Virus record (IMG/VR): IMGVR_UViG_3300047089_000152
Location: 40,151-104,150 of that record
Length of the DNA stretch: 64,000 nt
Origin: a virus
Reading direction: 5' to 3' (one strand)
Shown here: one piece after another, positions 1 to 64,000 of the stretch
How positions within the stretch are numbered: the first letter of the stretch is position 1
Layout of the letters: each line of letters starts with the position of its first letter
Translations under genes and position numbers: made by a program
The notes under the pieces: generated by a model
Databases searched by the model: none
The model's input: only the letters and a program-made list of their open reading frames with translations
What the model was told of the DNA's origin: nothing

Positions 1-86
1 ACAATGATGGTACACTGTAGGTACGACAAGGGGTAAGTAGGTCGCCGCAGGGTGGCCGCATGCCCCCGGATCTGGAGGAAAAAAAG

Positions 87-506
87 ATGGTGCGTGTATG
101 GCAAGTTCGTCACACCTTCACATCCAGTAATGGTGAGACATACCGTAATGAAAAGGGAGGCGAGGTCGGTATAGAAACAAAGCCCGGAAGTCCGATCTGG
201 GTCAAACCAGATGACCTCGATGAATTGATCGAGTCGCTCCTGGAAGTAAAAAACCATCCTGTGGAGCCATACAAGGCACCGGGATTCAGAGAAAGAACCA
301 GCAGTGACGAGCAGATCGTGCGAGTGGATGGTGGTTACGCCTACACATGGCCAGGCGAGCCGCTCGCGATCGGTGACCGTGTACTGCTTCCCGAGAACTG
401 GCTCAGTGCCGTGAAACACGGTCACGGACCGTTCCAGGGAACGGTAACAGGCTTCGGCACCGACTACGACGGTGTAATGTCAGCCGTTATCAAAAAGATC
501 GACTGA
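87..506 (+). CDS. hypothetical phage protein
   Basis: ORF; ATG at 87 follows a GGAGG RBS; upstream TGGTACACT promoter motif at 8-16. Confidence 0.7.
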   Translation: MVRVWQVRHTFTSSNGETYRNEKGGEVGIETKPGSPIWVKPDDLDELIESLLEVKNHPVEPYKAPGFRERTSSDEQIVRVDGGYAYTWPGEPLAIGDRVLLPENWLSAVKHGHGPFQGTVTGFGTDYDGVMSAVIKKID

Positions 507-532
507 CGGGGGCGGCGGGGGGCCTTACTTGC

Positions 533-580
533 CTTGTGCGAAGCAACTACCTGACCTGGGACGCTAAGCGTACACCTGTG
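533..580 (+). repeat. 48-bp imperfect direct repeat, copy 1 (upstream of a promoter)
   Basis: CTTGTGCGAAGCA-N7-GACCTGGGACGCTAAGCGTACACCTGTG, repeated 1135 bp downstream. Confidence 0.9.
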
Positions 581-598
581 AAGGGGTATGCTGGTGAC

Positions 599-928
599 AT
601 GGCCAAAGGAAACCTCCCGTTCGAGTCCCTCACCGCGGCGACAGCCGCAGGTCCCGGAGCTGTGAACGACCTGCAAGACACCCTCGCGCTGCATTCGCTG
701 ACAGCCCAGATAACCGACTTTGCCGGTACAGGAAACTGGACGATCAGGCTGGAAGCCTCACTTGACAACGTAAACTTCGTGGCATTGCAGAGCCAGACCC
801 TCAACGAAGACGTCAACATTCACTTCGTCGGCGTGGTCACCTTCCCCGCCCGGTACGTCCGCGCTAACCTACTCCTAGACTCCGGGGTGACGAGCATCAC
901 GGTTACCGCCTGGGTGGCAAGCGCCTGA
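599..928 (+). CDS. hypothetical beta-rich, possibly virion-associated protein; leaderless
   Basis: TATGCT -10 box lies 6 nt before ATG 599; LEASLDNVNF-type beta-strand sequence. Confidence 0.7.
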   Translation: MAKGNLPFESLTAATAAGPGAVNDLQDTLALHSLTAQITDFAGTGNWTIRLEASLDNVNFVALQSQTLNEDVNIHFVGVVTFPARYVRANLLLDSGVTSITVTAWVASA

Positions 929-931
929 GCT

Positions 932-1645
932 GTGATGATCGCCCACTTCTACCACACGTGGGTCGACGGCGAATGGGAACGCCCCGCTGCCGCGCATGTG
1001 ATGGCTATGGGTGCGGCCGGTTTGCGCCCGGACGTGTTCGCGGTCGGGGTTGTGGGTTCGGCGGAACGACGTAAGGCCGCGCGGGGCTGGTGGCGTAAGG
1101 CTGCCGTGGCTGATTCGGTTGAGTTCACCGAAGCCGACGCCGGGTACGAGCAGGTGACGTTGCGGCGGTTGCGGGAATGGGTGGCTACAGCGGATCCGGC
1201 CACCCCAGTGCTGTACGCGCATTCTAAGGGTGCATACAACCTGTCACCGATCACGGCGGTACACCGGGACGCTATGACATCAGGTGTGGTACGGCGATGG
1301 CGTGGAGCCGTCGCCGCGCTGACGGACCACGACGTGGCAGGCTGTTTCTGGAGCCTGGGGACACAGCCGCATTTCACGGGGAATTTCTGGTGGGCGCGGG
1401 CGGGGTATCTGGCTGGCCTGCCGGTGGTCGCGGATACGGACCGGTTCGCGGCGGAGTTGTGGTTGGGTCAGGATGACCCGGCTTGGTGTGAGCTGGGGGA
1501 ATTCACTTATGCGGAGATGTGTGAAGCGGTGCTGGGGCGGCCAGAGTTGGACGCTCCGGGGTTGGTGATGCCTCCGGGCGTGTCCCTGCTGGGGTCTCCG
1601 GCACCTGCCGCAACGATTCCGTATGGCCGGGCCGAGCGTATGTGA
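932..1645 (+). CDS. putative glycosyltransferase-like protein
   Basis: LYAHSKG and PHFTGNFWWA...AELW motifs resemble viral GT-associated proteins. Confidence 0.55.
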   Translation: MMIAHFYHTWVDGEWERPAAAHVMAMGAAGLRPDVFAVGVVGSAERRKAARGWWRKAAVADSVEFTEADAGYEQVTLRRLREWVATADPATPVLYAHSKGAYNLSPITAVHRDAMTSGVVRRWRGAVAALTDHDVAGCFWSLGTQPHFTGNFWWARAGYLAGLPVVADTDRFAAELWLGQDDPAWCELGEFTYAEMCEAVLGRPELDAPGLVMPPGVSLLGSPAPAATIPYGRAERM

Positions 1646-1667
1646 GGTGCCAATAGTATTTGCTTTG

Positions 1668-1715
1668 CTTGTGCGAAGCAATTAACCGACCTGGGACGCT
1701 AAGCGTACACCTGTG
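1668..1715 (+). repeat. 48-bp imperfect direct repeat, copy 2
   Basis: matches 533-580 and runs into the extended -10 TGGTACAAT at 1714-1722. Confidence 0.9.
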
Positions 1716-1728
1716 GTACAATAGACCT

Positions 1729-2556
1729 ATGGCCACCTACAAGACGCTGCGCAGTGACGACCCGAAAGTCCAGCAAGCCCGGCAACGCGCCGGGAAAATC
1801 GTCGGGGCGATGAACGACCTCGCCGCCCTCGTCCAACAGTCGTGGGACGCGAAAGACTGGCGCGTCCTCGGCTATGACTCCTGGCAGAGTTACACGGTCG
1901 GGGAGTTCGGCCACGGCGACACCGCCATCAAAGCCCGGCAGGTCATCGTGTCCATGCTCCGAGGAACCGGACTGTCCCAACGCGCCATCGCCGCGGAGAC
2001 CGGCGCGTCCGTCGCGACCGTCAACAACGACATTGCCGACCTGTCAACCGCACCCCCGGAGGGTGACCCTACGACGATCGACCGGCGACCCCGGCCGACT
2101 GTTCAGGAACCTGAACAGTCACTCAGAGTAACCGGGCTGGACGGTAGGACACAACCCGCCAGCAGAGGAGGCATGACAGGAGACCAGCGCAGAGAACGGG
2201 ACCGGCTACTGCGGGCGCAAAGACGGCAAAGAGAAGCGGCCCTCCGCGAAACCCACGCCGCCGACGCCGCCCGGCCGGTACCTGACATGATCCACGGTCA
2301 CCCCGTGACCGTCACCTGCCCGATGTGCGTAGAACTGGCACGCCCAGCCCGCGAAGCACCCGTTGAACCACTAGCTGGACATTCCGTCGAAACCCGGCTT
2401 CGGCTGCTGTTCGCCGGGTTCCTCGACGGTCTCACCCCCGACCAGCTCACCGCCCTGCACGACCACTGGGACGAGATCATGAACGAAACCGTCACAGACC
2501 GGATCACTAGCTGGGCCGCCGTCGGCCGTACCGTCGCGCAGGAAAGGGCAAGCTGA
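1729..2556 (+). CDS. helix-turn-helix DNA-binding protein; leaderless
   Basis: GLSQRAIAAETGASVATVNNDI HTH; TACAAT 6 nt before ATG. Confidence 0.75.
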   Translation: MATYKTLRSDDPKVQQARQRAGKIVGAMNDLAALVQQSWDAKDWRVLGYDSWQSYTVGEFGHGDTAIKARQVIVSMLRGTGLSQRAIAAETGASVATVNNDIADLSTAPPEGDPTTIDRRPRPTVQEPEQSLRVTGLDGRTQPASRGGMTGDQRRERDRLLRAQRRQREAALRETHAADAARPVPDMIHGHPVTVTCPMCVELARPAREAPVEPLAGHSVETRLRLLFAGFLDGLTPDQLTALHDHWDEIMNETVTDRITSWAAVGRTVAQERAS

Positions 2557-2975
2557 TGAACGGTCAGACTGTCCCCCGGCCCCGGCCGTGCGCGTCGTGT
2601 CCGTACCGTAGAGACGTGCCGTCCGGTGTGTGGGCCGCGGAAGAATATGACAAGCTACCCCGCTACGACGGGGACACGGGTGAGCAGGCGATGGCCGGGG
2701 CGTTCGGCGTGTTCATGTGTCACCAGGCTGACGGGCACCTGTGTTCAGGTTGGGTAGCCGCCCACGACATGCAGCACAACCTGGCGATACGCATGGCCCG
2801 CGACGTGGACATGCCAGCGGTCCTGTCGTACACCACGGACGTGTCGGTGTTTGGTTCCGGTGCGGAAGCCGCGGCGCACGGCAAGGCCGACATCGAGACC
2901 CCGGGGCCGGAAGCTATGCGGACCGTGGAGAAGATCACCGTGGTACGCGGTAGGCGCGGGAAAGGGAAAGGATGA
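2556..2975 (+). CDS. DUF6283-like Cys/His-rich protein
   Basis: PCASCPYRRDVPSGVW...CHQ...CSGW motif. Confidence 0.7.
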   Translation: MNGQTVPRPRPCASCPYRRDVPSGVWAAEEYDKLPRYDGDTGEQAMAGAFGVFMCHQADGHLCSGWVAAHDMQHNLAIRMARDVDMPAVLSYTTDVSVFGSGAEAAAHGKADIETPGPEAMRTVEKITVVRGRRGKGKG

Positions 2976-3133
2976 GGCGGCCTAGGACGGAGCTGGAAGC
3001 GTACCGGTGTCCTGATTGCGGGTACACGGCGTTGATACAGCGGCTGGCTAGCCGGAGGAAGCTGACGGGGCATTTGAAGTGGTTGTGGTGTGTGCGGTGT
3101 GAGGTGCCCACGAATCATGTACTGGTCCCCTAG
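2972..3133 (+). CDS. 53-aa zinc-ribbon protein
   Basis: ATGA-coupled to the upstream gene; CPDCG...GHLKWLWCVRC...NH. Confidence 0.6.
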   Translation: MRRPRTELEAYRCPDCGYTALIQRLASRRKLTGHLKWLWCVRCEVPTNHVLVP

Positions 3134-3145
3134 CCTGGACGGTTG

Positions 3146-3154
3146 TGGTACGCT
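3146..3154 (+). promoter_or_regulatory. extended -10 promoter upstream of a pentamer mini-array
   Basis: TGGTACGCT, the same motif found before other mini-arrays and leaderless genes. Confidence 0.6.
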
Positions 3155-3169
3155 GTGGGTACAGCAAAC

Positions 3170-3303
3170 GGACCGGAAGGGAAAGGCTGGGCGCGGCAGG
3201 CATCGCAGCGGCCGGGATAGCAGCGGATCGGAGCGGCAGGACAGGATTGGCAGGGCACGGCTGGGCTAGGTGTGGCTGGGCTGGGAACGGAATGGATTGG
3301 ACA
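3170..3303 (+). ncRNA. GGH-NN pentamer mini-array (2 units), putative guide RNA
   Basis: 13 pentamers, GGCAG-GACA delimiter at 3235, then 12 more pentamers. Confidence 0.75.
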
Positions 3304-3370
3304 CTAGCCGCACCGCATGCTACAGTAGAGGTATAGTCAACGGACGAGGGCATGAAAGGAACAACGCACC

Positions 3371-4036
3371 ATGCCACCACGCAAGACCACCACAGGCGGA
3401 CCAGTCCAGCTCACCAGGCTGGCAGAAGAAGTCGCCCAAATCCACATCGCCGGGGCTACGCCACTTATTATTCATAAATGGTCGGAAAAGGCGCTCAACC
3501 AGATGCGGATCGCCCAGTCCGGGGCAATTAAGCCGCCCCGCGAACCCAAGAACGCCGAAGAAAACGCCCACGCGGCAACATACTGGGTCGACGTCGCCGA
3601 GACGATCCCCGGCATCCCCAGCGTCTCATTCAAGGCCGCCATGGTCGGAGCCTGCCGGTTCTTCGACGGCCTCCCCATGACGACAGCAAAATTGCTGTTC
3701 TTCGTCGACGGGGTCGTCAGCGAAGCCAAGGGCGACGCGCCAGCACGCGACCTGCTCGTCCCGATTATCTCCGGCCCTGGGGAAATGCGGGAAGACACCC
3801 CGCGCAACGACAACGGAAACCCGGACCTCCGGTACAGGAATCAGTTCTTCCCGTGGAAAGCCGTACTCAACGTGCGGTTCATGCCCGCGAAGATCGCCCC
3901 CGAATCCGTCATCGCGCTAGCTGACGCCGCCGGTCGTGGCGGTGTCGGAGAATGGCGTCCATCCGCACCGAAAAGCGCGACTGGCACATACGGCCAGTTT
4001 CGTGTCATCACCCGGAAGGAATGGGAGTCGGCCTAA
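3371..4036 (+). CDS. stand-alone Cas7/RAMP-like protein, putative guide-RNA-binding filament
   Basis: N-terminal strand IAGATPLIIH, GIPSVSFKAAM (cf. RAMP IPxSSxKG helix), C-terminal glycine-rich loop GRGGVGEWRP...GTYGQFRV; flanked by repeat arrays. Confidence 0.7.
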   Translation: MPPRKTTTGGPVQLTRLAEEVAQIHIAGATPLIIHKWSEKALNQMRIAQSGAIKPPREPKNAEENAHAATYWVDVAETIPGIPSVSFKAAMVGACRFFDGLPMTTAKLLFFVDGVVSEAKGDAPARDLLVPIISGPGEMREDTPRNDNGNPDLRYRNQFFPWKAVLNVRFMPAKIAPESVIALADAAGRGGVGEWRPSAPKSATGTYGQFRVITRKEWESA

Positions 4037-4037
4037 A

Positions 4038-4595
4038 ATGGCGACCATCACCGTCGAACAGCAGTGGGCGTTCAAATCGGGTGCGCGTGTCCCGGGTGGC
4101 GTCCACGCCGAGGATGTGGTGCGTGAGAAGGAACAGATGGAAGACCACCTGGGCCGCCTCGCCACCACGGAGGAAGCCGCGGAAATGGTCCTCCGCTGGC
4201 CTACCAAGTACAAGGCGCACCGGGCGTTCGCACCGGCAACCGAGAAAGAAGCACTCCACGAAGCAGTGGTACGCGGTGTTCGGAGCGCCTGGAGTTCCGT
4301 GATTCAGGTCGACGTCGAAATCACCGAGGTCACCAACCGGATTTCCGGTGATATCGAGATCGCAACCAGGCGTGTCGACGCACCCGAAGTGAGATGGTTT
4401 CACGCCGTGCCAGCACGCGTCGGCGACACGCAACGAGTTTATGACTCGTTGCCGAATATCGCAGCCGATGCTGACAAGGAAGCGGCGCTGTCCGAAGATC
4501 TCGCCACGCAAGCACGCAACTTCTCCGCAAAAGTAGCCAGCGTCACTGGCGAGCTGGCGCGGTTGCACAAGTTGCGCAGCACCGCCGGAAATTAG
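4038..4595 (+). CDS. partner protein of the Cas7-like gene, function unknown
   Basis: ATG 1 nt after the upstream stop; predicted helical; sits directly before the main array. Confidence 0.7.
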   Translation: MATITVEQQWAFKSGARVPGGVHAEDVVREKEQMEDHLGRLATTEEAAEMVLRWPTKYKAHRAFAPATEKEALHEAVVRGVRSAWSSVIQVDVEITEVTNRISGDIEIATRRVDAPEVRWFHAVPARVGDTQRVYDSLPNIAADADKEAALSEDLATQARNFSAKVASVTGELARLHKLRSTAGN

Positions 4596-4598
4596 ACC

Positions 4599-4636
4599 AC
4601 CAGGTTCCGGCCGGGGAAACTCGGCCGGAACCTGGT
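4599..4636 (+). other. 17-bp stem with GAAA tetraloop at the 5' end of the array (processing, stability or terminator hairpin)
   Basis: ACCAGGTTCCGGCCGGG-GAAA-CTCGGCCGGAACCTGGT. Confidence 0.8.
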
Positions 4637-4644
4637 CGGTAAGG

Positions 4645-5923
4645 GGAGTGGAGGGGCAGGGACTGTCGTGGCAAGGAACGGCAGGGCACGGAGTGGATTG
4701 GCAGGATAGGCTCGGCGCGGCCAGGCGGGGAGCGTTTCGGAGTGGCATGGATTGGCTGGGACTGGCAGTATCGGATCGCAGTGGTCAGGGTAGGCAAGGC
4801 CCGGCCAGGCGGGGCTCGGTATGGCCTGCACTGGCGGGGAACGCAATGGAGTGGCAGGACCGGTGTGGAATGGCTGGGACGGGAACGGCGCGGTAGGGAA
4901 TGGAGTGGCAGGAACGGTGGGGCCGGGCGCGGCGCGGCTAGGCTCGGCGCGGACGGGCATGGATTGGCTGGGCAGGACAGGATCGGAGAGCAGGGGGCTG
5001 GCGCGGCATGGCACGGAGAGGCAGGAGAGGAACGGTCGGGACAGGAGCGGCAAGGAGCGCACCGGCAGGCAGCGGCAGGGAATGGCATGGAACGGACTGG
5101 ATTGGCAGGACAGGACCGGCATGGCCAGGAGGGGCATGTCCTGGAATGGAATGGCAGGAATGGCTGGGTACGGCGGGGCCGGGCGAGCATTGGACAGGAC
5201 CGGCAGTCGCGGAAGGGCTCGGCAGGGACCGGATTGCAGCGGCGAGGATGGGCTAGGCAGGAGCGGAACGGCAGGGCATGGCCTGGATCGGAGCGGCTGG
5301 GCAGGATAGGCATGGATCGGCCTGGGTAGGCAAGGAGGGGCTGGGACGGGACCGGATTGGCAGGGCAGCAGTGGAGAGGCAAGCCGTGCAATGGCGGGGC
5401 GGGGCGTGGCATGGACTGGACCGGCAGGACTGGACTGGACTGGATTGGAGAGCAGGGCAGTGGCAGGGATCGTAGGGGTTCGGACGGGCAGGTTAGGCTT
5501 GGACGGGCTAGGCGTGGCATGGGCCGGCAAGGAACGGCTCGGAGCGGCAGGGATTGGCACGGCTCGGAGTGGCAGGACCGGACGGGTACGACGTGGCGTG
5601 GCTGGCATTGGCAAGGACTGGCAGGAGTGGATTGGCAGGGCCGGGCTTGGCATGGCGTGGCTGGGAATGGCGTGGCAGGACAGGTGGGGCTTGGCGGGCC
5701 GGGGATCGGCACGGATGGGCATGGCATGGCCCGGTAGGGCATGGCAGCATTGGACTGGACCGGACCGGCAAGGCTTGGCTTGGCTGGGATCGGATGGGAA
5801 CGGCAGGAGCGGAGCGGACTGTCGTGGCATGGCATGGCCTGGCGTGGCGCGGATCGGACGGGCAGGATAGGTCGGGCGTGGAATGGAACGGACGGGCTGG
5901 GCATGGAACGGCAGGATAGGAGT
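4645..5923 (+). repeat. main GGH-NN pentamer array, about 21 units, putative multi-guide precursor RNA
   Basis: strict 5-nt periodicity; GGCAG+4-nt delimiters at 4700, 4764, 4853, 4907, 4971, 5020, 5104, 5153, 5202, 5256, 5300, 5364, 5423, 5487, 5571, 5620, 5674, 5743, 5802, 5861, 5910; all spacings are 5n+4. Confidence 0.92.
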
Positions 5924-5937
5924 GACCCGCAGGGCTA

Positions 5938-5966
5938 CTGTCGGGGTGGGCCGCGTGCCCCGGCAG
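5938..5966 (+). terminator. hairpin at the 3' end of the array
   Basis: CTGTCGGGGT...GCCCCGGCAG inverted repeat. Confidence 0.5.
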
Positions 5967-5980
5967 AAGTTCGGCGGTGG

Positions 5981-6133
5981 ATGATCTTGTGCTCGTGCGG
6001 CCATCCTGCGGTCGAGCATGACCTGAACCGTTCGGAGACTAAGCGAACAGTTTGCCTGACCACCGAACGGACTACGAAATGTCCGTGCGTGCTATATTCA
6101 CCAGACCTTCGTGATACACTAGAGGTACAATGA
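5981..6133 (+). CDS. small Cys/His zinc-binding protein
   Basis: MILCSCGHPAVEH...C...CPC. Confidence 0.55.
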   Translation: MILCSCGHPAVEHDLNRSETKRTVCLTTERTTKCPCVLYSPDLRDTLEVQ

Positions 6134-6999
6134 ACGAGACCATAGAACGAGAAGACCGCAGGGCCGTCACCGCGCTCACCTCCGGGGAAAACGCCACGAA
6201 GGTCACCGTCAAAACAAGCGACGGCAACTACGAAGAACGACAGCTAACCGTCCACGGGCTCGCACGGCTGATTCCCGTGATCGCACTGGGCGACATGGAC
6301 CGGCTGATAGACGACGTGCGCGAACACGGCGTCCTCGAACCCCTGATCATGTTCCAGGGACAAGTCCTTGACGGACGCAACCGGCTCGCCGTAGCTTCGG
6401 TCGTCGGCGTACCCGTGCAGCTCACCGAATTCGACGGAGACGAAGCCGCAGCCAGAAACTTCGTCTGGTCCGCGAACGCTGCGAGGCGGCACCTGTCCGT
6501 CCCCCAGATCGCGCTGGCCGCTGAACGGTTCGGTTTCGTCGACGCCGCCAAAGCCGAAGCAGGCCCCGACGACCCCAACCTGGATATCCGCTCGACGGTC
6601 GCACCATGGGCGCGAATCGCCGCGCGAAAGGTCGGTGCGATCACCCCGGCTACACTGGAACGGTTCCAGCAAGCCAGGATCCCCGAGGCACCCGACACGA
6701 TGCGCCGGGTCGATTCCGGTGAGATCCGCCGGGTCGACGTCGCGGTCAAGGAAGCGGTCGCGGAGCGGACCGTGCTCACCGGCCGTCTCATCCAGGTTCC
6801 ACCCCCGGTTGCGCGTACCGCGTGGGACCGGCTGGGCTGCGCGCGGGGTGACGTTCTCGCCGCGGAACGCGCCATCCTGGCAGGGGACTGGGGTGGGATG
6901 GAAAGGGACCAGTTCGCTGTCCGCGCCCGTGAAATCCAGGGAGCCCTGATCAGGATTCAGAATTTGTATCGTTATGGATCGGGCGGCAGGACCGGTTAG
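6130..6999 (+). CDS. ParB/Srx-like N-terminal domain protein
   Basis: LIDDVREHGVLEPLI...VLDGRNRL...SANAARRHLS. Confidence 0.85.
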   Translation: MNETIEREDRRAVTALTSGENATKVTVKTSDGNYEERQLTVHGLARLIPVIALGDMDRLIDDVREHGVLEPLIMFQGQVLDGRNRLAVASVVGVPVQLTEFDGDEAAARNFVWSANAARRHLSVPQIALAAERFGFVDAAKAEAGPDDPNLDIRSTVAPWARIAARKVGAITPATLERFQQARIPEAPDTMRRVDSGEIRRVDVAVKEAVAERTVLTGRLIQVPPPVARTAWDRLGCARGDVLAAERAILAGDWGGMERDQFAVRAREIQGALIRIQNLYRYGSGGRTG

Positions 7000-7057
7000 G
7001 ACGGGCTAGGAATGGCTGGGCTGGGCATGGACTGGAATGGCAGGAATGGAATGGCTA
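6985..7057 (+). ncRNA. GGH-NN mini-array (1 full unit), putative guide RNA
   Basis: GGCAG-GACC + 9 pentamers + GGCAG-GAAT. Confidence 0.75.
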
Positions 7058-7323
7058 AGCCGGATTTCGCCCACGGCGTGCAAGGCTACAACTGGCACAA
7101 GTGCCGGTGCGAACAGTGCCGGGCGGCTAACTCCGCCCGGTCCCGTACCTCCCGCGCTGCCCGCAAAGCACGCACCGCGGCGGGTGACCCCGCCGTCCCG
7201 CACGGGACCAGGGGCGGGTACACCAACTGGGCGTGCCGGTGCCTGCCATGCTCCCAGGCCAACAGCGAGGCGTGCCTGGAATACCGGAACGCCCACAGTA
7301 ACCGTCAGGACATCGTGACCTGA
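7051..7323 (+). CDS. actinophage-type zinc-finger protein
   Basis: two HG..GY...CRC..C repeats. Confidence 0.75.
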   Translation: MAKPDFAHGVQGYNWHKCRCEQCRAANSARSRTSRAARKARTAAGDPAVPHGTRGGYTNWACRCLPCSQANSEACLEYRNAHSNRQDIVT

Positions 7324-7399
7324 CACCGTGGCCAGCCCCGTACCACTGGTGTAGTGTGACCGGGGTACGTTCAATGCTGGCGGAAACAGAAGGGCATAC

Positions 7400-8044
7400 A
7401 TGTTTACTTCTCTACGGCGCGGCCTCCTGGTCGCTGCTGCTACCGCTGTCGCGCTGGGTGGTTACGCCCTGAGTGCCAGCGCTGCTACACCTGGCTGTAC
7501 CGCAGTGGCGGGGAACGCCTGCGGGTCCTGGAACACTGAGGTGCCGGGACTGCCCGACCTCGACGTGCAAGGCGGCGCAGCGGTCAGCGGCAACAGCCTG
7601 ATCGTCTTCACCCGCAGCAACCATGACAAGGCCGAGGATTTCATGGTCCAGATCGTCGCACCGGGAGCGACCTCTAAGTACACGGTTGGCGGCTTCACGG
7701 CCGGGGTCACCACTCCTCCCGCTGGCAGCGTGGCTATCCGCTACGCGCCCAATGGCGTGGACTCCGGGCTTTGCGTCTCGACGGTCAACCCGAACGGGCA
7801 CGCTGCCGCGCAGCTTCGCGTGTGCAGCAATAACACCACCCAGTTCAACCCGTTCCAGACTTTCACCTCGCCTGTGGCGTCTGGTGACTTCACGGCGGTT
7901 CAGTTCACCGAGGTGATCCACGGCTACGTGATGACCGACCCCGCCAACAACGGCTCGATTGGCGTCAAGGGCGCTCGCGTCCAGGTGATCTTCGCCAACA
8001 ACCTTCATCACACCGGCCAGTTCTGGGGACAGAACGGCGCATGA
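7400..8044 (+). CDS. secreted protein, possibly ricin-B/beta-trefoil lectin-like
   Basis: signal peptide; GLCVST...AQLRVC and terminal QFW motifs. Confidence 0.55.
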   Translation: MFTSLRRGLLVAAATAVALGGYALSASAATPGCTAVAGNACGSWNTEVPGLPDLDVQGGAAVSGNSLIVFTRSNHDKAEDFMVQIVAPGATSKYTVGGFTAGVTTPPAGSVAIRYAPNGVDSGLCVSTVNPNGHAAAQLRVCSNNTTQFNPFQTFTSPVASGDFTAVQFTEVIHGYVMTDPANNGSIGVKGARVQVIFANNLHHTGQFWGQNGA

Positions 8045-8157
8045 CGAAACGGCAGGCGGCAGCCGGCGTGGCCTACGTGCTCTGCGCGTTCCTCGCCATC
8101 GCCGGCTTCTGCCTGCTCATCGCCGCGCTGATCATCGCCATGCCCGGCATCGACTAG
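8041..8157 (+). CDS. small membrane protein
   Basis: ATGA overlap; single hydrophobic helix, 38 aa. Confidence 0.5.
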   Translation: MTKRQAAAGVAYVLCAFLAIAGFCLLIAALIIAMPGID

Positions 8158-8170
8158 GAAAGGTTCACGC

Positions 8171-8785
8171 ATGAGATTCAGGAAACGTATTCTGGTAACC
8201 GCGGCGGCCCTGGTAGCGTTCGCCGGCCTGGCGCTGTCCAGCCCAGCTGCCCACGCCTCGACACCGTCGATCTGCGGGAACGGCGGCACCGGGTACTGCC
8301 TCAACGCCTGGGGTGGCGGCGGCACCGACCTGCCAGTCAAGATGTACAACGGCGGGGTAGCCAACGACGCCTACAACTTCCAGCAGATCGTGTTCATGTG
8401 CCACGACGGGCACGTCCACGCAGCCGCCCCGTACGGCCCGTGCCCGTTCAACAACAGCAGCCTGGACTCGCAGATGAACGGCGCGGTGATCTTCGAGATC
8501 GCCTCTGGCAGGGACGGCCTGTGCGTCGGTTCAACGTCCTCAACTGTCGGCTCGACGGAGGAAGCCTGCCCCGATAGTTTCGGTAACTTCGGCGGCTGGG
8601 GCACGATCTACGCGCAGGCGGGTAACTCCAGCTGTCAGAGCCCGAAGTTCTTCGCGGAAAGCCGGTACTGGTCAGACGCCTACGGCGGGCTGTCCAGCCT
8701 CGCGTCCGGAGGGAACGTAGGCAAGCAGGCGTTCACCTCCCCGAACACCTCGGGGGCGACCTGCTGGGGATGGGTCAACACCTAG
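8171..8785 (+). CDS. secreted cysteine-rich protein
   Basis: signal peptide ending AHA; 8 Cys; RBS GAAAGG. Confidence 0.7.
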   Translation: MRFRKRILVTAAALVAFAGLALSSPAAHASTPSICGNGGTGYCLNAWGGGGTDLPVKMYNGGVANDAYNFQQIVFMCHDGHVHAAAPYGPCPFNNSSLDSQMNGAVIFEIASGRDGLCVGSTSSTVGSTEEACPDSFGNFGGWGTIYAQAGNSSCQSPKFFAESRYWSDAYGGLSSLASGGNVGKQAFTSPNTSGATCWGWVNT

Positions 8786-8798
8786 CCCACGACACAAC

Positions 8799-8832
8799 GA
8801 AGCCCCGCCGGTGGGAACACCGGCGGGGCTTC
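8799..8832. terminator. hairpin terminator between convergent genes
   Basis: GAAGCCCCGCCGGTG-GGAA-CACCGGCGGGGCTTC. Confidence 0.8.
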
Positions 8833-8866
8833 ACTGTGTCAGAGGTCGCGCTGTACAGGGTTCACC

Positions 8867-9328
8867 CTACCAGACGCGGAAGAACATGGTGGGCCCTCCA
8901 CCCCACCAGCCTATCCACCCGATCTGCTGCCCGGTGGAGTGCGCACCGAAAGTCTGATGCCACCACGCGGTCACCAGCTCCACGTGACCCGACCCGTAGA
9001 ACGCCAAATCTCCACGCTGCGGGGCATACACGCGGTGCAGGTGCCCGGACGCCAGCATCGAATACGTCGAATGCGGCAGGGAGATCCCCGCGTGGGCGAA
9101 CGCGACCATCACCAGGCCGGAACAGTCGTAAGACGGCCCGGTGCCACCCCACGCATACCAGTGGCCGTAAGCGTTGGCCGTGGCCCAGTTCAACGCCACG
9201 TTCCCCGCATGCGAACCGCCCAGCACCATCGCATGCGACGTGGCCGCGTGGGCTGGCGGGGCCAGTGCCGGGGTGGCGAACAGCAGCCCACCCAGTATCG
9301 CCGCGACAGCCAGCAGCCGGCGCGTCAC
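8867..9328 (-). CDS. secreted NlpC/P60 (C40) cell-wall peptidase
   Basis: YAWGGTGPSYDCSGL...GDLAFY...GHV; signal peptide; GTG start overlaps the upstream stop. Confidence 0.9.
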   Translation of the reverse strand: MTRRLLAVAAILGGLLFATPALAPPAHAATSHAMVLGGSHAGNVALNWATANAYGHWYAWGGTGPSYDCSGLVMVAFAHAGISLPHSTYSMLASGHLHRVYAPQRGDLAFYGSGHVELVTAWWHQTFGAHSTGQQIGWIGWWGGGPTMFFRVW

Positions 9329-10146
9329 TTGCACACCCACTGGGCGAAGGTGTCACCGGACGCCTTGAACTTCGCGACGGCGTTGAGGGCGTTGACGTAC
9401 GGGTTGTAGAGGTTGCCCGGCACCACCTGGCCCAAAATTTGCCAAAGCGAGGTCGCCCCGGAGGGGTTGTATGCGTAGACGTTCCCGCCTGATTCGCATT
9501 CGGCGATCTCCGCGGCGTGCGCCGCCGCCCATGCGGGGCCGCCAGCGCTGATCCACAGGGCTTCCAGCCCCGCGTAGGAGTAGTGCAGCGAACCGGTCAC
9601 CGCGGACCGGCGGACACTGGACTGTCGGGCTACCGCGTGGGCAGCGGCGTGGCACGGCACGTCCCAGCCGTCCCTGTCGTTGTCACCGCACTCGTTGGGG
9701 TAGCCGTACGTGATACCCCACACCTTCCCGTTGCGGGTCACAGCGTGCCGTACAGCGGCATGCGGGGCATGGTAGGTGGACCCGAGGTGGAGCAGCTTCG
9801 GGGGGTCGGTGCACCGGGTCAGGTTCAGGACCTGGCCGGGGAAGATCAGGTTCGGGTTGCGCCCGATGGTCTTCTCGTTCTGGTGGTAGAACCCGGTCCA
9901 GTCGTTCGCGACCCCATGGCAGTACTGTACGGCCAGGCCAGCGAGGGTGTCCCCCGCCCGGACGGTGTGCTGTACGGGGAGTCCCGCGTGGACGGGCAGC
10001 GCAGCGACTGCCAGCCGCAAGCCGACAGTGTCCGGTGCAGGTCGCACAGCTACCGCCGCGGGCGACGCATACGCGGCCGGGATCAGGGTAAACGTGCTAA
10101 CAGTGGTGAAAGCGAGGGCGAGTGCACCCGCCAGCATACGTTTCAT
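9325..10146 (-). CDS. secreted LysM + lysozyme-like transglycosylase (Rpf/SLT-like)
   Basis: HTVRAGDTL...NPNLIFPGQVL LysM; IAECESGGN...SLWQI catalytic motif; signal peptide. Confidence 0.85.
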   Translation of the reverse strand: MKRMLAGALALAFTTVSTFTLIPAAYASPAAVAVRPAPDTVGLRLAVAALPVHAGLPVQHTVRAGDTLAGLAVQYCHGVANDWTGFYHQNEKTIGRNPNLIFPGQVLNLTRCTDPPKLLHLGSTYHAPHAAVRHAVTRNGKVWGITYGYPNECGDNDRDGWDVPCHAAAHAVARQSSVRRSAVTGSLHYSYAGLEALWISAGGPAWAAAHAAEIAECESGGNVYAYNPSGATSLWQILGQVVPGNLYNPYVNALNAVAKFKASGDTFAQWVCK

Positions 10147-10307
10147 CGGTGAGGTTTTCCTTTCGGGAAAGGTACCTCGCTGAAACGTAGACCAGCGCTC
10201 CCCTCGCTGTCACCGTTTCGTGATGAGTCTTCCTGATTCACCCGATAGTCCACGATTCACGCAGGTCAGCCGTCTGGGTGAATCGCCGCGGTTCGGTTAC
10301 AAGACGA

Positions 10308-10344
10308 GAAAATACCCCGCAGCGCAACGCTGCGGGGTATTTTC
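10308..10344. terminator. bidirectional intrinsic terminator
   Basis: GAAAATACCCCGCAGCG-CAA-CGCTGCGGGGTATTTTC. Confidence 0.85.
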
Positions 10345-10376
10345 AGGGAGCCCAGGGGCAGCCCTTTTTTCGAGTA

Positions 10377-10640
10377 CTAACGCAACCCGCTGAGTGGTCC
10401 GCCGGTCACCCCTGTCACGTCCGGGGTGTTGACACGAGGTCTCAGTCCCGGACGGGAAGTGTGCGGGGCCATGTATGCGGCCACGGTGTGACCGATCCAG
10501 GCGAGCGCGAACGGAAGCACGTCCAGGACCGGCTGCGGGACCCCGTTATGGAACGCCGGGATGTACGATACAAGCGCCCACACGACCAGCCCCGTCACGC
10601 CCCCTGCAACAGCCCCCGCCTTGACCTTGGTCTCTACCAT
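10377..10640 (-). CDS. holin
   Basis: VETKVKA start, two TM helices, YMAPHTSR tail typical of actinophage holins; TATGAT 6 nt before ATG. Confidence 0.75.
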   Translation of the reverse strand: MVETKVKAGAVAGGVTGLVVWALVSYIPAFHNGVPQPVLDVLPFALAWIGHTVAAYMAPHTSRPGLRPRVNTPDVTGVTGGPLSGLR

Positions 10641-10647
10641 GGGCGCA

Positions 10648-11433
10648 TCATAACCCGTGCACGAGGGTAATGATAGAGACAATCACCCCGGTAGCGACGA
10701 TAAGCGCTACGACGATCGACACGACCGCGTTCTGAGACAGCCGCTGGTCGGTGCGCGCCTCCGTGTGTCCCCTGTCTGAGCCCTCACCCCGGTCGATGCG
10801 TTCTTTCAGTTCACTGATCCGGTCGGTGAGACTCTTATCCAGCGCGGTGATCTGCGTCCCCACCAGGTCGATCTGCTTGGTGAAGTTCGTCTCCGTCTTC
10901 GTCGCGGCGGTGGTGTTCGCGTCGTTCTGCTGGGACACGGATTCTTTCTGGGCGAGGAGCGCAGCGTCCAGAGCCTCCTTGCTGGACTTCTTGTCTTGCT
11001 CGCCTCGCGTGTCCCGTTCGGTGAACTGCTGCTGGATCGCGTTGAACCGCTCCTCGTGGAGCTGACGCAGCCCTTCGACGGCGATCTTGATGTCTGTCTG
11101 GAGCCGTTCCCGCAGCGCGTCGGACTGCTCAGGGCCCTGGTTGATCACGCCATCCAGGATCTTCATGATCTTCTCAAGCCCGGCGATCCGCTGGGTCAGT
11201 AGCGCTTCCAGGGAGTTGACTGAGTTCGCGATGTCGATCTGCCGCTGGGTGGCACCTTCGCGGATGGTGACCTCGTTGCGGCCGATCCGGGCTTCCAGGA
11301 TTTCTTTGACGGAAACCAGTTCGCGGCGCAGGTCATCCTTGGCCTGGGAGACTGCGTTGTTGGTCAGCTCGGTGGGGTCCTGCGTCACCCACCAGCCTTG
11401 CCCCGGCGGTGGGCTTTGTCCCGGGTCGGTCAT
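10648..11433 (-). CDS. coiled-coil protein with C-terminal membrane anchor (lysis region)
   Basis: heptad-rich; C-terminal TM segment. Confidence 0.7.
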   Translation of the reverse strand: MTDPGQSPPPGQGWWVTQDPTELTNNAVSQAKDDLRRELVSVKEILEARIGRNEVTIREGATQRQIDIANSVNSLEALLTQRIAGLEKIMKILDGVINQGPEQSDALRERLQTDIKIAVEGLRQLHEERFNAIQQQFTERDTRGEQDKKSSKEALDAALLAQKESVSQQNDANTTAATKTETNFTKQIDLVGTQITALDKSLTDRISELKERIDRGEGSDRGHTEARTDQRLSQNAVVSIVVALIVATGVIVSIITLVHGL

Positions 11434-11478
11434 GCTTTTATTATCAGGGACCAGCAGTCACGGCGGTGTAACGAAATT

Positions 11479-11784
11479 TTAGGCGGGGCCGCGGACACCA
11501 GCCAGCGCGGAATCGAAGTTGAACGTCGCGGGCTGCGTACCCACCCCGTAGTACACCTGAGCGACCGCGAACAGGTTGTTCGACTTCGTCCAGAACGTCG
11601 CCGCGTCAGCGGAGGAGAACCCGAGCGTTACCAGCGCCGCGGTCTGCGCCGCCTGGTCCGCGCCGAGCGTAGCGATCCAGTTCCACAGCTTCACGACAGC
11701 CGACATGTCGGCCTGCATCCCCTTCGCGACGCTGGTGAGGATGTTGTTGGCCTGGTCGCTGCTCGTAGTGACACCTACGGTCAT
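11479..11784 (-). CDS. hypothetical tail-associated protein
   Basis: abuts the minor tail gene. Confidence 0.65.
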   Translation of the reverse strand: MTVGVTTSSDQANNILTSVAKGMQADMSAVVKLWNWIATLGADQAAQTAALVTLGFSSADAATFWTKSNNLFAVAQVYYGVGTQPATFNFDSALAGVRGPA

Positions 11785-14700
11785 TCAGTTCCTCCTCGTT
11801 TTCCTCGTACGGTACACGATCGCGGAGTGTCCGGTACCGACAGTGCTGGACCAGTTGCAGTACATCGCGATGGAGTGGCTGGCGGTCGTGTCGAACGCGC
11901 AGTTGACGGCCACGTTGTTGATGGTCGCGAACTGGTTGGCGATACCGCCGATGTTGACGCCTTTCCGTGTGACCCCGCCGTCTAGCGCGCAGTTTACGGT
12001 CCCACCGGCCCCGGTCGTCTGGACGGTGGCGCGGAGCCGCAGGCAGAACGCGTAGGTCAGTCCCGTCTGGTTGATGACCGTCCCGACCGTGACAGAAGAC
12101 GTACCGCTGAACGCCACACCGTCAAGGAAAAGGTCCAGTGTGAAGGTGGCCGACGTTCCAGCCGGGGTCGTATACGTCCCGTCGCATTCAAGCTCAAACT
12201 CGGACCCGGCGATGGCCTCATTCGCCACGTAGTTCAGGGTGCTCGACAGGATGTGCGGGATCGTCTGCGTGTTCATCGTGAAGTTCGTCAGGTCGACCAC
12301 GCACCGGTCGATGATCAGGTCGTTCCCGGCGCTGGACAGGTACCGGAGCCTACCCTGCGAGCTGGTATACAGCTGGCTGGCCCCGGACAGCGCCGCGGGT
12401 GCGCCGGACTGGCTGACCAGGGTGAGCTGCTGACCCATGATCCCGACCGGGTAATTGTTCCCGACCGTGTCCGTGCCCGCGACCGGGGCGATCGACGTAA
12501 TCAGGTTCCCCGCCCCGACCGAACCGGTGTAGGCCAGGTAGTCGGGGAGCGTGTCGGTGCTGACCGACAGGAATTCCGCCGCCTGGATGATCGTCGCGTC
12601 GACGAACCCGGCGTAGACCTGCCCGGCGGCGATCAGCGACGCGGTGAGCGTGCCAGTGGCGATGTTGGACGCGACGATGGTGCCCGCCGCGATCAGCGAA
12701 GATATGATCGTCCCCGCCTGGATCGTGTTCGTCGCGTTGAACGTGATCGGGTTCCACGCCGACCCGTTCCACTGGGAGATCAGGCCGGTGGCCGAGTTGA
12801 TCCAGATGTCGTTCAAGTTCGGGTTGGCGGGGGCGTTCACGGAGATCGTAACGGCGTTCCCGCCCAGGGTGTGGATGGTGATCCCCTGGTTCAGCATCGA
12901 CGGGGTGATCGACCCGTTCGCGATCAGCCCGGCCAGGCCCAGCGAGCCCTGCGCCTGGGAGGAGACGGGGCTCCCACCGGGGATCTGCGCGGTCTGGATG
13001 GTCCCCGGGTTGAAACCGGTCTCCCACGGGGTTTCGGGGACTGCGTTGAACGCGAACGTCCACTCCTTCGCGTTCAACGTCTCGTTGTAACCCCACACCA
13101 GCTGCTTGATGACCGTGCTGGTCAGGAACGACGGGGGGTTCGTGATCTGGAAGTAGTCACCCAGGTCAAGGTTCGGGAGGGTGGAGAACAGGGTCGCTGA
13201 CGTCGACCTGATCATCTTGACGGACACGACCGGGAACCGGACCTCGTCGACAGCCCCGACGTTCAGGAGGAAATTAGCTATGCCAGGGCATTGCGTGTCA
13301 ACCGCCGCGTTGACGCTGCGCGTGTACCCGTAACCGTTCCCGATACCGTTTGGCGGGTTCAATATCGACATCGCACCGGCCGTCAAAATAGCCTGCTGCG
13401 TGTACCCCGTCCAGTTCGTGATCGTGATATTGTTCCGGGTCATCTGGTCGTCATACGCCGGGGCGAGGGACGCGTCGATGACCGCCGCGGTGTAGTTGAA
13501 CGTGACCGACACGACCTGGTTCGCCATCGACGCGTTCGTCCGGTACCCCAGGCCGAACTGGTCTTTCGTCTCATACAGCAGCCCGCAGTCGGTGTCCTCA
13601 ATCGACTGGAGCACGTTGGAGATCGTGTCGTCCAGCTGGGGCCCCAGCGAAGCTGACGCGGAACTGGTCCCGATCGTCTCCGTTGCTATGCCCTGCTCGG
13701 CGCAGACGCGGGTGAACCTGTCCAGCGCCTTCTCACCCACATACCCGTTCAGGGCTGTAGCAGCCGCGACCATCGACGTGGGGGCACCGTAGTTGACGTG
13801 GAGATGCCCGAACGCCGTGTCCATCAGCGCGAACGCACGCGAAACCTGAATCCGGGTGACCGCGGCGATCGTCGCGGTGGTCAGCGTGCCCGTCACCGAC
13901 TCGGTGATACCGGAGGCTCCCTGCTGGATAATCCTGAGCGCGAAGTTGATGTTACCACCGGAAGGGACAAGTTCCATGGACACCAGGTACGATGCGCCTT
14001 TGACGTTCGTCGTGGTCGTCCCGGAGAACACCACCGCCCCACCGGAGTTCACCCCCTGCATTTGCAGGGTCCCGGCCGCGTTCAGGTACAGCTCGAACTT
14101 CCGCACCGTCCCCGACGGGGAGTCGATCTCGACCAGGTTCCAGTTCGTGGTCCCAGAACCTGAATCACCCGCAGGGGGCACGGTAAGCAGGAACCGGGTC
14201 ACGTTATTCGTCGGTGTCCCACCGGCAGGGACAGTCGCGATGATAGAAGCCCCGTTAAGGACCGGGATCGCGTCGCTGCCGTGGAACGACTCACTCGACG
14301 CCAGCGACAGTCCCGCCTGCCCCCCCACGAACTGCTGCAACGCGTTTGCTGTGCCAGCCGGTGACCCGAACGGTACCAGCTGCCCCGACCCTGTCCCGTC
14401 CTCGCACGGCCAGTACGCCTGCACCGCAGGGCCCGTCAGGTTGTCCACGTACCGGCGGAACGCAGAACCTATCGTGGTCAGCTGCTGGGAGATGCGCCGC
14501 CAGATCCCCGACGCGACCACGTCCACGGACACGTCCCGGCCGGACGGGTCCCACCGGGGTGGCCACTCTGACACTTCACCCCAGAACCGGAAACCGGCAT
14601 AGTTCTGACCCGCCGTCGACGTGGCCGACAGGAATACCCTGATCTGCGTGTTCCTAGTGATGTTCGGGAAATACGCCCCGGCGCTGTTTTTCGGGGTGAA

Positions 14701-15027
14701 CCGGCCGTCCCGGTCGTTCAGGGTCAAAGTCAGCTGCGCGGGCTGGATTGTCGACGTCCAGTCCGCCCGTCCCATCCCCGTGATCTGCACCGGGTTCCGC
14801 TGGTACACGTACTGGGTGACGTCCGTCCACACACCGCCCAGCAGCAGGTCAACCCGCAGCCCAAGCCGCTGCGCGGGGAACGTCGACGCTGTGACAGTAG
14901 TACCCGGGATCCCCGCCAGCCCCGACGCGGTAGCCAGCTGAGCCAGCACAGCCGTGGTCGACACCGTCGACTGGAGGGCGGTACCCGCACCGGAAGCGAG
15001 CTGCGCGGGGGCATTGGTGGCTGGCAT
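11785..15027 (-). CDS. large minor tail / tail-tip protein
   Basis: 1080 aa directly after tape measure; LTLNDRDGRFTP, YWPCEDG motifs; repetitive beta-rich C-terminus. Confidence 0.85.
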   Translation of the reverse strand: MPATNAPAQLASGAGTALQSTVSTTAVLAQLATASGLAGIPGTTVTASTFPAQRLGLRVDLLLGGVWTDVTQYVYQRNPVQITGMGRADWTSTIQPAQLTLTLNDRDGRFTPKNSAGAYFPNITRNTQIRVFLSATSTAGQNYAGFRFWGEVSEWPPRWDPSGRDVSVDVVASGIWRRISQQLTTIGSAFRRYVDNLTGPAVQAYWPCEDGTGSGQLVPFGSPAGTANALQQFVGGQAGLSLASSESFHGSDAIPVLNGASIIATVPAGGTPTNNVTRFLLTVPPAGDSGSGTTNWNLVEIDSPSGTVRKFELYLNAAGTLQMQGVNSGGAVVFSGTTTTNVKGASYLVSMELVPSGGNINFALRIIQQGASGITESVTGTLTTATIAAVTRIQVSRAFALMDTAFGHLHVNYGAPTSMVAAATALNGYVGEKALDRFTRVCAEQGIATETIGTSSASASLGPQLDDTISNVLQSIEDTDCGLLYETKDQFGLGYRTNASMANQVVSVTFNYTAAVIDASLAPAYDDQMTRNNITITNWTGYTQQAILTAGAMSILNPPNGIGNGYGYTRSVNAAVDTQCPGIANFLLNVGAVDEVRFPVVSVKMIRSTSATLFSTLPNLDLGDYFQITNPPSFLTSTVIKQLVWGYNETLNAKEWTFAFNAVPETPWETGFNPGTIQTAQIPGGSPVSSQAQGSLGLAGLIANGSITPSMLNQGITIHTLGGNAVTISVNAPANPNLNDIWINSATGLISQWNGSAWNPITFNATNTIQAGTIISSLIAAGTIVASNIATGTLTASLIAAGQVYAGFVDATIIQAAEFLSVSTDTLPDYLAYTGSVGAGNLITSIAPVAGTDTVGNNYPVGIMGQQLTLVSQSGAPAALSGASQLYTSSQGRLRYLSSAGNDLIIDRCVVDLTNFTMNTQTIPHILSSTLNYVANEAIAGSEFELECDGTYTTPAGTSATFTLDLFLDGVAFSGTSSVTVGTVINQTGLTYAFCLRLRATVQTTGAGGTVNCALDGGVTRKGVNIGGIANQFATINNVAVNCAFDTTASHSIAMYCNWSSTVGTGHSAIVYRTRKTRRN

Positions 15028-15035
15028 CTAACGGC

Positions 15036-18000
15036 TCACCTTTCCTGTAAGTGACTGCCCCAGGCGCGCTGGACCGATCCGCCGCCCTTGACCTTGACGT
15101 TTTTCTTCAGCCACGAGATCAGGAACGCGTCGAACGCGTTCCCCGACGGGGTGATCTCGAACGTGACGGTGGGGCCACCTGAAGCGCTGACCGCCTCATT
15201 CCGCCCGGTCCCGTTGTACGCCATCGTCAAACCGGGTTTCAGCCATCCGCCCCGGTCATAATTGACCATCCCGCCCAGCATGAACGGTGCCACCGAGGAG
15301 ATGAAAGCCCCCAGGTTCCCGGCGACGTCACCACCGTACGTGTGGGTCACCGGGGGTAGCACCGGGCCGGGGGGCGGGGGAGTCACCCCGGGGTGCGCCG
15401 CGATGAACGCGTTCGAGTAGCCGAGCATCTTGGAGATAGCGTTGACGGTTGCCTTGTCCCTGCCTAGTTGCGCTTTCCAGCCCTTCACCGGCCCGGCCAG
15501 GGATTTCAGGCTGCCAGCCGCGCGGATCTCCTTGTCCAGGCCGAGTTCGTTCACGCCCAGCTGGCCGCGCCACGCACGTTCAACGGTCAGCTCGCTGCCC
15601 AGCACACCCAGACGGCGGGTCTCATCCGCGGCTGTCGCGGCCCAGAACTTGTGCTGCCCGGAGGATAGTCCCTTAGCCCCGGCCAGCGCCTTGGCCCGGC
15701 TGACCGCTGCTTGCATCGCTGCTATCTGCTGGTTCACCACGACCGGACCCCACGCGGCGCCGAACCCGCCCCCACGCTTAGACTGCCATGCCCTCAGATA
15801 CGCGGACCCGCGTGACGCGACCGACCCGCCGGCAGCGTACCCGGGGACCATGCCACCCGAACCGTAATATCCGACACCGCCAGGGTGCGCGTAATACTGG
15901 TTCCACGCGTTCACCGGGTTGCCGTACCGCTGCGCGATGTACGCGTACATCCAGGACAGCTGCGGGCCTGCGTGCGACCCTCCAGCAGCCTGCGCGGCGA
16001 ACGGCATCTTCGTCGGGGGCAGCGCCTGCGGGATGCCGTACGCACCCGAGGAGGGGTTCCGCGCGAACCGGTTGTATCCGGCCTCGTGCATTTCCAGGGT
16101 GTTGAACGACGGCCACATCGACGAAGGCCACGGGAACATGCTCCTGGCTATGGCCAGGTTGGCTGCCGCATCCCCGCCGGTAGGCCCAGCACCGGACACA
16201 CCCCCTGAAGCAGCCGCGGCAGCCGCGGCCTTCACCGCGGCGGCCTCGGCGGCTTTCAGCGCGGCCCGCATCATCGACACCATCGACGCTTGCATCGTGG
16301 TGCTGAACTGGTGGTACTTATTCACCGCGTACTGGCCGGAAAGCACGGTCCGGTCACCGGCCTGGACCAGGCCACCACCTGAGAACCCGGGTAGCATCCC
16401 CCGCAGGTGATCAACCGCACCGGCGTTGACCATCTTCGTCGGGACGACCACCTCACCGGGCATCAGCATCGCCGCGACACTATCCTTACCGGGCGTACCC
16501 CCGGTGACATACCAGCCCGCCGCGGCCTGCTTCTGCTTCCCTGTCGCCGCGTTGATCTCCGACAGGGAAAACGAACCCTTACCCGTCATGAGCAGCTCGA
16601 ACGCCGCGGACTTAGGTATCCCCAGCACCTTCGCGATCATCCCGGCGATCTTTCCGGTGCTGTCATTCGCGGCGCGGCCAGCGGTGACAATCTTGTTCGC
16701 CGTGTCCACCAGCGCCTGCGACCCGCTATGCGCGGCTGCGGGCAGCTTAGAACCAAGCCTCTGATCCATAGCGTCCAGGACCGCTGTCGCCTGCGGCCCC
16801 TTGATACCCAGGTCTGCGAGGTCTTTCAGCAGGGTCTGGCGGGCCCCGTGCCCGGCCGCTGTTGCTTGCGTCCCGTGAATGACAGATTTCGCGTACGCGT
16901 TCATCGCGCCCTGCAACCCGACCGCGTTCTCCACCGCGACCGCCATGTCCTTCGACAGGTCCTGAGCCAGCGTCGCACCCAGCTTCTGCGCGTCCAGGGA
17001 CATGTTCGAGAACGAGATCGCCGCTGCCGCGGCGGCCTTCTGAGCCGCACCCAGCGGGTCCTTCGTTTTACCCGCCCATTTAGATAGCAGCTGAAGGTTC
17101 GTGGTGGCCGGACCCCCCGCTTCCTGCGCCAGAGCAGAGATCTCCGCCGCGGCCACCTTCGATGTCCCGGCCATCGGGATCATCACCTGCACGACTTCCT
17201 TGATCGCCGCGATCTGCTGAGACGAAGCAGTCCCGGTCAGCCGGAACGCGTCAGCCATCTGCGTCGCAGCGTTGAACGTGTCCTGGAAGTCGGTTTGCAG
17301 CTGCAACGACGCGTCCGTGACCCTGCGGGACACACCCGTCAGGCCGGTGCCCAGCCCGGAAATCGCCGCGCCCGCCACACCCGCGTCGTTGCTGAACCGT
17401 TTCAGCGTGTTCGCGAACGTCAAGAACCCGGATACGGGGCCCGCCACGATCTTGTCGAAGGTGTCAAACGCCGTGTTCAGCGACTGGACGTTCTTCAGCT
17501 GGTCGGACTGCGCGATAGTCAGCACGTTGATCGCGCTGCCCAGCTGGGTCGCGCCCACCCCCATGTTCGCGTAACCCTGAACGACACCGTTGATCTGAGT
17601 AAGTGCCTGCGTCCACTGCTTGCTGTTCCCCAGGAAATCGGAGACCTTCACCCCGGCCAGCGCCGCCAGGGCCATCGCCCCGGACAGCCCGTCAGTCCCG
17701 AACGCGTGCGTGATACCAGCTAGCCGGCCCGTCACCAGGGTCAGCTGGCCCGCCAGCTTGTTATGCTCCTCAGCTAGCCGCTGCACGTCCTGCGCCGCGT
17801 TGGATATGCCGCTAGCCTGCAACGCGATCTGCAACGCGGCCAGGTTACCCCCGGACGTTTTCAGCGCGCCGCTGAGCTTGCCCGTCTCATTCGACAGTTT
17901 CGCTGTCGTCTGCGACAGGGCGTTACTGAGCGTGTTGATGAGATTCAGGGGGGTCGCGTGGGCGACCAGCCGGTCCATTGACTCGTTGAACCTGTCAACC

Positions 18001-19778
18001 GCCGACTTGCCCCGGCCCAGCCACAGGTACAGAGCCGTCAGCGCCGCGACCGCGACCACCCCGATCGCGATCCACGGGTTAGCGGCGATCAGCCCCCCGA
18101 AAGACTTCGCCAAAGCAACCACCCGGCCCGGGAGAGCCTTAAGGTTGTTACCCAAGTCGCGGAACGTCGCCCCGAGGACAGCGAATTTCGTCCCCCCGCC
18201 CGCCGCTGCCAGGTCCTTCACAGCGGTCCCGGCCAGTCTCGTCCCCACCGCCGTCGCGGCGAGCTGTTCCAGCGGTCGCAGCAACCCGATCAGCGCGGTT
18301 GTTGCCAGCCCTGACCACAACCAGATCCCGTGGACAGCCACGACCACCGCGAGTATCGGCAACGGCAGTTTCGTGAAAATGTCGAAGAGTCTCGCGGCGG
18401 CACCGACGATGCTCAGCAGAGCCTCAGCGATACCGGTCTGCTGGGTGACCCGGATCAGTCTCCCGAACGCGTCACCCAGCGACACGGCGATACGGCCGAA
18501 CTCTTGCAGGTCACGCTTACCCGCGGCCAGGAAGTTCGACAGGCCGGAACCGCTAGTCGTAGCCAGGACGGTGATCTTAGCGGCCAGCCGGTCGATGAAA
18601 GCGCCCGTATCGACGGCGAGCTTGTTGAAAAGCCCGGTCTTGGTCCCTACGATCGCGATCGCGTCACCGTACAGCTGCCACACCTGCGGCCGGACCGTGT
18701 TGTGAAGCTTCTCCAGGTTCCCCGTCATCGGCGGGATCGTCGCGTTCAAAGCGTCGGAGACCGTGTGAATGTTCTGGAGCCTGTTGAACACTGCGCGGGC
18801 CGCGTCAGCCCCCGCGATACCGAACGCTGCCAGCCCCGCAGCTGCGGTGACCAGCGCCGGGATGATCACGGCGAGGGTTTCTATAACGGTATCCAGGGCG
18901 ATATGCCACCCCGACACGGCGGACAGCCCCCCGAACAGCGCCACCCGGGCGGTCAGCGCCCCGATACCGAACCGGCCGAACGCCCCAGCCCCCTGTATCA
19001 GCCTGTTGTTCGTCGCCGCGACCACAGGGTTGAGCCGTTTAAACGCCTCCTCCAGCCCGAGGAGCTGCCCCTCAGCCGCGGCTAGCCCCGCCAGGTCGAC
19101 CTTCCCGCCCAGCTTCAGGTCAGCGGCCTCACGTTTAAGCTGATCTATCGCCCCTTCAGACACCGCGATAGCCGTTATCAGCGCCTTGGCGTCGGCGCCC
19201 ACCACGATTTTCCTCGCGTAACCCTTCAGCAGCGCGATCTGCGCGAGGACAGCGTCGAGTTCCTTCTCAGCCTTGTTCCTGTCGACGTCCAGGGGCAGAC
19301 CTTCAGGGTCACCCAGCGAAGCGCGCAGGTGGAACGCTTTTTGTTCCAGCCTCGCGATCTGCAACAGGGCCTGCTTCGCGTCCGCGTCGATCTTCAGACC
19401 CGAAGCGTCCTCCCGCAGCTGCGCCAGGTTCGCGCGTTCCTTCGCGATCGCAGCGTCTATCTTCCTGGTGTCCGCGTCCATCGCGATTTTCGCGACCGTA
19501 TCCGCTAGCCCCTTAAGTTGCAGCTGCAACTTGCGGATAGTAGCCTCTGCGGGTTTCCCGTTCGCCCCGATCTTAACCTCGGCGAGCTGCCTGTTCAGGT
19601 CAGTCATCCGCGCTTTCAACGCGGCTATCTGCCCGCGGGCCTGCGTGGTGTCCGCGGTGACAGGGATTTTCCCCTCAAGCCCCGCCAGGGCCTTCGTCAC
19701 ACCGGCGATCGCCTGGCTGCGGAACATCTTCGTGTCCGCCTCAATCGAGACGAACACCTCACCGATACGGCTAGCCAC
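15036..19778 (-). CDS. tape measure protein with C-terminal lytic transglycosylase domain
   Basis: 1580 aa, Ala/Leu-rich helical; HEAGYNRFARNPSSGAYGIPQALP SLT motif; YDRGGWLKPG. Confidence 0.93.
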   Translation of the reverse strand: MASRIGEVFVSIEADTKMFRSQAIAGVTKALAGLEGKIPVTADTTQARGQIAALKARMTDLNRQLAEVKIGANGKPAEATIRKLQLQLKGLADTVAKIAMDADTRKIDAAIAKERANLAQLREDASGLKIDADAKQALLQIARLEQKAFHLRASLGDPEGLPLDVDRNKAEKELDAVLAQIALLKGYARKIVVGADAKALITAIAVSEGAIDQLKREAADLKLGGKVDLAGLAAAEGQLLGLEEAFKRLNPVVAATNNRLIQGAGAFGRFGIGALTARVALFGGLSAVSGWHIALDTVIETLAVIIPALVTAAAGLAAFGIAGADAARAVFNRLQNIHTVSDALNATIPPMTGNLEKLHNTVRPQVWQLYGDAIAIVGTKTGLFNKLAVDTGAFIDRLAAKITVLATTSGSGLSNFLAAGKRDLQEFGRIAVSLGDAFGRLIRVTQQTGIAEALLSIVGAAARLFDIFTKLPLPILAVVVAVHGIWLWSGLATTALIGLLRPLEQLAATAVGTRLAGTAVKDLAAAGGGTKFAVLGATFRDLGNNLKALPGRVVALAKSFGGLIAANPWIAIGVVAVAALTALYLWLGRGKSAVDRFNESMDRLVAHATPLNLINTLSNALSQTTAKLSNETGKLSGALKTSGGNLAALQIALQASGISNAAQDVQRLAEEHNKLAGQLTLVTGRLAGITHAFGTDGLSGAMALAALAGVKVSDFLGNSKQWTQALTQINGVVQGYANMGVGATQLGSAINVLTIAQSDQLKNVQSLNTAFDTFDKIVAGPVSGFLTFANTLKRFSNDAGVAGAAISGLGTGLTGVSRRVTDASLQLQTDFQDTFNAATQMADAFRLTGTASSQQIAAIKEVVQVMIPMAGTSKVAAAEISALAQEAGGPATTNLQLLSKWAGKTKDPLGAAQKAAAAAAISFSNMSLDAQKLGATLAQDLSKDMAVAVENAVGLQGAMNAYAKSVIHGTQATAAGHGARQTLLKDLADLGIKGPQATAVLDAMDQRLGSKLPAAAHSGSQALVDTANKIVTAGRAANDSTGKIAGMIAKVLGIPKSAAFELLMTGKGSFSLSEINAATGKQKQAAAGWYVTGGTPGKDSVAAMLMPGEVVVPTKMVNAGAVDHLRGMLPGFSGGGLVQAGDRTVLSGQYAVNKYHQFSTTMQASMVSMMRAALKAAEAAAVKAAAAAAASGGVSGAGPTGGDAAANLAIARSMFPWPSSMWPSFNTLEMHEAGYNRFARNPSSGAYGIPQALPPTKMPFAAQAAGGSHAGPQLSWMYAYIAQRYGNPVNAWNQYYAHPGGVGYYGSGGMVPGYAAGGSVASRGSAYLRAWQSKRGGGFGAAWGPVVVNQQIAAMQAAVSRAKALAGAKGLSSGQHKFWAATAADETRRLGVLGSELTVERAWRGQLGVNELGLDKEIRAAGSLKSLAGPVKGWKAQLGRDKATVNAISKMLGYSNAFIAAHPGVTPPPPGPVLPPVTHTYGGDVAGNLGAFISSVAPFMLGGMVNYDRGGWLKPGLTMAYNGTGRNEAVSASGGPTVTFEITPSGNAFDAFLISWLKKNVKVKGGGSVQRAWGSHLQER

Positions 19779-19781
19779 AGG

Positions 19782-20219
19782 TCACACCTGACCCTGGAGA
19801 GCCCACAAGGACTCCATCAAGAACGGGTACGGCCTCGCACCAGGATGATGCACGAGCGGCCCGAAATACCCCGTCGCGTAATTCGACAGCGACCAGGCCC
19901 CAGACGATTCGATGACGTGCGGTTTCGTGCCCCTCTCCAGGAACTGCGCCGCACCCGACGCGGACACCTCAGACCACGGCGTATCCGAACCGATCGCATG
20001 CAGATACGAATGGATCGAAGCGGCCGTCCCACCCGGTGGGGTCGACGTCCCCGGCCGCCCGCTCTTACCCGGCGACCCCACCACCCGCTTACGGACCTTC
20101 GCCCGGGCATACACCGCCGCCCGGCCACCCAGCTCCTGCATCAGATGCGCGACAGGGCCAAGAGGGTCATTCAGGAAAGCGCGGATCTCAGCCTCGCTGA
20201 ACTTCACGCGTACACCCAT
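19782..20219 (-). CDS. HK97 gp10-like tail completion protein
   Basis: FLERGTKPHVI...VHHPGARPYPFL. Confidence 0.8.
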   Translation of the reverse strand: MGVRVKFSEAEIRAFLNDPLGPVAHLMQELGGRAAVYARAKVRKRVVGSPGKSGRPGTSTPPGGTAASIHSYLHAIGSDTPWSEVSASGAAQFLERGTKPHVIESSGAWSLSNYATGYFGPLVHHPGARPYPFLMESLWALQGQV

Positions 20220-20497
20220 CAGACCTCCCCGTCCCATTCGACACCCAGCGAAGCCATATGCTCGCGGAGCTGATCCTTCGCCGTCGATTCCGCACCCTGA
20301 TCTGCGTACAGCTCGTCCATGAACTGCTTCTTCTGCTCCTCATCCAGCGGGTTAGTGATACACGCCAGGGCTAGGTTGCACGCTTGCCGCGGGGTGAGCG
20401 ACGTGATACCGCGGCCTGTCTTGTAGATCTGACCGCCGTCGATTTCCGCGAAGTGCTCTGCCGCCCAGCCGAGGAGCTGGAAGGCGACTCGGTAGGG
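20219..20497 (-). CDS. tail assembly chaperone -1 frameshift extension (GT-type)
   Basis: -1 frame opens at CCC TAC: PYRVAFQLLGWAAEHFAEIDG...MDELYAD...EV*. Confidence 0.65.
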   Translation of the reverse strand, partial: PYRVAFQLLGWAAEHFAEIDGGQIYKTGRGITSLTPRQACNLALACITNPLDEEQKKQFMDELYADQGAESTAKDQLREHMASLGVEWDGEV

Positions 20498-20964
20498 CGC
20501 GCCGCGATCAGCTTGATCGCCTGGGCCACCACATCCATCAGTTCCTCAGCATCAGCCTTGCACCGCACCGCATGATCCTGGAACCTGTCCCAGTCACCTT
20601 CACCTGCGAACGCGCAGTCCCGGGCAGCGGCACTTTTCCCCGCTTCCTTACAGCCAGGGCAGTTACCGCACGGATCCTCATCTTCCAGGATCACGTCCCG
20701 CAGGATCTCATACATCGCCGCGTACGCCCGGTCATCATCGGTCCGCAGGTTCGCCGCGTGGCTGAACTTCAGCAGCGGCATCAACCCGACCTTCTCCGAA
20801 ACGCGGAAAGACTCCCCGGCCAGCGTGATAACCCTGGCCGGGGAGATGACTTCCCCGGACAGCTCCGGGTCTGTTGCCTGCTGTAGCTCGATCGCGCCGC
20901 GTTCCGCAGCGTCGTCCATCTCTTCGTAGTCCACCGGGACAGAACCTCCTTGCCTGAGTAGCAT
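20371..20964 (-). CDS. tail assembly chaperone (G)
   Basis: follows the major tail gene; ends RPT plus Ser-rich tail; exact start uncertain. Confidence 0.75.
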   Translation of the reverse strand: MLLRQGGSVPVDYEEMDDAAERGAIELQQATDPELSGEVISPARVITLAGESFRVSEKVGLMPLLKFSHAANLRTDDDRAYAAMYEILRDVILEDEDPCGNCPGCKEAGKSAAARDCAFAGEGDWDRFQDHAVRCKADAEELMDVVAQAIKLIAARPTESPSSSSAGRQSTSRKSTAVRSTRQAAVSRRSPRGKRAT

Positions 20965-21025
20965 GAATGGTGCCGTTCCCCAGCGGCGTGGCAGCGCCCC
21001 TTACCGGGGCGCTGCCACTTACGGA

Positions 21026-21484
21026 TCAGGTACCAGCGATACCGGAAGACGGGTAGCGGATGATCGGCGTTGCAGCATTCCACGTCGACTTCAGGCTGAC
21101 CGCAGCGGAGACACCACCAGCAACCGAGTAGTCCGGCAGGACCGCGCCGAAGAAGTACTGGCCGGGGGCGGTGCCCTGCGCACCGATAGTCGACGGGTAC
21201 AGGTACATGTTCCGCGAAAGACCATCCGTCGCAGCCACATACGTCTGCGCCGTGGCCGTGTCATAGAACCCCGAGAAGTCACCCGACGCGTCGGGCAGGC
21301 CAGCGACCCAGATCAGGTTCGGGTCACCCATCGCGGTCACGTCAACCTTGTTCACCACGAAGTTGATAGACCAGTCAGTCAGAAACGCCATCGGCGACGC
21401 GATAGCCGTACCGGTAGCGAGACCACCACCGGGACCGGTGACCCCGACGTAAACGATCCCGTTACGACCGTGGATACGTGACAT
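21026..21484 (-). CDS. major tail (tube) protein
   Basis: SRIHGRNG...DWSI...DVTAMGD...GLPDASGDFSGFYD. Confidence 0.85.
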   Translation of the reverse strand: MSRIHGRNGIVYVGVTGPGGGLATGTAIASPMAFLTDWSINFVVNKVDVTAMGDPNLIWVAGLPDASGDFSGFYDTATAQTYVAATDGLSRNMYLYPSTIGAQGTAPGQYFFGAVLPDYSVAGGVSAAVSLKSTWNAATPIIRYPSSGIAGT

Positions 21485-21502
21485 TTGCTGTGCTCCTTCT
21501 AC

Positions 21503-22558
21503 TCAGTGTTCCAGGAGTTCCAGCAGGCGTTTCGCGTTGCTGGTGAACGTGCGGTCAGCGATAGCCTCACGCGCTTTGTATGCCGCCTGTTCCCGTTCAC
21601 TATCGTGGGCGAGCCACCAGCGGATCTGATCCCCTGCCTCTTCCGGGCTGGAGAACGTAGGGAGCATGTCCAGCACCGAATCCCCCTCCGCGCGGGGATC
21701 GCGGAGGTAGAAAAGCCCGCACGCCGCTTGTTCCACCTCACGGGGCCCCATCGCCCACGGGACGGCGGTGCTGTCAGCGTCCGCGTCGTCGTATTCGCGG
21801 CGGTAAAAGTTGATGCCGCACTTCGCGTTGCGGTACACCTCGGCCACTTCGCTGTTGTCGACACAGTCGTCAATGTCATGGCCCATGAACCTGCGCAGCG
21901 GAGACTTCGACGCCCCCGGCCAGCAGCCCCCCAGCAGCACGTCCAGGCCGTCCAGGTTCATCCGCTCGAAAAAGTCGATGCGGGACTGGAACCCCGTCCC
22001 GATGAACGCCAGGTCCGCCGCGAGGTCCACGTTGACAGGGCCCGTGCGAGGGTAATGCACGGAAGGCCGGTACGCGTGCGGCGCATACTCCGCGACGGCA
22101 CCTAGCTCCCGGTACTGCTCAATGTTCACCGGGTCGTTCAGCAAGACGATGTCGCTGCATTCCGCGCGTTCCAGCTGCATCTTTTCCTGGTACGGCGACT
22201 CGGTGGCGAGCAGGACAACTTTCATCCGCCGCTGCTGAAGCAGGGCCATCAGCCCCGGGGTGACGAAGAAACCGGAAACGAAAATAACCGCGTCTGGCCA
22301 GAACGTGAAAGCCGCATGAGAGATGCCCTGCATCGCCATGCGCAGCGCGTCCTCGTCGTTCATCGCCCGGCGTACCAGCGGGTGCCCCGACTCGTCCACG
22401 TCCCCCGTGGAAATCAAAGCATGACCGTAAAATTGTATACGATCATCAGAATTAAAACTGGCAACTTCACACCCAAGCTCCCGCAGCGCCTCACACCAAC
22501 CGTCATGCACATCAGCCACAGAAAAATTTGGGCCTGGATGTACCACTAGTATGCGCAC
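21503..22558 (-). CDS. glycosyltransferase (CgeB / Glyco_trans_1_2-like, GT-B)
   Basis: DLAFIGT...R, YRNAKCGINF, GPREVEQAACG; likely GTG start at VRILVVHPG. Confidence 0.8.
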   Translation of the reverse strand: MRILVVHPGPNFSVADVHDGWCEALRELGCEVASFNSDDRIQFYGHALISTGDVDESGHPLVRRAMNDEDALRMAMQGISHAAFTFWPDAVIFVSGFFVTPGLMALLQQRRMKVVLLATESPYQEKMQLERAECSDIVLLNDPVNIEQYRELGAVAEYAPHAYRPSVHYPRTGPVNVDLAADLAFIGTGFQSRIDFFERMNLDGLDVLLGGCWPGASKSPLRRFMGHDIDDCVDNSEVAEVYRNAKCGINFYRREYDDADADSTAVPWAMGPREVEQAACGLFYLRDPRAEGDSVLDMLPTFSSPEEAGDQIRWWLAHDSEREQAAYKAREAIADRTFTSNAKRLLELLEH

Positions 22559-22582
22559 GGAAGCATCATCCTGTCCTAAGTG

Positions 22583-22591
22583 TGGTAGGAT
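22583..22591 (+). promoter_or_regulatory. extended -10 promoter of a mini-array
   Basis: TGGTAGGAT, 7 nt before the first pentamer. Confidence 0.65.
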
Positions 22592-22598
22592 AGTAATT

Positions 22599-22667
22599 GC
22601 ATTGGAGGGGCATGGCATGGCACGGCCCGGAGTGCTGGGGTGGGGAACGGAATGGATGGGCAGGATA
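22599..22667 (+). ncRNA. GGH-NN mini-array (1 unit), antisense to the late operon
   Basis: 12 pentamers + GGCAG-GATA, intergenic. Confidence 0.8.
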
Positions 22668-22689
22668 GATCCAGGTTGGTGCGCATCTT

Positions 22690-23100
22690 TTACAGGTGCG
22701 CACCAACCTGGATCAGAAATGAGCATCCCATGTATTGCTGGCCGGCGTATTCGGTGAGTCCGTAGGTCATCACCTGCAATACGACCGTGAACTCCACCGC
22801 CCCGCCCAGGGTCGGGTCAGCCTGCACCGCCGCGTTGATGCTTTTAGTACCGGACGTGGACACGTAGTCGTCGATTACGTCCTGGCCGGAAGCGTCGTTC
22901 GCGGCGGATACCAGCACGACGGCGAGGAGATTGACCTGGGTTTCGCCGTCCATCGTGATGCCGTAATTGACCGCTGGCCGGTTCGGGATTATGACCGCGC
23001 ATGGCGGTATGACCTGCCCGGGTGCGATCGCGTGTACGTTCAGCCCGGTGGTGGATAGCCGGGTTGCGAGCGCGACCCTGATCGCTTTGACGTTAGCCAT
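22690..23100 (-). CDS. tail terminator / tail completion protein
   Basis: position; SINAAVQADPTLGG motif. Confidence 0.7.
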   Translation of the reverse strand: MANVKAIRVALATRLSTTGLNVHAIAPGQVIPPCAVIIPNRPAVNYGITMDGETQVNLLAVVLVSAANDASGQDVIDDYVSTSGTKSINAAVQADPTLGGAVEFTVVLQVMTYGLTEYAGQQYMGCSFLIQVGAHL

Positions 23101-23181
23101 CTACGGGCGGTCCTTGCATGTATGGCCCTTCTTGGTCCAGTAGACCTTCCCGCATATGCCGCACGCTTTCGTCATCCCCAT

Positions 23182-24117
23182 CTATACGCCGACTTTCCCG
23201 CGGCCTCTGATGTAGCAGCGGAGCTGCTCCGCGATCCACGGGTTAGGATTCAACCGGACAATGCCGAGGTCAGCCATACCCATGACACCCCAGGGGGCGT
23301 CTTTCAGCTTGAACCAGTCCGAGGCGATCAGCAGCGCCGCCTGGGTAACCACGGGCGGGACCTGCGGCCAGCCGAACACGCCGGTGATCTGGACCCGGTC
23401 GAGGTGGACGAACGGCCAGATGAACGGGAACCAGTTCGACTGCCCGATCACCTGAACCTGCGTGTACGGTTTCGGTTCACCGGAGGCGAGCTGGTTGAAC
23501 TGGCCGTCGCCGACGCGGAGCATGTAGTTGGTGTTCTGCGTCCATGTCGTCTCGTACACCCCGTCCCCGTCACTGTCGATTTTCAGGGACGTGACGGACA
23601 CCAGGTCATCGACGGGGAGCAGCCAGATGTCCTGCGGCTGGTATGTGCGCGTGTCGGTGAACCGGAAGAAATGCCTCCCGCAGTACGTGTCAATCCACCG
23701 TGACGTCGCCAGGCAAACCGAAGCGATCACCGAATCGGTGGCAGGGTCGGTTTGCCCGAGTCGGTCTTTCAGCTCCTCGGGTCCCACGTACCAGCGTGGC
23801 TGGTCCAGCGCCAGTACCCGCCACGTTCCGGGCTGCACATCTGATGCGGTACCAGTGCCGATGAAGGCGTAAGACCAGAGGCCGTCGATGTTTGCGACCG
23901 CGGGGGAGCACGGCACGATCAGCTGGTACACGCCCGTGCTGGTCTTGGTGATGTCAGCCGGGGCAGTGCCAGCGAAGGTGTGGATTGTCTGGGTTGCGGC
24001 CGGGTCGGTGATTACGCACGACACGGCGGTCGGGTCGGTGGGGGTGCCGGACACGGTGAATGTCGCGACGATCGTGGCAAGCTCGTTCACATTGTCGTAA
24101 AACACCGTCGCAGTCAA
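23182..24117 (-). CDS. head-tail adaptor (gp6/gp15-like) with N-terminal Ig-like domain
   Basis: YVGPEELK...SRWIDTYCGRHF...FGWPQVPPVVTQAALL. Confidence 0.8.
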   Translation of the reverse strand: MTATVFYDNVNELATIVATFTVSGTPTDPTAVSCVITDPAATQTIHTFAGTAPADITKTSTGVYQLIVPCSPAVANIDGLWSYAFIGTGTASDVQPGTWRVLALDQPRWYVGPEELKDRLGQTDPATDSVIASVCLATSRWIDTYCGRHFFRFTDTRTYQPQDIWLLPVDDLVSVTSLKIDSDGDGVYETTWTQNTNYMLRVGDGQFNQLASGEPKPYTQVQVIGQSNWFPFIWPFVHLDRVQITGVFGWPQVPPVVTQAALLIASDWFKLKDAPWGVMGMADLGIVRLNPNPWIAEQLRCYIRGRGKVGV

Positions 24118-24129
24118 ACGTGCCTCCTG

Positions 24130-25839
24130 TCAGGTCACTGATCCTGTTCCGGTATTCCCGGTCACCTTCGTCGTGCCATCTCTCGGGTCGCTGACCCCGC
24201 TGACGCCCGCCTTTCCGGTGACACTGCCCGCACCAGAATTACCGGTGACGGTGCCCGCACCGGTCTGACCGGTCACCGTTACTGTCACCTCGGCGCTTAC
24301 CAGCAGCGGAGGCGGTATGAAAACGTACGTCCCGGCTCGCCATTCCGCCCGCCCTGTGAGGACCGGTTTCTGCGGCTGCGCGCGGAGCGCGTGACCGAGT
24401 GGCCTGACGGGTGGCCCGGTCTGCGCGTACGGGCCACGCTGCGAACCGACACGACCCCGGGTGGGTGGCGGCGGCTGCCTGCGGTAGATCCCCACAGGAC
24501 CGGACTGCGGTTTGACCGGTGGCCCGGCTTGCGCATAGGTTCCTGCGGCGCGGATTACCCGTCCGCCTGCTGTCGGGAACCTGCGGGCTACGACCGGATG
24601 CCCAAGCGGGTATATCGGGGGCCCGGCTTGTGCTGAGATCGCGGTGAACGTCCCGGCCCGGCTGGATACCCGACCGTGCGGTAGTAGCGGCTGCCTGGCC
24701 TGGACCGGACCCGTAGCGGGCTTGACCGGTGGCCCGGCCTGCGCGAAGGTTCCGCGCCGTGTGGAGGTGACACCGCCACGGGTCGGGAACCGTCGTGCCT
24801 GAACCGGGTGACCCAGCGGGTAGACGGGTGGCCCGGCACCGATGATGACCAGGGTGAACGTGCCTGCACGGCTGGTGGTGCTGCCACCGCGTCGTGCTGC
24901 TGGCTGCGCCCGCACCGGACCCGTAGCCGGTTTGACGGGTGGGCCGAGCTGAGCGTATGTTCCGTGCTGGGATGCGACCCTGCCCCGGACGGGCAGCGGT
25001 GGCTGCCTGCGTCCCAGGCCGACAGGCCCAGATGCGGGTTTTACCGGTGCACCCAGCTGCGCGTAGACGCCAGCCCGGGTGCTGGTACTACCACCACGTA
25101 CCGGGAACCTGCGCGCCGCAACAGGATGACCCAGCGGATAGACCGGAGGGCCGAAACCGGTGACGACCGTGGTGAACGTGCCGGCCCGGTTAGCTACCCG
25201 GCCGACACGCTGTGCCGCTGGTTGCGCGCGGACTGGCCCGGTAGCGGGTTTAATCTGCGCACCTAGCTGCGCGTAAACACCAGCGCGGCTGCTGGTGCGG
25301 CCACGTGGCGGAAGCCCGCGTAGCTGTGTTGCGACCGGGGCAACCAGTCGCCGTACAGGTGCGCCGAGTTGGGCGTAGACCCCGGCGCGGTTCTTGACGC
25401 GGCCGGTCAGGAACGGGACAGCGGGTTGCGCCTTGACGGGGCCGCGTAGCTGCCTTACTGGGGCACCCAGCTGGGCGTAAACCCCGGCCCGGCTGGTGGT
25501 GCTGCCACCGCGGGCCGGGAGCCTGCGTGCCTGTACCGGCCTCCCGGTCGGATAGACCGGTGGGCCCGCCTGCGCTGCTGTAGCGGTGAACGTCCCGTCG
25601 CGGGACAGTACCCTGCCACCGGCCTGCGCGCCCGGCTGAGCCTTTACTGGTGCGCGCAGGACCCGTACTGGTGCGCCCAGCTGGGCGTAGACACCGGCAC
25701 GGTTCGCGACCCTGCCGCCACGGGCGGGTAGCTGTACTGGTGCGCGGACCGGCTTATGGAGAGCGCTTGCGGGTGCGCCGGGTGGCTGCGCCCGGATCAG
25801 TACCGGCTGGATTGGCTGGCCGCGCCCGAGGATAGCCAT
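24130..25839 (-). CDS. basic Arg/Pro/Gly-rich repeat protein
   Basis: many 30-40 aa repeats such as GGRVxSRAGxYAQxGPPVxPxxGPVxA. Confidence 0.75.
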   Translation of the reverse strand: MAILGRGQPIQPVLIRAQPPGAPASALHKPVRAPVQLPARGGRVANRAGVYAQLGAPVRVLRAPVKAQPGAQAGGRVLSRDGTFTATAAQAGPPVYPTGRPVQARRLPARGGSTTSRAGVYAQLGAPVRQLRGPVKAQPAVPFLTGRVKNRAGVYAQLGAPVRRLVAPVATQLRGLPPRGRTSSRAGVYAQLGAQIKPATGPVRAQPAAQRVGRVANRAGTFTTVVTGFGPPVYPLGHPVAARRFPVRGGSTSTRAGVYAQLGAPVKPASGPVGLGRRQPPLPVRGRVASQHGTYAQLGPPVKPATGPVRAQPAARRGGSTTSRAGTFTLVIIGAGPPVYPLGHPVQARRFPTRGGVTSTRRGTFAQAGPPVKPATGPVQARQPLLPHGRVSSRAGTFTAISAQAGPPIYPLGHPVVARRFPTAGGRVIRAAGTYAQAGPPVKPQSGPVGIYRRQPPPPTRGRVGSQRGPYAQTGPPVRPLGHALRAQPQKPVLTGRAEWRAGTYVFIPPPLLVSAEVTVTVTGQTGAGTVTGNSGAGSVTGKAGVSGVSDPRDGTTKVTGNTGTGSVT

Positions 25840-25842
25840 GGC

Positions 25843-26700
25843 TTACCAGACCGACCCGTCCATGCCAGCGGTCGTCGGCGTGGACAGAAGTTTGGGTATC
25901 GCGGTTGTGGCCGGAGGTATCGTAGCCGGCCAGGGTTCCTGCCTGCGGCTACGGCGGCTACGGCGGCTACGTCGGCTCACCACGAATGGCTGCGGCGAGT
26001 TCGGTGCGGACTCTGTGACGCGGACAATAAAGTCCATCGCGTCGATGGCGACGCTCGATGTTCCACCACCGGGCGCTGACTGATTCGTGCCCCAGCCCAT
26101 GCCGATTACGCCGCCATTACCGCTAAGCGTGTTACACGTAGCTGGGAAGTTAGATAGGGCGCTGGGCCCCGTACCCGTGATGTTCTCCGTGCCAGACAGG
26201 GCCGCGTTCTGCCCGCCGTAACCCCACACAGTCAGGTCGGTTGCGTTCCCGGCCAGCGAGGCGTCAGGGAGTGCCGTGGTGTAGGTCGCCTGGGTGTGGA
26301 CATTGCTGCTTACTACACCGGCCCCCACCGTGGACCGCAAGGCCATGATGTCGAATTCAGCCCACGTGGTCGCGCCGAACGTGACAGTGAACGTACTGTC
26401 CGAGGTGGCCGAGCCGACCGCACCCGCCGCTACCCGGTAGCCAAGCCAGAACGCGTCGTTGGTGCTGGCCCCGCCGACGATCTGGTTTTGCAACGCGGTG
26501 AACCCGGCCACTGTGCAGGTTGAGTGCCCGGAGCCGGTGGTGTTCGGGATGGCGATGACGATGAAGTCGCCGCCGTTGACGGCGCTGCCGGTCCAGGTGA
26601 CCACCGTGCTGCTGGTGATGATTCCTGCGGTGCCCGTTAGGCCGCCGTTGATAGTCCAGCCGGTGCCGGCGGTCTGCCTGCCGATAAAGGACCAGCTCAC
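25843..26700 (-). CDS. putative virion structural (beta-sandwich) protein
   Basis: Thr/Gly/Ala-rich; C-terminal RRSRRSRRSRR. Confidence 0.65.
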   Translation of the reverse strand: MSWSFIGRQTAGTGWTINGGLTGTAGIITSSTVVTWTGSAVNGGDFIVIAIPNTTGSGHSTCTVAGFTALQNQIVGGASTNDAFWLGYRVAAGAVGSATSDSTFTVTFGATTWAEFDIMALRSTVGAGVVSSNVHTQATYTTALPDASLAGNATDLTVWGYGGQNAALSGTENITGTGPSALSNFPATCNTLSGNGGVIGMGWGTNQSAPGGGTSSVAIDAMDFIVRVTESAPNSPQPFVVSRRSRRSRRSRRQEPWPATIPPATTAIPKLLSTPTTAGMDGSVW

Positions 26701-26766
26701 GTGGGCTCACCCCCTCCGATCAGGCGGGTGGCCCGCGACGGCTGGCTTTCTTCACCTAACTGCTAG

Positions 26767-27252
26767 TTACGGGGCGTCAGGAGGTAGCGCATAGGCGTCG
26801 AACGGGAACCCTACGGTACCCGGAAGGCTCCCAGGCTCCCAGGCTGCCAGCATCCCCCAGAACCCGAGAGGCAGAGAGTGGCTTAGCCCGGAAGTGGCCA
26901 GCCGGGCCCTGGCGAGGATACCGGAACCAGTATCTGCGATAGTCACTCCTGTGACGTCCGTCGATATGAAGGCCACGATGCCGCCTGCTGGTGACAGCTG
27001 AATACCTCCTGAGAAGGTATTCCCTGCTGTGGCCGGTGTCCAGGTGCTGCCGCTATCGTTGGAAAGGTCGATGCCCAAAACCACGTGCACCGAGGCGTCC
27101 TGGTAGTTAATCCCGTTGACTACGTTCTTGTCTATGAGTATTGCGATCAATCCGGTGGTAGCGGAGATTGTTAGTGCATCAGAATCAAAGGTAGGAGAAT
27201 GTGCGGTTACCTGATTGTACTGGATAGTAAGACGGTAGTCAGCGGTACCCAT
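26767..27252 (-). CDS. putative virion structural protein
   Basis: ORF within the operon; lower GC than its neighbours. Confidence 0.6.
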   Translation of the reverse strand: MGTADYRLTIQYNQVTAHSPTFDSDALTISATTGLIAILIDKNVVNGINYQDASVHVVLGIDLSNDSGSTWTPATAGNTFSGGIQLSPAGGIVAFISTDVTGVTIADTGSGILARARLATSGLSHSLPLGFWGMLAAWEPGSLPGTVGFPFDAYALPPDAP

Positions 27253-27255
27253 TTC

Positions 27256-27864
27256 TTAGCTCTCTCCGTAGAGTTTCGCATAGTTCGTAATGACCGTGTT
27301 ACCCGCTGTCGCTGCACCGAGAGACAGGGCGGGCCACAGCGTGTACGACTGGCTGGTGTCGTAGGTGGCAAATGTGGACGTGCCCGCAGGACCCGGCATC
27401 AGGACCGTGTTGGTTGCTACGACGTTGTACGCGGCGGTGACGAACGCATTGGAGATGTACCGGCCGAACGTCACCAGGGTACTGCCCGTACCGAGCGCCA
27501 GGGTTCGTATCCCGATGTTGATAATGGCATCCCACGCCACGGTGGTCGCGGCCTGCCCGGGGGTGAAAATTGCTGTGCTACCCAGCGTGCTCGTCGTGGC
27601 GAACGCAGGGTTAGCGACCAGCGGTGTGGTGTATAGGAAAAACTGCCACGTCGGAATTGTCGCTGTCGCTGTCGCTGTCCCGCCCATTTCGAGTTTCAGC
27701 GACGATGACCAGCTGCCCACCTTGTCGAAGTACCCGGCGGGGATGATGATCGGCGGGTATGTCAGGATCATGGATGAGCCCGGCGTGGTCGTCGGTGAGG
27801 ACACCGTGGCCGCTCCGAAGAAAGCGTACAGCAGCTCGACGCCGACAGGCTTGTAACCGGACAT
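27256..27864 (-). CDS. putative virion structural protein
   Basis: Thr/Ala-rich beta protein; RBS GAAGGGA. Confidence 0.65.
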   Translation of the reverse strand: MSGYKPVGVELLYAFFGAATVSSPTTTPGSSMILTYPPIIIPAGYFDKVGSWSSSLKLEMGGTATATATIPTWQFFLYTTPLVANPAFATTSTLGSTAIFTPGQAATTVAWDAIINIGIRTLALGTGSTLVTFGRYISNAFVTAAYNVVATNTVLMPGPAGTSTFATYDTSQSYTLWPALSLGAATAGNTVITNYAKLYGES

Positions 27865-27877
27865 TCAGTGTCCCTTC

Positions 27878-28348
27878 TTACTCGTGCCAGCTCAGGTTGA
27901 ACGCCAGGTTCGGGGACACCCCGGCCGTGGTCGAAGCCCGCACACCAGTCCACACGTTCGCCCCGGACACAAGGTAATCCTCACGGGACAGCGGCCACTG
28001 TATCAGCACCCCCCCGGTCGGGGGCAGATACCACGTCTTCGTGACGACCGGGCCAGTATTAGCCCCGGGCGTGATAGGCGGCACCCACGCGATCATGGTG
28101 GCCGCGACCGCCTGCGCAGCCGCGGACAACCTGTTCGGTGTGTACGTCGTGTTGGTCGGGGGACCAGCCGTGTACCGGACCAGGTCGATCTTCACGCCCT
28201 GCGCCGGGGTGGACGCGTCCATCGTGACATCCAGCCACGTGATAATCGCGTCGCTAGTAGAACCGGCGGACACCACGGCGCAGACAAGCTGGTTCGCGGT
28301 GTTCGCAGTCAGCGCCAGCGACCCCGTGATCCCGTAGATGGCACCCAT
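27878..28348 (-). CDS. putative virion structural protein
   Basis: coupled to the upstream gene; composition similar to 28654-29169. Confidence 0.65.
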   Translation of the reverse strand: MGAIYGITGSLALTANTANQLVCAVVSAGSTSDAIITWLDVTMDASTPAQGVKIDLVRYTAGPPTNTTYTPNRLSAAAQAVAATMIAWVPPITPGANTGPVVTKTWYLPPTGGVLIQWPLSREDYLVSGANVWTGVRASTTAGVSPNLAFNLSWHE

Positions 28349-28614
28349 CAGGCGCTCGCACCCCACACAAGGAGCCAGCCAGCATCAGCAGCCAGCCCCG
28401 CCGGGATCGTCAGGACCGTCCCGGTGATCGTGATGAACGCAGCCGTGCCGATCACCGTCGCACCCATGATGAACGCCTGCTTCGGGGAAGAAAAATCAGC
28501 CGACAAGTCGACAGTGTCAGCGCTAGTGACCTTCCGCAGCGCATACAGGCAGCACCGGTCCGCTTCCCCGCTGGAGAACGCCTTGACGACCTGCGAGCCA
28601 GTCAGAACAGCCAT
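28348..28614 (-). CDS. hypothetical protein
   Basis: ORF with RBS. Confidence 0.6.
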   Translation of the reverse strand: MAVLTGSQVVKAFSSGEADRCCLYALRKVTSADTVDLSADFSSPKQAFIMGATVIGTAAFITITGTVLTIPAGLAADAGWLLVWGASA

Positions 28615-28653
28615 CGCGTACCCCTCTCGTTTCTCGGAACCGCGCGGAAAGGG

Positions 28654-29169
28654 TTACTCGGTGAACTCGATTTCCCCGGTGAACGTCGTAGCCGTGCCCG
28701 CCGAGGACGCGGTGACGAAAATCCCGAACTGGGTCGAGATCGGGATGTTGATCTCAAAGCTGGGCGTCACCCATTCACCCCAGTTGGAGCCCGCGGTGAA
28801 CGGCACCGGCTGCGACCACCATTCCGTGGTCGCAGTCAGGCCAGTGATCGCCGCGGCTGACGTGCCACCAGCAGTGAAAAACGTCGTAGCCGCGGCACGT
28901 GCGACACCGGACAGCTGCTTAGCGACGGCTGCCTGACCACCCGCCTGCGCGCCGGTGTTCGTGTTGATGGAGAACACGACGGAGGCGTTCGCAGGGAACG
29001 AAGCAGCACCCATCACGCCACAGCGGATCGCGGAAATGTTACAGTCAACAGTCGCCGTGGTCACCCCGTACAAGATCGGGATCGGGGTCGCCACCGTGGA
29101 GGTAGCACCGGTAGGAAGCCACGTCGACGTGTCGAAAACGCCGATCTTGTAAGCGCGCGCAACAGCCAT
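28654..29169 (-). CDS. putative virion structural protein
   Basis: RBS AGGAG; Thr/Ala-rich. Confidence 0.65.
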   Translation of the reverse strand: MAVARAYKIGVFDTSTWLPTGATSTVATPIPILYGVTTATVDCNISAIRCGVMGAASFPANASVVFSINTNTGAQAGGQAAVAKQLSGVARAAATTFFTAGGTSAAAITGLTATTEWWSQPVPFTAGSNWGEWVTPSFEINIPISTQFGIFVTASSAGTATTFTGEIEFTE

Positions 29170-29228
29170 CTTGTTCTCCTACTAGGTGGTTCCGAGCAGA
29201 TGGCAACCGCCATGCCGCCGTTTTAGTG

Positions 29229-29747
29229 TCAGACCGTGACGTTGAACACGGCTGTGACAGCCCCGCCAGCTGGCGTAGGCCAAAGGATCGTGAAAGTCCC
29301 CGCGGTGACACCCTGAGCCCCGCCGAAGTAGTTGAAGCACAAACCCTGCTTCGCGACCGTGCCCGCGGTGATCGTGGAGTCGTACACGAAACACCCGAAC
29401 ACGTTCGCGAGGGTGACGTTACCGCCACCGGCGAGGTTCGCCCCGCTGAAACAGACCGACGAGGAGCCCGTGTCAATCGCGAACGTCTTCGTGCCCAGCG
29501 CCCGGCCGCCGGAAACCCAGTTGGTTACGTCGGTGACCTCGTTGGTGGTCGTCCAAGTCCCGGTGTTGAAACCGGTCGAGCCGACCGCGGCTGTCTTGTC
29601 CGGGGCTGTCGTGTTGTTGAACAGGGCCACGTTGATCGTGTCAGCGCTCAGGTTCGCGAATGTGGTCGGCGCGGCGGTCGTCCACAACCTGCCGAGCATC
29701 GGGTTGAGCATCGCCTGCTGGAAGATGCCGCTCACGGTCCAGGCCAC
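29229..29747 (-). CDS. putative virion structural protein
   Basis: ADTINVALF...GGRALG...GTFTILW; GTG start after GAGGAG. Confidence 0.7.
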   Translation of the reverse strand: MAWTVSGIFQQAMLNPMLGRLWTTAAPTTFANLSADTINVALFNNTTAPDKTAAVGSTGFNTGTWTTTNEVTDVTNWVSGGRALGTKTFAIDTGSSSVCFSGANLAGGGNVTLANVFGCFVYDSTITAGTVAKQGLCFNYFGGAQGVTAGTFTILWPTPAGGAVTAVFNVTV

Positions 29748-29885
29748 GTCACTCCTCGTCTTCCTGTTCGGGGGGTGGTGGCACGCCGCCGGTCGCTGTG
29801 GCGAGCTGAGCCTGAACCATGACACCCGGCGTGTGCGTTTCCCCGGTGTCCCCGCCGTATTCGTGGGTGACTTCGGGTAGTTCAC

Positions 29886-30218
29886 TCACCGGGCGTCTCC
29901 TAGCCGGGCCTGCGCGAGCCCTGCGTTGACCGCCACGTCCGTTCCGTCGCGTCTGGTGGTCCGGACCGCCATGTACGGTTTCCCGTCGTCTCCGCGCGAC
30001 TGGACCTCACAGGCGAGGTAGTCGGCGCGTTCAACCGCCTCAACCTTGCAGTCGGTGCCCACCCGGACCAGGGGGGCTGTCAGCGCGTGCAGACCCGGGC
30101 AGGTGTGGAACCGGGACCCGTTCGGTGGCAGCGCCGGGGTCCGCTCAGTCAGGTCACAGTTCGGGCAGAACCAGTCATCGAACGTGCGGAGCAGCGGGAC
30201 GGTCACAACCGCAGCCAC
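29886..30218 (-). CDS. hypothetical Cys-containing protein
   Basis: WFCPNC...FHTC. Confidence 0.6.
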   Translation of the reverse strand: MAAVVTVPLLRTFDDWFCPNCDLTERTPALPPNGSRFHTCPGLHALTAPLVRVGTDCKVEAVERADYLACEVQSRGDDGKPYMAVRTTRRDGTDVAVNAGLAQARLGDAR

Positions 30219-30733
30219 ACACCCCGCCGCGACTCCCAGTCATCCGTGACAACCAGGTACTTCTCCGCTGGCGGCTGGGTTTCCAGGTTCATGCAGATGA
30301 TCACCGCGCCACGGCGCACCTTGGAATACACCAGCCGTTCCAGGTCACGTTGCACCTCACGGTCCCGGAACGGCCGGTTGAAAAACACGATGTCGAACTT
30401 GCCGTAAGCCTGGAAATCAAACGCGTCACACTCCGCCACGTTCAAGCCCTGCCCCTTAGCGGCCTGCACGAACTCCGCGACCCGGTCGAACCCCGTCACA
30501 TCCAAGCCGAACAGGTCCCGGGCCAGCATCATCTTCGTACCCGGGCCGCACCCGACCTCAAGGAACCCCGCACCCGGAGCCTCCGCGATCGCCTCGATCA
30601 GCAGCACCAGGTACTGCGCCACATCCGAAGGCATCCACCCGGCGAACATTTTCTCGTCGCCGATATCAACCTTCTTCTGCCATTCCCGTTCGATCTGCCG
30701 GACGCTGGTCAGCAGGCCACGAACGTCGCTCAT
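30203..30733 (-). CDS. class I SAM-dependent methyltransferase
   Basis: FLEVGCGPG motif I; FDIVFFNRPF. Confidence 0.85.
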   Translation of the reverse strand: MSDVRGLLTSVRQIEREWQKKVDIGDEKMFAGWMPSDVAQYLVLLIEAIAEAPGAGFLEVGCGPGTKMMLARDLFGLDVTGFDRVAEFVQAAKGQGLNVAECDAFDFQAYGKFDIVFFNRPFRDREVQRDLERLVYSKVRRGAVIICMNLETQPPAEKYLVVTDDWESRRGVWLRL

Positions 30734-30863
30734 TCCGCGTTACCCTCCGGGGTGCCGTACCTGTCCTTGATGTACGCGATCATCACCGCGATCTGCGCTG
30801 ACCTAGCCGCCGCTTCACCCGACACGTGCCATTCCCCTGGCTGTTCCCCGCCACGGGTCTCGG

Positions 30864-31877
30864 TCACCGGAACAGGTTCTGGTACGTGGTCTCCCACAGC
30901 TTCCAGCCCTCCTCTATGGTGTACTGCCGGGCCTGTTCACGGGCCGCCGCGCCCATCTTCTCCCGCAGCGAATCATCGGAGGCCAGCTCCGACATGTAAC
31001 CCAGCCATTCGTGGTCCCGTTTCACCAGGAACCCCGTCTCGCCGTGCTTCACGAAATCACGGTACGGATGCCAGTCCGACGCGATCACCGGGATACCCAG
31101 CGCCCCGTACTCCAGCGCTTTCAGGTACGACTTGGACGCGTTAAACCGGGTAGGCGCGACCGGGGCCAGGCCGATGTCCCAGTCCGGGGACGTGTAAAAC
31201 CCCCGCGGGTTATCAGTGACATGCACCCACGGGGTGAACACCACCCGGCCCCCAGCCTTGAACGTCGGCCGGTAATCAGTGCCGCCCAACCGCAGGTCCC
31301 AACCGGGGAACCGTTTCAGGAAACGGCGGACCGCGGGTGACACCAGTCCCACATCCGCGCCGTGAGAAGCACCACCAGCCCACCCGACCGCAGGACGTTC
31401 CCGCCGTTTCCGCGGATAGTCACACACCCATGCGGGGATGTGGTTCGGCAAGACCACGACGTTACTGTTGTACTCCGACAGGACCTCCGCCAGCGGCTCC
31501 GTGGAACACGTCACCACATCAGAAACTTCCACCGCGTGGATGGCCGCGTCCAGAATGTCCGGGCGCTGCCACATGTGGTATGCGACGAAATTCTCCGGGG
31601 TGACATGGAACACGTCGTCGTCCAGCTCATACACCAGCCGGGTAGCGGGCGTGCGGGCGTCCCGGAAAATATGCACCCCACCCGGCTTGTTGAACCTCTG
31701 CCCCACGATCACGTCATGCCCGGCCATCGACGTGGCGTTGATTCCCACCCCGCCGTCGTCGACGCTCCCAGACGTTGTCGTCACGTCGTAGCCGTGCGCT
31801 GCGAACTGCTCCATCGGCAGGATCATCCGGTACCAGGCACACCCAGAACCACCGTCGTGACCCGCGAAGATCCTCAC
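30864..31877 (-). CDS. GT4-like glycosyltransferase
   Basis: DIGLAP...FNASKSYLKALEYGALGIPVIASD...HGETGFLV. Confidence 0.9.
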   Translation of the reverse strand: MRIFAGHDGGSGCAWYRMILPMEQFAAHGYDVTTTSGSVDDGGVGINATSMAGHDVIVGQRFNKPGGVHIFRDARTPATRLVYELDDDVFHVTPENFVAYHMWQRPDILDAAIHAVEVSDVVTCSTEPLAEVLSEYNSNVVVLPNHIPAWVCDYPRKRRERPAVGWAGGASHGADVGLVSPAVRRFLKRFPGWDLRLGGTDYRPTFKAGGRVVFTPWVHVTDNPRGFYTSPDWDIGLAPVAPTRFNASKSYLKALEYGALGIPVIASDWHPYRDFVKHGETGFLVKRDHEWLGYMSELASDDSLREKMGAAAREQARQYTIEEGWKLWETTYQNLFR

Positions 31878-32043
31878 TCCCCGTCAGTGTCCTTCCACCA
31901 GTGGTTATTCTCGCATTCATAGTAAGGCTGCTCGGTATTGTCGTCCTGGCTCGTCGCTGTCGGGGGAAGACCGCACGACGGGCACACAGACACGACGCTA
32001 GTCCTTCGGCTTCTTAGGCTTAGGCTTCTTCTTCAAGATCTGC

Positions 32044-32268
32044 TTACCCACGCTGCCCCTCCTGCGCCTCGGCTATGGTGTACCTCACGTAGGACTCGTC
32101 CAAGCCCACGTCAATACCAGCCTGGGCGACCTTCGCCACCTCAGCCGGTGGCAGCCCAGACTCAGCCGCGGTCGAAGCAGCCCAGAAAAACCCCTTATGC
32201 CGCTCCCCCACGGGCAGCCCCGCCACGAACGCGGCGAGACCATCCGCGTTACGCGCCGGCGTCGTCAT
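32044..32268 (-). CDS. hypothetical protein
   Basis: ORF overlapping the upstream stop. Confidence 0.55.
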   Translation of the reverse strand: MTTPARNADGLAAFVAGLPVGERHKGFFWAASTAAESGLPPAEVAKVAQAGIDVGLDESYVRYTIAEAQEGQRG

Positions 32269-32869
32269 CCGGTACCAGACCCCAGGCCAGGCAGCCGATC
32301 ACGTCGGTGACCCCGAACTCATCCGCGACACCCGTGATCTCAAACCCCGGGTGTCCCGTGCTACCCGACCGGCCATAGTCGTGGAACGCTATCCACCCGC
32401 CCGGCTTCACCAGCATCAAAGCCAGCCCCAGATCGCGGGTCACGGACTCCGCGGAATGGTGACCGTCCAGGAAAGCACCGTCGACCCGGACGCCGTTAGC
32501 GGCCAGCTTCGGGACCTCTTCCTCGAACCGGCCCCGGATCGCGACAACCCTGTCGTCAACCTTGTAACCGATCAGGTTCGCGATGAAACCGTCCCACGTT
32601 TCGTACGGCCCGGCATGGTCATCGCCCATGTGCCAGTCGACGGAGTAGACCTTCTCAGCGACGCTGGCCATAACGATCGTGGAGTAGCCGTAAAACGAAC
32701 CCAGCTCCAGGACCGTGCACCCCGCGGCGAGGCGGGCCAGCTCCGCAGCCTCCGTGATAGTGACCGCGGACTGGAGGCCCCCGGCGGGGAAGATCGGGGT
32801 CCGGTCAGATTCCCCACGTGCTGCGGCCCGCCACCGTCCAGTACGAGATACCCGGTTCGGCGTGCTCAT
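32249..32869 (-). CDS. Methyltransf_24-like O-methyltransferase
   Basis: VLELGSFYGYST, FLDGHHS, LVKPGGWIAFHDY; start uncertain. Confidence 0.8.
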   Translation of the reverse strand: MSTPNRVSRTGRWRAAARGESDRTPIFPAGGLQSAVTITEAAELARLAAGCTVLELGSFYGYSTIVMASVAEKVYSVDWHMGDDHAGPYETWDGFIANLIGYKVDDRVVAIRGRFEEEVPKLAANGVRVDGAFLDGHHSAESVTRDLGLALMLVKPGGWIAFHDYGRSGSTGHPGFEITGVADEFGVTDVIGCLAWGLVPDDDAGA

Positions 32870-33476
32870 GGTACCAGCGTAGCTCCTCATCCAAGTCGGA
32901 GTAATCCTCGTACCAGGCGACGTGATCCGCGACGTACGGGTGCCCCGTGCGGATCGCGGACAGCGTGATGTCGAATCCTTCTTGCAACGGCCGGTACATC
33001 GCCAGGGTCGTGTCGACCGGGGCCTTGTACACACCGTCATCCAGGGGGGTGTCCCAGAATTGCTGTTCCCACTTCAGCACGTGGTCCTTGCGCTGGTACG
33101 TATCAGGGATGCGGTCCAGTCGCAATCCCATCCCAGCTTTGCCGTACTCCGGGTAGGCGTCCAGCAGCCGGTACAGCCTGTCGGGCCAGTCCAGCGGGCA
33201 GTCATCAGACGGGATCACGTCACAGTCGGTGACCACGTACAGGTCGTCGCTGCACAACTGGCGGAACGGCTCCCAGCCCCACAGGCTCCTCGGGTGGCCG
33301 CCACCGTGGAGCAGTATCTCCACCCCCGCAGCGTTCATCGCTTTCAGCCAGTCCCCCGCGAGGGGCCAGCTGGATCCCATGTCGATGATGACAGGTTTCA
33401 GTCCGGCTTCGGTCATCGCGGTCAGGCACAGGTGGGCGTATGTCACACGGTCCCGGCAGATAATGAAGGCGCGCAT
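32805..33476 (-). CDS. GT-A fold glycosyltransferase
   Basis: IIDMGS, YVVTDCDV (DxD), APVDTTLAMY; TACAAT 6 nt before ATG. Confidence 0.75.
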   Translation of the reverse strand: MRAFIICRDRVTYAHLCLTAMTEAGLKPVIIDMGSSWPLAGDWLKAMNAAGVEILLHGGGHPRSLWGWEPFRQLCSDDLYVVTDCDVIPSDDCPLDWPDRLYRLLDAYPEYGKAGMGLRLDRIPDTYQRKDHVLKWEQQFWDTPLDDGVYKAPVDTTLAMYRPLQEGFDITLSAIRTGHPYVADHVAWYEDYSDLDEELRWYHEHAEPGISYWTVAGRSTWGI

Positions 33477-34101
33477 ACCGGCATTGTAAGCGGAACACGG
33501 ACGGATAGACATCGCTGGTTTCCGCGTCGACGTTCGCGTACTTCACTCCAGCGTCAAGCCACTTCTCCACCAGGTTCCAGTCTTCAATCCAGCTTGGCGG
33601 TCCCCACGTCCCGTATTCCAGCGTCGACCTGCGGTGCATGATCATCGGTGAACCAAGATTCCCGCAGGCCAGCGGGCCCCAGCCGAGCACGGTCTGATGG
33701 GCGTGGTGGGATACCATCCTGGATACCGCGAATCCCGCTTCCGGGTCCGCTTCCAACGCGGCGACCAGCAGCGAGCAGTGTTCCGGGCGCAAAGCGTCGT
33801 CATCGTCGCAGTAGGTGATGTACTCGCCTGCTGCGGCTTCGACCCCGTGGACCCGCGCCCAGTGGCCGTAGTTTTCTTGTTCGTTGGTGACGTGGTAGTC
33901 CATCTGGTAGTACGCAAGGTTCCGCCACCCGGCCAGCCACGGCTTGCGGAGCTGCCCGCCGAGTATCTCGTCGGGCCCGTCGGAGACCACGATGTGTTCC
34001 ACAGCCGGGTATGTCTGGGCTTGCACAGCGGGGACGCACCGGCCGAGGAGCAGTTCATGCCTGCGCCACGTCGGGGTGATCACTGAGACCAGAGGGATCA
34101 T
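33220..34101 (-). CDS. GT2 glycosyltransferase
   Basis: VSVITPTW, IVVSDG, YCDDDD, EDW; long C-terminal overlap with the next gene. Confidence 0.85.
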   Translation of the reverse strand: MIPLVSVITPTWRRHELLLGRCVPAVQAQTYPAVEHIVVSDGPDEILGGQLRKPWLAGWRNLAYYQMDYHVTNEQENYGHWARVHGVEAAAGEYITYCDDDDALRPEHCSLLVAALEADPEAGFAVSRMVSHHAHQTVLGWGPLACGNLGSPMIMHRRSTLEYGTWGPPSWIEDWNLVEKWLDAGVKYANVDAETSDVYPSVFRLQCRYARLHYLPGPCDIRPPVPDRDDRSRTETCHHRHGIQLAPRGGLAESDERCGGGDTAPRWRPPEEPVGLGAVPPVVQRRPVRGHRL

Positions 34102-34760
34102 GCCAGGGATGCTAGCAGCCGTGGCAGGTCTGCGGGCCACTGATTGTTCAGGAACTGGGAGTAGGCGATCTCATCCCGTGAGTACGCTTCGATGCAGTTG
34201 GCCTTCTCGTATCCCAGGTCCCATGCGCCTTTACCGGCGGAGGGGTGCATGTGTTCCATGATCACCCCGGGGCAGTATGCGAGGTGGGTTGCCTGCCCGA
34301 GGACCTTCCAGAAACAATCCTGGTACAGGTGCTCAACATTAGGCGGGACCATGTAACCCAGTCCGAGGATCAGGTTGGATGTCATGACGCACGCGGTCGG
34401 GACTTTCGCGGACTGGAACAGGTCATCCCCGTACGACACGCCCGGCCACCCGCCCAGCGCCGCGGTCAGGATCACATCCCACTTAGGTGTCCTGGGACGG
34501 TGGTCGTCGCCGAGGAAACCGATGAACTCGTACTTCGGGGCGTATTCCACGGCGAGCACGTTGATGATCCGGCCCAGGCCGCGGGGTTCGGAAAGAACCC
34601 GCACGTCACCTGCTTCAAGATAGCCGGGTAGTTCCGGGTCGTCGTCGTCGACAGCGACCAGCAGCTCAGCGTCGACGGTCACATCCCCCCACGTTTCGCG
34701 GAGCTGCTTGATGTTACCGGGCCGGCCCCGGGAAGGGCACAGCATCAAGGTGCTAGCCAC
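34098..34760 (-). CDS. GT2-like glycosyltransferase
   Basis: PSRGRP, VDDDDP, FLGDDH, EHMHP. Confidence 0.8.
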   Translation of the reverse strand: MASTLMLCPSRGRPGNIKQLRETWGDVTVDAELLVAVDDDDPELPGYLEAGDVRVLSEPRGLGRIINVLAVEYAPKYEFIGFLGDDHRPRTPKWDVILTAALGGWPGVSYGDDLFQSAKVPTACVMTSNLILGLGYMVPPNVEHLYQDCFWKVLGQATHLAYCPGVIMEHMHPSAGKGAWDLGYEKANCIEAYSRDEIAYSQFLNNQWPADLPRLLASLA

Positions 34761-36090
34761 GGATACCCTCGGGGACGCGGATTGTACCCAGCCCGTAGAA
34801 CGGCCGTCCTTCAGCGGGTGCGGGGCGTTCCGTCTGCCGTTCCCACGCAAGTCCCGTCTCGGCGCAGTAGTCGTCCAGCGCCGCGGCTACAGGGAAGTCG
34901 GGGCCGCCCGCTACCTGCGCGACCCACGGGGCACCCATCACGTAGTCGCCCTTGGACAGCTCCGGGTCGTGACACAGGATCGTGCCGCCCGGTTTGACGC
35001 GGGGCGCGTACCGTCGCAGCTCAGCCATCGTATGGTCGTAGGTGTGGGACGTGTCGATGAAAAGCACGTCCAGCACGCCGGGGATGAAATCGGCTGCTTC
35101 TTCGCTCATGTCGTCGCCCGGCAAGAACGACCATAGCTCAGTGTCAGCCCACCAGGGCGGCACCATCACCGGGCCGATGTCCATGCTGTACACGTGCCCG
35201 CCGGTGGCGCTAGCACCGGCTAGGAGAGCGGAGGTTGACTGTCCCGTCCGGGTTCCCAGCTCCGCTACGACCGGCTTGTCATACTGGCGGACCGCTTCGC
35301 GGATCAGGGGCATCTGCTCTACGATGTCGGACCATTCGACCATACGAGCCTGGTATTCCGCTTCGAGTTCTTTATGCCACTTCAGGGCCATGGTGTCCTC
35401 TCGACGCCACCCGGTGTACGGCTCCCGGTGAAAAGCCTGGTCGTTCAGGTTCATGCTGGCGCGCCACCCGCCGCCACCTTCAACGTAAGTCTGGTCGGGC
35501 GGGAACCCGTTGATGTCCGGGCGGTCCTGGTGCACGTAAATACCGGGGTAGACCAGGACTCGCGCTTCCCGCCCCGCATACTCGAACCAGGTATCCAACG
35601 CTGGCAGCGGTGTCAGCCTCCCGACCGCACCCAGCGCGTCGGCGTGGACGGCAGGGAAACACGTCAGCCCCGGGTAGTTCCCGTCCAGGTAGGCGATGCT
35701 CCCCGGGGGCTGGGCGCGGAGCAGGTCATCCCACCCTTGCGTCTGCATGGTCGCGTCGTCGGACCACGTCGGGAGAAACCATTCCCCGGTCGCGCGTTCA
35801 CACAGAGCCGCCCAGTAATGCGCCGACCTCGCATACCCGTACCGTTCGGGCGACTCCCAGACAAGGTCGGCTTTCAGCTGGAACGCAGCCGCCGCGGTCG
35901 GGAGGTCGTCGGGGTCGCGGGCAACCAGGATTTCCAGCAGGTCCGGTCGTTTCGCTGCTTCCCGCAGCGACAGTATCGAAGCGGTCAGCCTGTCCGGGCG
36001 GCCCCGGGACGGTACCGTCACCGAGATCACCCCCGGCCGCCGCCGCGCCGGGGGGCACAGCCGCAGCGGGATCATCGGCTCGTCAGTCAC
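34753..36090 (-). CDS. fused GT2-like glycosyltransferase + Methyltransf_24
   Basis: N-terminal PSRGRP/WSDD; C-terminal ELGTRTGQST, LFIDTSHTY, VKPGG. Confidence 0.85.
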   Translation of the reverse strand: MTDEPMIPLRLCPPARRRPGVISVTVPSRGRPDRLTASILSLREAAKRPDLLEILVARDPDDLPTAAAAFQLKADLVWESPERYGYARSAHYWAALCERATGEWFLPTWSDDATMQTQGWDDLLRAQPPGSIAYLDGNYPGLTCFPAVHADALGAVGRLTPLPALDTWFEYAGREARVLVYPGIYVHQDRPDINGFPPDQTYVEGGGGWRASMNLNDQAFHREPYTGWRREDTMALKWHKELEAEYQARMVEWSDIVEQMPLIREAVRQYDKPVVAELGTRTGQSTSALLAGASATGGHVYSMDIGPVMVPPWWADTELWSFLPGDDMSEEAADFIPGVLDVLFIDTSHTYDHTMAELRRYAPRVKPGGTILCHDPELSKGDYVMGAPWVAQVAGGPDFPVAAALDDYCAETGLAWERQTERPAPAEGRPFYGLGTIRVPEGIRG

Positions 36091-37237
36091 GGACAATCCT
36101 CGGTTCGGGTAGCGGCACGATGAACGTGCCCGTGTACCCGCGTTTACGCAGCACCGGTATCAGGCCGCCCGCGATGTCCCACGCCAGGATCAGCGCGTGG
36201 GGTGGCTGATCGGTGAACAGCCGTTCCTCATCCACGATCGGCACGTCCGTGCCGGGGATGACAGCCCCGATCTTCTCACTACCGGCAATCTCACACGCGC
36301 ACGTCAGGTACCTGGCTATGTTCGCGTAGTTGATTAGCGGGGTGGCGCGGGTCGGGGCGGTGACGGCGTAGACCGGGCCGTCTTCCGCGGCCCGCTCCAG
36401 TATTTTGTTCAACGCCAAAGCCAAATAGCCTGCGCGTTCTTCAAGGTCTGCTTTTTCCCACCGGGCAACCACGCGGAACGAACCACCGTGCATCCCGATC
36501 CGGTTCCAGGACACCACCAGCAGCCCATGCTGTGCCAGCAGCCACGACAGGGAAGCCGGCGAGAAATACCGCAGGTGCTCATGGTAGATCGTGTCGATCT
36601 GAAGGTCCTGGACGACGTTGTGCCAGTCCTGGTTGTCGATGATCAGCGTCCCGTCAGGGGCGAGTAGTTCTTCCACCCCGTCCAGGAAATCGTGCGGGTC
36701 ACCGACGTGCCCGAACACGTTCGACGCGGTGATCACCTTCGCGACCCCGTGCTCCTCGGCTATCTCCGCGGCCAGCCTGTCAGTGAAATATGCCTGGACC
36801 ACTTTGATTGACGTGTCGTCGCACCGTTTCGCCTGGTCCGTCGGTTCGATTAGCATCAGCCGCGGTTCGGGGTCGATCTTACGCAACGCCCGTAGCATCG
36901 TCCCGTCGTTACCGCCGATGTCGATGACAAGATCACCCGGCATCACCAGATCCGAAACCGCGCGGGCCTGTTCAGCGAAATGGTCCCGCAGCGCCCCCGT
37001 GTTCCCCGTGATGTACGGGTAGTCGGCGGGGAAACGTTCTTTCTCCAGCACGATGTAGTCCAGCTGGACCAGGGTGCACCGCCCGCAGCGGACCAGCCGC
37101 AGCGGGTACCGGCGGGACGTGTCCTTGCCGGGCATCGCCTGTGGTAGCGGCTGCTCCCCCATGTCCAGGACCGGGCCCAGGTAAGGGCTGCCACACGACC
37201 CGCACTCGGTGACCGGTCCCTCATGCACGGTCCGCAC
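36083..37237 (-). CDS. NDP-hexose C-methyltransferase (Methyltransf_13/14; TylC3/EryBIII-like)
   Basis: CGSCGS zinc site, LDMGEQPL, CxxCTLVQL, DIGGNDG, DTIYHEHLRYFS, terminal VPLP. Confidence 0.9.
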   Translation of the reverse strand: MRTVHEGPVTECGSCGSPYLGPVLDMGEQPLPQAMPGKDTSRRYPLRLVRCGRCTLVQLDYIVLEKERFPADYPYITGNTGALRDHFAEQARAVSDLVMPGDLVIDIGGNDGTMLRALRKIDPEPRLMLIEPTDQAKRCDDTSIKVVQAYFTDRLAAEIAEEHGVAKVITASNVFGHVGDPHDFLDGVEELLAPDGTLIIDNQDWHNVVQDLQIDTIYHEHLRYFSPASLSWLLAQHGLLVVSWNRIGMHGGSFRVVARWEKADLEERAGYLALALNKILERAAEDGPVYAVTAPTRATPLINYANIARYLTCACEIAGSEKIGAVIPGTDVPIVDEERLFTDQPPHALILAWDIAGGLIPVLRKRGYTGTFIVPLPEPRIVRD

Positions 37238-37356
37238 CCCGCAAATCTGCCAGCATCTCCGCGATCTCGCGCCGCTCCACGCCGGTATCTGTTGCGTAAC
37301 TCAGCTGCGACAGAGCCAGCCTGGCTATCGTAACCTGTCGACAATCCCAGATCAGG

Positions 37357-38319
37357 TTAACCATCGGGGTGCTCCCGGTACCAGTCAGACGTCAATGCCA
37401 GCCCAGCTTCAAAGCTGACCTGGGGTCCGTCGTAGCCCAGTGCCATGATCTTCCCGATGTCCGGTAGCCGCCGCGAAGGACTGCCCTGCGGGAGGATACC
37501 AGTCTCGATTTTGATCCGCCGGAAATACCGTTGCGCCACGGCGTAGGCCACATCCGCGACAGTCCGCTCATCCATCGTGCCCAGGTGGTAGATCTCCGCG
37601 CCACGCGGCGACTTGTCCAGCAGCGTCACGAACTGTTCCACGCAGTCACTGATGTAGCAGAACGACCGGGTTTCCTCACCGCTACCCTGGATCAGGAACG
37701 GGACCGGGTCCAGGGTGGAATTCGCCAGGCCGTTCATGCGCTGGCAGAACTCCGGTATCACATGCCGGGTGCCCATGTCCGGCCCGTAAATGTTGTGGGG
37801 CCGGACGATGATCAGCCGGTCCAGGATCCCGGTCCGCTGCCACGCCAGCGCGGCCAGCTCGGAAGCGATCTTCCCGCCCCCGTAGGAGTAGCGGGGGTTC
37901 AGCGGGTCAGGGACTACCAGCGGCACGGTCTCCGGGGTCGGCCACACCGGGGGTGTCTCGTACGCCTCGGAAGAGGAGACCAGCAGAAGTTCCCGGCAGC
38001 CCGTCACCCGGCACGCTTCCAGGACGTTCACGATGCCGCGCAACGCCACGTCCAGAACCTGCCGGGGTTCAGAATAGAAAGTCTGGGTGCCTTGCAGATA
38101 CGCCAGGTGCAGGACCCGTTCACAGCCGTGCATCGCCCGGGTCACCACGTCAGGGTCGCGGACATCACCGTTGACGATCTCGCAGGCTACCCCCGCCAGG
38201 CGGTCCGGCCGGCCGCGGCTCATGTCATCCAGCACCACAACGTCGTGGCCGTCACCGGCAAGCCGCCGGGTCAAAGCCGAGCCGATGAAACCGGCACCGC
38301 CGGTAATCAGGTATCTCAT
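37357..38319 (-). CDS. NAD-dependent nucleotide-sugar epimerase/dehydratase
   Basis: TGGAGFIG, SSSE, YGGGK, RPHNIYGP. Confidence 0.92.
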   Translation of the reverse strand: MRYLITGGAGFIGSALTRRLAGDGHDVVVLDDMSRGRPDRLAGVACEIVNGDVRDPDVVTRAMHGCERVLHLAYLQGTQTFYSEPRQVLDVALRGIVNVLEACRVTGCRELLLVSSSEAYETPPVWPTPETVPLVVPDPLNPRYSYGGGKIASELAALAWQRTGILDRLIIVRPHNIYGPDMGTRHVIPEFCQRMNGLANSTLDPVPFLIQGSGEETRSFCYISDCVEQFVTLLDKSPRGAEIYHLGTMDERTVADVAYAVAQRYFRRIKIETGILPQGSPSRRLPDIGKIMALGYDGPQVSFEAGLALTSDWYREHPDG

Positions 38320-39107
38320 CCGGTCATGCTATCCGCACGGGGACGGAACCAGCCAGCCGGGCAACGTCTTTCATGGACCCACCGGGGCCACGTATCGTCC
38401 ACGTCCACCGGGATCATGCCGCCCTGATACCCGAACCGGCCGAACGGGTTCGCACCGTCATGGTAGAACCGGTCATCTTCGTACCCAGCCGCCAAGTCGG
38501 GGTTGCATTCGACATGACAGTGCGCGTCCATCTTCGCGGCGATACTATCCCGGCCGCCCAGCCACGTCAGGTGGTGACCAGCATCGGGGATCACCGGGCC
38601 GCGGCTCCACGTGTCCCGACGCACCGACGACAAAGGCCCCGTAATACCGGCAGGGCACAGCGTGGACGTGCGCAGCGGCGCACCCCACAGCCAGTCGACC
38701 GCGAACATGCAGCAAGCCATTTCCAGGACACCCGTCCTGTGTTCTCCCACCGCGCGCATCGCCGCGTAGTTCGGTATCTCATCGACGTCAGCCAGGATCA
38801 GCCAGTCATCAGCAGACGCCCCGTCCAGCCCAGCCCGGATAGCGTCACGCTGCGCAGCCTCACGGTCCATCGGGGCGGCCCCTGCCATCCCCGGGAGGCT
38901 GTCAGCGACCACGTGGACGATGCGGTCTTTCCACGGCGCGAACCGCTCCTTATTCGCCGCGTAAACGAGAGGTTTCGGGTGTCCCTGATGGTCGACCCTG
39001 GCCTCAACCAGGACGTGCCGGTAGATAGGCCAGTCTTCCATCTGCACCAGCCGGCATTCCAGCACGTCCAGCTCGTCGCGGAACAGGAACGTGTCCCAGA
39101 TTTTCAC
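38316..39107 (-). CDS. GT17-like (beta-1,4-GlcNAc transferase) glycosyltransferase
   Basis: DTFLFRDELDVL, HPKPL, EAAQRD, ADVDEIP, GHHLTW. Confidence 0.8.
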   Translation of the reverse strand: MKIWDTFLFRDELDVLECRLVQMEDWPIYRHVLVEARVDHQGHPKPLVYAANKERFAPWKDRIVHVVADSLPGMAGAAPMDREAAQRDAIRAGLDGASADDWLILADVDEIPNYAAMRAVGEHRTGVLEMACCMFAVDWLWGAPLRTSTLCPAGITGPLSSVRRDTWSRGPVIPDAGHHLTWLGGRDSIAAKMDAHCHVECNPDLAAGYEDDRFYHDGANPFGRFGYQGGMIPVDVDDTWPRWVHERRCPAGWFRPRADSMTG

Positions 39108-39327
39108 GCCGCCCATGACCTCCGGTCGTGCCGGGCTACAGCGGGACCGCGCCCACCGGGACACGCACCGCGTGCACATGACGGTCGGGTCGTACGGGTC
39201 CAGTCGCGTCCATGCGCCACACCAGAAACAGTACCCCACGGCATAAGCCCTCCACGGACAGGCTGCCGGGGTCTAGGACAGCGGTTATGTATAACCCTGA
39301 CCGTCGTTAGCATCATAGCGTCCCATG

Positions 39328-39336
39328 TGGTACGCT
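39328..39336 (+). promoter_or_regulatory. extended -10 promoter of a mini-array
   Basis: TGGTACGCT. Confidence 0.65.
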
Positions 39337-39351
39337 TAGAGTCCGAGCCGA

Positions 39352-39429
39352 GGCAGGATGGGATTGGCATGGCGCGGCAAGGTAGGGCTCGGATCGGCAA
39401 GGAATGGATAGGAACGGCAGGAGTGGCAG
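39352..39429 (+). ncRNA. GGH-NN mini-array (1 unit)
   Basis: GGCAG-GATG + 11 pentamers + GGCAG-GAGT, followed by a hairpin. Confidence 0.82.
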
Positions 39430-39431
39430 GG

Positions 39432-39460
39432 TGCGGTCCTCTCGTATCGGGAGGACCGCA
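39432..39460. terminator. hairpin between the mini-array and the convergent radical SAM gene
   Basis: TGCGGTCCTC...GAGGACCGCA. Confidence 0.7.
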
Positions 39461-39477
39461 TCTCCATTTTCCAACCG

Positions 39478-40761
39478 TCATCCTGCCGCCATATGTGAGT
39501 CGAAGAAATTATCCTTCGGGCCGATATGGGAACGGAACTTGTACTTACGGATCAATTCCTCGCGGATTCCCACGAGGTCTTCTGAACTGAGTTCCGCCGT
39601 GCGGACCACGGAATCGGTACCCATGTTCTTTTGCCCGTAGGCGCCAAGTCCTTCTCCAGTAAATATCAGGTCGGTAGCTATTCCCTCGTCCATTTCCCGC
39701 CTGAATTCTGTGCCGCGATAAGGATAATAGATAGCAATCTGCGCATCATCTATCCCTGACGTGCAGATGAACCGTTCAGTCTCCGCGATCGTAGCGCGTG
39801 TCTCGCCGGGTAGCCCGATCATCACGAATGCTTTCACGGTGATGCCCGCATCCTTGCAGTACCGGACACAATCGTAATTCTGCGTGGCGGTTGTCTTCTT
39901 ATCCATCCGGTCTAGCATCTGCTGCGACCCGGATTCCGCACCAAACGCCACCTCGACACACCCCGCATCGGCTAGCGCCGCGGCGAACTCCGCGGTCATG
40001 AATTTCGCGTGCACATTGCAGCGAAATCTTAGCCCGGAGCGCTTGAGTAGGTCCAGGTACGGCTGGCACTTCCCCAAATTAATTGCAAAAAGATCATCAT
40101 ACAAATACACGCCCTCATACCCGAGCGTCACGATGTCGTCCAGTTCGGCCTCGGCGTTGCCCAGCGAAGTCCACCTGGTCAGCGTCCGCGCGTCTTCACA
40201 GAACTTGCACGCCATCGGACAGCCCCGGCCGAGCATCATCGTGGTCGAGTTCAGCCCGGCCAGGGTGTACGAGTAGTTTTTCAGGAACCCAGGCTCACCC
40301 AGCCGGTCCGGGCGGGGCATCGCCGCTAGTTCCTGCCGGGGGATCTGGTCGTTGCTCATGACAGGAACCGTTTTGTTCTGCACGATGCCTGGCAGTGCCC
40401 GCTCCCCGTCGCCTGCCACCAGGTAGTCCCACAGCCCGGCCTGGTCGTCTGCGTTCATCTCCCGGCCGTAATGCCGGACGTGCGGGCCGCCTGCCACCAG
40501 AACTTTGGACGGCCAGCGGCTCCTGATCGCGCGGGCTATCCGGTTAGCCTCGGCGCGCTGCGGTGTCATCACCGAGACGCCTACTATGTCAGCGTCCGCG
40601 AACTGGTCCAGATCCTCGACGTCGTATTCGTCTACGACGCTGATCTTAGTACCGGGGGCCTGCGCGGCCACCGCGGATTTCAGGTACAGCAGGCCGAGGG
40701 GCGGGTAGATACGGTCGTCGTCCAGGAACGGGGACCGGCAGGAAACCAGGGACAGTTTCAT
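39478..40761 (-). CDS. cobalamin-binding radical SAM enzyme (class B methyltransferase-like)
   Basis: PPLGLLYL, GGPH, GDGE B12 domain; GRGCPMACKFC; GAESGSQ; IGLPGET. Confidence 0.92.
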   Translation of the reverse strand: MKLSLVSCRSPFLDDDRIYPPLGLLYLKSAVAAQAPGTKISVVDEYDVEDLDQFADADIVGVSVMTPQRAEANRIARAIRSRWPSKVLVAGGPHVRHYGREMNADDQAGLWDYLVAGDGERALPGIVQNKTVPVMSNDQIPRQELAAMPRPDRLGEPGFLKNYSYTLAGLNSTTMMLGRGCPMACKFCEDARTLTRWTSLGNAEAELDDIVTLGYEGVYLYDDLFAINLGKCQPYLDLLKRSGLRFRCNVHAKFMTAEFAAALADAGCVEVAFGAESGSQQMLDRMDKKTTATQNYDCVRYCKDAGITVKAFVMIGLPGETRATIAETERFICTSGIDDAQIAIYYPYRGTEFRREMDEGIATDLIFTGEGLGAYGQKNMGTDSVVRTAELSSEDLVGIREELIRKYKFRSHIGPKDNFFDSHMAAG

Positions 40762-40773
40762 GCACGCAGACTA

Positions 40774-40953
40774 CTATGTCTGCTTCCACACGCCAGGGCC
40801 GGACTCGAAATCGGACGTGGCGTGACCTGACATGTCACACGGGCCACCCTCGATCGCGTCGTCCCATCCTGCCACGGAACCCTCCGCGGTAGCGTCGTAA
40901 GGCTGGCCGGGCACGTTAGGCGGTGACGTGATCGGGTCCGGTGCTTTAGCCAT
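40774..40953 (-). CDS. small acidic protein
   Basis: MAKAPDP...; RBS GGGAG. Confidence 0.55.
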   Translation of the reverse strand: MAKAPDPITSPPNVPGQPYDATAEGSVAGWDDAIEGGPCDMSGHATSDFESGPGVWKQT

Positions 40954-40957
40954 AGTT

Positions 40958-41230
40958 TCAGACTCCCTTCCATCGGGAAGCGTCAGAGGTTCCGTCTGGC
41001 GCCCACCCGGCGCCTGTCGGCTGGCCGCTGTCCATGTTAGCGGCCCCGCCGTCGATTGTTTTACGCCACCGGTCCCACGTGTAATTACTTCCCGGTGTCG
41101 CGTCGTAGGCATGTTCAGGTTCGGACTGCTCGGCGGGGTCCTGCTGACCTTCCGCCGTAGGGTCGTAGCCTTCCTCATCCTGGTACGGCTGAATGTTCGT
41201 GTCAACAACCGGGAACTGGACGTACGGCAT
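40958..41230 (-). CDS. small acidic protein
   Basis: two YDxT motifs, also present in the next gene. Confidence 0.6.
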   Translation of the reverse strand: MPYVQFPVVDTNIQPYQDEEGYDPTAEGQQDPAEQSEPEHAYDATPGSNYTWDRWRKTIDGGAANMDSGQPTGAGWAPDGTSDASRWKGV

Positions 41231-41236
41231 GGCGTA

Positions 41237-41563
41237 TCACTTCTCCCGTACAACTTCAGGTACGGTCGTGGGTTTCCACGAAGGGGCACCCGGGGGTGTC
41301 CAGTTCTCACCCTTGGCTTGCGGTTTGCCGTCCTCACCGGGCTGGACTGACTGCTGCGTCTCCACTACCGGGGCTTTCGACACGACCGGGGCACCCACGT
41401 TCCAGCCCAGGTCACCCGACGCGCCACCCGGGGCGGTCATCGCGTTGTTCTCGAAGATCTGATCCCCGGCATGCTGAGACGTGGGCACCAGCACCGACAC
41501 CGGGTCTGGTTTCAGCGCCCCTGACAGGTCAGCGTAGCTGCCCTTGTTCACCCAGTCAGCCAT
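41237..41563 (-). CDS. hypothetical protein
   Basis: RBS AGGAGG. Confidence 0.6.
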   Translation of the reverse strand: MADWVNKGSYADLSGALKPDPVSVLVPTSQHAGDQIFENNAMTAPGGASGDLGWNVGAPVVSKAPVVETQQSVQPGEDGKPQAKGENWTPPGAPSWKPTTVPEVVREK

Positions 41564-41585
41564 ACGGCCCTCCTGTGGTCCCTTT

Positions 41586-41864
41586 TCACCCGCGGCCCGG
41601 CTTGTCCCCGGTATACAAGTGGTAGTGCTCGCGTATGCTGTCGCGTTCCGGGGGGTCCGGGTGGTGCCGGTGACAAGCCACCCACGCGGTGCCCTCCACC
41701 GGGAACCGTCCTATCCGCAGGCACCGGGGTTCGTGGCAGTTGTTCTTCCGCACATGCACGTACACGTTCGTCACGATACCCACCGTGAACACTGTCACCG
41801 CGAAAAAACCCGACCAGAACAAATACCACGGGCTGTTCGCGCTGTCCAGGCCCATCCAGTGCAT
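41586..41864 (-). CDS. small membrane protein with Cys/His motif
   Basis: WYLFWSG TM segment; NCHEPRCLRIG...CHRHHP. Confidence 0.6.
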   Translation of the reverse strand: MHWMGLDSANSPWYLFWSGFFAVTVFTVGIVTNVYVHVRKNNCHEPRCLRIGRFPVEGTAWVACHRHHPDPPERDSIREHYHLYTGDKPGRG

Positions 41865-42033
41865 GACTACTTGGTCCGGTCATCCTTGTAATCATGACAC
41901 TTGTCGCCGTTAGCGACAGTGGCCAGTTCCTTACCTGCCTGCGCCACCAGCCCCGCCCCGGCCGTGTTCGACGCTGCCGTCCCGGAAATCAGGCCCGGCG
42001 CGCTAGCCGGGGGGTAGACACGCGCCAGGTCAC

Positions 42034-42582
42034 TCACCCGTGATACCTGCCACCGCGCAGCACCCGGCCCGAACCCGGCTGGAACTTCCCGCCAGGAACC
42101 GGTTCGTTACCCGCGATGCCGGGCAGCTGCGGGCCACCCGTCCCGTACCCCTGGTCGTTGGCCTGGGTGGAATCGTGCGGGCCTTCCAGGTCATCGGAGA
42201 CCATGTCGGACTTGTACGTCCCCGAAAACGGGGAACCCGGCCTGGTGTAACTCACCGAAGATGCACCACCCGCATTATTCGGGGTCGTGCCGGTACCCGG
42301 AGCACCCGTCTGCGTGATCTCCGCGTCGGTGATACCAGTCAGCCCGTCAACCAGCTGACCCGGTTCGACCGTCGGGTCGGTGTCACCGGCCCCGCCAGTC
42401 GTCCCCGGCGCGCCCGTCCCAGTAGGCAGCGGCCCACCGAAAATCGCTGCGCCCCAGTCACCAACCGGGTACTGTCCCGGCTCGTTCGTCGGGTCATTCG
42501 ACGCCGACGTCCCCGACTGCCTGTTTCCCTTACCGGAAACCTGGCCGCCACCGTCAGGAGTCTGACTCGGCTCAATAGGCAT
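42034..42582 (-). CDS. Gly/Pro/Thr/Asp-rich low-complexity protein
   Basis: DPTxEPGQ and TGAPGT repeated; RBS AGGAGG. Confidence 0.65.
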   Translation of the reverse strand: MPIEPSQTPDGGGQVSGKGNRQSGTSASNDPTNEPGQYPVGDWGAAIFGGPLPTGTGAPGTTGGAGDTDPTVEPGQLVDGLTGITDAEITQTGAPGTGTTPNNAGGASSVSYTRPGSPFSGTYKSDMVSDDLEGPHDSTQANDQGYGTGGPQLPGIAGNEPVPGGKFQPGSGRVLRGGRYHG

Positions 42583-42630
42583 AACTGCCTCCTTCTGCCC
42601 CCCGAAGGGAGCGACCCTTTTGATCTGCTT

Positions 42631-42927
42631 TCACCCCTGGCGGGGCAGCCCGAACTTCGCGTTACCGAACTGCACCGCAACCGGCGAGCACGCCACGCAC
42701 TGCTTCGTACTGTGATCGTCGCTGTCCGTGCTGACCAGCTGCCCGGGCAGCGCGTAATGCCCGCACGCCAGCCGCGGTATCTCACCGAACTGGCGGCACT
42801 TCGGGCAGATCACCTGACCGGTCCGCAACCTCAAAGCGTCAGCCGTAGCGCCGATGCGCCGCCCGCAGGAAGTACAGCGTTCCGCGGGCGTCGTATCTGC
42901 GCCCTTCAGCTTCCGCTTGTTACTCAC
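42631..42927 (-). CDS. zinc-finger protein
   Basis: three CxxC motifs plus CGH. Confidence 0.6.
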   Translation of the reverse strand: MSNKRKLKGADTTPAERCTSCGRRIGATADALRLRTGQVICPKCRQFGEIPRLACGHYALPGQLVSTDSDDHSTKQCVACSPVAVQFGNAKFGLPRQG

Positions 42928-43307
42928 GGACGCTGACCGTATGTCTCCATCAGCTGCTGCTTCGTCGACCCGGCCGCCTCATCCGGGTCCGCTCCCTGAG
43001 TAACCGCATGGTCGACCCAGTCCTGCTTCGGTGCCGCAGGGCGTGGCGGTCCGTCCGCCGGTGCAGGCTCAGGTTCCTCTTCTTCAGTATCCACGGGGCC
43101 CGCACCAGTATTCGCCGGTTCCGAAACGGGCACCTGCGGGGGAACGTATGCAGGCGGGTCATCTGAATCCGACACCCACACTGCCAGGCCACCCCGGATC
43201 AGGTCCGCGCCCTCAGCCGCCGAAACTTCCAGCTGCCCGTACGGGGGCTGCGGCCACGCCGCGTCGTTACGGCTCCCCGAAATCCCGACAATCATCCGCA
43301 CAATCAC
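42924..43307 (-). CDS. capsid-adjacent protein with small helical C-terminal domain
   Basis: KQDWVDHAV...TKQQL motif, directly after the capsid gene. Confidence 0.65.
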   Translation of the reverse strand: MIVRMIVGISGSRNDAAWPQPPYGQLEVSAAEGADLIRGGLAVWVSDSDDPPAYVPPQVPVSEPANTGAGPVDTEEEEPEPAPADGPPRPAAPKQDWVDHAVTQGADPDEAAGSTKQQLMETYGQRP

Positions 43308-43379
43308 GATAAGACTCCCTCAGCGACGGCCCCGTTGAAGCCAGGGGAGCGGGCTGCTGCCCGCCCCCCTGGACGTATA

Positions 43380-44621
43380 CTACGTGGCCGCGCCAGCGAA
43401 GTACTTCAGAGCACCGGTCTGGTCCACGAGGACCCCGTCACCACGCAGGATGGCGCGGAAGGTCACCAGGTCGGTGGAGAACGCGAAGTCGTCGGACCGC
43501 TCGAACCGGACCCCGCCGACCAGACGCACGAAGTACTGCGAGAAGTCACCGAAAACAATGGACTTCGCGGACAGCGCCTGCGCGGGCATGAACGGGTCAG
43601 CGACCAGCGGCTTACCCAGCAGAAGGTCCGGGGACCCGAGCACCGCGGAAGGCTCCCAGATGGGGCGGCCGACAGTGTCGGTGATCTTCCTGAACCCGCC
43701 GATCGTCTTGTCAGCCGCCAGCCAGTAGCAGCTGCGGGACTGACGGTACGGGGCGATCACGGAGTATTCCAGGTCGACCAGGTTCGCATAGCTGGGCGCA
43801 CCGGAAACACCGGTCGTGGTGCCGGTAACGCCGAGGGTCGCACCGGTGATGACACCACCGGATACACCGTTGATGCCGTTGACCAGAGACGTGCCGAACA
43901 CGTTACCGATCGCCCGCCCGGCCTGCATCGCGAGATAACCCAGCAGGTCAACCGCGGTGTCGTCGATCAGTTCACGCGCCGCCTGGATCATGATGCCGAA
44001 CTTCACCGCACCGAGGGTCTGCATCGAGAACGCAGGGTCGGACAGGGGAAGCGCGGAAGCCTGCGAAGCGGTCAGCGCCGTCGAATGCGCAGTCGTCTTC
44101 GGAACCTGGAGCGTTTCACCACCACCAGTGTTCAAAACGGTCGGCCCGCACTGCATGACACCCGAAACCTCAATGAGGTGGGAAATCAGCTGGTCGTAGA
44201 AGTCCGTCGGGATAATACCCGAAACGGCTCCCTGCGTGGACTGCAAAACACGGTAGTTGATCGGACCCGGCGCCTGCCGGCGGATCTCCAGCGCCCGCGG
44301 GGCACCTTCCTCACCACGCGCCCACTTGCGGATCTCATCGTTCATGTTCCGCTGCGCCGGGCTACCAGCACCACCCTCACGCGGGCGGCCCTCAAGGTCG
44401 TTGAACGCGTCGTCGGCGGCCTTCGCGCGCTTCTCCGTCTCCAGAACCGCGCCGATGCGCGTGTCCAGCGTGCGCATCTCCTCCTGCATCGCGTCCCACT
44501 TACCCTGCTCCTCCGGGGTAAACGAGCGGTTCTCCGCAGCGGCGTCCTCGGCGATCTTCTTCGCCTCGTTCCACACGCCGAGCCTGCGGTCACGCAGCCT
44601 CTTCGCGACTTCACTAGCCAT
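43380..44621 (-). CDS. major capsid protein, HK97 fold
   Basis: N-terminal delta coiled coil; IPTDF, ARELIDD, GRPIWEP...LLGKP, FGDFSQY, FRAILRGDG. Confidence 0.95.
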   Translation of the reverse strand: MASEVAKRLRDRRLGVWNEAKKIAEDAAAENRSFTPEEQGKWDAMQEEMRTLDTRIGAVLETEKRAKAADDAFNDLEGRPREGGAGSPAQRNMNDEIRKWARGEEGAPRALEIRRQAPGPINYRVLQSTQGAVSGIIPTDFYDQLISHLIEVSGVMQCGPTVLNTGGGETLQVPKTTAHSTALTASQASALPLSDPAFSMQTLGAVKFGIMIQAARELIDDTAVDLLGYLAMQAGRAIGNVFGTSLVNGINGVSGGVITGATLGVTGTTTGVSGAPSYANLVDLEYSVIAPYRQSRSCYWLAADKTIGGFRKITDTVGRPIWEPSAVLGSPDLLLGKPLVADPFMPAQALSAKSIVFGDFSQYFVRLVGGVRFERSDDFAFSTDLVTFRAILRGDGVLVDQTGALKYFAGAAT

Positions 44622-44803
44622 GACTGGCCCTTTCCCTTGGTACGGACAGATCTGTAAGAACCTGCTCCGTCCGCACCCGGGGAGGGTGGCTACGGCCGAG
44701 GTAACAATATTCAGTTGTACGTCATCTACCGCACATGGGGCATTTGCCCACGGGCGGGTAACACTGGAGGTGCCCGCATTTACTGCATCTCCAGTGCCTC
44801 ATG

Positions 44804-45016
44804 TCACACCGGGTTGGGTCGGCCCACGTCGGTGTGCGGGTCGCTGCCCGCGAACCCGGCGTCGGTGTGGTCGACGTGCTCCGCCCCGATCCCGGACGTT
44901 TCCGTTCCGAGGACGACACCCAGGTTCCCGGGCTCACCGATTTCCCCTTTCGGGTCGGTGCCGGTGAACACGTTCGTGTCCGACGTCGCCGGATGCGGTA
45001 CCCCCACGTCAGGCAT
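44804..45016 (-). CDS. small acidic protein
   Basis: ORF between protease and capsid genes. Confidence 0.5.
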   Translation of the reverse strand: MPDVGVPHPATSDTNVFTGTDPKGEIGEPGNLGVVLGTETSGIGAEHVDHTDAGFAGSDPHTDVGRPNPV

Positions 45017-45022
45017 GGCCGG

Positions 45023-46018
45023 TCACTCGTCGTTGGCGTAGGGGTCTTCGGCGTTGTCCAGCAGGTCCAGCATGGCCAGCGCACCCGTCAGGGTCTTCTT
45101 CCGCTCCTGCTTGGCCTTCGCCTGCCGCGGGCCAGTATTGTCGGTCCGCTTGAAGAACTCCATCGCCCTGTTCTCGACCAGACGCTCCCGGACCTCTTCC
45201 GGTTCGGCCTGCGCCCACTGAGCCAGCGAGTACACGGCACCGTTGATAGCCCGCGCCGCCGCTGTCGCGTCCGGATAGGCAGGGTCCAGTACCGGGGCCA
45301 CGTCGATCAGCTGCACCGCGTGCAACGTCCGCATCGGATACCCGAACTGGTCCGAAACCCCCCACTCATCCCCACCCGGGAACACCCGGAAAGCGAAAGA
45401 CGAGTGGCAGATGTCGCCGCGCTGCACATATTCCAGCACGTCCCTGCGGGCCTGCGGGGGTTCCACGTCATACATCAGCCCGGTCGAGTCGATACCCAGC
45501 TTCAGCGTGTTCGCCCGGGTAGTACCCAGCAGCGCGTCGTCGCTGTGGTTGTACCGGCACACCACATCCGGCCACCCGTCCTGCTTGGATTCATCGAACG
45601 CGTTCCGGTTCACCTGCTCCACGAAACCGCCCAGCTTCCTGGACAGCTTATCGAAACACGCCGCGTAACCCCAGATGTGCTGCGCCTTGTCCTGTTCCGT
45701 CCGCACTTCCAGCGGGAACCGGACGAACCGCCGCTCAGGGAACGAACCAGAATCCGGTTCCATCCCCCCGAACGCACGCGCCGCGCCCGTCACGTTCACG
45801 CCATGCTTACGCGCAGCACCGATGATCGCCGGCATCGCGTCCTTACCGAACGGCGAATTAGGAGCCTGCGACAGCGATAGCCGCACCGCGGCGGCATCGT
45901 GTATCGGGAAGTGACGCTTGTCCCGCGGCGTTGTGCGCCCGCTCATGTCACGCATCCCGCCAGGCTCAATCAAAGCGAACTGACTGTCAAGCAGGTTGTG
46001 GGTGTCCAGCTCAGCCAT
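45023..46018 (-). CDS. HK97-family prohead protease with N-terminal extension
   Basis: GYAACF...LGGFVE, YNH, LGTT, SSFAF, DVAPVLDPAYPD; extension RHFPIHD...VRLSL. Confidence 0.92.
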   Translation of the reverse strand: MAELDTHNLLDSQFALIEPGGMRDMSGRTTPRDKRHFPIHDAAAVRLSLSQAPNSPFGKDAMPAIIGAARKHGVNVTGAARAFGGMEPDSGSFPERRFVRFPLEVRTEQDKAQHIWGYAACFDKLSRKLGGFVEQVNRNAFDESKQDGWPDVVCRYNHSDDALLGTTRANTLKLGIDSTGLMYDVEPPQARRDVLEYVQRGDICHSSFAFRVFPGGDEWGVSDQFGYPMRTLHAVQLIDVAPVLDPAYPDATAAARAINGAVYSLAQWAQAEPEEVRERLVENRAMEFFKRTDNTGPRQAKAKQERKKTLTGALAMLDLLDNAEDPYANDE

Positions 46019-46049
46019 GTCTCCTGTCCTTCTCTTTGTACTACGCCGG

Positions 46050-46406
46050 TCAGGATTTCCTGGCGGGCCGGGCCTTATTCATAGATTTCGCGGGCTTTTT
46101 AGCCGCGGGCTTAGCCGCAGCAGGCTTCGCTTCGGCAGCAGGCTTCGCGGTCTTCGCGGCAGCTGAATCGCCCTTACCCTGCGAGGATGGCAACTCCGGG
46201 TATTTCCGACGGACCGCTGCCTGAACTTTTGCCTTCTCCGCAGGCGTCCCATTCGCCGCAACTCGTGACAGGGCGTTAGCGCCCCGTGCCTTAGAGTTAA
46301 TAGGGTATGCGTCAGCACCACCAGGACCACCACCAGGCAGCGCATACGACCCAGCCGGCGCGGCAGTATTAGGCGCAGGCTTACCGGTCTTCTTCCTCGG
46401 TGGCAT
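46050..46406 (-). CDS. basic head-region protein with Lys/Pro/Ala-rich tail
   Basis: YALP...YPI...NALSR...VRRKYP, similar to the protease N-terminal extension. Confidence 0.7.
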   Translation of the reverse strand: MPPRKKTGKPAPNTAAPAGSYALPGGGPGGADAYPINSKARGANALSRVAANGTPAEKAKVQAAVRRKYPELPSSQGKGDSAAAKTAKPAAEAKPAAAKPAAKKPAKSMNKARPARKS

Positions 46407-46425
46407 ATAATCTCCCTTAGTGCCA

Positions 46426-46499
46426 GGTATGGAGGGGTGCGGCTTGGCGTGGCTTGGCGGGGCGCGGCGGGGATTGCATTGGATTGGATTGGCAGGAAC
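46426..46499 (+). ncRNA. GGH-NN mini-array (1 unit)
   Basis: TATAAT at 46406-46411; 13 pentamers + GGCAG-GAAC; then a hairpin. Confidence 0.8.
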
Positions 46500-46500
46500 G

Positions 46501-46535
46501 TCACTGACCTGCACCTACGCGGTGCAGGTCAGTGA
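46501..46535. terminator. 15-bp hairpin between the mini-array and the portal stop
   Basis: TCACTGACCTGCACC-TACGC-GGTGCAGGTCAGTGA. Confidence 0.8.
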
Positions 46536-48164
46536 TTCCCGTTGTGTCCGTTTGAGCTGGCCTTCGGCGGAATCCACGGCCCGACGAACTCGGGGCCAAG
46601 CGCATCATCACGTTCCGCCTGGCGGACCGCTGCGACAATCTTCGCGAACACTTCCGGGTGGACACTGGAACCATCGCCGCGCACGGACGTGATCTCCTTG
46701 ACGATCTCCTGGAGAACATTCGGCGGGACGAACCCGCCCGCACCCGCAGCACCAGCCGCACCCGCCACGGCAGGCCCGTTCGCGCCCAGAGCACCAGGCA
46801 CGTTTATCCCAGGCGGGGCGTTCCCCGCACCAGGCCCCGACGGCTGACCCGTACCCGGCGGCAACCCCACCGGCTCCTGACCAGCCTGGAGTTCTTGCAG
46901 ATACTCGACCAGCAGCCGCTGTTCCAGGGTGACCTGCGGGAGGAACGAATTCGGGATCGCCCGCGTCGACCGGGCCATCGCGACAATCGCGTCCAGCGGG
47001 ATCGTGTCCTTACCCATCTGCTGCGGCAACGGCTCCAGGTCCTCCGTGTCACGCATCTCATCAATCGACTTGAACCCGATGTCCCGCCACGTCTTGTAAA
47101 TGTTCGCCCGTTCAGCCAGGTCAGCTTTCAGCAGCGCGTCAGTAGCGAACCGGGCGTAACGGTTCGCCGGTAGCAGCTTGAAGAACGCGGTCTCCAGCCG
47201 GACCAGCCACGGGCGCAGCGCCTCGATGATCTGCAACGCACCCTGCTGCACCGTGGAATACGTCAGCGAGTCGCCACGCTTACCACCCACCCGGTCAGGA
47301 GGCAATCCATAAACAGCGGCGAGCTGCGTCGCGTTCATCTGCATCGCCTCAATAAACTGCGCCTCCGACGGCGGAACAGTCACCGGGTGATAATCCCAGT
47401 CACGACCGTATACCAAGGGGGTCCTGTTGCGAATCGACTGGTTCAGTGCGCTGCGGATCTCCGCAGCCTGCGACGGGTCGATCTCGATCTCGTTGTTCTT
47501 GAACGTACCCGGAGGGAACCCGCCGGCCTTGAACCAGTCCGTCCCGAACCGGGTAGCCTCCAGGCCATTCAGGATCGTCAACGCGAACGCGCGCAGCGGA
47601 GAGATACCCTCCGTGCGGCCAGCAAGACTGAATGCCTTGATGTGGAAATATTCGTCGCGCTGCATCAACCGCCCGTAAAAATACACGCGGGACCGAAGCG
47701 GATTGTACGGCTGCGACTCGTCGTCAATGACCGTGATCATCTCCGGGGGCATCCACTGGATCTGCGTCGGATACCCGTACCCGTCACGCCCCAGAATGTA
47801 TCCCCACGCGTTACCGTGCAGCAAAAGCGCGGTCAAGCATTCATAAAGCCAATCCATAAGATTTGTTGACGGGGACGGGTCGTCGAATATCGACGGGCCA
47901 TCCCACTTCTTCTGCCCCGCACCCGGCGTTTTAATGTAAACTTTCAGCGGCAACGACGCGATGTACTCAGCGATCATCCGCACGCACGCGTACAGCGGTG
48001 TCAGTCTTAGCGCCTCGTCGGCCCCGTAAAACGAACGGGACGGATGCGCAGGGCCACCAGCACTGAAGGGAAAGTAAATACGGCGAGTCCCACGGCCTCC
48101 AGGGCACGCCAGAAATAACACGACTCTCAGTTTTACTCGCCAGTACCCGCTCGACCAGACCCAC
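46529..48164 (-). CDS. HK97-family portal protein (apparent frameshift near codon 30)
   Basis: YACVRMIA...SLPL, LLLHGNAW, GISPL, AQFIE, YSTVQQ; natural N-terminus MGLVERV lies in another frame. Confidence 0.9.
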
Positions 48165-48221
48165 CAGATCACCCCCCTTCTTTATCTTGCGTTCCCTGCT
48201 AGATACCCTTATTATTGATTC

Positions 48222-48917
48222 ATGTCACGAACAGCGATAGACCTCACTGGGCAACGCTTCGGGCGTCTGACCGTACTGATACGCGACCGCACACGCCGAG
48301 GAGCTACATACTGGCGCTGCCTCTGTGATTGCGGCAACGAAAAGACCGTCGCTAGTGCTTCGCTACGCCGTAGCGCCACGACAAGCTGCGGCTGCGCCCA
48401 CCGCGAGATGCTGATAGCGCGCAACACCGGGCGCTGGCCCGAGCCGTTCTCAGTCCCTGGATCGCCATCCGCGCCGAAACCAGGATCAGGGCCGAAACCA
48501 AGCGTGCTGCATAAACCGACGTACCACTCCTGGTACGGCGCGGTCCGTCGATGCACCAGACATGACGACCCTGGATGGCCACGATACGGAGGTCGCGGTA
48601 TCACGGTCTGCGAACGCTGGCTCGATTACAAAAACTTCCTGGCCGATATGGGCGAGAGGCCCCCCGACAGGACACTCGACCGGATCAACAACGACGGGGA
48701 CTACGAGCCAGGCAACTGCCGCTGGGCCACGATCCAGCAGCAGTCCCGCAACACAAGCACCTTCAAGCTGACCCCTGCCAAGATCAGAGAGATACTGGAC
48801 CTTAGCAAGGCAGGTCTGGGTCCGGGGCAGATCGCCATACAGACGGACATCAGCTACAGGAATACGCGACTCGTCATCTCGATCGCGGAGGTTGTACGGG
48901 CGGCCTTGGTCGCGTAG
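48222..48917 (+). CDS. HNH homing endonuclease
   Basis: DLTGQRFGRL...CLCDCG; YGGRGITVCERW...TLDRINNDGDYEPGNCRWAT; antisense insertion beside the portal; leaderless (TATTAT + 6 nt). Confidence 0.9.
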   Translation: MSRTAIDLTGQRFGRLTVLIRDRTRRGATYWRCLCDCGNEKTVASASLRRSATTSCGCAHREMLIARNTGRWPEPFSVPGSPSAPKPGSGPKPSVLHKPTYHSWYGAVRRCTRHDDPGWPRYGGRGITVCERWLDYKNFLADMGERPPDRTLDRINNDGDYEPGNCRWATIQQQSRNTSTFKLTPAKIREILDLSKAGLGPGQIAIQTDISYRNTRLVISIAEVVRAALVA

Positions 48918-49120
48918 TATGTCCGTGCCGGGTTACCTCACGGAAGTCACGGTAGCCCGGCTCAGGCCCCCGCCTGTATGGGTACACGCGTATCCCGAAG
49001 CTTTTAAACGGAGGGAACGGGCGTGGTCCGCCGTCACACGCGGAGGGGGCACAAAGCTTTAACGCGGGTCCCAGTGCTCGTAGTATCCGCGTGACTGGTC
49101 GGCTAGCGTGCAGGTCATGG

Positions 49121-49360
49121 TCAGCCCCGTTCTGGTTGCGGTGCGGGTGTGACGGTCACGTGCGCGCCGACACGGTAGCCGTACCGGACGGCGAGGCAGC
49201 AGAACACTACGCTGCGCCACAGCGAACCCGTCAGCCAGCCGATCGCGAAGAAAAACGCCGTGACCAGCGTGATGATCATCACGCCCGCGCGGACCTGGCT
49301 GGCGTGTTCAGCTATCTGCTCGACGGGTACGGCTGATAGTGGCCGGGTCGCGGTTGCCAT
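49121..49360 (-). CDS. small membrane protein
   Basis: hydrophobic core; RBS GGAGG. Confidence 0.6.
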   Translation of the reverse strand: MATATRPLSAVPVEQIAEHASQVRAGVMIITLVTAFFFAIGWLTGSLWRSVVFCCLAVRYGYRVGAHVTVTPAPQPERG

Positions 49361-49367
49361 GTTCCTC

Positions 49368-50267
49368 CTACAATCCCTTGTCGGTCATCCACGTCTGCGC
49401 GGCCTTGGCTACCTTCGCGTTTCCGCCGATGTGGTGGAGCTGCACCCACGGGTGGAGCAGCGTGGCGAACGCGACGTCGTCGGTGTTGTGACCCGGGACA
49501 GGCACCGGGGGTACCGGGACAGGGACGGGTGCGGGGGCGGTCAACGGCAGGGACACGGTCGCGTCACCCTGTTCGGCTAGCAGCCGTTCCAGTGTCGCGT
49601 AGGAGTAGCAGAATGAGCCGTCGACACCGAACCCTGTGCCCCACGAATTGTCCAGGAACAGGATCTTCTTGTCGACGTCCTTGCCGCGGCACAGATATTC
49701 GTGGCCACCCCGGATCTGCGCGCCAGGGCTGACGGCTACGAGGCCGCTGCTATCGGGTCGGTCCATCGAGTCATACCAATTCGACCCGATGCCTACCGGG
49801 CCTGCTTCCAGCGCGTCGAGGACGTCTGCGAGGGAGAAGCAGTGCAGGTACCCCGAAATCCAGCCCATGTTCTTCGCGACCTGCGCCGCCGACGGCCCCG
49901 ACGAACCATTGTCGTTGGGAGGGTAGGGACCATCCCCGTCGATGGTCTCAGCCCCACTGTAGATCCGCAGCGCCAGCGGCTCATCCAGAGGGATGTGACC
50001 GGCTGGTAGCGCGTCGAACAGGGGTCCCGTGCCGAGCGCACCAACCTGCTCGTTTCCGGTGCAGGACCCGACGTTGCCCTGATCCAGGATGGGGATCTGC
50101 CGGGGCCACAGCTGGGTCGTTAGCCCCGCCGCGGTCCGCTGCCACGGATATGCGCGGTTCCGCTCGTCATGATACAGATTCCGCCCCAAGGGCAGGGGGT
50201 TCTCGGCTGATGCAGCCTGCCAAGGGATGCGGGCACGCTGGGTGGACCATGCGGTCACTACAACCAT
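49368..50267 (-). CDS. papain-like cysteine peptidase (possible endolysin-type)
   Basis: LDQGNVGSCTG, GGHEY, NSWG catalytic motifs. Confidence 0.8.
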   Translation of the reverse strand: MVVVTAWSTQRARIPWQAASAENPLPLGRNLYHDERNRAYPWQRTAAGLTTQLWPRQIPILDQGNVGSCTGNEQVGALGTGPLFDALPAGHIPLDEPLALRIYSGAETIDGDGPYPPNDNGSSGPSAAQVAKNMGWISGYLHCFSLADVLDALEAGPVGIGSNWYDSMDRPDSSGLVAVSPGAQIRGGHEYLCRGKDVDKKILFLDNSWGTGFGVDGSFCYSYATLERLLAEQGDATVSLPLTAPAPVPVPVPPVPVPGHNTDDVAFATLLHPWVQLHHIGGNAKVAKAAQTWMTDKGL

Positions 50268-50279
50268 GAGTCTCCTACG

Positions 50280-50288
50280 TGGTACACT
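50280..50288 (+). promoter_or_regulatory. extended -10 promoter of a mini-array
   Basis: TGGTACACT(GTAGGTAC), identical to positions 8-24. Confidence 0.7.
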
Positions 50289-50303
50289 GTAGGTACAGAA
50301 AGG

Positions 50304-50362
50304 GGATAGGAGCGGCAGGGCTTGGCCTGGAGAGGATCGGCTGGGATTGGATTGGCAGGCTT
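50304..50362 (+). ncRNA. GGH-NN mini-array (1 unit)
   Basis: 10 pentamers + GGCAG-GCTT. Confidence 0.78.
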
Positions 50363-51934
50363 TTAGCCGATAGATCGCAACGGGTTATAGCCTCGCCTCA
50401 GTCTGTTATATGCCCAGTGGGCGATGGTCGCGGAGGTCAGCGCGGTGATGTTTGACGCGCTGTTCTTCCGCGACCATCCTCGCATCCCGTCGCCGATGTC
50501 CCTGGTCTCCGCGCGGGCCACAGCGGACCGCAGATAGGGTGCCTCGTCGGGTCCCAGCTGCCCGAGCTGTTTATCGCGGATCGCGGTGACCATCAGGGTG
50601 AACGCCTGCGCCTCCTCAGCGGAGGTCACCTTCATCAGCTCGATCCCGCGGTTTTCCGCGTCGTCCATCAACGCGGAGGCGGGTGCTGTCTTCGGGATCG
50701 CGATACCCAGAGGCCGCCACTTCTTCCGCAGCTCCATTAGTTTCGGGACGACCCACGCGGTACCGGGCCGGAAGCAGTCCTGGGGTTGTTCCACGATGAC
50801 GATCCCGTCGGAGGGACGCATCCACGCCACGGAGATACACGCGGCGGTCAGGTCTGGTGTCACGTCGACAGCGAAACATACCGGGGTCGCGGTCCCGCCG
50901 AGGATAGACGTTTCGCATGCGTTCCACTGGTCCTCGGAGACGGCCAGCCATCCTTCTTCGTCGGTGGGCCAGTGTCCCGCGCCGAGACGTTCCACGTTGA
51001 ACGCGTCCTCGGGCATGCTATTCAGTTCCCACGCCACATGCTCAGCGGTGATCCGGTAGCCCAGAGCGGGGTTCGCTTTCGCCCAGGACAGCGGGTCGTC
51101 CCGGTCGTCATGCTCGGGGCAGACGATGAACTCGTTGGACCGGCGTCCGGTCCGCTCGTCGCGGGGGCATAGCTCGTTGTGCGGCCGGATCGACCACTCG
51201 AAGTAGGCGAGCCGTTCATCGTCGCCGCGGATACCGCGCCTGCGCACGGATGCTAGCTGGGTGGAGTCAGGGTAGCCAGCCGAGGCAAGGTACCACAGTT
51301 GCGGGTTCGGGACCGCGGACATGGTAGGCATAGAAGCGCCGACCTGGTCGACTGTCAAAATCATCGCCTCGTCCCAGACCAGGCAGTTACACGTAAACGA
51401 ACGGCCTGAACCACGGGACCGGGCGAGGAACCGGAGCCGGGGCGCGACTGTCTTGCGGATCAGTTTCGCGCGGGACCCGAAGATCAGCGCGGGGGAGGGT
51501 CGTAGCAGGACCGCTTCCTCACCGTGTGAGGTGATCACCGATTTGATCCGGCGGGACAGTTCCTCGGAGTTACTGATCCGGTCTTTCAACCGGAGGAAAT
51601 GCTCGTTGGACGCCTTGAATTCGTGGGCCGTGTGAATGATCAACGGCTCCGATAGCTCGAACAGGCCGAATAGTTCCCGGCCCTCCACGATGGCGTTTTT
51701 CCCGTTCTGCCGGGATAGTACCTCGGCGACTTCTTTCGCCGCCCATGTCCCGTTCGGTCGGGTGCCGAGCGCGTTTTCCAGTGACCAAGCCTGCCACGGG
51801 TCCCACTCGAAACCGACCGATTCGCAGAACTCGACGCACTCCAGCCCCGTCTGGTTCGAGGCGCTGACGGGCAGTGAGGAGATCCTTGGTTCCTGCACCC
51901 CGTACAGTTCGTCGGGTAGCGCGGGCATTGCCAC
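50363..51934 (-). CDS. terminase large subunit
   Basis: SRQNGKN Walker A, HTAH, WDEA Walker B, ANPALG, FAVDV nuclease motif. Confidence 0.95.
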   Translation of the reverse strand: MAMPALPDELYGVQEPRISSLPVSASNQTGLECVEFCESVGFEWDPWQAWSLENALGTRPNGTWAAKEVAEVLSRQNGKNAIVEGRELFGLFELSEPLIIHTAHEFKASNEHFLRLKDRISNSEELSRRIKSVITSHGEEAVLLRPSPALIFGSRAKLIRKTVAPRLRFLARSRGSGRSFTCNCLVWDEAMILTVDQVGASMPTMSAVPNPQLWYLASAGYPDSTQLASVRRRGIRGDDERLAYFEWSIRPHNELCPRDERTGRRSNEFIVCPEHDDRDDPLSWAKANPALGYRITAEHVAWELNSMPEDAFNVERLGAGHWPTDEEGWLAVSEDQWNACETSILGGTATPVCFAVDVTPDLTAACISVAWMRPSDGIVIVEQPQDCFRPGTAWVVPKLMELRKKWRPLGIAIPKTAPASALMDDAENRGIELMKVTSAEEAQAFTLMVTAIRDKQLGQLGPDEAPYLRSAVARAETRDIGDGMRGWSRKNSASNITALTSATIAHWAYNRLRRGYNPLRSIG

Positions 51935-51936
51935 GG

Positions 51937-52230
51937 TCAGCCCTGACCGCCGTGTTCGCGGAGTAGCCGTTCCTCGCGCTTCTTGCGCAGCTCGTCGATT
52001 TTGTCTCCCTCAGCGCCGGGTGGTGCCATCTCGCGGAGCTGTACGGAGCAGAGCCGTAGTTCGCGGAGGATGACGGACAGGTCGCGGGGTTCGAGGTGCC
52101 GGGTGTCTGCTTCGGCGGCGAGGGTGAGCATGGCCTGTGCCACGGTGCCGCTGGCTACGGTTTCGGGGAAGGTGCGGAGGTCTCTGCGTACGGCTCGTTC
52201 GATCGCTCCGATTTTGCGTCTGGCTGGCAT
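51937..52230 (-). CDS. terminase small subunit
   Basis: directly upstream of TerL; DKIDELRKKREER tail. Confidence 0.75.
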   Translation of the reverse strand: MPARRKIGAIERAVRRDLRTFPETVASGTVAQAMLTLAAEADTRHLEPRDLSVILRELRLCSVQLREMAPPGAEGDKIDELRKKREERLLREHGGQG

Positions 52231-52381
52231 GCCCCTCCCCCGGTCTCCGGTGATACACTGTAGGTAACGGCGAGTGGTGCACGCCCCTACCAGGTGCACG
52301 AATGTGAGACTCATAGAAGGGCGCTGGCAACCCTGGACCTCGCCAGAAACCAGCACTTATTCGCTGGTAAAGGAGTGTGCG

Positions 52382-52738
52382 GTGGCTAAGGAACACGAAC
52401 AGTACCTGCGTGAGCTGCGACGACAAGGCTACATCACGGTCCGTAAGACACGCAGCAACCACCTGCGTATCTTCTGCCCGTGCGGGTGCCTCGTCTCGAC
52501 CCACTCCGTGAACGGCGGCACCGACCACCGTGGCCTGCTGAACTTGAAATCAGAGGTCAAACGGCACGAGCTACGGCATCGCGACAGCGACAGCCAGGCA
52601 CAGCAAACCGGTCGGGGGAACCCAGTCGGGGATAGTGAAACCGGACGCCACGACCGAGATGAACCACAACGCGCCGAACACCAGCGCCGCGACGATCAGC
52701 ACCCAGCGAAGCAGATTACGGTCGAAAGCCACTGGTAA
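52382..52738 (+). CDS. HicA-like protein (tentative)
   Basis: LRRQGY..RKTRSNHLRIF.P.G pattern. Confidence 0.45.
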   Translation: MAKEHEQYLRELRRQGYITVRKTRSNHLRIFCPCGCLVSTHSVNGGTDHRGLLNLKSEVKRHELRHRDSDSQAQQTGRGNPVGDSETGRHDRDEPQRAEHQRRDDQHPAKQITVESHW

Positions 52739-52762
52739 CCACCACCTATAGGAGAGAGCTAC

Positions 52763-53110
52763 ATGAGCGTCAACCTGAGCGGAGCACTCCCGTCCGGCGA
52801 CGGGAACGGGCTGTCAGAGATCGTCTATGACCTGAACGACGCCGGGAAGATTCACGTGTGTATCTGCCTGGTCTCCGGTAAGAAAGCCACCACGGACATC
52901 GAGTCGGGTGACACGGTGACGACGGCGCGTATCCGCCGGATTGAGGTGATACGCGACGAGGAAGACATGCGGCTAGCGGAGAACCTGATGCGGCGGGCGC
53001 TGGACCGTCGGACCGGTCGTGAGGCCCTGCCGTATGACCTGGAAGAGGAAATCCGGGGGGCGTTCCCTGAGAATGTCGAGGATCTGTCGTCTGAAGACCC
53101 GGGTCAGTGA
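52763..53110 (+). CDS. hypothetical protein
   Basis: RBS AGGAG. Confidence 0.7.
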   Translation: MSVNLSGALPSGDGNGLSEIVYDLNDAGKIHVCICLVSGKKATTDIESGDTVTTARIRRIEVIRDEEDMRLAENLMRRALDRRTGREALPYDLEEEIRGAFPENVEDLSSEDPGQ

Positions 53111-53158
53111 CCCTAAGACAGACTCCTCCAATGCCACAATAATCCACGGAAAAAAGAA

Positions 53159-53473
53159 ATGCAAGAGGTGAGGCGCGTGAGTTCAGAAGATCCTGGGCAG
53201 ATCTCTCTGCTTGACGCGATGTTCGGGTCGAATACCGTCCTGATCCACAAGTCCGGAGAGTCCGCGCCGGGTGATTACGCCCGGGCGCTGCTCGGCCAGC
53301 AGGTCCGGGTAGTGCTGGGCTACGAAGACAGCGAGGGTGACGTGGACCGCGGTATCCCCGTGATCACCGAGGGGCAGCTGCTCGGGTTCGGGCAGGGCGG
53401 CGATTTCGAGATCCTCGAAGATGACGGTTTTGTGCATTACTGCTGGCCGATGCTGAAGGTCGAGCGGCGCTAG
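53159..53473 (+). CDS. hypothetical protein
   Basis: ORF; SSEDPGQ also ends the previous gene. Confidence 0.55.
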   Translation: MQEVRRVSSEDPGQISLLDAMFGSNTVLIHKSGESAPGDYARALLGQQVRVVLGYEDSEGDVDRGIPVITEGQLLGFGQGGDFEILEDDGFVHYCWPMLKVERR

Positions 53474-53500
53474 ACTGTCGGTAGCCATTGGGGAGGCACC

Positions 53501-54088
53501 GTGAGACAGCCGAAGCATAAGCGGACAGTGGCGCAGGCAGCCGCGGCGCATAAGTTCGCAGCGGCGGGCCGCGCGTCGCAGGCTAGGACACGGGCGGCTG
53601 CGATCGCGAAGACGGGTAAGCCGCCGCCCGTGTCGAAGAAACGGCATCAGGCCGCGTTGAAGTGGGCTGCTGCGGGACGCGCGTCGCAGGCCCGGGCGCG
53701 TGCACATCTCAAACCGCTGCCGAAGAAGCAGCCGACGCTGGGTGAGTTGCCGTGCGCACCGGCCGCTATCGCGGAGCACCTGTTCGCCGCTACCGGTGTG
53801 GCCGTGCCGGACGCGGATATACTGGCGTTGGGTGAGAACATGCCCGGTGGCTGTCTCTGGGAGTACCTGGAGGCAGCCGCCACAGCCGGGCTGGGCGGTG
53901 TGCGGCTGGCCGGTTTCTGGCAGTGTGACGAGGATCTTTTTATCCCTGGCCTGGTCTACGGGGTGGGGATGCTGGGCGGGTATCACGCTGTTCTGTCTCA
54001 CCCGCGCGGGCTGGTTTCGTGGGGGCTGCTACTGCCCCGGCTGGGTGTCCCGCGTGAGGCGTGGCACCTGGAGTGGGCCACCGCATAG
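53501..54088 (+). CDS. hypothetical protein with basic repeated N-terminus
   Basis: AAAGRASQAR occurs twice. Confidence 0.6.
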   Translation: MRQPKHKRTVAQAAAAHKFAAAGRASQARTRAAAIAKTGKPPPVSKKRHQAALKWAAAGRASQARARAHLKPLPKKQPTLGELPCAPAAIAEHLFAATGVAVPDADILALGENMPGGCLWEYLEAAATAGLGGVRLAGFWQCDEDLFIPGLVYGVGMLGGYHAVLSHPRGLVSWGLLLPRLGVPREAWHLEWATA

Positions 54089-54115
54089 CTGCTACACTCG
54101 TGGTACGCTAAGCGT

Positions 54116-54361
54116 ATGACGAATCCTTCGTTGTTCACTGCGCGGCCAGCGAACCGGCCACCCCCACCCGGCCCCCGGCACGACCCCCTCCACATGGCCG
54201 AAGGGCTGAGATACTGCTGGTGCATATGCCCCCGCTGCTTCATCCGGTACGGAGAAGGTCACGGGGGCATCTGCTGCTGCCGGGAATGCCCCTGCGCCGC
54301 ATCCTACGAGGCCACCAAACCCATGTACGTCCCGCGTAAGACCGGAGAATCCGATGGCTAA
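54116..54361 (+). CDS. small Cys-rich protein; leaderless
   Basis: TGGTACGCT + 6 nt + ATG. Confidence 0.6.
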   Translation: MTNPSLFTARPANRPPPPGPRHDPLHMAEGLRYCWCICPRCFIRYGEGHGGICCCRECPCAASYEATKPMYVPRKTGESDG

Positions 54362-54611
54362 CCCGAACTCAGTGCTGACCCGGGCCCGGTTCATTATCGC
54401 CCAGTGGCTTGACCCGTACCCGGACCGGGGTGAAGCATGGTGCATGGACTGTGAGCTGAACGGCGGCCGGACCCTGATCCTGAACGCCGCCGGGCACGTG
54501 AACCACGTCGAGAAGCACCGCGAAACCAGCGTCGACGGGACCGCCAGCAGCATCGGCATGCGCGTCAACTGGGGTAACGTAACCCCCACCGAAGATGAGG
54601 ACCTTTTGTGA
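54354..54611 (+). CDS. hypothetical zinc-finger-like protein
   Basis: CMDC...HVEKH. Confidence 0.55.
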   Translation: MANPNSVLTRARFIIAQWLDPYPDRGEAWCMDCELNGGRTLILNAAGHVNHVEKHRETSVDGTASSIGMRVNWGNVTPTEDEDLL

Positions 54612-55999
54612 GAGTCGCTGCTGTCGTCATCCGCGGTGACGCCCGGAACCTGCCCCTGCCCGATGGCAGCGTCGACCTGATCGTCACGTCCCCGCCGTAC
54701 TTCTCGCTGCGTTCCTATATCGACGCCGACGGGATGCACTATGACGGGCAGATTGGGTCGGAGACGACACCCCGCCAGTTCATCGACGCGCTCCTTGCGT
54801 GCACGGTGGAGTGGCGGCGGGTGCTGAAACCGTCCGGGTCGATGTTCATCAACCTGGGCGACACGTACTCGTCGTGGCAGGGGGAACGCAAACACCACCC
54901 GCGTGACCTGACAGGGGAACGTGCCTCACGCGGGGAAGGTGGCGGGAACCTGCGCAGCGCCCCCGGGGTGTGGGGTGTCCCGGCGAAGTCGCTGATCGGG
55001 GTTCCGTGGCGGTACGCGCTGGGCTGCGTCGACGAACTCGGGTTGATCCTGCGGCGGGACATCATCTGGTCCAAGTCCAACGGCATCCCCGAATCAGTCA
55101 AAGACCGGGCCCGGACCGCGCACGAATACATCTTCCACCTGACCAAGCAGCAGCGCTACTTTTCGGCGGTAGATGAGATACGGGAGGACCACGCCCCGGA
55201 GTCGTTCGCGCGGTTCGCGCCCGGGCAGAAGCAAGCGGGGCTGTCCCGTCGCAGCAACTACGGGGGGCAGCCAGCTCACACGCTGAGCCTGGAAAATAGC
55301 CTGCACCCCCTAGGCCGGCTACCAGGGTCGGTGTGGGAGTTCCCGGTGCAGCCTCTTGTCGGCCCGGCCTGCCGGATAGTGTGGGACGGCCGGACGATCC
55401 GCTGGTTCGGGACGTGGGCTGAGGGTGAGAAGCACATGCGGATGCTCGCCCGGGAATGGTGGTCGTGGCCGCCCGGGTCGGGTCGTCCCAGCCTGCGCAG
55501 CGAGGCTGAGCATTTCGCTGCGTTCCCGATGGAGCTGCCCCGGCGTATCATCCAGGGCTGGTCCCCGGACGGTATCTGCGTCGCGTGCGGGCAGGGCCGC
55601 CGCCCGGTCAGTGTTGTCACGGATAAGAAAGCCACCGGCTACGACACGCGCATCGTTCCCATGTCACGCGACACGGTCCACGGCCACGACGGCAGGGGCG
55701 GGAAGAAAATCCTCACCACCCGGGGTATTACCGGGTATGCGTGTGACTGCCCGGACACGTCCGCGCCGACCCGTCCCGCTGTGGTACTCGACCCGTTCGG
55801 TGGTACGGGGTGCACCGCGATGGTCGCCGCGGCGAACGGCCGCATCGGTATCACCGTCGACTACTCCCACACCTACTCCCGGTTCGCACGGTGGCGGACC
55901 AGCGACGCGTCCGAACGGGCCAAGGCCATGCAGGTCCGTAAACCCCCGCCACCGCCGGACCCTCGGCAGCAGCCGCTGTTCGACATGGAGGAACTGTGA
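54608..55999 (+). CDS. site-specific DNA methyltransferase (N6_N4_Mtase, beta class; SPPY suggests m4C)
   Basis: VTSPPY, LKPSGS, HEYIF, HFAAFP, VLDPFGGTG. Confidence 0.92.
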   Translation: MRVAAVVIRGDARNLPLPDGSVDLIVTSPPYFSLRSYIDADGMHYDGQIGSETTPRQFIDALLACTVEWRRVLKPSGSMFINLGDTYSSWQGERKHHPRDLTGERASRGEGGGNLRSAPGVWGVPAKSLIGVPWRYALGCVDELGLILRRDIIWSKSNGIPESVKDRARTAHEYIFHLTKQQRYFSAVDEIREDHAPESFARFAPGQKQAGLSRRSNYGGQPAHTLSLENSLHPLGRLPGSVWEFPVQPLVGPACRIVWDGRTIRWFGTWAEGEKHMRMLAREWWSWPPGSGRPSLRSEAEHFAAFPMELPRRIIQGWSPDGICVACGQGRRPVSVVTDKKATGYDTRIVPMSRDTVHGHDGRGGKKILTTRGITGYACDCPDTSAPTRPAVVLDPFGGTGCTAMVAAANGRIGITVDYSHTYSRFARWRTSDASERAKAMQVRKPPPPPDPRQQPLFDMEEL

Positions 56000-56283
56000 C
56001 ACTATGCGAGCAGTGCGGCCTGTCACCGCCAGCGTTCCCCGGTGCCAGGGGAGCGGGCGGCAGTTTCTGCGCGTCCTGCATTGACGAGAAAGCGCACCTG
56101 ATCCTGGACGTGCTAGAAGTCATCCGCAACTACAGCCCTGACGTGGAGGAAATGTAATGTCAGTATCCACGATACTCATCGCCGGGTTCCTGATCATGCT
56201 GGCCGTGCTGGGGCATACCGTGTGGCATGGTGGGGAGATCGCAGTGGCGAATTTTGTCGTGCAGCTGTTCACCGGCGGGCACG

Positions 56284-56667
56284 TCACCGGCTGAGACGGT
56301 CGCGACGGGCTCGCTGGTAATCACGGCGCTTCGCCTTACATAGTCCACAGCGGCAGTTACGTTTGCCTGTCTTTCCGCCGCCGTGTGCTACCGCCCTGTT
56401 TTCCCCGGTCTCGGCAGATTTCTCCTGGTGACAGGGCCTGCATAGAAGCTGACACTTGTCTACTTCCGTCAGGAACCTGACCAGGGACCAGTTAGTCGAC
56501 TCGGAGATTTTCCTTATCTTGCTACCAGGAATCACATGATCAAAGTCCAGATCCTCGCTGCTACCGCAGCGAGCGCACTGGCCACCCAGACGCTCCCGTG
56601 CCAGAGCTAGTCTTTCTGTACATCGCCGGCGCTGATACTCACGGTGCCACTCCACACTCATGGCCAT
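56284..56667 (-). CDS. HNH endonuclease directly downstream of the tRNA
   Basis: CARCG...LDFDHVIP...KCQLLCRPCH. Confidence 0.88.
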   Translation of the reverse strand: MAMSVEWHREYQRRRCTERLALARERLGGQCARCGSSEDLDFDHVIPGSKIRKISESTNWSLVRFLTEVDKCQLLCRPCHQEKSAETGENRAVAHGGGKTGKRNCRCGLCKAKRRDYQRARRDRLSR

Positions 56668-56669
56668 AG

Positions 56670-56743
56670 TAGCGGAGACGGGATTTGAACCCGTGTCCCA
56701 GGATTATGAGCCCTGGATGGTGACCGAACTCCAACACTCCGCA
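56670..56743 (-). tRNA. tRNA-Met(CAT), initiator-like; no encoded CCA
   Basis: cloverleaf: acceptor GCGGAG/CTCCGC with U1:U72 mismatch, anticodon arm CAGGG-CTCATAA-TCCTG, T arm ACGGG-TTCAAAT-CCCGT; TACAGT -10 box upstream. Confidence 0.9.
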
Positions 56744-56854
56744 CGGCCACTGTAGCGCAGGACGTCATAAACCACAAGGGGGGTTGGAGCGTGCCCGGCA
56801 CCCGACGCACGGCGCGAACCGGGCACATCTCCGCGGTCAGCGTATCATGGCCGG

Positions 56855-57091
56855 GTGGCAGGGAAGAGGGTAGTGATCAGTGTCCGTGTTTCTGAGGCTG
56901 AGGCTGAGGCTATCGACGGTGTCCGTGGCGGTCTGGGTCGTGCGGCGTGGGTTGAGACTGTTGTGGAGGCGGCGTTGCGGCAGGGTGAGACGGCGAAGAA
57001 GAAGGTGAAGCGGGACGCTGATGCGTGTCCGCACCCGCGGGGCCGGGTGATCAAGGGGTTCTGTTACCGTTGTGGCGGGCCAGCTACCTGA
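56855..57091 (+). CDS. ribbon-helix-helix DNA-binding protein; leaderless
   Basis: VISVRVSEAEAEAID...RAAWV; TATCAT + 6 nt + GTG. Confidence 0.7.
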   Translation: MAGKRVVISVRVSEAEAEAIDGVRGGLGRAAWVETVVEAALRQGETAKKKVKRDADACPHPRGRVIKGFCYRCGGPAT

Positions 57092-57407
57092 CCGGGTGCC
57101 GGTCACCTACCAGTGCTGCAAGTGCGGGGCTGCGTTCATTGTGTGGCAGGGTGACGGCGAACCGGACGAAGACATCTGTCTATGCTGGGGTTGCATCGAC
57201 AGGTTGCTTCCGCCACGTTAGGGCTTTGCGAATCCGGGTGTTCTCCTTTCCGCCCGGGCGGAACCCCGGGGATACCACCGTGCAGGAGCCGGGTATACAG
57301 AGGCCCGGTAGGACGCTTGATGTTGGCGCACCACGTCCCGTGCACCACGCGGCAGGTCTCCGGGTTATCCGCTTGCCCCCCTCGGACGCTAGTGGTACAG
57401 TAAGCGT

Positions 57408-57638
57408 ATGAGCTACTTGTGTGACAGTTACTGCTCGCACGGTGGCCGGTGCGAGGGCATGCCCGGCCACGACGGTGCCCACGACAGCGGGTACTGCACC
57501 TGGGCTGACGCTGAGGCGCTGACCAGGGAAGCCGCTGACAAGGTGCTGCGGCGCAGCCCGGCAGGCGCTGAATACCTGGACATATTGCAGCCCCTCGCGG
57601 ACGAGATCGAAGCCAGCCTGGAACAAGGATCGGAGTAG
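57408..57638 (+). CDS. small Cys/His protein; leaderless
   Basis: TGGTACAGT + 6 nt + ATG. Confidence 0.65.
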   Translation: MSYLCDSYCSHGGRCEGMPGHDGAHDSGYCTWADAEALTREAADKVLRRSPAGAEYLDILQPLADEIEASLEQGSE

Positions 57639-57642
57639 AGGC

Positions 57643-58056
57643 ATGTGTAACCCGGTTTCGACCCTGCACCCTGACATGCTGCTCGACAAGGGCACCCATC
57701 TGGGCTACGAGTTTGAAGTCACGTCGAACCGGCTGGGGTACCGGTGCGGTTATGTCCGCGTCCCGGCCGGGCATCCGTGGCACGGTAAGGGCTACGACGA
57801 TGTCGAGCCGTACCCGGAGGTGCACGGCGGGCTGACGTTCGCCGATGCGGACATGGACTGCGGGAAGGGCGGTGAAGATTCCGCGTGGTGGTTCGGTTTC
57901 GACTGCGCACACCACATGGACGCCCCGGACCCGAACCTGCCCGGCTACAGCAAGCATTACATGTCCGAGCTGCACGCGTTCGGCACGGTCAAGACCACAG
58001 AGTACGTCGCCGCTGAATGCCGTCGTCTGGCTGAGCAGGCAGCGTCGGCCGCGTGA
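57643..58056 (+). CDS. conserved phage protein
   Basis: CGYV..P..HPW...VHGGLTF...WWFGFDCAH. Confidence 0.8.
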   Translation: MCNPVSTLHPDMLLDKGTHLGYEFEVTSNRLGYRCGYVRVPAGHPWHGKGYDDVEPYPEVHGGLTFADADMDCGKGGEDSAWWFGFDCAHHMDAPDPNLPGYSKHYMSELHAFGTVKTTEYVAAECRRLAEQAASAA

Positions 58057-58674
58057 ACGAACGTTCCAGGCTGCTGGTACAGCTGACGGTCGCGTCGGTC
58101 GTTATCATGGGTCTCGTTCTGGTTTTCCTGCTGCTGCTGGGCGGGGTTATCTGAACGGTTTCGGGTTTGATCACCCGGGTGTCCGGCGATTGCCTGTAGG
58201 AGCCGTCCTGCCATAACGGATCGGGGCAACAGGAAACAGACCGTCACAATTGAAGGGAGTACCGCTATGAGGAAGCAGGTCCTGCCGGGCAGGTAACGCC
58301 TAGCAGGAAGGGAGGTGAACCCTCCCGATGCCACCGCACAAGGGCGGTAAGAAGAACCGCAAGTGGGGCCGCAACCGCGTCAAATGCGCACGGTACGCCG
58401 CTGAGCACCGCCGGACCCGTAACAACCCGGCGCGTACCCGCCGCGAGAAAGAGCGCACCCCGCACTAACGAGGTGAGCACGATGGATACCGCACATGAGG
58501 GGACGGGAGCCCTGGTCCGCCGGGGCTACCCGCCGTGCCCGCTTGGCTGGGCGTGCAAATATTTCAGCACCGTGCACAGCGACGCGCTCATCCGAGACAT
58601 ACTGGAGTCGCTGTGCGTACGTGATGGTCTGTCCCTCCAAAGCACGGCTGAACCGGGTGATCCCGCTAGGAACT

Positions 58675-59100
58675 ATGAACTCGCTCAACGCCTCGGCATC
58701 GGTCACGTATTCGGCTTGCCCCGTGCCGGGTTACAGCATCAGCGACGGGTGGCTATTGTATGTCGGGCGGCTGGGCGGTAAGGATGTCACTGTCGTCGGG
58801 GATGTGAGCCACGTAGAGATCACTATCGCATCGGGTGGTTTCCCCTATACCCAGAACAACATGTACGTCAACGCCACCATGATCCCGGCCGGGCAAGGTG
58901 CACTGTTGTGGGACACCACCGATAGCGATGACAGCGCTGGGCGGGCTTTGTGGGAGAGGGTCAGGGACTGGACTGACCGCCGGAAGGAACGCAAGGTGCC
59001 TGTCGAACTCCAGGCGCTGCTGGACCTCGCCCGGCGGCACCAGGCCGAGTACGATGATCTGCGTGAGAAGCTGGCTATCCTGCGCGCCTTGGGGGGATAA
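58675..59100 (+). CDS. hypothetical protein
   Basis: ORF; start uncertain. Confidence 0.5.
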   Translation: MNSLNASASVTYSACPVPGYSISDGWLLYVGRLGGKDVTVVGDVSHVEITIASGGFPYTQNNMYVNATMIPAGQGALLWDTTDSDDSAGRALWERVRDWTDRRKERKVPVELQALLDLARRHQAEYDDLREKLAILRALGG

Positions 59101-59203
59101 CAGGCCCCGGTGCTCACATTGTCACGGTTTGCTTGTCAACGGGAGATGCCCGATGGGGCATCCTCAGTACTACACACCGCCGTCCGGGCGTTAAACGGCT
59201 GAT

Positions 59204-59404
59204 ATGCCACGACATGACTGGAACACGAACTCAGCCCATTCTCAGAAGCCGCACCACAAGCGGATGCATTCCCCCGCCCGGGGTAAGGGCGGGGACAGGA
59301 AACTGAAAGCGGTCAAGCGGGGGCTGCCTGAACTGGCCAGGAAGTTCGACGGGCCGCACCGCCGTGACAGGACGGAAACTGACAGCCAGGGGCAGCGCGG
59401 GTGA
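59204..59404 (+). CDS. small basic protein
   Basis: ORF only. Confidence 0.4.
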   Translation: MPRHDWNTNSAHSQKPHHKRMHSPARGKGGDRKLKAVKRGLPELARKFDGPHRRDRTETDSQGQRG

Positions 59405-59428
59405 GTACGCGCGGGTTACGATGCTGTC

Positions 59429-60544
59429 ATGGGACTGATACCTGCCGCTGCTTTCCCCCTGTCAACGTCGGGGGCTCATATCGTCGGTGCTGACTCGGTG
59501 AACTACCGGCTCGCCGGGGTGAACTGGGAGGGTGCGCACCAGGACAACCGTGTCGCGGGTGGGCTGGACAAGCTACCCCGGTCTGAGATAATCTCCCGGA
59601 TCGTGTCGTGGGGGATGAACCATGTCCGGTTCCCGTTCTCCACCGGGATGATCAACAACAGCAACGGCACCCCTTACACCACGCCGGTACCGTTGTCCCG
59701 GGTCGCGGCCAACCCGGACCTGGTCGGGCTGACCCCGTGGGAGGCGTATCAGCAGATTGTCGCGGACATGACCGCGGCCGGGTTGTATGTCATCCCCAAC
59801 AAGCACCTCAACTACCCGGGGTGGTGCTGCTCGGACGTCGACGTGAACGGGTTCTGGTACAACGACAACTGGCCCAGTTCGGTGTTCCTGAACACGTGGT
59901 CGCAGGTCGCGTCGGCGTTTGCTGGTAACCCGATGGTCGGCTACGACATTCACAACGAGCCCCGCAGCGCGGTTATCAGCGGGGTCACCCGGCAGCCGTC
60001 GTGGGGTGACGGCAACGGCCTGACCGATTTCCGGCAGATGTACCAGACCACCATGGGCAGGATCCGGGCGGCTGACCCGGACTGCCTGGTTTTCTGCGAG
60101 GGCCTGTCTTACGCGGGGGACCTGACCGGCTGGGCGTCGCACCCGGTCACCGGGGCGAATATTGTCGCGTCGATGCACGACTATGCGTGGTTCCACCCGT
60201 CGGGGCAGTCGCGGACGGCTTATTACAACCAGATGGACACTAGCGGCGGGTACCTCGTGCAGAACGGCACGGTCCCGTTGTGGATCGGGGAGTTCGGCCA
60301 GAACATGGACACCCGCGCCGCGATGACGACCGGGTGGATCGCGAACTTCATGTCCTACGCCGGGGCGCGGAACCTGAACTGGTGCTGGTGGTCGCTGTCC
60401 GCGCAGGCTGTGAAGGGCACCGAGCCGGGTACGAACGTGGTGAAGGTGCTGGACGGGAGCCGTGAGGGTTTCGGGCTGATGTGCGGGCAGGACTGGGAGG
60501 GGTCTAACAGCGAGATGATCGGCCTGCTCCAGACCATCATGTAA
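59429..60544 (+). CDS. GH5 glycoside hydrolase (cellulase/endoglycoceramidase-like); leaderless
   Basis: GVNW, NHVRFP, HNEP (acid/base Glu), HDY, WIGEFG (nucleophile), WWS; TACGAT + 6 nt + ATG. Confidence 0.9.
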   Translation: MGLIPAAAFPLSTSGAHIVGADSVNYRLAGVNWEGAHQDNRVAGGLDKLPRSEIISRIVSWGMNHVRFPFSTGMINNSNGTPYTTPVPLSRVAANPDLVGLTPWEAYQQIVADMTAAGLYVIPNKHLNYPGWCCSDVDVNGFWYNDNWPSSVFLNTWSQVASAFAGNPMVGYDIHNEPRSAVISGVTRQPSWGDGNGLTDFRQMYQTTMGRIRAADPDCLVFCEGLSYAGDLTGWASHPVTGANIVASMHDYAWFHPSGQSRTAYYNQMDTSGGYLVQNGTVPLWIGEFGQNMDTRAAMTTGWIANFMSYAGARNLNWCWWSLSAQAVKGTEPGTNVVKVLDGSREGFGLMCGQDWEGSNSEMIGLLQTIM

Positions 60545-60567
60545 GACACCCGTGGTACACTAAGGGT

Positions 60568-60708
60568 ATGACATGCCTTAAATGTTCGTGTGGTAAGACG
60601 ATCACCCGCCGCGAGAACAAGCTGAACGCCGGGCTGTGTAACAAATGCTTCGAGCAGGCGCTAAGAGTCACGGCCCGGGAAGTCGCGAAGCGGCTGGGTA
60701 AGAAGTGA
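60568..60708 (+). CDS. 46-aa zinc-finger protein; leaderless
   Basis: TGGTACACT + 6 nt + ATG; CSCG...CNKC. Confidence 0.6.
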   Translation: MTCLKCSCGKTITRRENKLNAGLCNKCFEQALRVTAREVAKRLGKK

Positions 60709-60820
60709 ACTGTCCCGAGTGCGGCAGCAGCAAAACCGGGTGCTACAAGACCATCCGGCATAAGCACGGCTACGCGCACTACTGGCGGTGCGACACGTGC
60801 GGGGCCGGATGGCAGACAGG

Positions 60821-61318
60821 ATGACGAACGTGACCAAAGCTGTCCTGTGGGACCTGGATTCCACGATCTGCAACACCAGGCACCGGCAGCCGATGATCCC
60901 CGCGATCCGCGCCAAGGCAGGGCCCACGTGGGAGGATTACTCCAGGGCCTGCACGGATGACACGCCCGTCGAAGGGACCATCGCGCTGGTCCGGCTGCTG
61001 GACAGCATGGACCCCTTGGCCGCTGTCCGGCAGTACGCCGTGTCCGGCCGCAGCGAATGCGCCCGGGACGCGACCCTGGAATGGTTCAAACGCCACCAGG
61101 TCCCCATCGACGACGTGTTCCTCCGCCCGGACGGGGACCACACCCCCAACGGCCGGTACAAGGTCGGTGTCATCCGGCGGCTCCGCGAATCCGGCATCGA
61201 CGTCGTGCTGCTTGTCGAAGACTGGAAGCAGACCGCGGATTACATCCGCGAGAAGACCGGGGTGCCCGTCCTGCTCGTCCAGGGCGACTACGACCCCGAA
61301 GCGGGGGATAACCCGTGA
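60821..61318 (+). CDS. HAD-family phosphatase (polynucleotide kinase/phosphatase-like)
   Basis: WDLDST, SGR, K, VED motifs. Confidence 0.85.
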   Translation: MTNVTKAVLWDLDSTICNTRHRQPMIPAIRAKAGPTWEDYSRACTDDTPVEGTIALVRLLDSMDPLAAVRQYAVSGRSECARDATLEWFKRHQVPIDDVFLRPDGDHTPNGRYKVGVIRRLRESGIDVVLLVEDWKQTADYIREKTGVPVLLVQGDYDPEAGDNP

Positions 61319-61522
61319 AGCGCACCTGGAAGCCTAAACGCAGCCGCCGCCTGTGGTTCCCGTTCCGCGTCAAACTTGACCCGCCCGGGGCGTGGTCCAG
61401 GCGTTCACGCCGGCAGAAGCGGAACAAGCCGGAGGCCCCGGGATGAGGAACCTGCTGACCACGATCAACTGTGCCGCGCTCGTCCCGGTCACGAACCTGC
61501 GCGGCGGGAAAGGAAAAGGACG

Positions 61523-61867
61523 ATGAGCGCCCTACTCGAATACGCTGGTGTCCCCGCAACGCGATGCGACGCCAGCGGCACCCACAACCCGCGCCCGCTC
61601 CGGTTCGTGTGGCATCACGTGCAACCCCACGAAGCCGGCGGCCCCACCGTCCCCGCTAATCTGGTACAGGTCTGCGACTCGTGTCACTACACCATCCACC
61701 GGATCCTGTGGGTCATGGCGCAGATCGCGTTGCAGAAACCCGTCACCGATGTGCAGCGCGCATACATCACCAACCCGCCCCGGCAGGCGCAGCTCGCCCT
61801 GGCATCCAAAGGTTACGACGCGTGCGTCGCCGCGGGTACCATCGCGCAGATACCCAACGAAGGATGA
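61523..61867 (+). CDS. HNH-motif protein
   Basis: HHVQPHEAGG...NLVQVCDSCHYTIH. Confidence 0.75.
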   Translation: MSALLEYAGVPATRCDASGTHNPRPLRFVWHHVQPHEAGGPTVPANLVQVCDSCHYTIHRILWVMAQIALQKPVTDVQRAYITNPPRQAQLALASKGYDACVAAGTIAQIPNEG

Positions 61868-62298
61868 GGATCCTGGTGACCGGGTCCAGGGACTGGCCTG
61901 CCGGGTTCCTGTCCTGGTCCAAGATCGCCATAAAGATCACCGAAGCGGCCGGTGACACGCCCCGCAGCACGGTCACCGTCGTGCACGGCGCGGCCCGCGG
62001 GGTCGACACGTACGCCCATCAGGCCGCGACCGTCCTAGGGTTCACCACCGAACCCCACCACGCCGACTGGGACGCACCGTGCCAACCGGAATGTGACCAC
62101 GGCGGACGCAGGCAACGCAAAGACGGACGCACCTACTGTCCCGCCGCGGGTAACTACCGGAACCAGGAAATGGTCGACGCAGGGGCAGACGTGTGCCTCG
62201 CGTTTTACATCCCCGGCCTGCCCTGCGTCGGGACCAGCGACTGCGACCGGCGGGCCACCGAAGCGGGTATCCCCGTCGTCAGGATCGGGAAGACGTGA
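61864..62298 (+). CDS. YspA/SLOG-family (DUF2493-like) protein
   Basis: RILVTGSRDW, VHGAARGVD, AGNYRNQEMVD, GT. Confidence 0.85.
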   Translation: MRILVTGSRDWPAGFLSWSKIAIKITEAAGDTPRSTVTVVHGAARGVDTYAHQAATVLGFTTEPHHADWDAPCQPECDHGGRRQRKDGRTYCPAAGNYRNQEMVDAGADVCLAFYIPGLPCVGTSDCDRRATEAGIPVVRIGKT

Positions 62299-62419
62299 GC
62301 TGCTTCAAGGAGTACTGCCGGTGTCTGTGCGAGAAGTGCCTCCGCGCCCGGCAACGTAAACCCCGGTCCCGGCACTGCAAAATCCACTCCAACAACTGCC
62401 ACCTGAACTGCGGGAAATA

Positions 62420-62611
62420 ATGAACCTCAACGACGAAGACCGACGCTGGCTGGACAAGGCCGGACGGAAACACCGCGCGCAGCAGGCAGACGCCCGCCGC
62501 GGCCTGTACACCATGCGGAGGGGACTGTCCGCGTACTGCGCCTGCTGCTCATGCGTCAAACGGTACTGCAACTGCACCAGGTGCAGCTGCGGATGCGAAC
62601 GGCGACGGTGA
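62420..62611 (+). CDS. small Cys-rich protein
   Basis: metallothionein-like CxC tail. Confidence 0.5.
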   Translation: MNLNDEDRRWLDKAGRKHRAQQADARRGLYTMRRGLSAYCACCSCVKRYCNCTRCSCGCERRR

Positions 62612-62615
62612 CAGC

Positions 62616-62798
62616 GTGGACGCCCACGAGAAACGCCTCACCGACAAGTACAACAAGGCCGTCGACCGGCTCAACCAGGTCAGGAAAGGCGATCCGGCGC
62701 ACATCCCCGCCGCCGCCGCGGTCAGCGCCACGCTCCGCGCCCTGCGGAAATACCAGGCCGACAAGAAAAAATTCGATGCCACCAGGAAGTCCCGCTAA
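62616..62798 (+). CDS. small basic protein
   Basis: ORF only. Confidence 0.5.
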   Translation: MDAHEKRLTDKYNKAVDRLNQVRKGDPAHIPAAAAVSATLRALRKYQADKKKFDATRKSR

Positions 62799-62962
62799 CC
62801 GGAGGGTCGCGGTTCATCACTTTCTTACCGGCCCGTGGGCGAACCTAACTCACCCCAGGTCACAGCGACACACCTAAACGGAGGCTCACCCGTGAGAGGC
62901 TGCGGGAAACACTGCGACCGGTCCATCCCCTACCACTGCCCCCACACCTGCTGCCACGGAAA

Positions 62963-63220
62963 ATGACACTAGGCACCGTCGTCATCGCAGGCCGCACTTA
63001 CCAGGTCACCGGCCTGCGGCTCCACGGCGGGAAAATCCGTATCACCGCCCACGGACTCGGCCCAGCACCAGCAGTCACCGGCCAGCCCGCCACCATATTC
63101 GGCGACGACGGCATTGGCGTCTGCCAATCCTGGGACTGCAACCTCCCCGGACTAGCCGAAGACGAATGCGTCCACATCGACCTCCCCATCCAAATCGCCC
63201 ACCTGGAAGTAGTACCGTGA
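62963..63220 (+). CDS. hypothetical protein
   Basis: ORF, coupled to the next gene. Confidence 0.55.
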   Translation: MTLGTVVIAGRTYQVTGLRLHGGKIRITAHGLGPAPAVTGQPATIFGDDGIGVCQSWDCNLPGLAEDECVHIDLPIQIAHLEVVP

Positions 63221-63543
63221 CCTGCGACTGCCCCGACCCTGTCGTATTCGGCTGCCACTGCGCACCACTCACCTTCAACACCGGGGAAACCTTCACCATC
63301 AGTGGCGGCTGCGGATACATCAACGACGCCGGCTACCACGTCACCTACGACAGCCGCGCCAGCCGCTACACCGCCACCCCGATTCCGATCCCGATCCCAA
63401 TCCAGTTCAGCTACGGCAACGCCACCCTCTACATCAACAACCAGGAAATCGGCGTCACCACCGGCCCCATCCAAATCCAGTACACCCGATGCGAATCCGG
63501 CACCGACGTGTACGGCAACGTAATCGAAGCACACGGCCTCTGA
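63217..63543 (+). CDS. hypothetical protein
   Basis: GTGA overlap start; TCDCPDP..FGCH resembles the start of the following ORF. Confidence 0.5.
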   Translation: MTCDCPDPVVFGCHCAPLTFNTGETFTISGGCGYINDAGYHVTYDSRASRYTATPIPIPIPIQFSYGNATLYINNQEIGVTTGPIQIQYTRCESGTDVYGNVIEAHGL

Positions 63544-64000
63544 CCATGACCTGCTACTGCCACGACCCCCTCGTCTTCGGCCACCTGTTCTGCGCACACT
63601 GGGAAACCCAACCCAAAACCGCCAACCCCCTCACAACATACTGGCGTCCCCCAGACTTCCACCAAGCCGCCACAGCCGCCCGGGCCTTCCACAACCTAGC
63701 CCAAGCCCTCCGAACCCCCCCAAAGCCGCCACAACCCCCTGCAACCCCCCCAGAACGGAGACAACCACCCCCATGTGCGTCAGAACCCGCTGCAACCTAA
63801 CCTACTGCGGCTGCGGCTGCCCAGACTGCCTCACAGCACGCCGCAACCGCCGCACCATGTCACACAAACACTGCCGACGCCACACCAAAGACTGCCACTG
63901 GAACCGAGGCGCAACATGACCCCCGAACAAAAAGCACTCGACGCGAAACTCTGGTGGACCACCGTCAGACCCTGGCTCGCCCAAATCACCGGCTCCTGGC

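Follow-up and report, generated by a model that had tools for sequence, protein, structure and literature searches.

A candidate VIPR guide unit beside a near-matching ParB-like allele in a high-GC phage

Why should a short run of G-rich pentamers stand at the very end of a ParB-like gene whose last codons it nearly matches in antisense, with every third base of the target skipped? The tract, here called the mini-array, lies at 6985-7043 (+) of the window, which is the whole stretch of 64,000 nucleotides that was analysed. The window corresponds to bases 40151-104150 of its source genome, a 104,150-bp virus record of IMG/VR with 64% G+C.

The arrangement recalls VIPR, in which Vipr, a phage-encoded minimal Cas7-like RAMP, binds vrRNAs of 9-16 GGY/NN pentamers (10.64898/2026.04.26.720920, 10.64898/2026.04.26.720927). 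The NN pairs read double-stranded DNA under a “1-nt skip rule”, with the skip mostly on the codon wobble position (bioRxiv 10.64898/2026.04.26.720920). VIPR silences competing phages and satellites, and seven types have been described with the GGY repeat “or a related consensus” (10.64898/2026.04.26.720920, 10.64898/2026.04.26.720927). The studied examples are the type II system of Escherichia phage SUSP1 and that of a Pseudomonas fulva prophage (10.64898/2026.04.26.720920, 10.64898/2026.04.26.720927). The first descriptions of VIPR date from 2026, and what is known of its biology derives almost entirely from these two enterobacterial and pseudomonad type II systems; the present example is from a high-GC phage with a different repeat consensus and array type.

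The mini-array within the VIPR locus

The mini-array opens with a GGCA tetramer at 6985-6988 (+), a punctuation mark at which the register shifts by 1 base, as it does between the units of the main array described below. The guide part follows at 6989-7038 (+) and consists of ten GGHNN pentamers (GGACC GGTTA GGACG GGCTA GGAAT GGCTG GGCTG GGCAT GGACT GGAAT), and a second mark, GGCA(G), closes the unit at 7039-7043 (+). The leading GG is present in 10/10 pentamers, the third base is A in five, C in four and T in one, and the NN pairs in order are CC TA CG TA AT TG TG AT CT AT. Three trailing pentamers (GGAAT GGAAT GGCTA) at 7043-7057 (+) are too few for a guide and run across the ribosome-binding site and start codon (ATG, 7051) of the gene that follows. 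This next gene (7051-7323, +) is small and Cys-rich, with PHROG matches to HTH/HNH-type families. The tract matched no Rfam family.

On the upstream side, the gene with a ParB-like N-terminal domain (289 aa; 6130-6999, +) reaches into the tract. The stop codon TAG stands at 6997-6999, after the six final codons S-G-G-R-T-G, and the first 15 bases (five codons) of the mini-array are thus translated as the gene tail. The name “ParB-like” is a fair but weak label that is suggested by a match of residues 53-127 to the PHROG family ‘ParB-like partition protein’ (E 0.004) and by 29% tblastn matches to annotated partition proteins; the protein had no Pfam match.

A lone Cas7-like RAMP gene, vipr (221 aa; 3371-4036, +), is located approximately 3 kb upstream of the mini-array. 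The AlphaFold2 model of its product has a pLDDT of 86.7, and the top Foldseek matches are Csm3/Cas7 (E 4e-5), while a sequence search of the PDB returned the SUSP1 Vipr as the sole match, with a weak E of 0.56. The gene thus agrees with the published description of Vipr as a minimal Cas7-like RAMP of ~20 kDa that is encoded with repeats. More than 600 homologues were found, and GG-pentamer arrays lie beside the gene in 28 of 39 IMG/VR loci. The gene that follows vipr (185 aa; 4038-4595, +) is by its position a candidate accessory (vap) gene. It belongs to no Pfam, PHROG or Atlas family, so that the accessory gene differs from published VIPR systems in having no recognisable family, and the 10-kb surroundings of 39 other Vipr genes contain no homologue of it; hence the accessory gene is not conserved.

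The main staggered vrRNA array occupies 4645-5914 (+), a stretch of 1.27 kb with 238 GGM/NN pentamers and 20 GGCA tetramers. It comprises approximately 21 guides of 8-17 units, and there are no indels besides the GGCA tetramers. The first repeat base is G in 100% and the second in 90% of the pentamers, and the third is A in 48% and C in 45%. At all junctions GGCA is directly followed by GG, which gives a 5n+4 spacing. An upstream array with two guides (3170-3303, +) lies behind a TGGTACGCT box at 3146, and most other arrays and satellites have a TGGTANNNT extended -10 box 12-17 nt ahead of them.

With ten pentamers, a conserved GG-containing repeat and hypervariable NN pairs, the mini-array falls within the description of a vrRNA (9-16 pentamers, GGY or related); by its sequence, the repeat is a “related consensus” and not GGY. 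Staggered vrRNA arrays, as the legend of fig. S18 describes them, have units that overlap by 1 nt (10.64898/2026.04.26.720920). The same overlap is present here, and the same GGCA mark flanks the mini-array on both sides. Because it follows the grammar of the main array and is punctuated at both ends, we regard the mini-array as one more guide unit of this VIPR system; judged from its letters, it is a single vrRNA guide unit, with the ParB-like gene between it and the main array. This overlap also accounts for the delimiter “GACC” of the original prediction, which belongs to the first pentamer, GGACC, whose initial G doubles as the last base of the GGCAG before it. The CC of the delimiter does pair with the GG of GGA, as had been proposed, but its status as part of the code was not established.

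The system resembles those of SUSP1 and P. fulva in its lone small Cas7-like RAMP, in pentamer guides with GG and one more base fixed and NN variable, and in being phage-encoded. It further resembles them in the skip on the wobble position and in proposed targets that are conserved codons in genes of competing phages. In contrast to type II, the repeat has A or C (48%/45%) in third position in place of a pyrimidine, its arrays are not followed by an invariant 3' tail or a pseudoknot, and the units are joined by the 1-nt-overlap GGCA junction. The system was therefore not filed as type II; on sequence grounds it is a staggered-array VIPR system whose repeat is GGM in place of GGY. It shares the 1-nt overlap with the staggered arrays of that fig. 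S18 legend (10.64898/2026.04.26.720920), the junction here being GGCA followed by GG.

Consensus scans of the tract found neither a sigma-70 promoter nor a terminator, and the mini-array is without a TGGTANNNT extended -10 box of its own, unlike the other satellites. Before the ParB-like gene, a TGATACACT box is present at 6112-6120 (+) that differs at one position from the TGGTACNCT extended -10 boxes preceding other satellites. This box is likely the promoter of a ParB-like transcript that would carry the mini-array. The lack of an own box and the near-identical box before the gene therefore make co-transcription and processing at the junctions likely. In the window, extended -10-like boxes of the form TGGTAC(G/A)CT occur on the + strand at 8, 3146, 39328, 50280, 54101 and 60553, where they precede the VIPR locus, satellites and some genes; from their sequence, they may constitute a phage-specific promoter class.

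The near-target in the ParB-like gene and its homologues

The reverse-complemented NN pairs of the guide are AT AG AT CA CA AT TA CG TA GG, and the in-frame codons at 6949-6978 are ATC AGG ATT CAG AAT TTG TAT CGT TAT GGA. With a 1-base skip, 8/10 dinucleotides and 18/20 bases agree, and the skip always falls on codon position 3. The mismatched codons, Asn AAT and Leu TTG, are the two central units. The original prediction of a gapped antisense guide to codon positions 1-2 with the wobble base skipped is thus supported, and the rule that it described is the published VIPR rule. The near-target as a whole, codons L273-G283 (LIRIQNLYRYG) at 6946-6978 (+), ends 7 bp 5' of the mini-array. Its first codon is included when the 3' GGCAG is read as a pentamer, which adds CT, fits Leu CTG at 6946-6948 and raises the match from 8/10 to 9/11. 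Such a terminal GGCAG, taken as a coded or PAM-like unit, fits only one of four satellites and was not established. Pairing of the third repeat base with the wobble base was also considered, and was rejected with 2/10 by hand count.

In a scan of both strands of the 104,150-bp genome, which covered the 1-nt skip register, the site at 6949-6978 was the single 8/10 match, with a frame offset of 0. No site scored 6 or 7, and the next best scored 5/10 (seven and five sites in the two-strand scan). Forty order-shuffled guides reached a best score of 6, and the dinucleotide frequencies of the genome give an expectation of 2.4e-4 matches of at least 8/10 per genome and 4.5e-6 within 1 kb. The match is clearly not at chance level, the outcome on which the original prediction would have fallen.

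The prediction had also decoded the guide as I-R-I-Q-(Q/H)-I-Y-R-Y-G against I-R-I-Q-N-L-Y-R-Y-G in the phage itself, and had proposed a comparison of C-termini among homologues. In the 70 homologue clusters that could be aligned at segment 273-283, the decoded residues do exist: LIRIQQIYRYG, exactly what the guide spells, is present in 5/70, and ten more clusters differ from it by one residue. Gln is found at position 5 in 24/70 and Ile at position 6 in 19/70. Within the segment, L273 and I274 do not vary at all, and R275, I276 and Y280 hardly do. The allele of the phage, LIRIQNLYRYG, is compatible with the guide at 9/11 positions at the protein level. Other homologues (P0002, P0012) have QNL too, and the allele is therefore no escape mutation private to this phage.

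At the DNA level, approximately 1 Mb of other loci was compared with all guides of this phage, and the only match of at least 80% was that of the mini-array guide to the homologous site of a metagenome relative (L008). This site scores 8/10, equal to self, and its central Q-Q-I codons match; the two misses are an Arg codon, CGG where the guide has AG, and a Gln that replaces Arg. In L007, which is more distantly related and comes from a 119-kb phage with neither Vipr nor a mini-array, the score is 4/10. The first Arg codon is CGN in these two relatives, both read at the DNA level, unlike the AG of the guide, which fits the rare AGG codon of this phage. Protein-based retrieval from metagenomes yielded L008 and one distant locus only. 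Exact gapped-pattern scans of IMG/VR and GTDB genomes found no perfect target, and no DNA scoring above 8/10 was found, the five LIRIQQIYRYG alleles being compared as protein only. There was no close relative of the phage among GenBank phages and no relative of the ParB-like gene in GTDB genomes.

Satellite guides and the target of the mini-array

The phage carries other satellite guides; in those at 22604, 39352, 46426 and 50304, and in one on the minus strand upstream of the window, the repeats close with GGCAG and a further G. Their flanks differ, and GGCAG-G is the sole element that recurs after the repeats; this junction is absent from the upstream array at 3225-3303. The best self matches of the satellite guides at 6989, 22604, 39356 and 46426 lie 36, 354, 691 and 67 nt away. 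They are in codon register (offset 0) for 6989, 39356 and 46426, with 22604 not among them, and all four are imperfect (64-80%, n=4). The guide pairs with the coding strand in 4/4, in line with the predicted antisense-to-coding polarity, though four cases are too few for significance. Main-array guides showed no self match above the shuffled level. The main-array guide at 5747-5801 has an 8/11 self match approximately 43 kb upstream of the array, outside the window, where the shuffled maximum was 7.

The satellite at 39352 (guide 39356-39415) offers a parallel to the mini-array. It decodes a Phe in the gene for a B12-binding radical SAM protein (39478-40761, -). At the site 40076-40110 (-), this phage has VYLYDDLFAINL and 48/72 homologue clusters have VYLFDDLFAINL. 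Across the 72 clusters, Phe occupies the guide-decoded position in 48, and Tyr is found in this phage alone. One other VIPR phage with dispersed arrays was available for comparison (G004, the IMG/VR record of L079), a 108-kb phage with a Vipr 43% identical to that described here. Its mini-arrays at 11.7, 17.9, 73.4, 80.5, 91.9 and 97.9 kb have a canonical GGY repeat and a GGCAG-CAGN junction, and none of these satellites has a near-target adjacent to it or elsewhere in its own genome.

The homologue residues, the L008 match, the self matches of the satellites and the radical-SAM parallel together favour a guide directed against related alleles. We consider it probable (roughly 0.6) that the mini-array is a dispersed vrRNA aimed at the ParB-like alleles of related phages, from which the own copy is spared by two central mismatches. 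The RNA would probably be transcribed with the ParB-like gene and excised at the two GGCA(G) junctions, as VIPR vrRNAs are processed to about 50-100 nt and bound by Vipr. A Vipr protomer would then sit on each GGH, with the ten NN pairs displayed; by the mechanism given in the preprints, these pairs would read double-stranded DNA two bases on, one off. The guide would spell (L)-I-R-I-Q-Q/H-I/M-Y-R-Y-G, the conserved C-terminal codons of the ParB-like gene in some related phages, and would therefore silence that operon in a co-infecting relative, presumably as a roadblock. Two mismatched dinucleotides in the middle of the own copy, with Asn in place of Gln and Leu in place of Ile, would presumably protect it. 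In SUSP1, the filament and R-loop grow 3' to 5' along the vrRNA (10.64898/2026.04.26.720920, 10.64898/2026.04.26.720927); by analogy with that system, which is of a different VIPR type, growth here would reach the two mismatches after four or five units. A guide 7 bp from the spared allele would also keep weapon and antidote linked through recombination.

The guide could instead act on its own genome, binding 6949-6978 with the mismatches tolerated and providing feedback on read-through into the guide and the downstream genes, or on an internal promoter. The preprints count a site as a target when at least 80% of the NN pairs match, and their authors saw no such self hits in their sets (10.64898/2026.04.26.720920, 10.64898/2026.04.26.720927). 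The present guide differs from those sets in having an 80% match in its own genome. The own site, with 8/10 units and 18/20 bases, counts as a target by this cut-off, and tuned self-regulation is therefore a live rival. It also stays a live reading because the L008 site scores no higher than self and the five alleles with the decoded residues are known as protein only. Further points in its favour are the AG of the guide, which suits the rare AGG codon of the phage itself, the T-rich skip bases of the footprint, which could mark real binding, and a -10-like TATCGT at 6967-6972. This box lies inside the footprint, 12 nt before the array, at the same spacing as the promoters of other satellites, yet the consensus promoter scan found nothing here. 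Against self-regulation, the four satellite self matches are all imperfect, the two mismatched codons spell a natural rival allele, and in the radical-SAM parallel the residue of this phage is the unique odd one among the 72 clusters. We therefore regard true self-targeting as rather unlikely.

It is less probable still that the unit is a relic, one that once matched the gene or arrived by recombination and is now decaying without function. The absence of a perfect target from the collections searched (IMG/VR and GTDB genomes) and of an own TGGTANNNT promoter, which the other satellites have, would suit such decay. However, GG is kept in every pentamer and both punctuation marks are intact, the match is far above the level for unrelated sequence, and the differences from self are non-random in that they spell an existing allele.

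That the tract is no guide at all, being a parS-like ParB-binding repeat, a translated Gly/Trp-rich tail or a chance product of G-rich DNA, is very improbable: it does adjoin the ParB-like gene and its first five codons are translated, but the pentamer grammar follows Vipr genes, no ParB-like homologue lies within 10 kb of 39 Vipr relatives, the ParB-like relatives (L007, L008, G001-G003) lack an array or lack Vipr, 2e-4 such matches are expected by chance and Rfam gave no match. The candidate of a parS site or ParB-binding repeat was accordingly rejected, as the repeats and ParB-like genes do not co-occur in either direction.

A guide against relatives has a published counterpart in solo or dispersed vrRNAs and in guides that target vrRNA or vipr, which matched rivals better than self (bioRxiv 10.64898/2026.10.15.759431). 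The mini-array is similar in that it stands apart from the main locus, would be aimed at relatives and would spare the own copy by mismatches. It is not ‘solo’ as defined there, since Vipr is encoded ~3 kb away on the same genome, and its proposed target differs in being an ordinary phage gene rather than vipr, a vrRNA or a satellite (10.64898/2026.10.15.759431). In the portions of the VIPR preprints that were searched, we did not find a description of a guide directly beside its own spared allele.

Weapons encoded beside a resistant allele and inherited with it are familiar from the free-standing homing endonucleases of T-even phages (marker exclusion) and from toxin-antidote pairs. The likeness would lie in the linkage of weapon and resistant allele; here no nuclease is known. 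The locus makes it testable how many mismatches, and which, spare self, and whether a guide stays linked to its spared allele and is passed on with it in phage populations that recombine.

Wobble bases at the own near-targets

The footprint at 6949-6978 is also unusual at the positions that the guide skips. It is the lowest-GC3 stretch of the ParB-like gene, with 4/10 against a gene mean of 0.75, and 3 of the 281 windows of the gene have an equally low value. The wobble T/(C+T) is 0.83 inside the footprint and 0.14 outside (Fisher p 4e-4). At the radical-SAM footprint, 40076-40110, the corresponding values are 1.00 and 0.25 (Fisher p 2e-5). At both footprints A/(A+G) at wobble positions is unchanged, and the shift is specific to pyrimidines and lies on the guide-paired strand. 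The edges of the radical-SAM patch are sharp, with GAT GAT and TAT inside and gac gac and tac just outside. The ParB site of the relatives L007 and L008 shows the usual C or G in wobble positions. The effect was not clear at the own sites of the other two satellites. Across the genome, 183 of 26,842 windows qualify as T-rich wobble patches; these other patches were considered as hidden near-targets of other guides, and none matched a guide.

According to the preprints, Vipr makes no base-specific contact with the target, and the skip base sits in a narrow pocket (10.64898/2026.04.26.720920, 10.64898/2026.04.26.720927). The T patches may have arisen because the skip bases were recoded for self-protection, because near-cognate binding flipped these bases out and exposed them to C-to-T damage, or because a small patch was transplanted; at the ParB site only, the creation of the -10-like TATCGT box is a further possible cause. 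We tentatively suggest, as a doubtful though not negligible proposition, that the skip base is not neutral, that C has been changed to T at the own sites by self-protective recoding or as a deamination scar, and that the cassette is a selfish weapon-plus-antidote unit. In the self-protective variant, a C at the skip position would aid engagement with the invariant Gs or fit the skip-base pocket, and a T would not. In the deamination variant, chronic near-cognate binding would have flipped bases out and left the patches as its scar. It becomes testable whether the system is truly blind to the skipped base, as the own sites carry T at positions that are mostly C in the relatives and in a gene that otherwise favours C. 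The published argument that a gapped code defeats synonymous escape depends on the answer.

The 64-kb window has just two copies of TTTGTATNNT, against 0.21 expected, at 6963-6972 (+) and at 40096-40105 (-). Both copies lie inside the two footprints, and each encodes Leu-Tyr as TTG TAT.

Follow-up and report, generated by a model that had tools for sequence, protein, structure and literature searches.

Introduction

CRISPR mini-arrays of archaeal viruses serve superinfection exclusion between related viruses, and T-even phages harbour free-standing homing endonucleases and display marker exclusion. The closest described counterpart of the locus presented here is VIPR, reported in 2026, in which a phage-encoded Cas7-like protein, Vipr, of a minimal RAMP fold bearing a G-loop and a thumb, polymerises on vrRNAs built of GGY/NN pentamers. 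The NN dinucleotides pair with double-stranded DNA and every third target base, usually the wobble base, is skipped; natural targets are called at an NN match of at least 80%, no self hits are found at that level, and silencing is abolished when NN pairing is perturbed (bioRxiv 10.64898/2026.04.26.720920, 10.64898/2026.04.26.720927). Staggered vrRNA arrays are depicted in fig. S18 of the first of these preprints (bioRxiv 10.64898/2026.04.26.720920). According to the VIPR preprints of 2026, the pocket of SUSP1 Vipr excludes purines at unit position 3, the G-loop residues provide the guanine contacts, and SUSP1 R-loop formation proceeds 3' to 5', with 'a related consensus' to GGY being allowed for other VIPR types. 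So far, the natural role of VIPR has been demonstrated in a single coliphage together with its satellite. A further class, the solo or orphan vrRNAs, is defined by the absence of Vipr, either from the whole contig or to a distance of 20 kb (bioRxiv 10.64898/2026.10.15.759431).

Here, we analysed 64,000 nucleotides of a 104-kb phage genome (positions 40,151 to 104,150 of IMG/VR virus record IMGVR_UViG_3300047089_000152; hereafter, the window). An initial reading, made from the sequence alone (the sequence-only reading), had noted a pentamer mini-array at 22599 that matches the adjacent tail-terminator gene, and had described it as a promoter-bearing antisense cassette next to a glycosyltransferase (GT) gene inserted in the tail module. 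The features discussed below are collected in table 1.

Table 1. Features of the window that bear on the cassette at 22582–22714 (window coordinates).
Feature	Position	Strand	Description
candidate Vipr (RAMP/Cas7-like) protein	3371..4036	+	AF2 model pLDDT 88.8; phrog_4652
main staggered vrRNA array	4645..5919	+	pentamer pattern, GGCAGGATAG boundaries
GT gene	21503..22558	-	351 aa from GTG at 22558; PF13524, E 8e-13
site in GT gene of this phage (RMKVVLLATESPYQEKM)	22178..22228	-	16/17 versus the guide of relative L003
extended -10-like promoter motif GTGGTAGGAT	22582..22591	+	7 nt upstream of first guide unit
guide tract of putative vrRNA	22599..22658	+	12 pentamer units GGxNN
3' boundary motif GGCA/GGATAG	22659..22668	+	common to main array
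hairpin	22668..22714	+	RNA fold; 21 bp, 5-nt loop
tail-terminator gene	22690..23100	-	136 aa; phrog_17840, E 1.4e-27
near-target in own tail-terminator gene	22981..23016	-	codons 29-40 (QVIPPCAVIIPN), 8/12 dinucleotides (67%)

Pentamer arrays and a candidate Vipr protein

In the window, the pattern of GG recurring every 5 nt through 6 units has 117 occurrences where 0.09 would be expected, and every one of them is on the + strand. The pentamer arrays comprise a main array of 1.3 kb and short arrays at 3170-3303, 6989, 22599, 39356, 46426 and 50304; further ones were seen outside the window on the - strand (G000 C1 33354-33408 and 22986-23035), in the 40 kb to its left.

For the candidate Vipr protein, the Foldseek top hits were Cmr4, Csm3 and type VII Cas7 (E 1e-5, prob 1.0), and the only PDB sequence hit, a weak one (E 0.56), was SUSP1 Vipr 36pp_D, in an alignment that covers the G-loop GVG[D/E]WRP (GVGEWRP in the candidate versus GVGDWRP in SUSP1 Vipr). 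The gene ends 18.6 kb from the start of the 22599 array, on the same 104-kb contig, and relatives encode a Vipr 93% identical to it (P0044). Mycobacterium and Gordonia phages carry this Vipr clade, and the host is accordingly likely to be an actinobacterium; the structural relatives infect Rhodococcus and Pontimonas. In Mycobacterium phage Saal (NC_023580.1, Cheoctovirus, M. smegmatis), a GGCNN array with TGGCAGG punctuation is located directly upstream of gp51 (L116:2590-2840), which is 47% identical to the candidate of the window, and proteins of the gp51 type were retrieved in 33 phage records (Mycobacterium, Gordonia and other).

Anatomy of the cassette

From 22599, the + strand proceeds in strict 5-nt steps, positions 22599-22668 reading GCATT GGAGG GGCAT GGCAT GGCAC GGCCC GGAGT GCTGG GGTGG GGAAC GGAAT GGATG GGCAG GATAG. 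The first 12 of these units, a number within the published vrRNA range of 9-16, form the guide tract, and their last two bases (TT GG AT AT AC CC GT GG GG AC AT TG) are identical to the guide dinucleotides listed in the sequence-only reading. The tract is predicted by RNA folding to be unstructured. Two of its properties count against its use as a weapon: units 1 and 8 start with GC, the other ten with GG, and the third base (A in six units, C in four, T in two) is a purine in half of the units, outside the pyrimidine of the GGY consensus of VIPR. Units starting with GC are, however, present in the main array too, and the homologous cassettes of two relatives (L001 and L003) have one as their unit 1.

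The 3' boundary is shared with the main array: GGCAGGATAG is found five times in the window against 0.05 expected, namely at four boundaries between units of the main array and once at the end of the 22599 tract. The next two NN after the guide tract (AG, AG) do not extend the target match described below. The same guide was sought in other arrays and nothing was found, and the main-array guides, crudely split at GGCA/GG, gave no strong match to the tail-module loci.

Upstream of the guide, the motif GTGGTANNNT has 10 matches in the window versus 4.6 expected. Four of these precede an array, namely those at 3170, 22599, 39356 and 50304, by 17-29 nt. It is also kept in the homologous cassettes, as TGGTATTAT in L001 and TGGTATGAT in L003. 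As a sigma-70 scan of the cassette retrieved no full consensus promoter, it is this conservation, at three other arrays and in two relatives, that suggests GTGGTAGGAT to be the promoter of the 22599 tract, in keeping with the promoter-bearing cassette first proposed. Further GTGGTACnnT copies, at 1713, 54100, 57392 and 60552 (+), stand away from arrays and may be other promoters of the same class.

Downstream, the 131-nt region 22595-22725 folds at -57 kcal/mol (z -4.6), with the hairpin as its dominant element. With its 3' arm, this hairpin covers, in antisense, the stop codon of the tail-terminator gene and the 7 codons before it, and the cassette as a whole is convergent with, and antisense to, the late operon; the description of a gapped-code guide in antisense orientation holds. 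The hairpin is the probable terminator, or 3' structure, of the vrRNA. No U-tract follows it, which again weighs against a weapon, nor was a SUSP1-like pseudoknot tail seen after the tract, and an Rfam search gave no family match. Hairpin sequences differ among the dispersed arrays of the window.

Other identities were considered for the tract. It was first read as a TRAP/CsrA-like protein-binding repeat RNA, or as G-quadruplex DNA, with a chance match to the neighbouring gene, and this was dropped after the permutation tests and the VIPR preprints. A coding role was rejected as well: several frames are open across the pentamer tracts because the repeat avoids stops, but they have no family hits. 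A CRISPR mini-array, that is, direct repeats of approximately 24-40 nt separated by contiguous spacers, is ruled out by the 5-nt period, the lack of any longer repeat unit or contiguous spacer and the lack of an Rfam family. The pentamer guide, the RAMP-fold protein and the boundary motif of the main array together identify 22582-22714, as far as sequence can tell, as a vrRNA gene of the phage's own VIPR DNA-silencing system, whose transcript would be expressed and loaded.

Match to the adjoining tail-terminator gene

The sequence-only reading had placed the match of the guide at 22981-23016, read as xNN. It was recovered exactly there, the reverse complement of the site translating to QVIPPCAVIIPN, with the skipped base always falling on codon position 3. 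The guide decodes to Q-I-V-P-P-T-G-V-I-I-P-N, from which the phage's own copy differs at four codons (V30, I31, C34 and A35), and the site lies 323 nt from the array.

The match also withstood a shuffled control, in which the order of the 12 dinucleotides was permuted and both strands were scanned. The probability that a permuted guide attains a maximum of at least 8 was 0.016 in the window, 0.0225 in the whole 104-kb genome and 0.001 within +-1.5 kb of the array, and none of 2000 permuted guides scored 10 in genome-wide scans. The real guide has no other match of 7 or more anywhere in the 104-kb genome. Skip lengths of 0 and 2, as well as a reversed unit order, gave a maximum of 7, and a skip of 3 finds the array itself only. 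This proximity is not peculiar to 22599: for four of the six dispersed arrays of the window, the best match in the genome is at most 0.7 kb away (permutation P of 0.02 or less each).

Alleles of related phages

The guide was compared with the tail terminators of 21 related loci (14 from IMG/VR and seven from metagenomes) and with 42 protein clusters, 41 of them related to the phage's own, drawn from 5.8 billion proteins. Because the guide reads codon positions 1-2, match counts follow from the amino acids, and for relatives available as proteins only (P0003-P0011, including P0008) the NN match was inferred in this way.

As predicted, relatives can fit the guide better than the phage that carries it. 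The closest relative, L001 (82% amino acid identity), presents QVVPPIGVIIPN and matches at 10/12 (83%), followed by L002 with QVNPPTAVIIPN at 9/12, while more distant relatives, with various motifs, match at 5-7/12. Among the 42 clusters, two reach 10/12, namely the protein of L001 and P0008 (QIVPPAAVIIPN, by codon inference), and five reach 9/12, L002 included. Each of the four states in which guide and self differ (I30, V31, T34 and G35) exists in relatives of at least 72% identity, and I31 is found in the phage's own allele alone among the 42 clusters.

The exact allele spelled by the guide, QIVPPTGVIIPN, on the other hand, was found nowhere: IMG/VR, JGI metagenome contigs, 596 Gb of prokaryote genomes (GTDB) and the 42 clusters contained no allele at 11/12 or 12/12, which counts against a weapon. 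A search of IMG/VR with the discriminating half of the guide gave 94 matches, all in unrelated sequences, the best of them (10/12) in a non-homologous context. The 2.8-kb region had no match in a DNA search of a cultured-phage collection, and the tail-terminator profile detected no prophage relatives in genome contigs.

Two further points temper the comparison, both to the detriment of a weapon. The own allele is not the worst fit, as three of 11 close relatives and most distant ones score lower, so that the self-sparing signal is weaker here than in L003 (see below); and the best natural matches, at 10/12, barely pass the published 80%. The pattern by which VIPR targets are called, with a foreign match of at least 80% (L001, 83%) and an own-genome maximum of 67%, is nevertheless present, with a thin margin and no perfect target known. 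The better fit to rivals of the 22599 guide is real but moderate.

Column entropy places the mismatched codons of the tail terminator among the variable ones, yet not the most variable, and no hypervariable hot spot is therefore claimed. Between L001-L021 and window 21026-24117, the tail terminator is the least conserved of four neighbouring genes, with 59-82% amino acid identity, versus 65-87% for the GT, 76-96% for the major tail protein and 73-84% for the adaptor.

A different guide in the same slot

In L003, the cassette occupies the same slot and carries a different guide, of 17 units (array L003:2758-2842, -). Here the fit is to the other flanking gene, the GT, again with the skipped base at codon position 3. 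This guide matches the GT of the window's phage, L004 and L125 at 16/17, that of L008 at 15/17 and those of L001, L002 and L007 at 14/17, versus 12/17 for the GT of L003 itself (L003:3224-3274). The GT gene of the window's phage is thus a predicted target of the L003 guide.

The deficit of L003 against its own guide consists of two Leu changes from CTN to TTG and one Ser change from TCN to AGT, all synonymous, together with one K-to-S replacement. Changes of the type Leu CTN to TTG and Ser TCN to AGT are the only synonymous ones that alter codon positions 1-2, and escape from a wobble-skipping guide requires changes at precisely these positions. The GT gene of L003 has three TTG codons, two of them in the guide target, a joint probability of approximately 0.003 given its own codon usage. 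For the tail terminator of the window, where V, I, C and A stand against I, V, T and G, there is no synonymous route, and the substitutions are conservative.

The junction between tail terminator and glycosyltransferase

The tail terminator has the head-tail adaptor gene upstream and the GT, then the major tail protein, downstream. A GT gene lies between tail terminator and major tail protein in 21/21 related loci. It is therefore not a recent insertion into the tail module but a clade-wide gene. That better-matching phages might lack the GT is likewise not supported, given its presence in all 21 loci. As to the cassette, L001, the best match, has one of its own in the same slot, and L002 has none.

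What varies is the junction itself. It measures 7-18 nt in L004 and L007, and holds a small Cys-rich ORF in L002 and L005 and other sequence in L008, L014 and L021. L001 and L003 carry a homologous cassette there, again in antisense orientation; L125 and L127, which are more distant, have a further gene at this place and no cassette. The site seems to be a hot spot of small insertions. Both homologous cassettes retain the TGGTAnnAT motif and the hairpin, with compensatory changes, and the hairpin is missing where the array is missing (L002, L004 and L007).

Several details of these inserts may be recorded. In the cassette hairpin, the outer arm repeats the last codons of the tail terminator (...VGAHL-stop) in inverted form and covaries with them between the window and L001 (hairpins compared: window 22668-22714; L001:1038-1092; L003:2728-2790). 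In L003, a small ORF is found between gene and hairpin, and the hairpin keeps a remnant coding for GAHL-stop. The small Cys-rich ORF of the junction (...FVFYGK..C.CGHKLKRV) occurs at L002:588-696, L005:3037-3154 and L003:2613-2730, and a different Cys-rich ORF, of 48 aa, lies upstream of the tail terminator (window 23093-23239, also in L003-L006). The L001 array (L001:1085-1160, -) looks like a diverged GT guide of the L003 type, its units 2-7 being almost identical to units 1-6 of L003; a 1-nt insertion breaks its 5-nt phase and its 3' half is shortened. Its first eight units match every GT at 6-7/8, the GT of L001 itself at 7/8, and it may be a disarmed cassette.

Proposed function and alternatives

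With the anatomy of the cassette, the statistics of the match, the allele comparison and the parallel case of L003 directly in view, we consider it probable that 22582-22714 is a self-contained VIPR guide-RNA gene aimed at sibling phages and kept beside a resistant allele, with its expression, loading and silencing deduced from the sequence. The vrRNA would have the sequence of the + strand, and thus run antisense to the late operon, and would be coated with Vipr, whose gene is 18.6 kb off, each unit taking up one protomer. The resulting filament would read double-stranded DNA at two bases in three, bind the tail-terminator gene of co-infecting relatives and block transcription of their late (tail) operon. 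The own allele would be spared, with four of 12 dinucleotides mismatched, including those of units 10 and 11 near the 3' end: a match of 67% is below the published 80%, and the two 3'-proximal mismatches would fall where the SUSP1 R-loop starts. The 80% threshold is that of the published VIPR systems, and the mismatch threshold of the present VIPR type is extrapolated from it. By keeping the guide beside the resistant allele, weapon and antidote would be co-inherited under recombination, and this linkage would stop recombinants from targeting themselves.

Beyond this single cassette, we tentatively suggest, as a possibility still short of an even chance, that the junction accommodates interchangeable cassettes for RNA-guided allele exclusion, the guide of each being directed against one flanking gene in the form carried by rivals. 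The carrier's copy would be recoded, synonymously where the code allows (the GT of L003) and otherwise conservatively (V30/I31/C34/A35), and in mixed infections the cassette would silence the late operon of the rival and spread with its resistant allele in a gene-drive-like manner without a nuclease. Sibling phages would then be mutually armed, as the 16/17 match of the L003 guide to the GT of the window's phage may indicate.

Several other explanations of the same locus deserve attention. The cassette could be a true vrRNA gene that now silences nothing, either because the target allele disappeared or moved on or because the guide drifted, and that persists since its hairpin and its position do the late operon no harm or even some good. 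The ceiling of 10/12 in every collection searched and the two GC-initial units are in line with such a relic, and the L001 array, visibly broken by a 1-nt phase shift, indicates that decay does happen in this slot. We nevertheless find it unlikely for the cassette of the window, where promoter motif, exact boundary 10-mer and hairpin are all intact and the four non-self states of the guide are all live alleles in close relatives. GC-initial units, moreover, are shared with the main array and with unit 1 of the L001 and L003 cassettes, and this group of soil phages is thinly sampled (14 IMG/VR loci).

Much less probable is self-regulation, in which weak binding of VIPR to the own 8/12 site, or plain antisense or convergent transcription, would adjust when, or how strongly, the phage expresses its own late operon. 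Although the best match in the own genome is indeed the adjoining gene, and the cassette converges with the late operon and overlaps the stop codon of that gene with its hairpin, published systems have no self hits at 80% or above and lose silencing when NN pairing is perturbed. Besides, relatives match better than self, the same operon is retained in L002, L004 and L007, all of which are free from the cassette, and the synonymous recoding of L003 away from its own guide is the opposite of what self-regulation would lead one to expect.

The cassette could also supply a decoy, that is, a vrRNA that soaks up or redirects the Vipr of a rival, like the solo vrRNAs of satellites, instead of arming the phage's own. 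Solo vrRNAs that neutralise the VIPR of a helper are documented (bioRxiv 10.64898/2026.10.15.759431), and with a Vipr 93% identical in relatives (P0044) cross-loading is plausible. Such a role is however highly improbable in a phage that has its own Vipr and a large array, whose boundary motif the cassette shares, the more so as the guide matches a phage gene family and not a multi-copy host repeat (no hits in 596 Gb of genomes). Chance resemblance of a G-rich repeat to its neighbour gene can hardly be entertained: 8/12 is a modest score and several arrays had been inspected, but the permutation controls reject it both genome-wide (P 0.02) and locally (0.001), the register skips precisely the wobble base, the nearest relative matches at 10/12 at its homologous site, a score that none of 2000 permuted guides reach, and the same adjacency holds for three other arrays of the window and for L003.

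If the cassette does act as a guide-RNA gene against siblings, the locus offers a clean and testable case of sibling-versus-sibling targeting of essential structural genes, with the guide placed physically beside the resistant allele of its carrier. The Leu and Ser recoding in L003 would be a signature of selection to escape a wobble-skipping guide, a type of guide supposedly blind to synonymous change. A variable slot in which guides are exchanged while promoter and terminator stay would also bear on how vrRNAs gain new specificities. Since cultured phages of Mycobacterium smegmatis possess this Vipr clade and have GGCNN arrays next to it, these proposals are bench-testable, and such phages could provide a tractable model of this VIPR type.

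Comparison with known systems

VIPR itself is already known from the 2026 preprints, and the resemblance of the present locus to it (bioRxiv 10.64898/2026.04.26.720920, 10.64898/2026.04.26.720927) extends to the pentamers with fixed GG and variable NN, the 12 units, the one-base wobble skip, the Cas7-like effector in the same phage, the lack of a self hit at 80% or above and the predicted targets, which are related mobile elements. Unlike in published VIPR, the third base is A, C or T and not a pyrimidine only, and vipr is 18.6 kb away from the guide gene, which is embedded in the tail operon with what appears to be its own promoter. The guide gene ends in a plain hairpin instead of the pseudoknot tail of SUSP1 VIPR, and it stands 323 nt from the carrier's own near-target, a layout absent from the VIPR preprints. 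Indeed, the three preprints (bioRxiv 10.64898/2026.04.26.720920, 10.64898/2026.04.26.720927, 10.64898/2026.10.15.759431) contain neither a promoter-bearing vrRNA cassette in the tail operon of a VIPR-positive phage nor a guide adjoining the near-target of its carrier, nor different guides in one conserved slot against either flanking gene, nor synonymous recoding of the carrier's allele.

With the solo vrRNAs of VIPR-null SUSP1-like phages and F5 satellites (bioRxiv 10.64898/2026.10.15.759431), the cassette shares a single guide in its own regulatory context, away from the VIPR operon, and some of those solo vrRNAs also target genes of relatives. However, since a Vipr is encoded on the same genome 18.6 kb off, the 22599 tract falls outside the definition of that class. 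Their targets, moreover, are vipr, vrRNA loci, satellites and host REP repeats (bioRxiv 10.64898/2026.10.15.759431), whereas the predicted target here is a structural gene with a resistant copy next door.

Virus CRISPR mini-arrays offer a parallel in being short stand-alone guides against close relatives, with the carrier's copy mismatched; they differ in that the present locus has no CRISPR repeats or contiguous spacers, that the effector would be the phage-encoded Vipr and that the expected outcome is silencing and not cleavage. Finally, while recognition would be RNA-guided and no nuclease was identified, the arrangement resembles that of the T-even homing endonucleases, in which a weapon gene lies beside the resistant allele of its target and is directed at the sensitive allele that a relative brings into a mixed infection.

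What the first reader, a model, noticed from the sequence alone, without database searches (positions are those of the whole stretch)
39328..40110. Mini-array at 39352 encodes a near-copy of a motif in the adjacent radical SAM gene
Guide NN (39361-39415): tt at gc aa ag tc tc aa at ta ac. The + strand at 40078-40110 read as xNN gives tt at gc aa ag tc tc ta aa ta ac. That is 9/11 exact, 7 consecutive. The guide decodes to V-Y-I-F-D-D-L-F-A-I-N against self V-Y-L-Y-D-D-L-F-A-I-N. The cassette has its own TGGTACGCT promoter and a 3' hairpin.
Basis: seen in the sequence. Interest (0 to 1): 0.9.

Follow-up and report, generated by a model that had tools for sequence, protein, structure and literature searches.

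The report
Lone VIPR guide beside its near-target
This soil-type phage carries a stand-alone guide-RNA gene of the recently described VIPR DNA-silencing system right behind its radical SAM gene; the guide fits related rival phages' version of a conserved enzyme motif better than the phage's own copy, which has one unique escape-like amino-acid change.

Summary
At 39356-39415 there are 12 perfect GGxNN pentamers. The NN letters of 11 of them match the + strand at 40078-40110, read as xNN, at 20 of 22 positions. The next best site in the whole 104-kb genome, on either strand, scores 14.

This is a vrRNA gene of a VIPR system, described in 2026 preprints. The genome encodes a Vipr-like RAMP (3371-4036) and a main array of about 21 guides. 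The cassette lies about 35 kb away, so it counts as "solo".

The skipped base is the codon wobble position. The guide pairs with the sense strand of the B12-radical SAM gene at V218-L229.

- **Self versus relatives:** the guide matches its own gene at 20/24. It matches the same site in 18 relatives' loci at 20-22/24, with 13 loci at 22/24.
- **Relatives:** those examined have no Vipr and no arrays.
- **F221Y:** this is the only self-unique residue at a conserved column of the protein, and it lies on a guide mismatch.

Best reading (0.62): a weapon against sibling phages, kept next to its own resistant allele. Autoregulation is the main rival. There are no expression or binding data.

Earlier notes of this scan describe the same arrangement in four other phage genomes.

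The parts
39328..39336 (+). Extended -10-like promoter motif TGGTACGCT. The 11-mer around it is identical to the copy upstream of the vipr operon at 3144-3154.
   Evidence: 11 copies of TGGTA[CG][GA][CA]T in the genome, all on the + strand, 4 directly upstream of pentamer cassettes; not found by the E. coli-type consensus scan.
39352..39355 (+). 5' GGCA punctuation tetramer, as found between guides of the main staggered array.
39356..39415 (+). Guide region of the solo vrRNA: 12 pentamers GG-H-NN. Position 3 is A in 6 units, C in 5 and T in 1.
39416..39428 (+). 3' GGCA, one further pentamer GGAGT, then a second GGCA. This is a possible processing or handle region.
   Evidence: GGAGT followed by GGCA also ends several guides of the main array.
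39430..39470 (+). Hairpin with a 15-bp stem (39430-39444 pairs with 39448-39462) and a UAU loop, followed by a T-rich stretch. Likely terminator or 3' cap of the vrRNA.
   Evidence: MFE -53.6 kcal/mol for 39343-39475, z = -2.9. Other dispersed cassettes end in similar hairpins.
40075..40110 (-). Near-self target: codons V218-L229 of the radical SAM gene. The sense strand would pair with the guide, and the skipped bases are the wobble positions.
   Evidence: 20/24 match. Mismatches are at L220 (1), Y221 (1) and L229 (2).
40099..40101 (-). Codon TAT for Y221, where all 119 homologues have F (or P in distant ones).
   Evidence: it is the only self-unique residue at a conserved column of the 427-aa protein.
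39478..40761 (-). B12-binding radical SAM gene (427 aa), part of a sugar-modification operon inside the late structural module.
   Evidence: PF04055, PF02310.
38316..39239 (-). Glycosyltransferase family 17-like gene downstream of the cassette. In relative L001 the matches to the radical SAM and GT17-like proteins overlap, which leaves no room for a cassette.
3371..4036 (+). vipr: a small stand-alone Cas7/Csm3-like RAMP with G-loop GVGEWRP. It is the presumed effector that loads this guide.
   Evidence: the only PDB sequence hit is SUSP1 Vipr, 36pp, E 0.56, over the G-loop; pLDDT 88.8; top fold hits are Csm3/Cmr4/Cas7; phrog_4652.
4038..4595 (+). Candidate vap (accessory) gene, 185 aa, with no family match.
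4645..5930 (+). Main staggered vrRNA array: about 21 guides of 8-17 pentamers separated by GGCA.

Best explanation
The cassette at 39328-39470 is a stand-alone (solo) vrRNA gene of this phage's own VIPR system.

Proposed mechanism:
1. It is transcribed from a phage promoter of the same class as the vipr operon.
2. The RNA of about 125 nt is coated by Vipr protomers, one per GGHNN unit. Each protomer hides GGH and presents NN.
3. The filament reads double-stranded DNA by the published 1-nt skip rule.
4. Its intended target is the conserved VYLFDDLFAIN-coding stretch of the B12-radical SAM gene in related VIPR-less phages. That gene sits in their late operon, so a bound filament would block transcription through the operon.

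The phage's own copy, 660 bp away, is spared because it differs at amino-acid-determining positions. These are the unique F221Y change and a TTG Leu codon at position 229, plus a possible contribution from recoded wobble bases.

Keeping the guide next to its resistant allele keeps weapon and antidote linked when phages recombine.

Shown here: the array grammar, the match statistics, the better fit to relatives, the unique substitution, the RAMP fold, and the absence of Vipr and arrays in the relatives examined. Inferred: transcription, loading, silencing, and the claim that two extra mismatches are enough for self-immunity.
For: - **Match beyond chance:** 20/22, against a next best of 14 in the genome.
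- **Published rule and register:** the match follows the 1-nt skip rule in wobble register.
- **Effector in the genome:** a Vipr-like RAMP with a conserved G-loop lies beside a 21-guide array.
- **Same grammar:** the cassette uses the same GGCA punctuation and GGH units as the main array. It also shares an 11-mer promoter motif with the vipr operon.
- **Better fit to relatives:** the guide matches the orthologous site at 22/24 in 13 of 18 relatives' loci, against 20/24 in self. Only one locus scores as low as self.
- **Specificity:** a 20-base core pattern hits only the six radical SAM-bearing contigs among 2.9 million viral contigs.
- **Relatives are unarmed:** the five relatives' records searched whole have no Vipr and no arrays, and none of the 18 loci has an array near the gene. 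One of these records is 97% complete and shares 46 of 126 ORFs in synteny.
- **F221Y:** it is unique among 120 proteins. It is the only self-unique residue at a conserved column in the whole protein, and it lies on a guide mismatch in the 3' half of the guide, where published filaments nucleate.
- **Same logic in a second cassette:** the guide at 6989-7038 spells IRIQQIYRYG. Five homologues carry that allele, while the adjacent own gene has IRIQNLYRYG.
- **Published precedent:** solo vrRNAs have been reported whose self-match is lower than their non-self match.
Against: - No perfect (24/24, or even 22/22 core) target was found in the viral or metagenome collections. A relaxed 20-base pattern found nothing in the prokaryote genome collection either.
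- The self match of 0.83 is still above the 0.8 threshold that the preprints use to call targets. Mismatch tolerance of VIPR has not been published.
- The self site is the most AT-rich wobble window of the gene. If anything, that should make it easier to unwind.
- The relatives found are distant, at about 59% mean protein identity. The host is unknown, so co-infection is assumed, not shown.
- Half of the units are GGA, a change that abolished silencing in the SUSP1 system. This Vipr must therefore differ in its position-3 pocket.
- No RNA data could be obtained.
Confidence: 0.62

Rival explanations
1. Autoregulation. The guide acts on the phage's own radical SAM gene and the late operon. Partial complementarity (20/24), helped by an easily melted AT-rich wobble context, gives tunable or timed repression of the sugar-modification and downstream genes.
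For: - The guide lies next to its site, and the self match of 0.83 is above the published target-calling threshold.
- The self site has the lowest GC3 of the gene.
- Four dispersed cassettes sit antisense in the late module beside genes that they partly match.
- The promoter class is shared with + strand genes, which run opposite to the - strand late module. Whether these are early genes is not known.
Against: - A regulator should co-evolve towards its own site. Instead the guide keeps the ancestral TT where the own gene alone has changed (F221Y), and it fits 13 of 18 foreign loci better than self.
- The second cassette spells a foreign allele exactly at the protein level, not its own.
- Published VIPR biology is conflict between mobile elements, and no self hits at or above 80% were reported.
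Confidence: 0.2
2. Decaying or neutral relic. The cassette once matched an ancestral allele, possibly after being acquired together with the gene, and it no longer does anything. The mismatches are drift.
For: No perfect target was found anywhere. No expression data exist. No orthologous cassette is available in other genomes to show conservation.
Against: - All 12 units keep GG, both GGCA marks are intact, and the promoter 11-mer is identical to that of the vipr operon. A perfect 15-bp hairpin is present.
- Drift would not place the only self-unique conserved-column substitution of the protein inside the 12-codon footprint (roughly 3% by position alone).
Confidence: 0.1
3. Decoy or hijack guide. 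The RNA is made to load a co-infecting rival's Vipr, or to titrate it, and so redirect it. This is what satellite solo vrRNAs do in the published E. coli system.
For: Solo vrRNAs that redirect a foreign Vipr are documented.
Against: This phage has its own Vipr, and the cassette shares the grammar of its own array. The relatives that carry the matching site have no Vipr to hijack. The target is a single-copy gene, not a multicopy decoy.
Confidence: 0.05

Closest known systems
VIPR systems: Vipr RAMP plus vrRNA, type II exemplar Escherichia phage SUSP1 (bioRxiv 10.64898/2026.04.26.720920; structures in 10.64898/2026.04.26.720927)
   Same: - Tandem pentamers with invariant GG and a hypervariable NN; 12 units, within the published range of 9-16.
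- Target read with one skipped base per unit, aligned to the codon wobble position.
- A small stand-alone RAMP with a G-loop, encoded by a phage.
- Target in a conserved coding motif of a competing phage.
   Different: - Position 3 is A in half of the units. GGY to GGA abolished silencing in SUSP1.
- There is no SUSP1-like pseudoknot tail. Instead there are GGCA punctuation marks and a plain hairpin.
- The cassette has its own promoter and lies 35 kb from vipr.
- Its best hit in its own genome is 0.83. The preprint found no self hits at or above 0.8.
Solo (orphan) vrRNAs of VIPR-null SUSP1-like phages and F5 satellites (bioRxiv 10.64898/2026.10.15.759431)
   Same: It is a stand-alone vrRNA more than 20 km... 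more than 20 kb from any vipr gene, which meets the published 'solo' criterion. The self-match is lower than the non-self match, which the preprint proposes as the way to avoid autoimmunity.
   Different: - Here the carrier phage has its own vipr and a large array.
- The target is an auxiliary enzyme gene, not vipr, vrRNA loci, satellites or REP decoys.
- The guide sits immediately beside the resistant own allele. The preprints do not describe this arrangement.
Staggered vrRNA arrays (fig. S18 of 10.64898/2026.04.26.720920) and non-canonical VIPR repeat motifs (10.64898/2026.10.21.760802)
   Same: Guides are delimited by a short overlap or punctuation (GGCA followed by G) rather than by long tails. 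The repeat deviates from strict GGY.
   Different: These were published as array architectures at the vipr locus. Here a single unit of that grammar is dispersed and has its own promoter and hairpin.
Linked weapon-and-immunity modules in phage competition (from general knowledge, not tested here): marker exclusion by free-standing homing endonucleases in T-even phages, and toxin-antitoxin or restriction-modification linkage
   Same: An agent that attacks the allele of co-infecting relatives is kept tightly linked to a resistant allele of the same gene.
   Different: The agent is an RNA guide for a silencing filament, not a nuclease. No evidence of cleavage or gene conversion was found; vap has no nuclease domain.

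Membership tests
VIPR vrRNA | Tandem array of 9-16 five-base units with invariant GG and a variable NN | tested here: met
   12 consecutive units at 39356-39415 all start with GG, and the NN letters vary.
VIPR vrRNA | Third position of the unit is a pyrimidine (GGY) | tested here: not met
   Position 3 is A in 6 of 12 units, C in 5 and T in 1. GGY to GGA abolished silencing in SUSP1. Non-canonical motifs are reported for other VIPR clades.
VIPR vrRNA | A Vipr protein (minimal RAMP with G-loop and thumb) is encoded with the RNA | tested here: met
   ORF 3371-4036. The model has pLDDT 88.8, and the top fold matches are Csm3/Cmr4/Cas7. The only PDB sequence hit is SUSP1 Vipr, over the G-loop GVG(D/E)WRP. 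The gene lies in the same genome, 35 kb away.
VIPR vrRNA | NN letters match natural sequences under the 1-nt skip rule, with the skip on the codon wobble position | tested here: met
   20/24 to self and 22/24 to relatives, in codon register.
VIPR vrRNA | Conserved structured 3' tail (a pseudoknot in the SUSP1 clade) | tested here: inconclusive
   The 3' end is GGCA-GGAGT-GGCA followed by a 15-bp hairpin. The hairpins of the dispersed cassettes differ in sequence. No alignment to a published tail was possible.
VIPR vrRNA | Expressed as an RNA of about 100 nt that co-purifies with Vipr and silences a matching target | not testable with these tools
The phage is an uncultured metagenome record.
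Solo vrRNA (criterion of 10.64898/2026.10.15.759431) | [quoted passage not shown] | tested here: met
   vipr ends at 4036 and the cassette starts at 39328, a distance of about 35 kb.
Solo vrRNA (criterion of 10.64898/2026.10.15.759431) | Self-match lower than the match to the competitors' sequence | tested here: met
   Self scores 0.83. 13 of 18 relatives' loci score 0.92 and four score 0.88. One locus equals self at 0.83.
VIPR systems as published | No hit of a guide to its own contig at or above 80% NN match | tested here: not met
   The S5 guide scores 20/24 = 0.83 on its own contig. The second cassette (6989-7038) scores 18/20 = 0.90.

The most novel reading that the evidence does not exclude
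Dispersed vrRNA cassettes and the altered alleles next to them form linked weapon-antidote modules that behave like selfish allele drives among related phages. In addition, the skipped (wobble) bases are not neutral in this GGH-type VIPR.

At both robust near-self sites the wobble bases on the target strand have been driven to T, in a genome with GC3 of about 0.8. This could be extra self-immunity bought with synonymous changes. It could also be a mutational footprint of flipped-out cytosines during leaky self-binding.
Probability: 0.3. Interest if true: 0.8.

Novelty: new variant of a known kind. Interest (0 to 1): 0.6.

Why it matters
VIPR was described only in 2026, and the published natural targets are satellites, prophage regulators and other VIPR loci. 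Published controls found no near-self hits.

This case shows a VIPR-positive phage that scatters promoter-bearing single guides through its late genes, each beside the gene it almost matches. For this guide there is a clean natural example of self versus non-self discrimination. The guide fits a motif that is invariant in the close clade of the radical SAM family. The carrier's own gene has the one amino-acid change (F221Y) that no other family member has.

This gives concrete substrates for measuring how many mismatches VIPR tolerates, and at which positions. It also allows a test of whether skip bases matter. It suggests that guide-plus-resistant-allele pairs spread as linked modules, a new layer of phage-phage competition.

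Tried and rejected
- **Chance match:** rejected.
- **Reading the - strand as codon plus CC that encodes a peptide:** rejected. In the second cassette the corresponding 'codons' include TAG and TAA where the gene has TAT, so only codon positions 1-2 are related (read by eye).
- **Position 3 of the guide units versus the skipped base of the target:** no relation. 3 of 11 positions agree for self and 2 of 12 for relatives (by eye).
- **Nucleotide search of the phage record collection with 38300-40800:** no match.
- **Rfam scan:** only a tRNA.
- **Consensus promoter and terminator scan:** nothing.
- **Exact target patterns:** the 22-base pattern found none in viral or metagenome contigs. The relaxed 20-base pattern found none in prokaryote genomes.
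- **Main-array guides M00-M20 against self and three relatives:** no hit reached the 0.8 identity used to call targets, and the few scores above the shuffled-guide null were only 0.68-0.80. The targets of these guides remain unknown.
- **Is the AT-rich patch at the self site a recombination tract from a low-GC homologue?** Inconclusive.
- **Do other complete VIPR-positive viral genomes of the same Vipr clade have dispersed cassettes?** Of five searched, three have arrays only at the vipr locus and two gave no match to the pattern.

Full report
**What is in the sequence.**
The window is the last 64 kb of a single 104,150-bp virus record (GC 63.6%, CheckV completeness 81%). At 39356-39415 the + strand carries 12 consecutive five-base units that all begin with GG. 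They are bracketed by GGCA tetramers at 39352-39355 and 39416-39419. After the second tetramer come GGAGT, a further GGCA, and a hairpin with a 15-bp stem (39430-39462) followed by a T-rich stretch. Upstream, at 39328-39336, lies TGGTACGCT.

The cassette fills the 238-bp gap between two - strand genes and is antisense to them. These are a B12-binding radical SAM gene (39478-40761) and a GT17-like glycosyltransferase (38316-39239). Both belong to a sugar-modification operon (epimerase, C-methyltransferase, methyltransferase) inside the late structural module.

Taking letters 4-5 of the 11 units at 39361-39415 and comparing them with every position of the genome read as xNN, the site at 40078-40110 scores 20 of 22. 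The next best of about 208,000 positions scores 14. Shuffled guides never reach the observed value. The site is in codon register on the radical SAM gene (V218 to N228), and the unmatched base is always the wobble base.

**It is one of a family.**
The same GGxNN grammar occurs in a 1.3-kb non-coding array at 4645-5930. That array holds about 21 guides of 8-17 units separated by GGCA. The grammar also occurs in six or seven dispersed single cassettes, nearly all on the + strand.

A note from an earlier follow-up in this scan pointed to VIPR systems, and I checked the papers myself. According to the preprints:
- vrRNAs consist of 9-16 GGY/NN repeats.
- Vipr, a minimal RAMP, binds one unit per protomer, hides GGY and presents NN.
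- Double-stranded DNA is read with one skipped base per unit, usually the codon wobble.
- The result is transcriptional silencing of competing mobile elements.
- Staggered arrays and single-guide systems exist.

A later preprint describes solo vrRNAs, defined as lying more than 20 kb from any vipr gene. It also describes guides whose self-match is lower than their non-self match, which avoids autoimmunity.

**The effector is present.**
ORF 3371-4036, just upstream of the main array, folds with high confidence (pLDDT 88.8). Its best structural matches are Csm3, Cmr4 and Cas7 backbone subunits. Its only sequence hit in the PDB is the SUSP1 Vipr protein, aligned over the G-loop (GVGDWRP against GVGEWRP). 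That is weak as a score (E 0.56), but it covers residues the structure paper names as contacting G1, G2 and Y3.

The neighbouring 185-aa ORF (4038-4595) has no family match and no nuclease domain.

The promoter-like motif class TGGTA[CG][GA][CA]T occurs 11 times, always on the + strand. Four copies lie directly upstream of cassettes. One of these is the copy ahead of the vipr operon, which shares an identical 11-mer with the copy at 39326-39336. Transcription itself is inferred. The consensus scan found no sigma-70 promoter or canonical terminator, and no RNA data could be obtained.

**Whom does the guide fit?**
I collected the orthologous radical SAM locus from 18 loci in viral and metagenome contigs (15 distinct contigs, 64-80% protein identity).
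- The 12-unit guide matches the homologous site at 22/24 in 13 loci, 21/24 in four and 20/24 in one. It matches its own gene at 20/24.
- The good fit holds even in low-GC relatives whose wobble bases are entirely different. This is what the skip rule is thought to achieve.
- A 20-base core pattern (all units except unit 1 and unit 10) hits only the six radical SAM-bearing contigs among 2.9 million viral contigs. It hits nothing in the prokaryote genome collection.
- None of the 18 loci has an array near the gene. The five relatives' records that I searched whole have no Vipr homologue and no arrays.
- The most complete relative (119 kb, 97% complete) shares 46 of 126 ORFs in synteny, at about 59% identity. 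It lacks the roughly 9-kb island that holds the VIPR locus here.

**The phage's own allele is altered where it counts.**
Among 120 family members, the protein of this phage is the only one with Y at position 221. The others have F, or P in distant members. Scanning all 427 positions, F221Y is the only place where this protein has a residue seen in no other member at a conserved column. It falls on one of the guide mismatches, in unit 9 of 12. That is within the 3' part of the guide, where published filaments nucleate and then grow 3' to 5'.

The own gene also uses TTG for L229 where all but one of the relatives' loci have CTN. This removes one more match. One mismatch is shared by self and relatives: the guide has AT where the gene has a Leu codon at position 220. 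The exact allele the guide spells (VYIFDDLFAIN followed by H or Q) was not found.

**The same logic appears in a second cassette.**
The guide at 6989-7038 matches the last codons of the adjacent ParB-like gene at 18/20, only 11 bp away. At the protein level it spells IRIQQIYRYG. Five homologues carry that allele, while the own gene has IRIQNLYRYG.

Two further cassettes (22599 and 46426) have their best own-genome hits in the neighbouring gene, but at borderline scores. Of five other complete VIPR-positive viral genomes of the same Vipr clade, three have arrays only at the vipr locus, mostly GGC units. The other two gave no match to the pattern. Dispersed cassettes therefore look unusual.

**Interpretation.**
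The best-supported reading is a solo guide aimed at sibling phages that carry the same late-operon gene. It is kept next to a resistant copy of that gene so that weapon and antidote are inherited together.

Autoregulation is the main rival. It is favoured by adjacency, by the self score of 0.83 (above the 0.8 used in the preprints to call targets), and by the AT-rich wobble context. It does not explain why the guide keeps the ancestral letters where only the own gene has changed.

Mismatch tolerance of VIPR is unpublished. Whether 20/24 against 22/24 discriminates is therefore the key open point.

**An unexplained feature.**
The 12 codons of the self site have GC3 of 3/12, the lowest window in the gene. 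Windows this low make up 0.6% of 12-codon windows genome-wide. All six codons that end in C in the high-GC relatives end in T here. The second cassette's self site is also T-rich at wobble positions.

The published rule treats skip bases as neutral. Possible explanations are selection on skip bases, selection for or against melting, deamination of flipped-out cytosines during leaky self-binding, or chance. A test for a recombination patch was inconclusive.

**Comparison with what is known.**
This is a VIPR vrRNA by grammar, code and effector. It departs from the published picture in four ways:
- GGA units make up half of the guide, and that change inactivated SUSP1.
- It has no SUSP1-type tail.
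- It is a dispersed, self-promoted single guide in a VIPR-positive phage.
- It has a near-self hit of 0.8 or more in the adjacent gene, which the preprints' own controls did not find and which their text does not describe.

Earlier notes of this scan report the same guide-beside-near-target arrangement in four other phage genomes. Those are unchecked AI notes and do not count as independent evidence, but they suggest that the arrangement recurs.

Noticed in passing
window 6949-7043: A second dispersed cassette (10 units at 6989-7038) matches the last codons of the adjacent ParB-like gene (6130-6999) at 18/20, only 11 bp away. At the protein level it spells IRIQQIYRYG, an allele present in five homologues, while the own gene has IRIQNLYRYG.
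   Followed up: partly
window 22583-22720 and 46400-46550: Two more promoter-bearing cassettes with terminal hairpins. Their best own-genome hits lie in the neighbouring tail-terminator gene (19/24) and in the start of the gene at 46050-46514 (19/26). Both are borderline against shuffled guides.
   Followed up: partly
window 50280-50380, 3146-3303; genome 33354-33408 (- strand, outside the window): Three further cassettes (one lies upstream of vipr) have no significant match in the own genome or in three relatives. Their targets are unknown.
   Followed up: partly
window 4645-5930: None of the roughly 21 main-array guides reaches 0.8 identity in the own genome or in three related phage records of 83-140 kb. 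The few scores above the shuffled-guide null are 0.68-0.80. The units next to each GGCA mark are mostly GGA, whereas internal units are mostly GGC.
   Followed up: partly
whole genome; window 8, 1714, 3146, 22583, 39328, 50280, 54101, 60553: Eleven copies of TGGTA[CG][GA][CA]T, all on the + strand. Most have an AC about 6 bases upstream and GTA about 5 bases downstream. This is probably a phage promoter class. The copies at 22583, 39328 and 50280 fire antisense into the late operon.
   Followed up: partly
window about -2345 to 6130 (genome about 37800-46280): The VIPR locus lies in an island of about 9 kb that is absent from the 97%-complete relative, where the flanking genes are adjacent. The island also holds an HTH protein (1660-2556) and a DUF6283 gene (2556-2975).
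   Followed up: partly
window 34753-40761 compared with loci L001-L006: Gene order differs between phages. Most relatives have GT17, epimerase, C-methyltransferase, methyltransferase, radical SAM. This phage and L001 have the radical SAM gene first. In L001 the matches to the radical SAM and GT17-like proteins overlap, so the cassette here looks like an insertion.
   Followed up: partly
window 40075-40110 and 6949-6978: The wobble bases of both robust near-self sites are T-rich on the target strand. The S5 site has GC3 of 3/12, the lowest window of its gene, and a class that makes up 0.6% of windows genome-wide. About 40 other low-GC3 patches exist in the genome and were not examined.
   Followed up: partly
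window 56669-56743: A single tRNA-Met gene on the - strand.
   Followed up: no

What the first reader, a model, noticed from the sequence alone, without database searches (positions are those of the whole stretch)
40072..40110. Self target sites have conspicuously A/T-ending codons in a GC3-rich genome
Seen: the radical SAM site reads TAT TTG TAT GAT GAT CTT TTT GCA ATT AAT TTG, the ParB site ATT CAG AAT TTG TAT CGT TAT GGA, and the 46353 site CCT..CCT AAT ACT. Similar short patches occur without a recognised guide at 3461-3481 (Cas7-like gene), about 22410-22530 (GT), about 47835-47870 and 47930-47945 (portal). Inference, option 1: the skipped wobble base is flipped out and prone to C-to-T damage. 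Option 2: the guide G after each NN can pair with a wobble C, so loss of C is selected as escape. Orphan patches may be footprints of other guides.
Basis: partly seen in the sequence, partly recalled or inferred. Interest (0 to 1): 0.7.

Follow-up and report, generated by a model that had tools for sequence, protein, structure and literature searches.

The report
T-ending codons at VIPR self sites
In a GC-rich phage carrying the RNA-guided VIPR silencing system, the phage's own copies of two sites read by its stand-alone guide RNAs have C-ending codons silently rewritten to T-ending ones, which hints that the 'skipped' third base may matter more than published work assumes.

Summary
Observation partly confirmed. 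The quoted codons are present. The radical SAM patch (40075-40110) is one of three 30-mers of 30% GC or less in the window. It coincides exactly with the best genome-wide match (20/24 nt) of the neighbouring solo VIPR guide (39352-39420). It is also derived: 13 GC-rich homologues encode the same motif with C/G-ending codons.

Over five guide footprints (58 codons), wobble C is depleted (11 vs 25.7 expected) and T enriched (22 vs 6.7), while G and A are as expected. That is C-to-T on the strand the guide pairs with.

The signal rests on two sites, rSAM and ParB-like (within-gene p about 0.01 each; Fisher 0.007):
- The 46353 site only shares its gene's low GC3.
- The tail-terminator site shows nothing.
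- The ParB-like site overlaps its cassette's promoter.

Similar derived patches have no matching guide (GT, portal, rSAM C-terminus, vipr).

Option 1's premise (skip base extruded) is supported, but damage is unproven.

Best reading (0.45): VIPR engagement at near-cognate self sites purges target-strand skip-position cytosines, by selection for self-tolerance or by deamination. The scan noted AT-rich patches beside VIPR guides in another genome (e1-5842218).

The parts
40075..40110 (-). Self near-target of solo guide S_39352 inside the radical SAM gene. Twelve codons, nine of them A/T-ending (eight T). This is the derived recoded patch.
   Evidence: (20/24 nt against a shuffle mean of 15.9, max 18)
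39326..39465 (+). Solo vrRNA cassette. Extended -10 TGTGGTACGCT at 39326-39336; GGN-NN guide units at 39352-39420; GC-rich hairpin plus T-run at about 39425-39465.
39478..40761 (-). B12-binding radical SAM gene. Carries the footprint and two further recoded patches (39631-39696, 39700-39759).
6949..6978 (+). 3' end of the ParB-like gene 6130-6999. Self near-target of S_ParB (18/20 nt) with five T-ending codons. Overlaps the cassette's probable -10 (TATCGT, 6965-6970).
6985..7057 (+). Solo vrRNA S_ParB (10 guide units between GGCA punctuation marks)
46353..46391 (-). Near-target of S_46426 in codons 6-18 of a small basic Ala/Pro/Lys-rich gene (46050-46406). Six of 13 codons are T-ending, but the whole gene has low GC3.
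46426..46499 (+). Solo vrRNA S_46426
22981..23016 (-). Near-target of S_22604 in the tail terminator gene (19/24 nt). No T-ending excess. GC-to-AT changes here are mostly nonsynonymous (V to I, D to N).
22599..22672 (+). Solo vrRNA S_22604
50145..50177 (-). Weak near-target of S_50304 in a peptidase gene (self 15/22 nt, relative G002 17/22). Mild T-ending excess (3 vs 1.5).
50304..50362 (+). Solo vrRNA S_50304, behind a TGGTACACT promoter
3371..4036 (+). vipr gene (Cas7-like RAMP). Has an AT-ending patch at 3452-3490 on its conserved N-terminal motif.
4645..5923 (+). Main vrRNA array: 21 guides separated by GGCA tetramers. None matches the phage itself or three relatives above the shuffle null.
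22409..22468 (-). Orphan recoded patch in the glycosyltransferase gene (13 T-ending of 20 codons). Derived relative to homologues. No matching guide.
47825..47878 (-). Orphan recoded patch in the portal gene, with a second at 47276-47317. Derived. No matching guide.

Best explanation
The window belongs to a 104-kb, 64% GC phage with a VIPR system: a Cas7-like Vipr protein and guide RNAs built of GG-N-NN pentamers. These guides read two bases of the target and skip the third.

Besides the main array, the phage carries stand-alone guide cassettes wedged between late genes. Each cassette spells, in codon register and antisense to the mRNA, a motif of the neighbouring gene. The rSAM guide fits the rival phages' alleles (22/24 nt) slightly better than the phage's own (20/24).

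The patch at 40075-40110 is the phage's own, spared copy of that site. It has acquired the following changes:
- a Phe-to-Tyr change in a residue invariant in 16 homologues;
- Leu CTG-to-TTG switches;
- replacement of every C-ending codon by its T-ending synonym.

I propose that this T-for-C rewriting is a consequence of Vipr-vrRNA complexes engaging the near-cognate self site. Cytosines at the extruded skip position of the strand that pairs with the guide are purged. The likelier route is selection for self-tolerance, with the skip-base pocket or strand hand-off sensitive to base identity. The less likely route is faster deamination of the extruded C.

Shown:
- the match;
- the register;
- the derived state of the patch;
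- the C/T specificity.

Inferred:
- that the complex engages the self site;
- that skip-base identity matters.
For: 1. The guide-site link is real. The rSAM, ParB-like and tail-terminator satellites have their best hit in 208 kb of both strands within 0.7 kb of themselves and above every shuffle. The 46353 match only ties the shuffle maximum in nucleotides (19/26; 9/13 dinucleotides) and the 50145 match is within the null. All five are in wobble-skip phase and antisense. By contrast, 0 of 102 guides in 45 other VIPR loci show such a hit.
2. Exact coincidence. The 12-codon window with the largest net GC-to-AT divergence from relatives in this part of the gene is the guide-aligned window 40075-40110 (net +10, top 0.16% of 16,593 windows). 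The flanking 24 codons carry 1-2 such changes.
3. The patch is derived. Thirteen GC-rich homologues have 0-4 A/T-ending codons of 12 at the site, against 9 here. Five relatives' records that were searched, one of them 97% complete, have neither vipr nor arrays.
4. Base and strand specificity over 58 footprint codons. C is 11 vs 25.7 expected (P 1.3e-5) and T is 22 vs 6.7 (P 1.4e-7). G is 19 vs 20.4 and A is 6 vs 5.2. Ancestral C became A/T in 12/17 codons against a 17% baseline; ancestral G did so in 3/12 against 15% (Fisher 0.025).
5. Signs of selection away from the guide. These include the Phe-to-Tyr and Ser-to-Glu changes in otherwise conserved residues. Six-fold codon family switches occur in 4/9 cases against 13.4% elsewhere (p 0.023).
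6. Literature. The skip base is extruded into a narrow pocket (10.64898/2026.04.26.720927). Self-match lower than non-self match is a described way of avoiding autoimmunity (10.64898/2026.10.15.759431). [quoted passage not shown]
Against: - Only two of five footprints are individually significant within their genes. The tail-terminator site has no T excess, and the 46353 site merely mirrors its gene.
- The ParB-like footprint overlaps its cassette's probable promoter, which alone could demand TAT CGT.
- The rSAM gene has two further patches of equal strength with no guide. GT, portal and vipr have others.
- A relative without detected VIPR (G003, 66% complete) has patches of its own.
- Orphan patches include G-to-A, C-to-A and G-to-T changes.
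- The guide-site A:T ratio is not significantly different from that of the orphans.
- Published work states that specificity lies entirely in NN and that wobble changes cannot give escape.
- NN mismatches near the guide's 3' end might suffice for self-tolerance without any wobble effect.
- No expression or binding data exist for this phage.
Confidence: 0.45

Rival explanations
1. The patches are scars of other sequence-specific conflicts: rivals' guides in other registers, CRISPR spacers, homing nucleases, or short imported 'antidote' islands. On this view they are unrelated to the resident guide. They coincide with the guide site only because all such attackers favour the same conserved motifs. 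In a GC3-saturated genome, any heavy synonymous recoding looks A/T-ending.
For: - At least six comparable derived patches have no matching guide here, and none matches 102 foreign guides.
- G003 has its own patches at other places.
- The patches measure 36-60 nt.
- Two-fold codons can only go from C to T.
- Earlier scan notes from other genomes report recoded islands exchanged between relatives (e1-5969114, e1-5944025; unchecked).
Against: - The rSAM patch aligns with the guide footprint to within one codon.
- G-ending codons in the footprints are not recoded at all (19 vs 20.4). Blanket synonymous recoding would not spare them.
- The patches are not on unusually conserved stretches.
- No nuclease or spacer that reads these sites was found.
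Confidence: 0.25
2. The A/T-rich codons make a functional DNA element. It could be a promoter for the cassette (ParB-like site), or an easily opened stretch that helps the Vipr complex bind its own genome for autoregulation of neighbouring genes.
For: - The ParB-like footprint contains TATCGT 15 nt upstream of the first guide unit, the same spacing as in other cassettes. The relative G002 has TAC CGG there.
- The 46353 site lies just upstream of its cassette's TATAAT box.
- Codons within 150 nt of arrays are enriched in both T and A (16.7 and 13.4% vs 12.1 and 8.1%).
- Satellite guides have AT-rich NN (29-50% GC against 57% at codon positions 1-2).
- VIPR must open DNA while pairing only two of every three bases.
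Against: - The rSAM site is 650 nt from any cassette.
- Opening the duplex is strand-symmetric, yet G-ending codons are untouched.
- The self sites have moved away from the guide at the positions it reads (Phe to Tyr, Ser to Glu).
- A simple sigma-70 scan finds no promoter at 39200-40900, though that tool is not tuned to this phage's extended -10 promoters.
Confidence: 0.15
3. Chance heterogeneity of codon usage plus ascertainment. The first reader's eye was drawn to AT-rich patches, and guides with AT-rich NN necessarily match AT-rich codons.
For: - The distribution of A/T-ending counts is overdispersed: 224 of 25,009 windows have at least 8/12.
- The within-gene combined p is only 0.007, and 0.049 without rSAM.
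- Three of five sites are unremarkable.
Against: - Expectations were conditioned on NN context and on the gene.
- Guide sites were found by an unbiased scan, not by eye.
- AT-rich NN normally goes with more GC at the wobble position.
- The derived state is seen against 13 homologues.
Confidence: 0.1

Closest known systems
VIPR systems (Vipr RAMP + vap + GGY/NN vrRNAs; type II of Escherichia phage SUSP1 and a Pseudomonas fulva prophage; bioRxiv 10.64898/2026.04.26.720920 and 10.64898/2026.04.26.720927)
   Same: - A Cas7-like protein sits next to a pentamer-repeat array.
- Guides match targets by the xNN one-base-skip rule, with skips on codon wobble positions.
- The system is carried by a phage.
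   Different: - The third base of the repeat unit is A as often as C (162 A, 143 C).
- Guides are punctuated by GGCA tetramers.
- Published systems showed no self hit at 80% NN match or above. Here one self site reaches 8/10 and another 9/12.
- Published work treats the skipped base as irrelevant, whereas here it is non-randomly T instead of C.
Solo (orphan) vrRNAs with self-match lower than non-self match (bioRxiv 10.64898/2026.10.15.759431)
   Same: - Stand-alone promoter-guide cassettes lie away from vipr.
- The guide fits rivals' alleles at least as well as the phage's own copy (rSAM 22/24 vs 20/24; peptidase 17/22 vs 15/22).
   Different: - The published cases are in VIPR-null phages and satellites, and aim at vipr, vrRNA loci or decoy REP elements.
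- Here a VIPR-positive phage carries five cassettes, each beside the late gene it reads.
- Sparing of self is accompanied by silent C-to-T rewriting of skip positions.
Marker exclusion and co-conversion by free-standing homing endonucleases of T-even phages (from general knowledge)
   Same: - A weapon gene sits next to a resistant allele of its own target.
- The resistant allele differs by clustered, largely silent substitutions.
   Different: - No nuclease is identified.
- VIPR type II is a silencer, not a cutter.
- The accessory gene 3936-4595 has no recognisable family.
Cytosine deamination of unpaired DNA in R-loops and transcription bubbles (from general knowledge)
   Same: A strand-specific C-to-T bias at bases that the complex holds unpaired.
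   Different: - In ordinary R-loops the displaced strand is the exposed one. Here the affected strand is the one paired with the guide, at the extruded positions.
- No direct evidence of damage exists.

Membership tests
VIPR system | Vipr protein with a RAMP (Cas7-like RRM, G-loop, thumb) fold | tested here: met
   An AlphaFold2 model built from a 19-sequence alignment has pLDDT 82.3. Top Foldseek PDB hits are Cas7-type subunits of type VII, III-A, III-B and III-D complexes (E 5e-6, probability 1.00). Homologues at 27-33% identity sit beside arrays in more than 20 IMG/VR loci.
VIPR system | Array of GGY/NN pentamer repeats next to vipr | tested here: met
   Pentamers occupy 4645-5923 and 3170-3303. 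Departure from the published form: the Y position is A in 162 units, C in 143, T in 21 and G in 5.
VIPR system | Guides match DNA by the one-base-skip (xNN) rule, with skips on wobble positions | tested here: met
   The rSAM, ParB-like and tail-terminator satellites exceed all shuffles; the 46353 match ties the shuffle maximum and the 50145 match is within the null. All five are in phase 0 with the codons. The rSAM guide matches 16 homologues at 20-22 of 24 nt. No target was found for the 21 main-array guides.
VIPR system | Accessory vap gene next to vipr | tested here: inconclusive
   ORF 3936-4595 follows vipr but has no Pfam or PHROG family.
VIPR system | vrRNAs are expressed, bound by Vipr and carry a structured 3' tail | not testable with these tools
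   No RNA run holds the stretch. Cassettes end in GGA(G/T)T-GGCA and some in a hairpin. No pseudoknot analysis was done.
Solo vrRNA | Guide cassette with its own promoter, away from the vipr operon | tested here: met
   Five cassettes lie at 6985, 22599, 39352, 46426 and 50304, each behind an extended -10-like box. The promoters are sequence matches only.
Solo vrRNA | Self-match lower than match to rivals (autoimmunity avoidance) | tested here: inconclusive
   Met for rSAM (20 vs 22 of 24) and peptidase (15 vs 17 of 22). Not met for the ParB-like site (self 8/10, relative 4/8). About equal for the tail terminator.
Homing-endonuclease-type marker exclusion | A site-specific nuclease encoded beside the resistant allele | not tested
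   No nuclease was sought systematically. An HNH-like or HTH-like small ORF at 7012-7323 was seen but not followed up.

The most novel reading that the evidence does not exclude
In VIPR recognition the skipped base is not neutral. Cytosine at the extruded position of the target strand either favours engagement or is chemically vulnerable there. If so, silent C-to-T recoding is a real route to self-tolerance or escape, or else the complex acts as a local mutator. Either case contradicts the published view that wobble changes cannot affect VIPR targeting. The orphan recoded patches in portal, glycosyltransferase, rSAM and vipr would then be a fossil record of guides met in the past.
Probability: 0.3. 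Interest if true: 0.75.

Novelty: new variant of a known kind. Interest (0 to 1): 0.5.

Why it matters
VIPR was published in 2026 as a system whose gapped code makes it blind to silent mutations, and this is offered as the reason the code exists. A natural case in which the skipped positions of a phage's own near-target have been rewritten in one direction, on one strand, turns that claim into a cheap, direct test: compare C with T at skip positions.

If skip-base identity matters, three things follow:
- It refines the targeting rule for anyone reprogramming VIPR.
- It explains how a phage can carry guides against alleles of its own genes.
- It gives a way to read past conflicts from codon usage.

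If it does not matter, the patches point to another, still unknown, sequence-specific conflict among these phages.

Tried and rejected
- **Megablast against GenBank phages:** two 4-12 kb stretches gave no match.
- **Other carriers of the rSAM guide:** a seven-unit pattern search of IMG/VR found none.
- **Replication in other VIPR phages:** a complete relative of the Vipr protein (G006, 61 kb) has only a main array. In 45 other VIPR loci, 0 of 102 guides have a self near-target within the stored DNA. No independent replicate could therefore be built.
- **Foreign guides as the cause of orphan patches:** 102 guides were scanned against this phage and three relatives. Three exceeded 12 shuffles, about as chance predicts, and none fell on a patch.
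- **Sub-runs of seven units of this phage's own guides against the genome:** none hits an orphan patch.
- **Minus-strand satellite outside the window (genome 33350-33408):** no local near-target.
- **'Patches sit on the most conserved motifs':** not supported. Amino-acid identity in patches is ordinary for their genes.
- **'Low GC3 spreads far around cassettes':** once footprints and low-GC3 genes are removed, the excess is confined to 150 nt.
- **Pairing of the repeat's third base with the skip base:** 2-3 matches of 12, about chance (by hand).
- **Single-sequence structure prediction of Vipr:** failed, pLDDT 34.
- **Sigma-70 scan of 39200-40900:** no promoter-like site, but the tool also misses this phage's own extended -10 promoters.
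- **Sequencing runs:** no RNA holder is listed, and one DNA run holds a small share of the words.
- **Import of the patch from a low-GC homologue (L044-L046, 38-40% GC):** the patch is 81% identical to L044 against 69% to GC-rich relatives. That follows from codon choice alone and the flanks do not match, so I judged it unlikely.
Full report
**What the window is.** The window is bases 40151-104150 of a single 104,150-bp virus record. It has 64% GC and GC3 of 0.78. Recognised phage genes include portal, major head protein, large terminase, tail terminator and a 1580-aa tape-measure-sized ORF.

It carries a VIPR system, a kind first described in 2026 (bioRxiv 10.64898/2026.04.26.720920).
- ORF 3371-4036 folds as a Cas7-like RAMP. 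The model, built on a 19-sequence alignment, has pLDDT 82, and the top PDB matches are Cas7, Csm3 and Cmr subunits at E 5e-6.
- Homologues of this ORF lie beside pentamer arrays in more than 20 IMG/VR loci.
- A 1.3-kb array at 4645-5923 parses into 21 guides of GG-N-NN units separated by GGCA tetramers.
- Shorter cassettes with their own extended -10-like boxes lie at 3170, 6985, 22599, 39352, 46426 and 50304, all on the + strand. One more lies on the minus strand outside the window.

**Are the 'self targets' real?** I scanned every guide against both strands of the whole genome under the published xNN rule, using order-shuffled guides as the null.

None of the 21 main-array guides exceeds its null. 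The satellites behave differently. The best genome-wide hits lie next to their own cassettes, and three beat every shuffle:

| Satellite target | Best hit | Match | Shuffle null |
|---|---|---|---|
| ParB-like gene | 6949-6978 | 18/20 nt | mean 13.9, max 15 |
| rSAM gene | 40075-40110 | 20/24 nt | mean 15.9, max 18 |
| Tail terminator | 22981-23016 | 19/24 nt | max 18 |
| Small gene g46 | 46353-46391 | 19/26 nt, 9/13 dinucleotides | max 19 |

A fifth site, 50145-50177, is within the null for self (15/22), but the homologous site of a relative scores 17/22, which only equals that guide's shuffle maximum in the scan of relatives.

All five sites are in phase with the codons, so the skipped base is the wobble base. 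In all five the guide is complementary to the coding strand. As a negative control, 0 of 102 guides from 45 other VIPR loci have such a hit in their own stored DNA.

**The observation at the quoted sites.** The quoted codons are correct. Conditional on the first two codon bases, A/T-ending codons number as follows:
- rSAM: 9 of 12, against 2.2 expected (P 1.6e-5).
- ParB-like: 6 of 10, against 1.9 (P 0.005).
- 46353 site: 6 of 13, against 3.1 (P 0.07).
- Tail terminator: 3 of 12, against 2.2.
- Peptidase: 4 of 11, against 2.5.

Across the genome, A/T richness at codon positions 1-2 goes with more G/C at position 3 (r = -0.28). Of the 114 windows as A/T-rich at positions 1-2 as the rSAM site, only the rSAM windows themselves reach 9.

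The stricter test ranks each footprint among all windows of its own gene. It gives p = 0.012, 0.014, 0.22, 1.0 and 0.135 for T-ending codons at rSAM, ParB-like, 46353, tail terminator and peptidase. Fisher combined is 0.0066, or 0.049 without rSAM. The small gene holding the 46353 site has about 40% A/T-ending codons throughout, so that site is not special.

**The patch is derived.**
- Six IMG/VR and twelve metagenome loci (some are the same contigs) encode rSAM homologues at 64-80% identity.
- All keep the motif V-Y-L-F-D-D-L-F-A-I-(N/H)-L.
- The 13 GC-rich loci write it mostly as GTG TAC CTG TTC GAT GAC CTG TTC GCG ATC AAC CTG, with 0-4 A/T-ending codons. This phage has 9, plus a Phe-to-Tyr change seen nowhere else.
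- The 24 flanking codons carry one or two such changes.
- Five relatives' records that were searched, one of them 97% complete, have no vipr and no arrays.
- A codon-level comparison of all shared genes with three relatives gives a net GC-to-AT score per 12 codons with mean 1.0 and sd 2.5.
- On that scale the guide-aligned rSAM window scores +10 (top 0.16%), the ParB-like and tail-terminator windows +7 (top 1.8%), and the peptidase window +5 (top 7.5%).
- The rSAM guide matches all 16 homologues at 20-22 of 24 nt, and the phage's own copy at 20.

**The signature is T for C, not A/T in general.** Over the 58 footprint codons, again conditional on the first two bases:
- Wobble C is 11, against 25.7 expected (P 1.3e-5).
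- Wobble T is 22, against 6.7 (P 1.4e-7).
- Wobble G is 19, against 20.4.
- Wobble A is 6, against 5.2.

Against relatives, codons that end in C in the relatives end in A or T here in 12 of 17 cases, against a genome-wide 17%. Codons that end in G do so in 3 of 12, against 15% (Fisher 0.025).

Because every guide pairs with the coding strand, this is loss of cytosine at the skip position of the target strand. Leu, Arg and Ser codon-family switches, which do change the bases the guide reads, are also commoner in footprints (4 of 9 against 13.4%, p 0.023).

**What weakens the story.**
- Windows with at least 8 of 12 A/T-ending codons form 23 patches in the window's genes.
- The strongest patches without a guide are all silent rewritings relative to homologues:
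  - glycosyltransferase 22409-22468, plus its N-terminus;
  - portal 47825-47878 and 47276-47317;
  - rSAM 39631-39759;
  - vipr 3452-3490.
- No guide of this phage matches these patches, in whole or in seven-unit runs, and neither do 102 foreign guides.
- In these patches both T and A are enriched, and some changes are C-to-A or G-to-T.
- At aligned positions this phage has about six times more such patches than relatives G002 and G004. G003, however, has many of its own.
- The patches are not on unusually conserved stretches.
- With footprints and low-GC3 genes removed, the excess of T and A is confined to 150 nt around cassettes.
- The ParB-like footprint contains TATCGT 15 nt before the first guide unit, the spacing seen in the other cassettes. 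The relative has TAC CGG at that place. A promoter could therefore explain part of that site, and the guide would then match its own promoter.

**What the literature allows.**
- Cryo-EM of two VIPR complexes shows the GGY bases locked in the protein. Both G's are syn, with their Watson-Crick faces bound by protein.
- The target's skip base is extruded into a narrow pocket between the thumb and the helical bundle.
- Opening of the DNA is protein-driven and proceeds from the guide's 3' end (10.64898/2026.04.26.720927).
- The published skip-rule target constructs used only G as the skip base, and the papers state that wobble changes cannot give escape. I found no dedicated test of skip-base identity in the parts I read.
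- Solo vrRNAs, and self-match lower than non-self match, are described in 10.64898/2026.10.15.759431.

**Verdict.** The best-supported reading (0.45) is that the T-for-C rewriting is a consequence of the Vipr-vrRNA complex engaging a near-cognate self site. I lean towards selection for self-tolerance. The reason is that the silent changes travel with amino-acid and codon-family changes that move the self site away from the guide. In the rSAM site, the self-specific mismatch sits next to another one near the guide's 3' end, where opening starts. Deamination of the extruded C is the alternative within this reading.

The rivals are:
- other sequence-specific conflicts or imported islands (0.25);
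- a functional A/T-rich element such as a promoter or an easily opened autoregulatory site (0.15);
- chance (0.10).

The strand-specific sparing of G-ending codons argues against the second and third rivals, but it rests on 58 codons.

**Known or new.** The system, the solo cassettes and the sparing of self are known kinds. Notes of this scan report guide-beside-recoded-target pairs in at least eight other genomes, and A/T-rich codon patches beside VIPR guides in one (unchecked notes). What is new here is the directional, strand-specific rewriting of the skipped positions. That makes the published 'wobble-blind' claim directly testable.

Noticed in passing
window 6949-6985: The S_ParB guide's near-target (18/20 nt) covers the probable -10 box (TATCGT, 6965-6970) of its own cassette. 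The guide may therefore repress its own promoter, giving negative feedback.
   Followed up: partly
window 6949-6978, 22981-23016, 40075-40110, 46353-46391, 50145-50177: All five satellite guides are complementary to the coding strand of the neighbouring gene (antisense to the mRNA). Published VIPR targets lie on both strands.
   Followed up: partly
genome 33350-33408 (window -6800..-6742), minus strand: A further solo cassette lies outside the window, behind a TATGATACC box. It is also antisense to the adjacent gene but has no local near-target. That gene has two GC-to-AT-rich patches (-7662..-7597 and -6924..-6856).
   Followed up: partly
window 4645-5923: None of the 21 main-array guides matches this phage or three related phages above a shuffle null. 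Their targets are unknown. The NN bases of these guides are 51% GC, against 57% at codon positions 1-2 of the genome.
   Followed up: partly
window 8-40, 2941-2973, 3146-3178, 50280-50312, 60553-60585: A repeated TGGTAC(A/G)C(T/G)-GTAGGTAC-like motif looks like this phage's own extended -10 promoter. Three copies precede pentamer tracts.
   Followed up: no
window 46050-46406: A small (118 aa), very basic Ala/Pro/Lys-rich protein with KPAA-type repeats. About 40% of its codons are A/T-ending throughout. It is divergent from the S_46426 cassette, whose TATAAT box overlaps the gene's start.
   Followed up: partly
L027-L033 (relative G003), aligned to window 21095-21160, 22304-22351, 47234-47275: A related 139-kb phage record (66% complete, no vipr found) has its own silent A/T-ending patches in a virion-region gene, the glycosyltransferase and the portal. 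They lie at places other than in this phage, except for one shared at the glycosyltransferase N-terminus.
   Followed up: partly
window 24130-25839: A gene with internal 102- and 210-nt direct repeats (repeat families D7-D9, D12) and unusually even GC at all codon positions. It is probably a repetitive fibre-type protein.
   Followed up: no
window 7012-7323: A small Cys-rich ORF right after the S_ParB cassette. It has weak PHROG matches to HTH DNA-binding and HNH-endonuclease families.
   Followed up: no
L044 (metagenome contig, 40% GC): In a low-GC rSAM homologue, the same 12-codon motif has 11 A/T-ending codons. That ranks in the top 0.4% of windows in its own gene (GC3 0.43).
   Followed up: no
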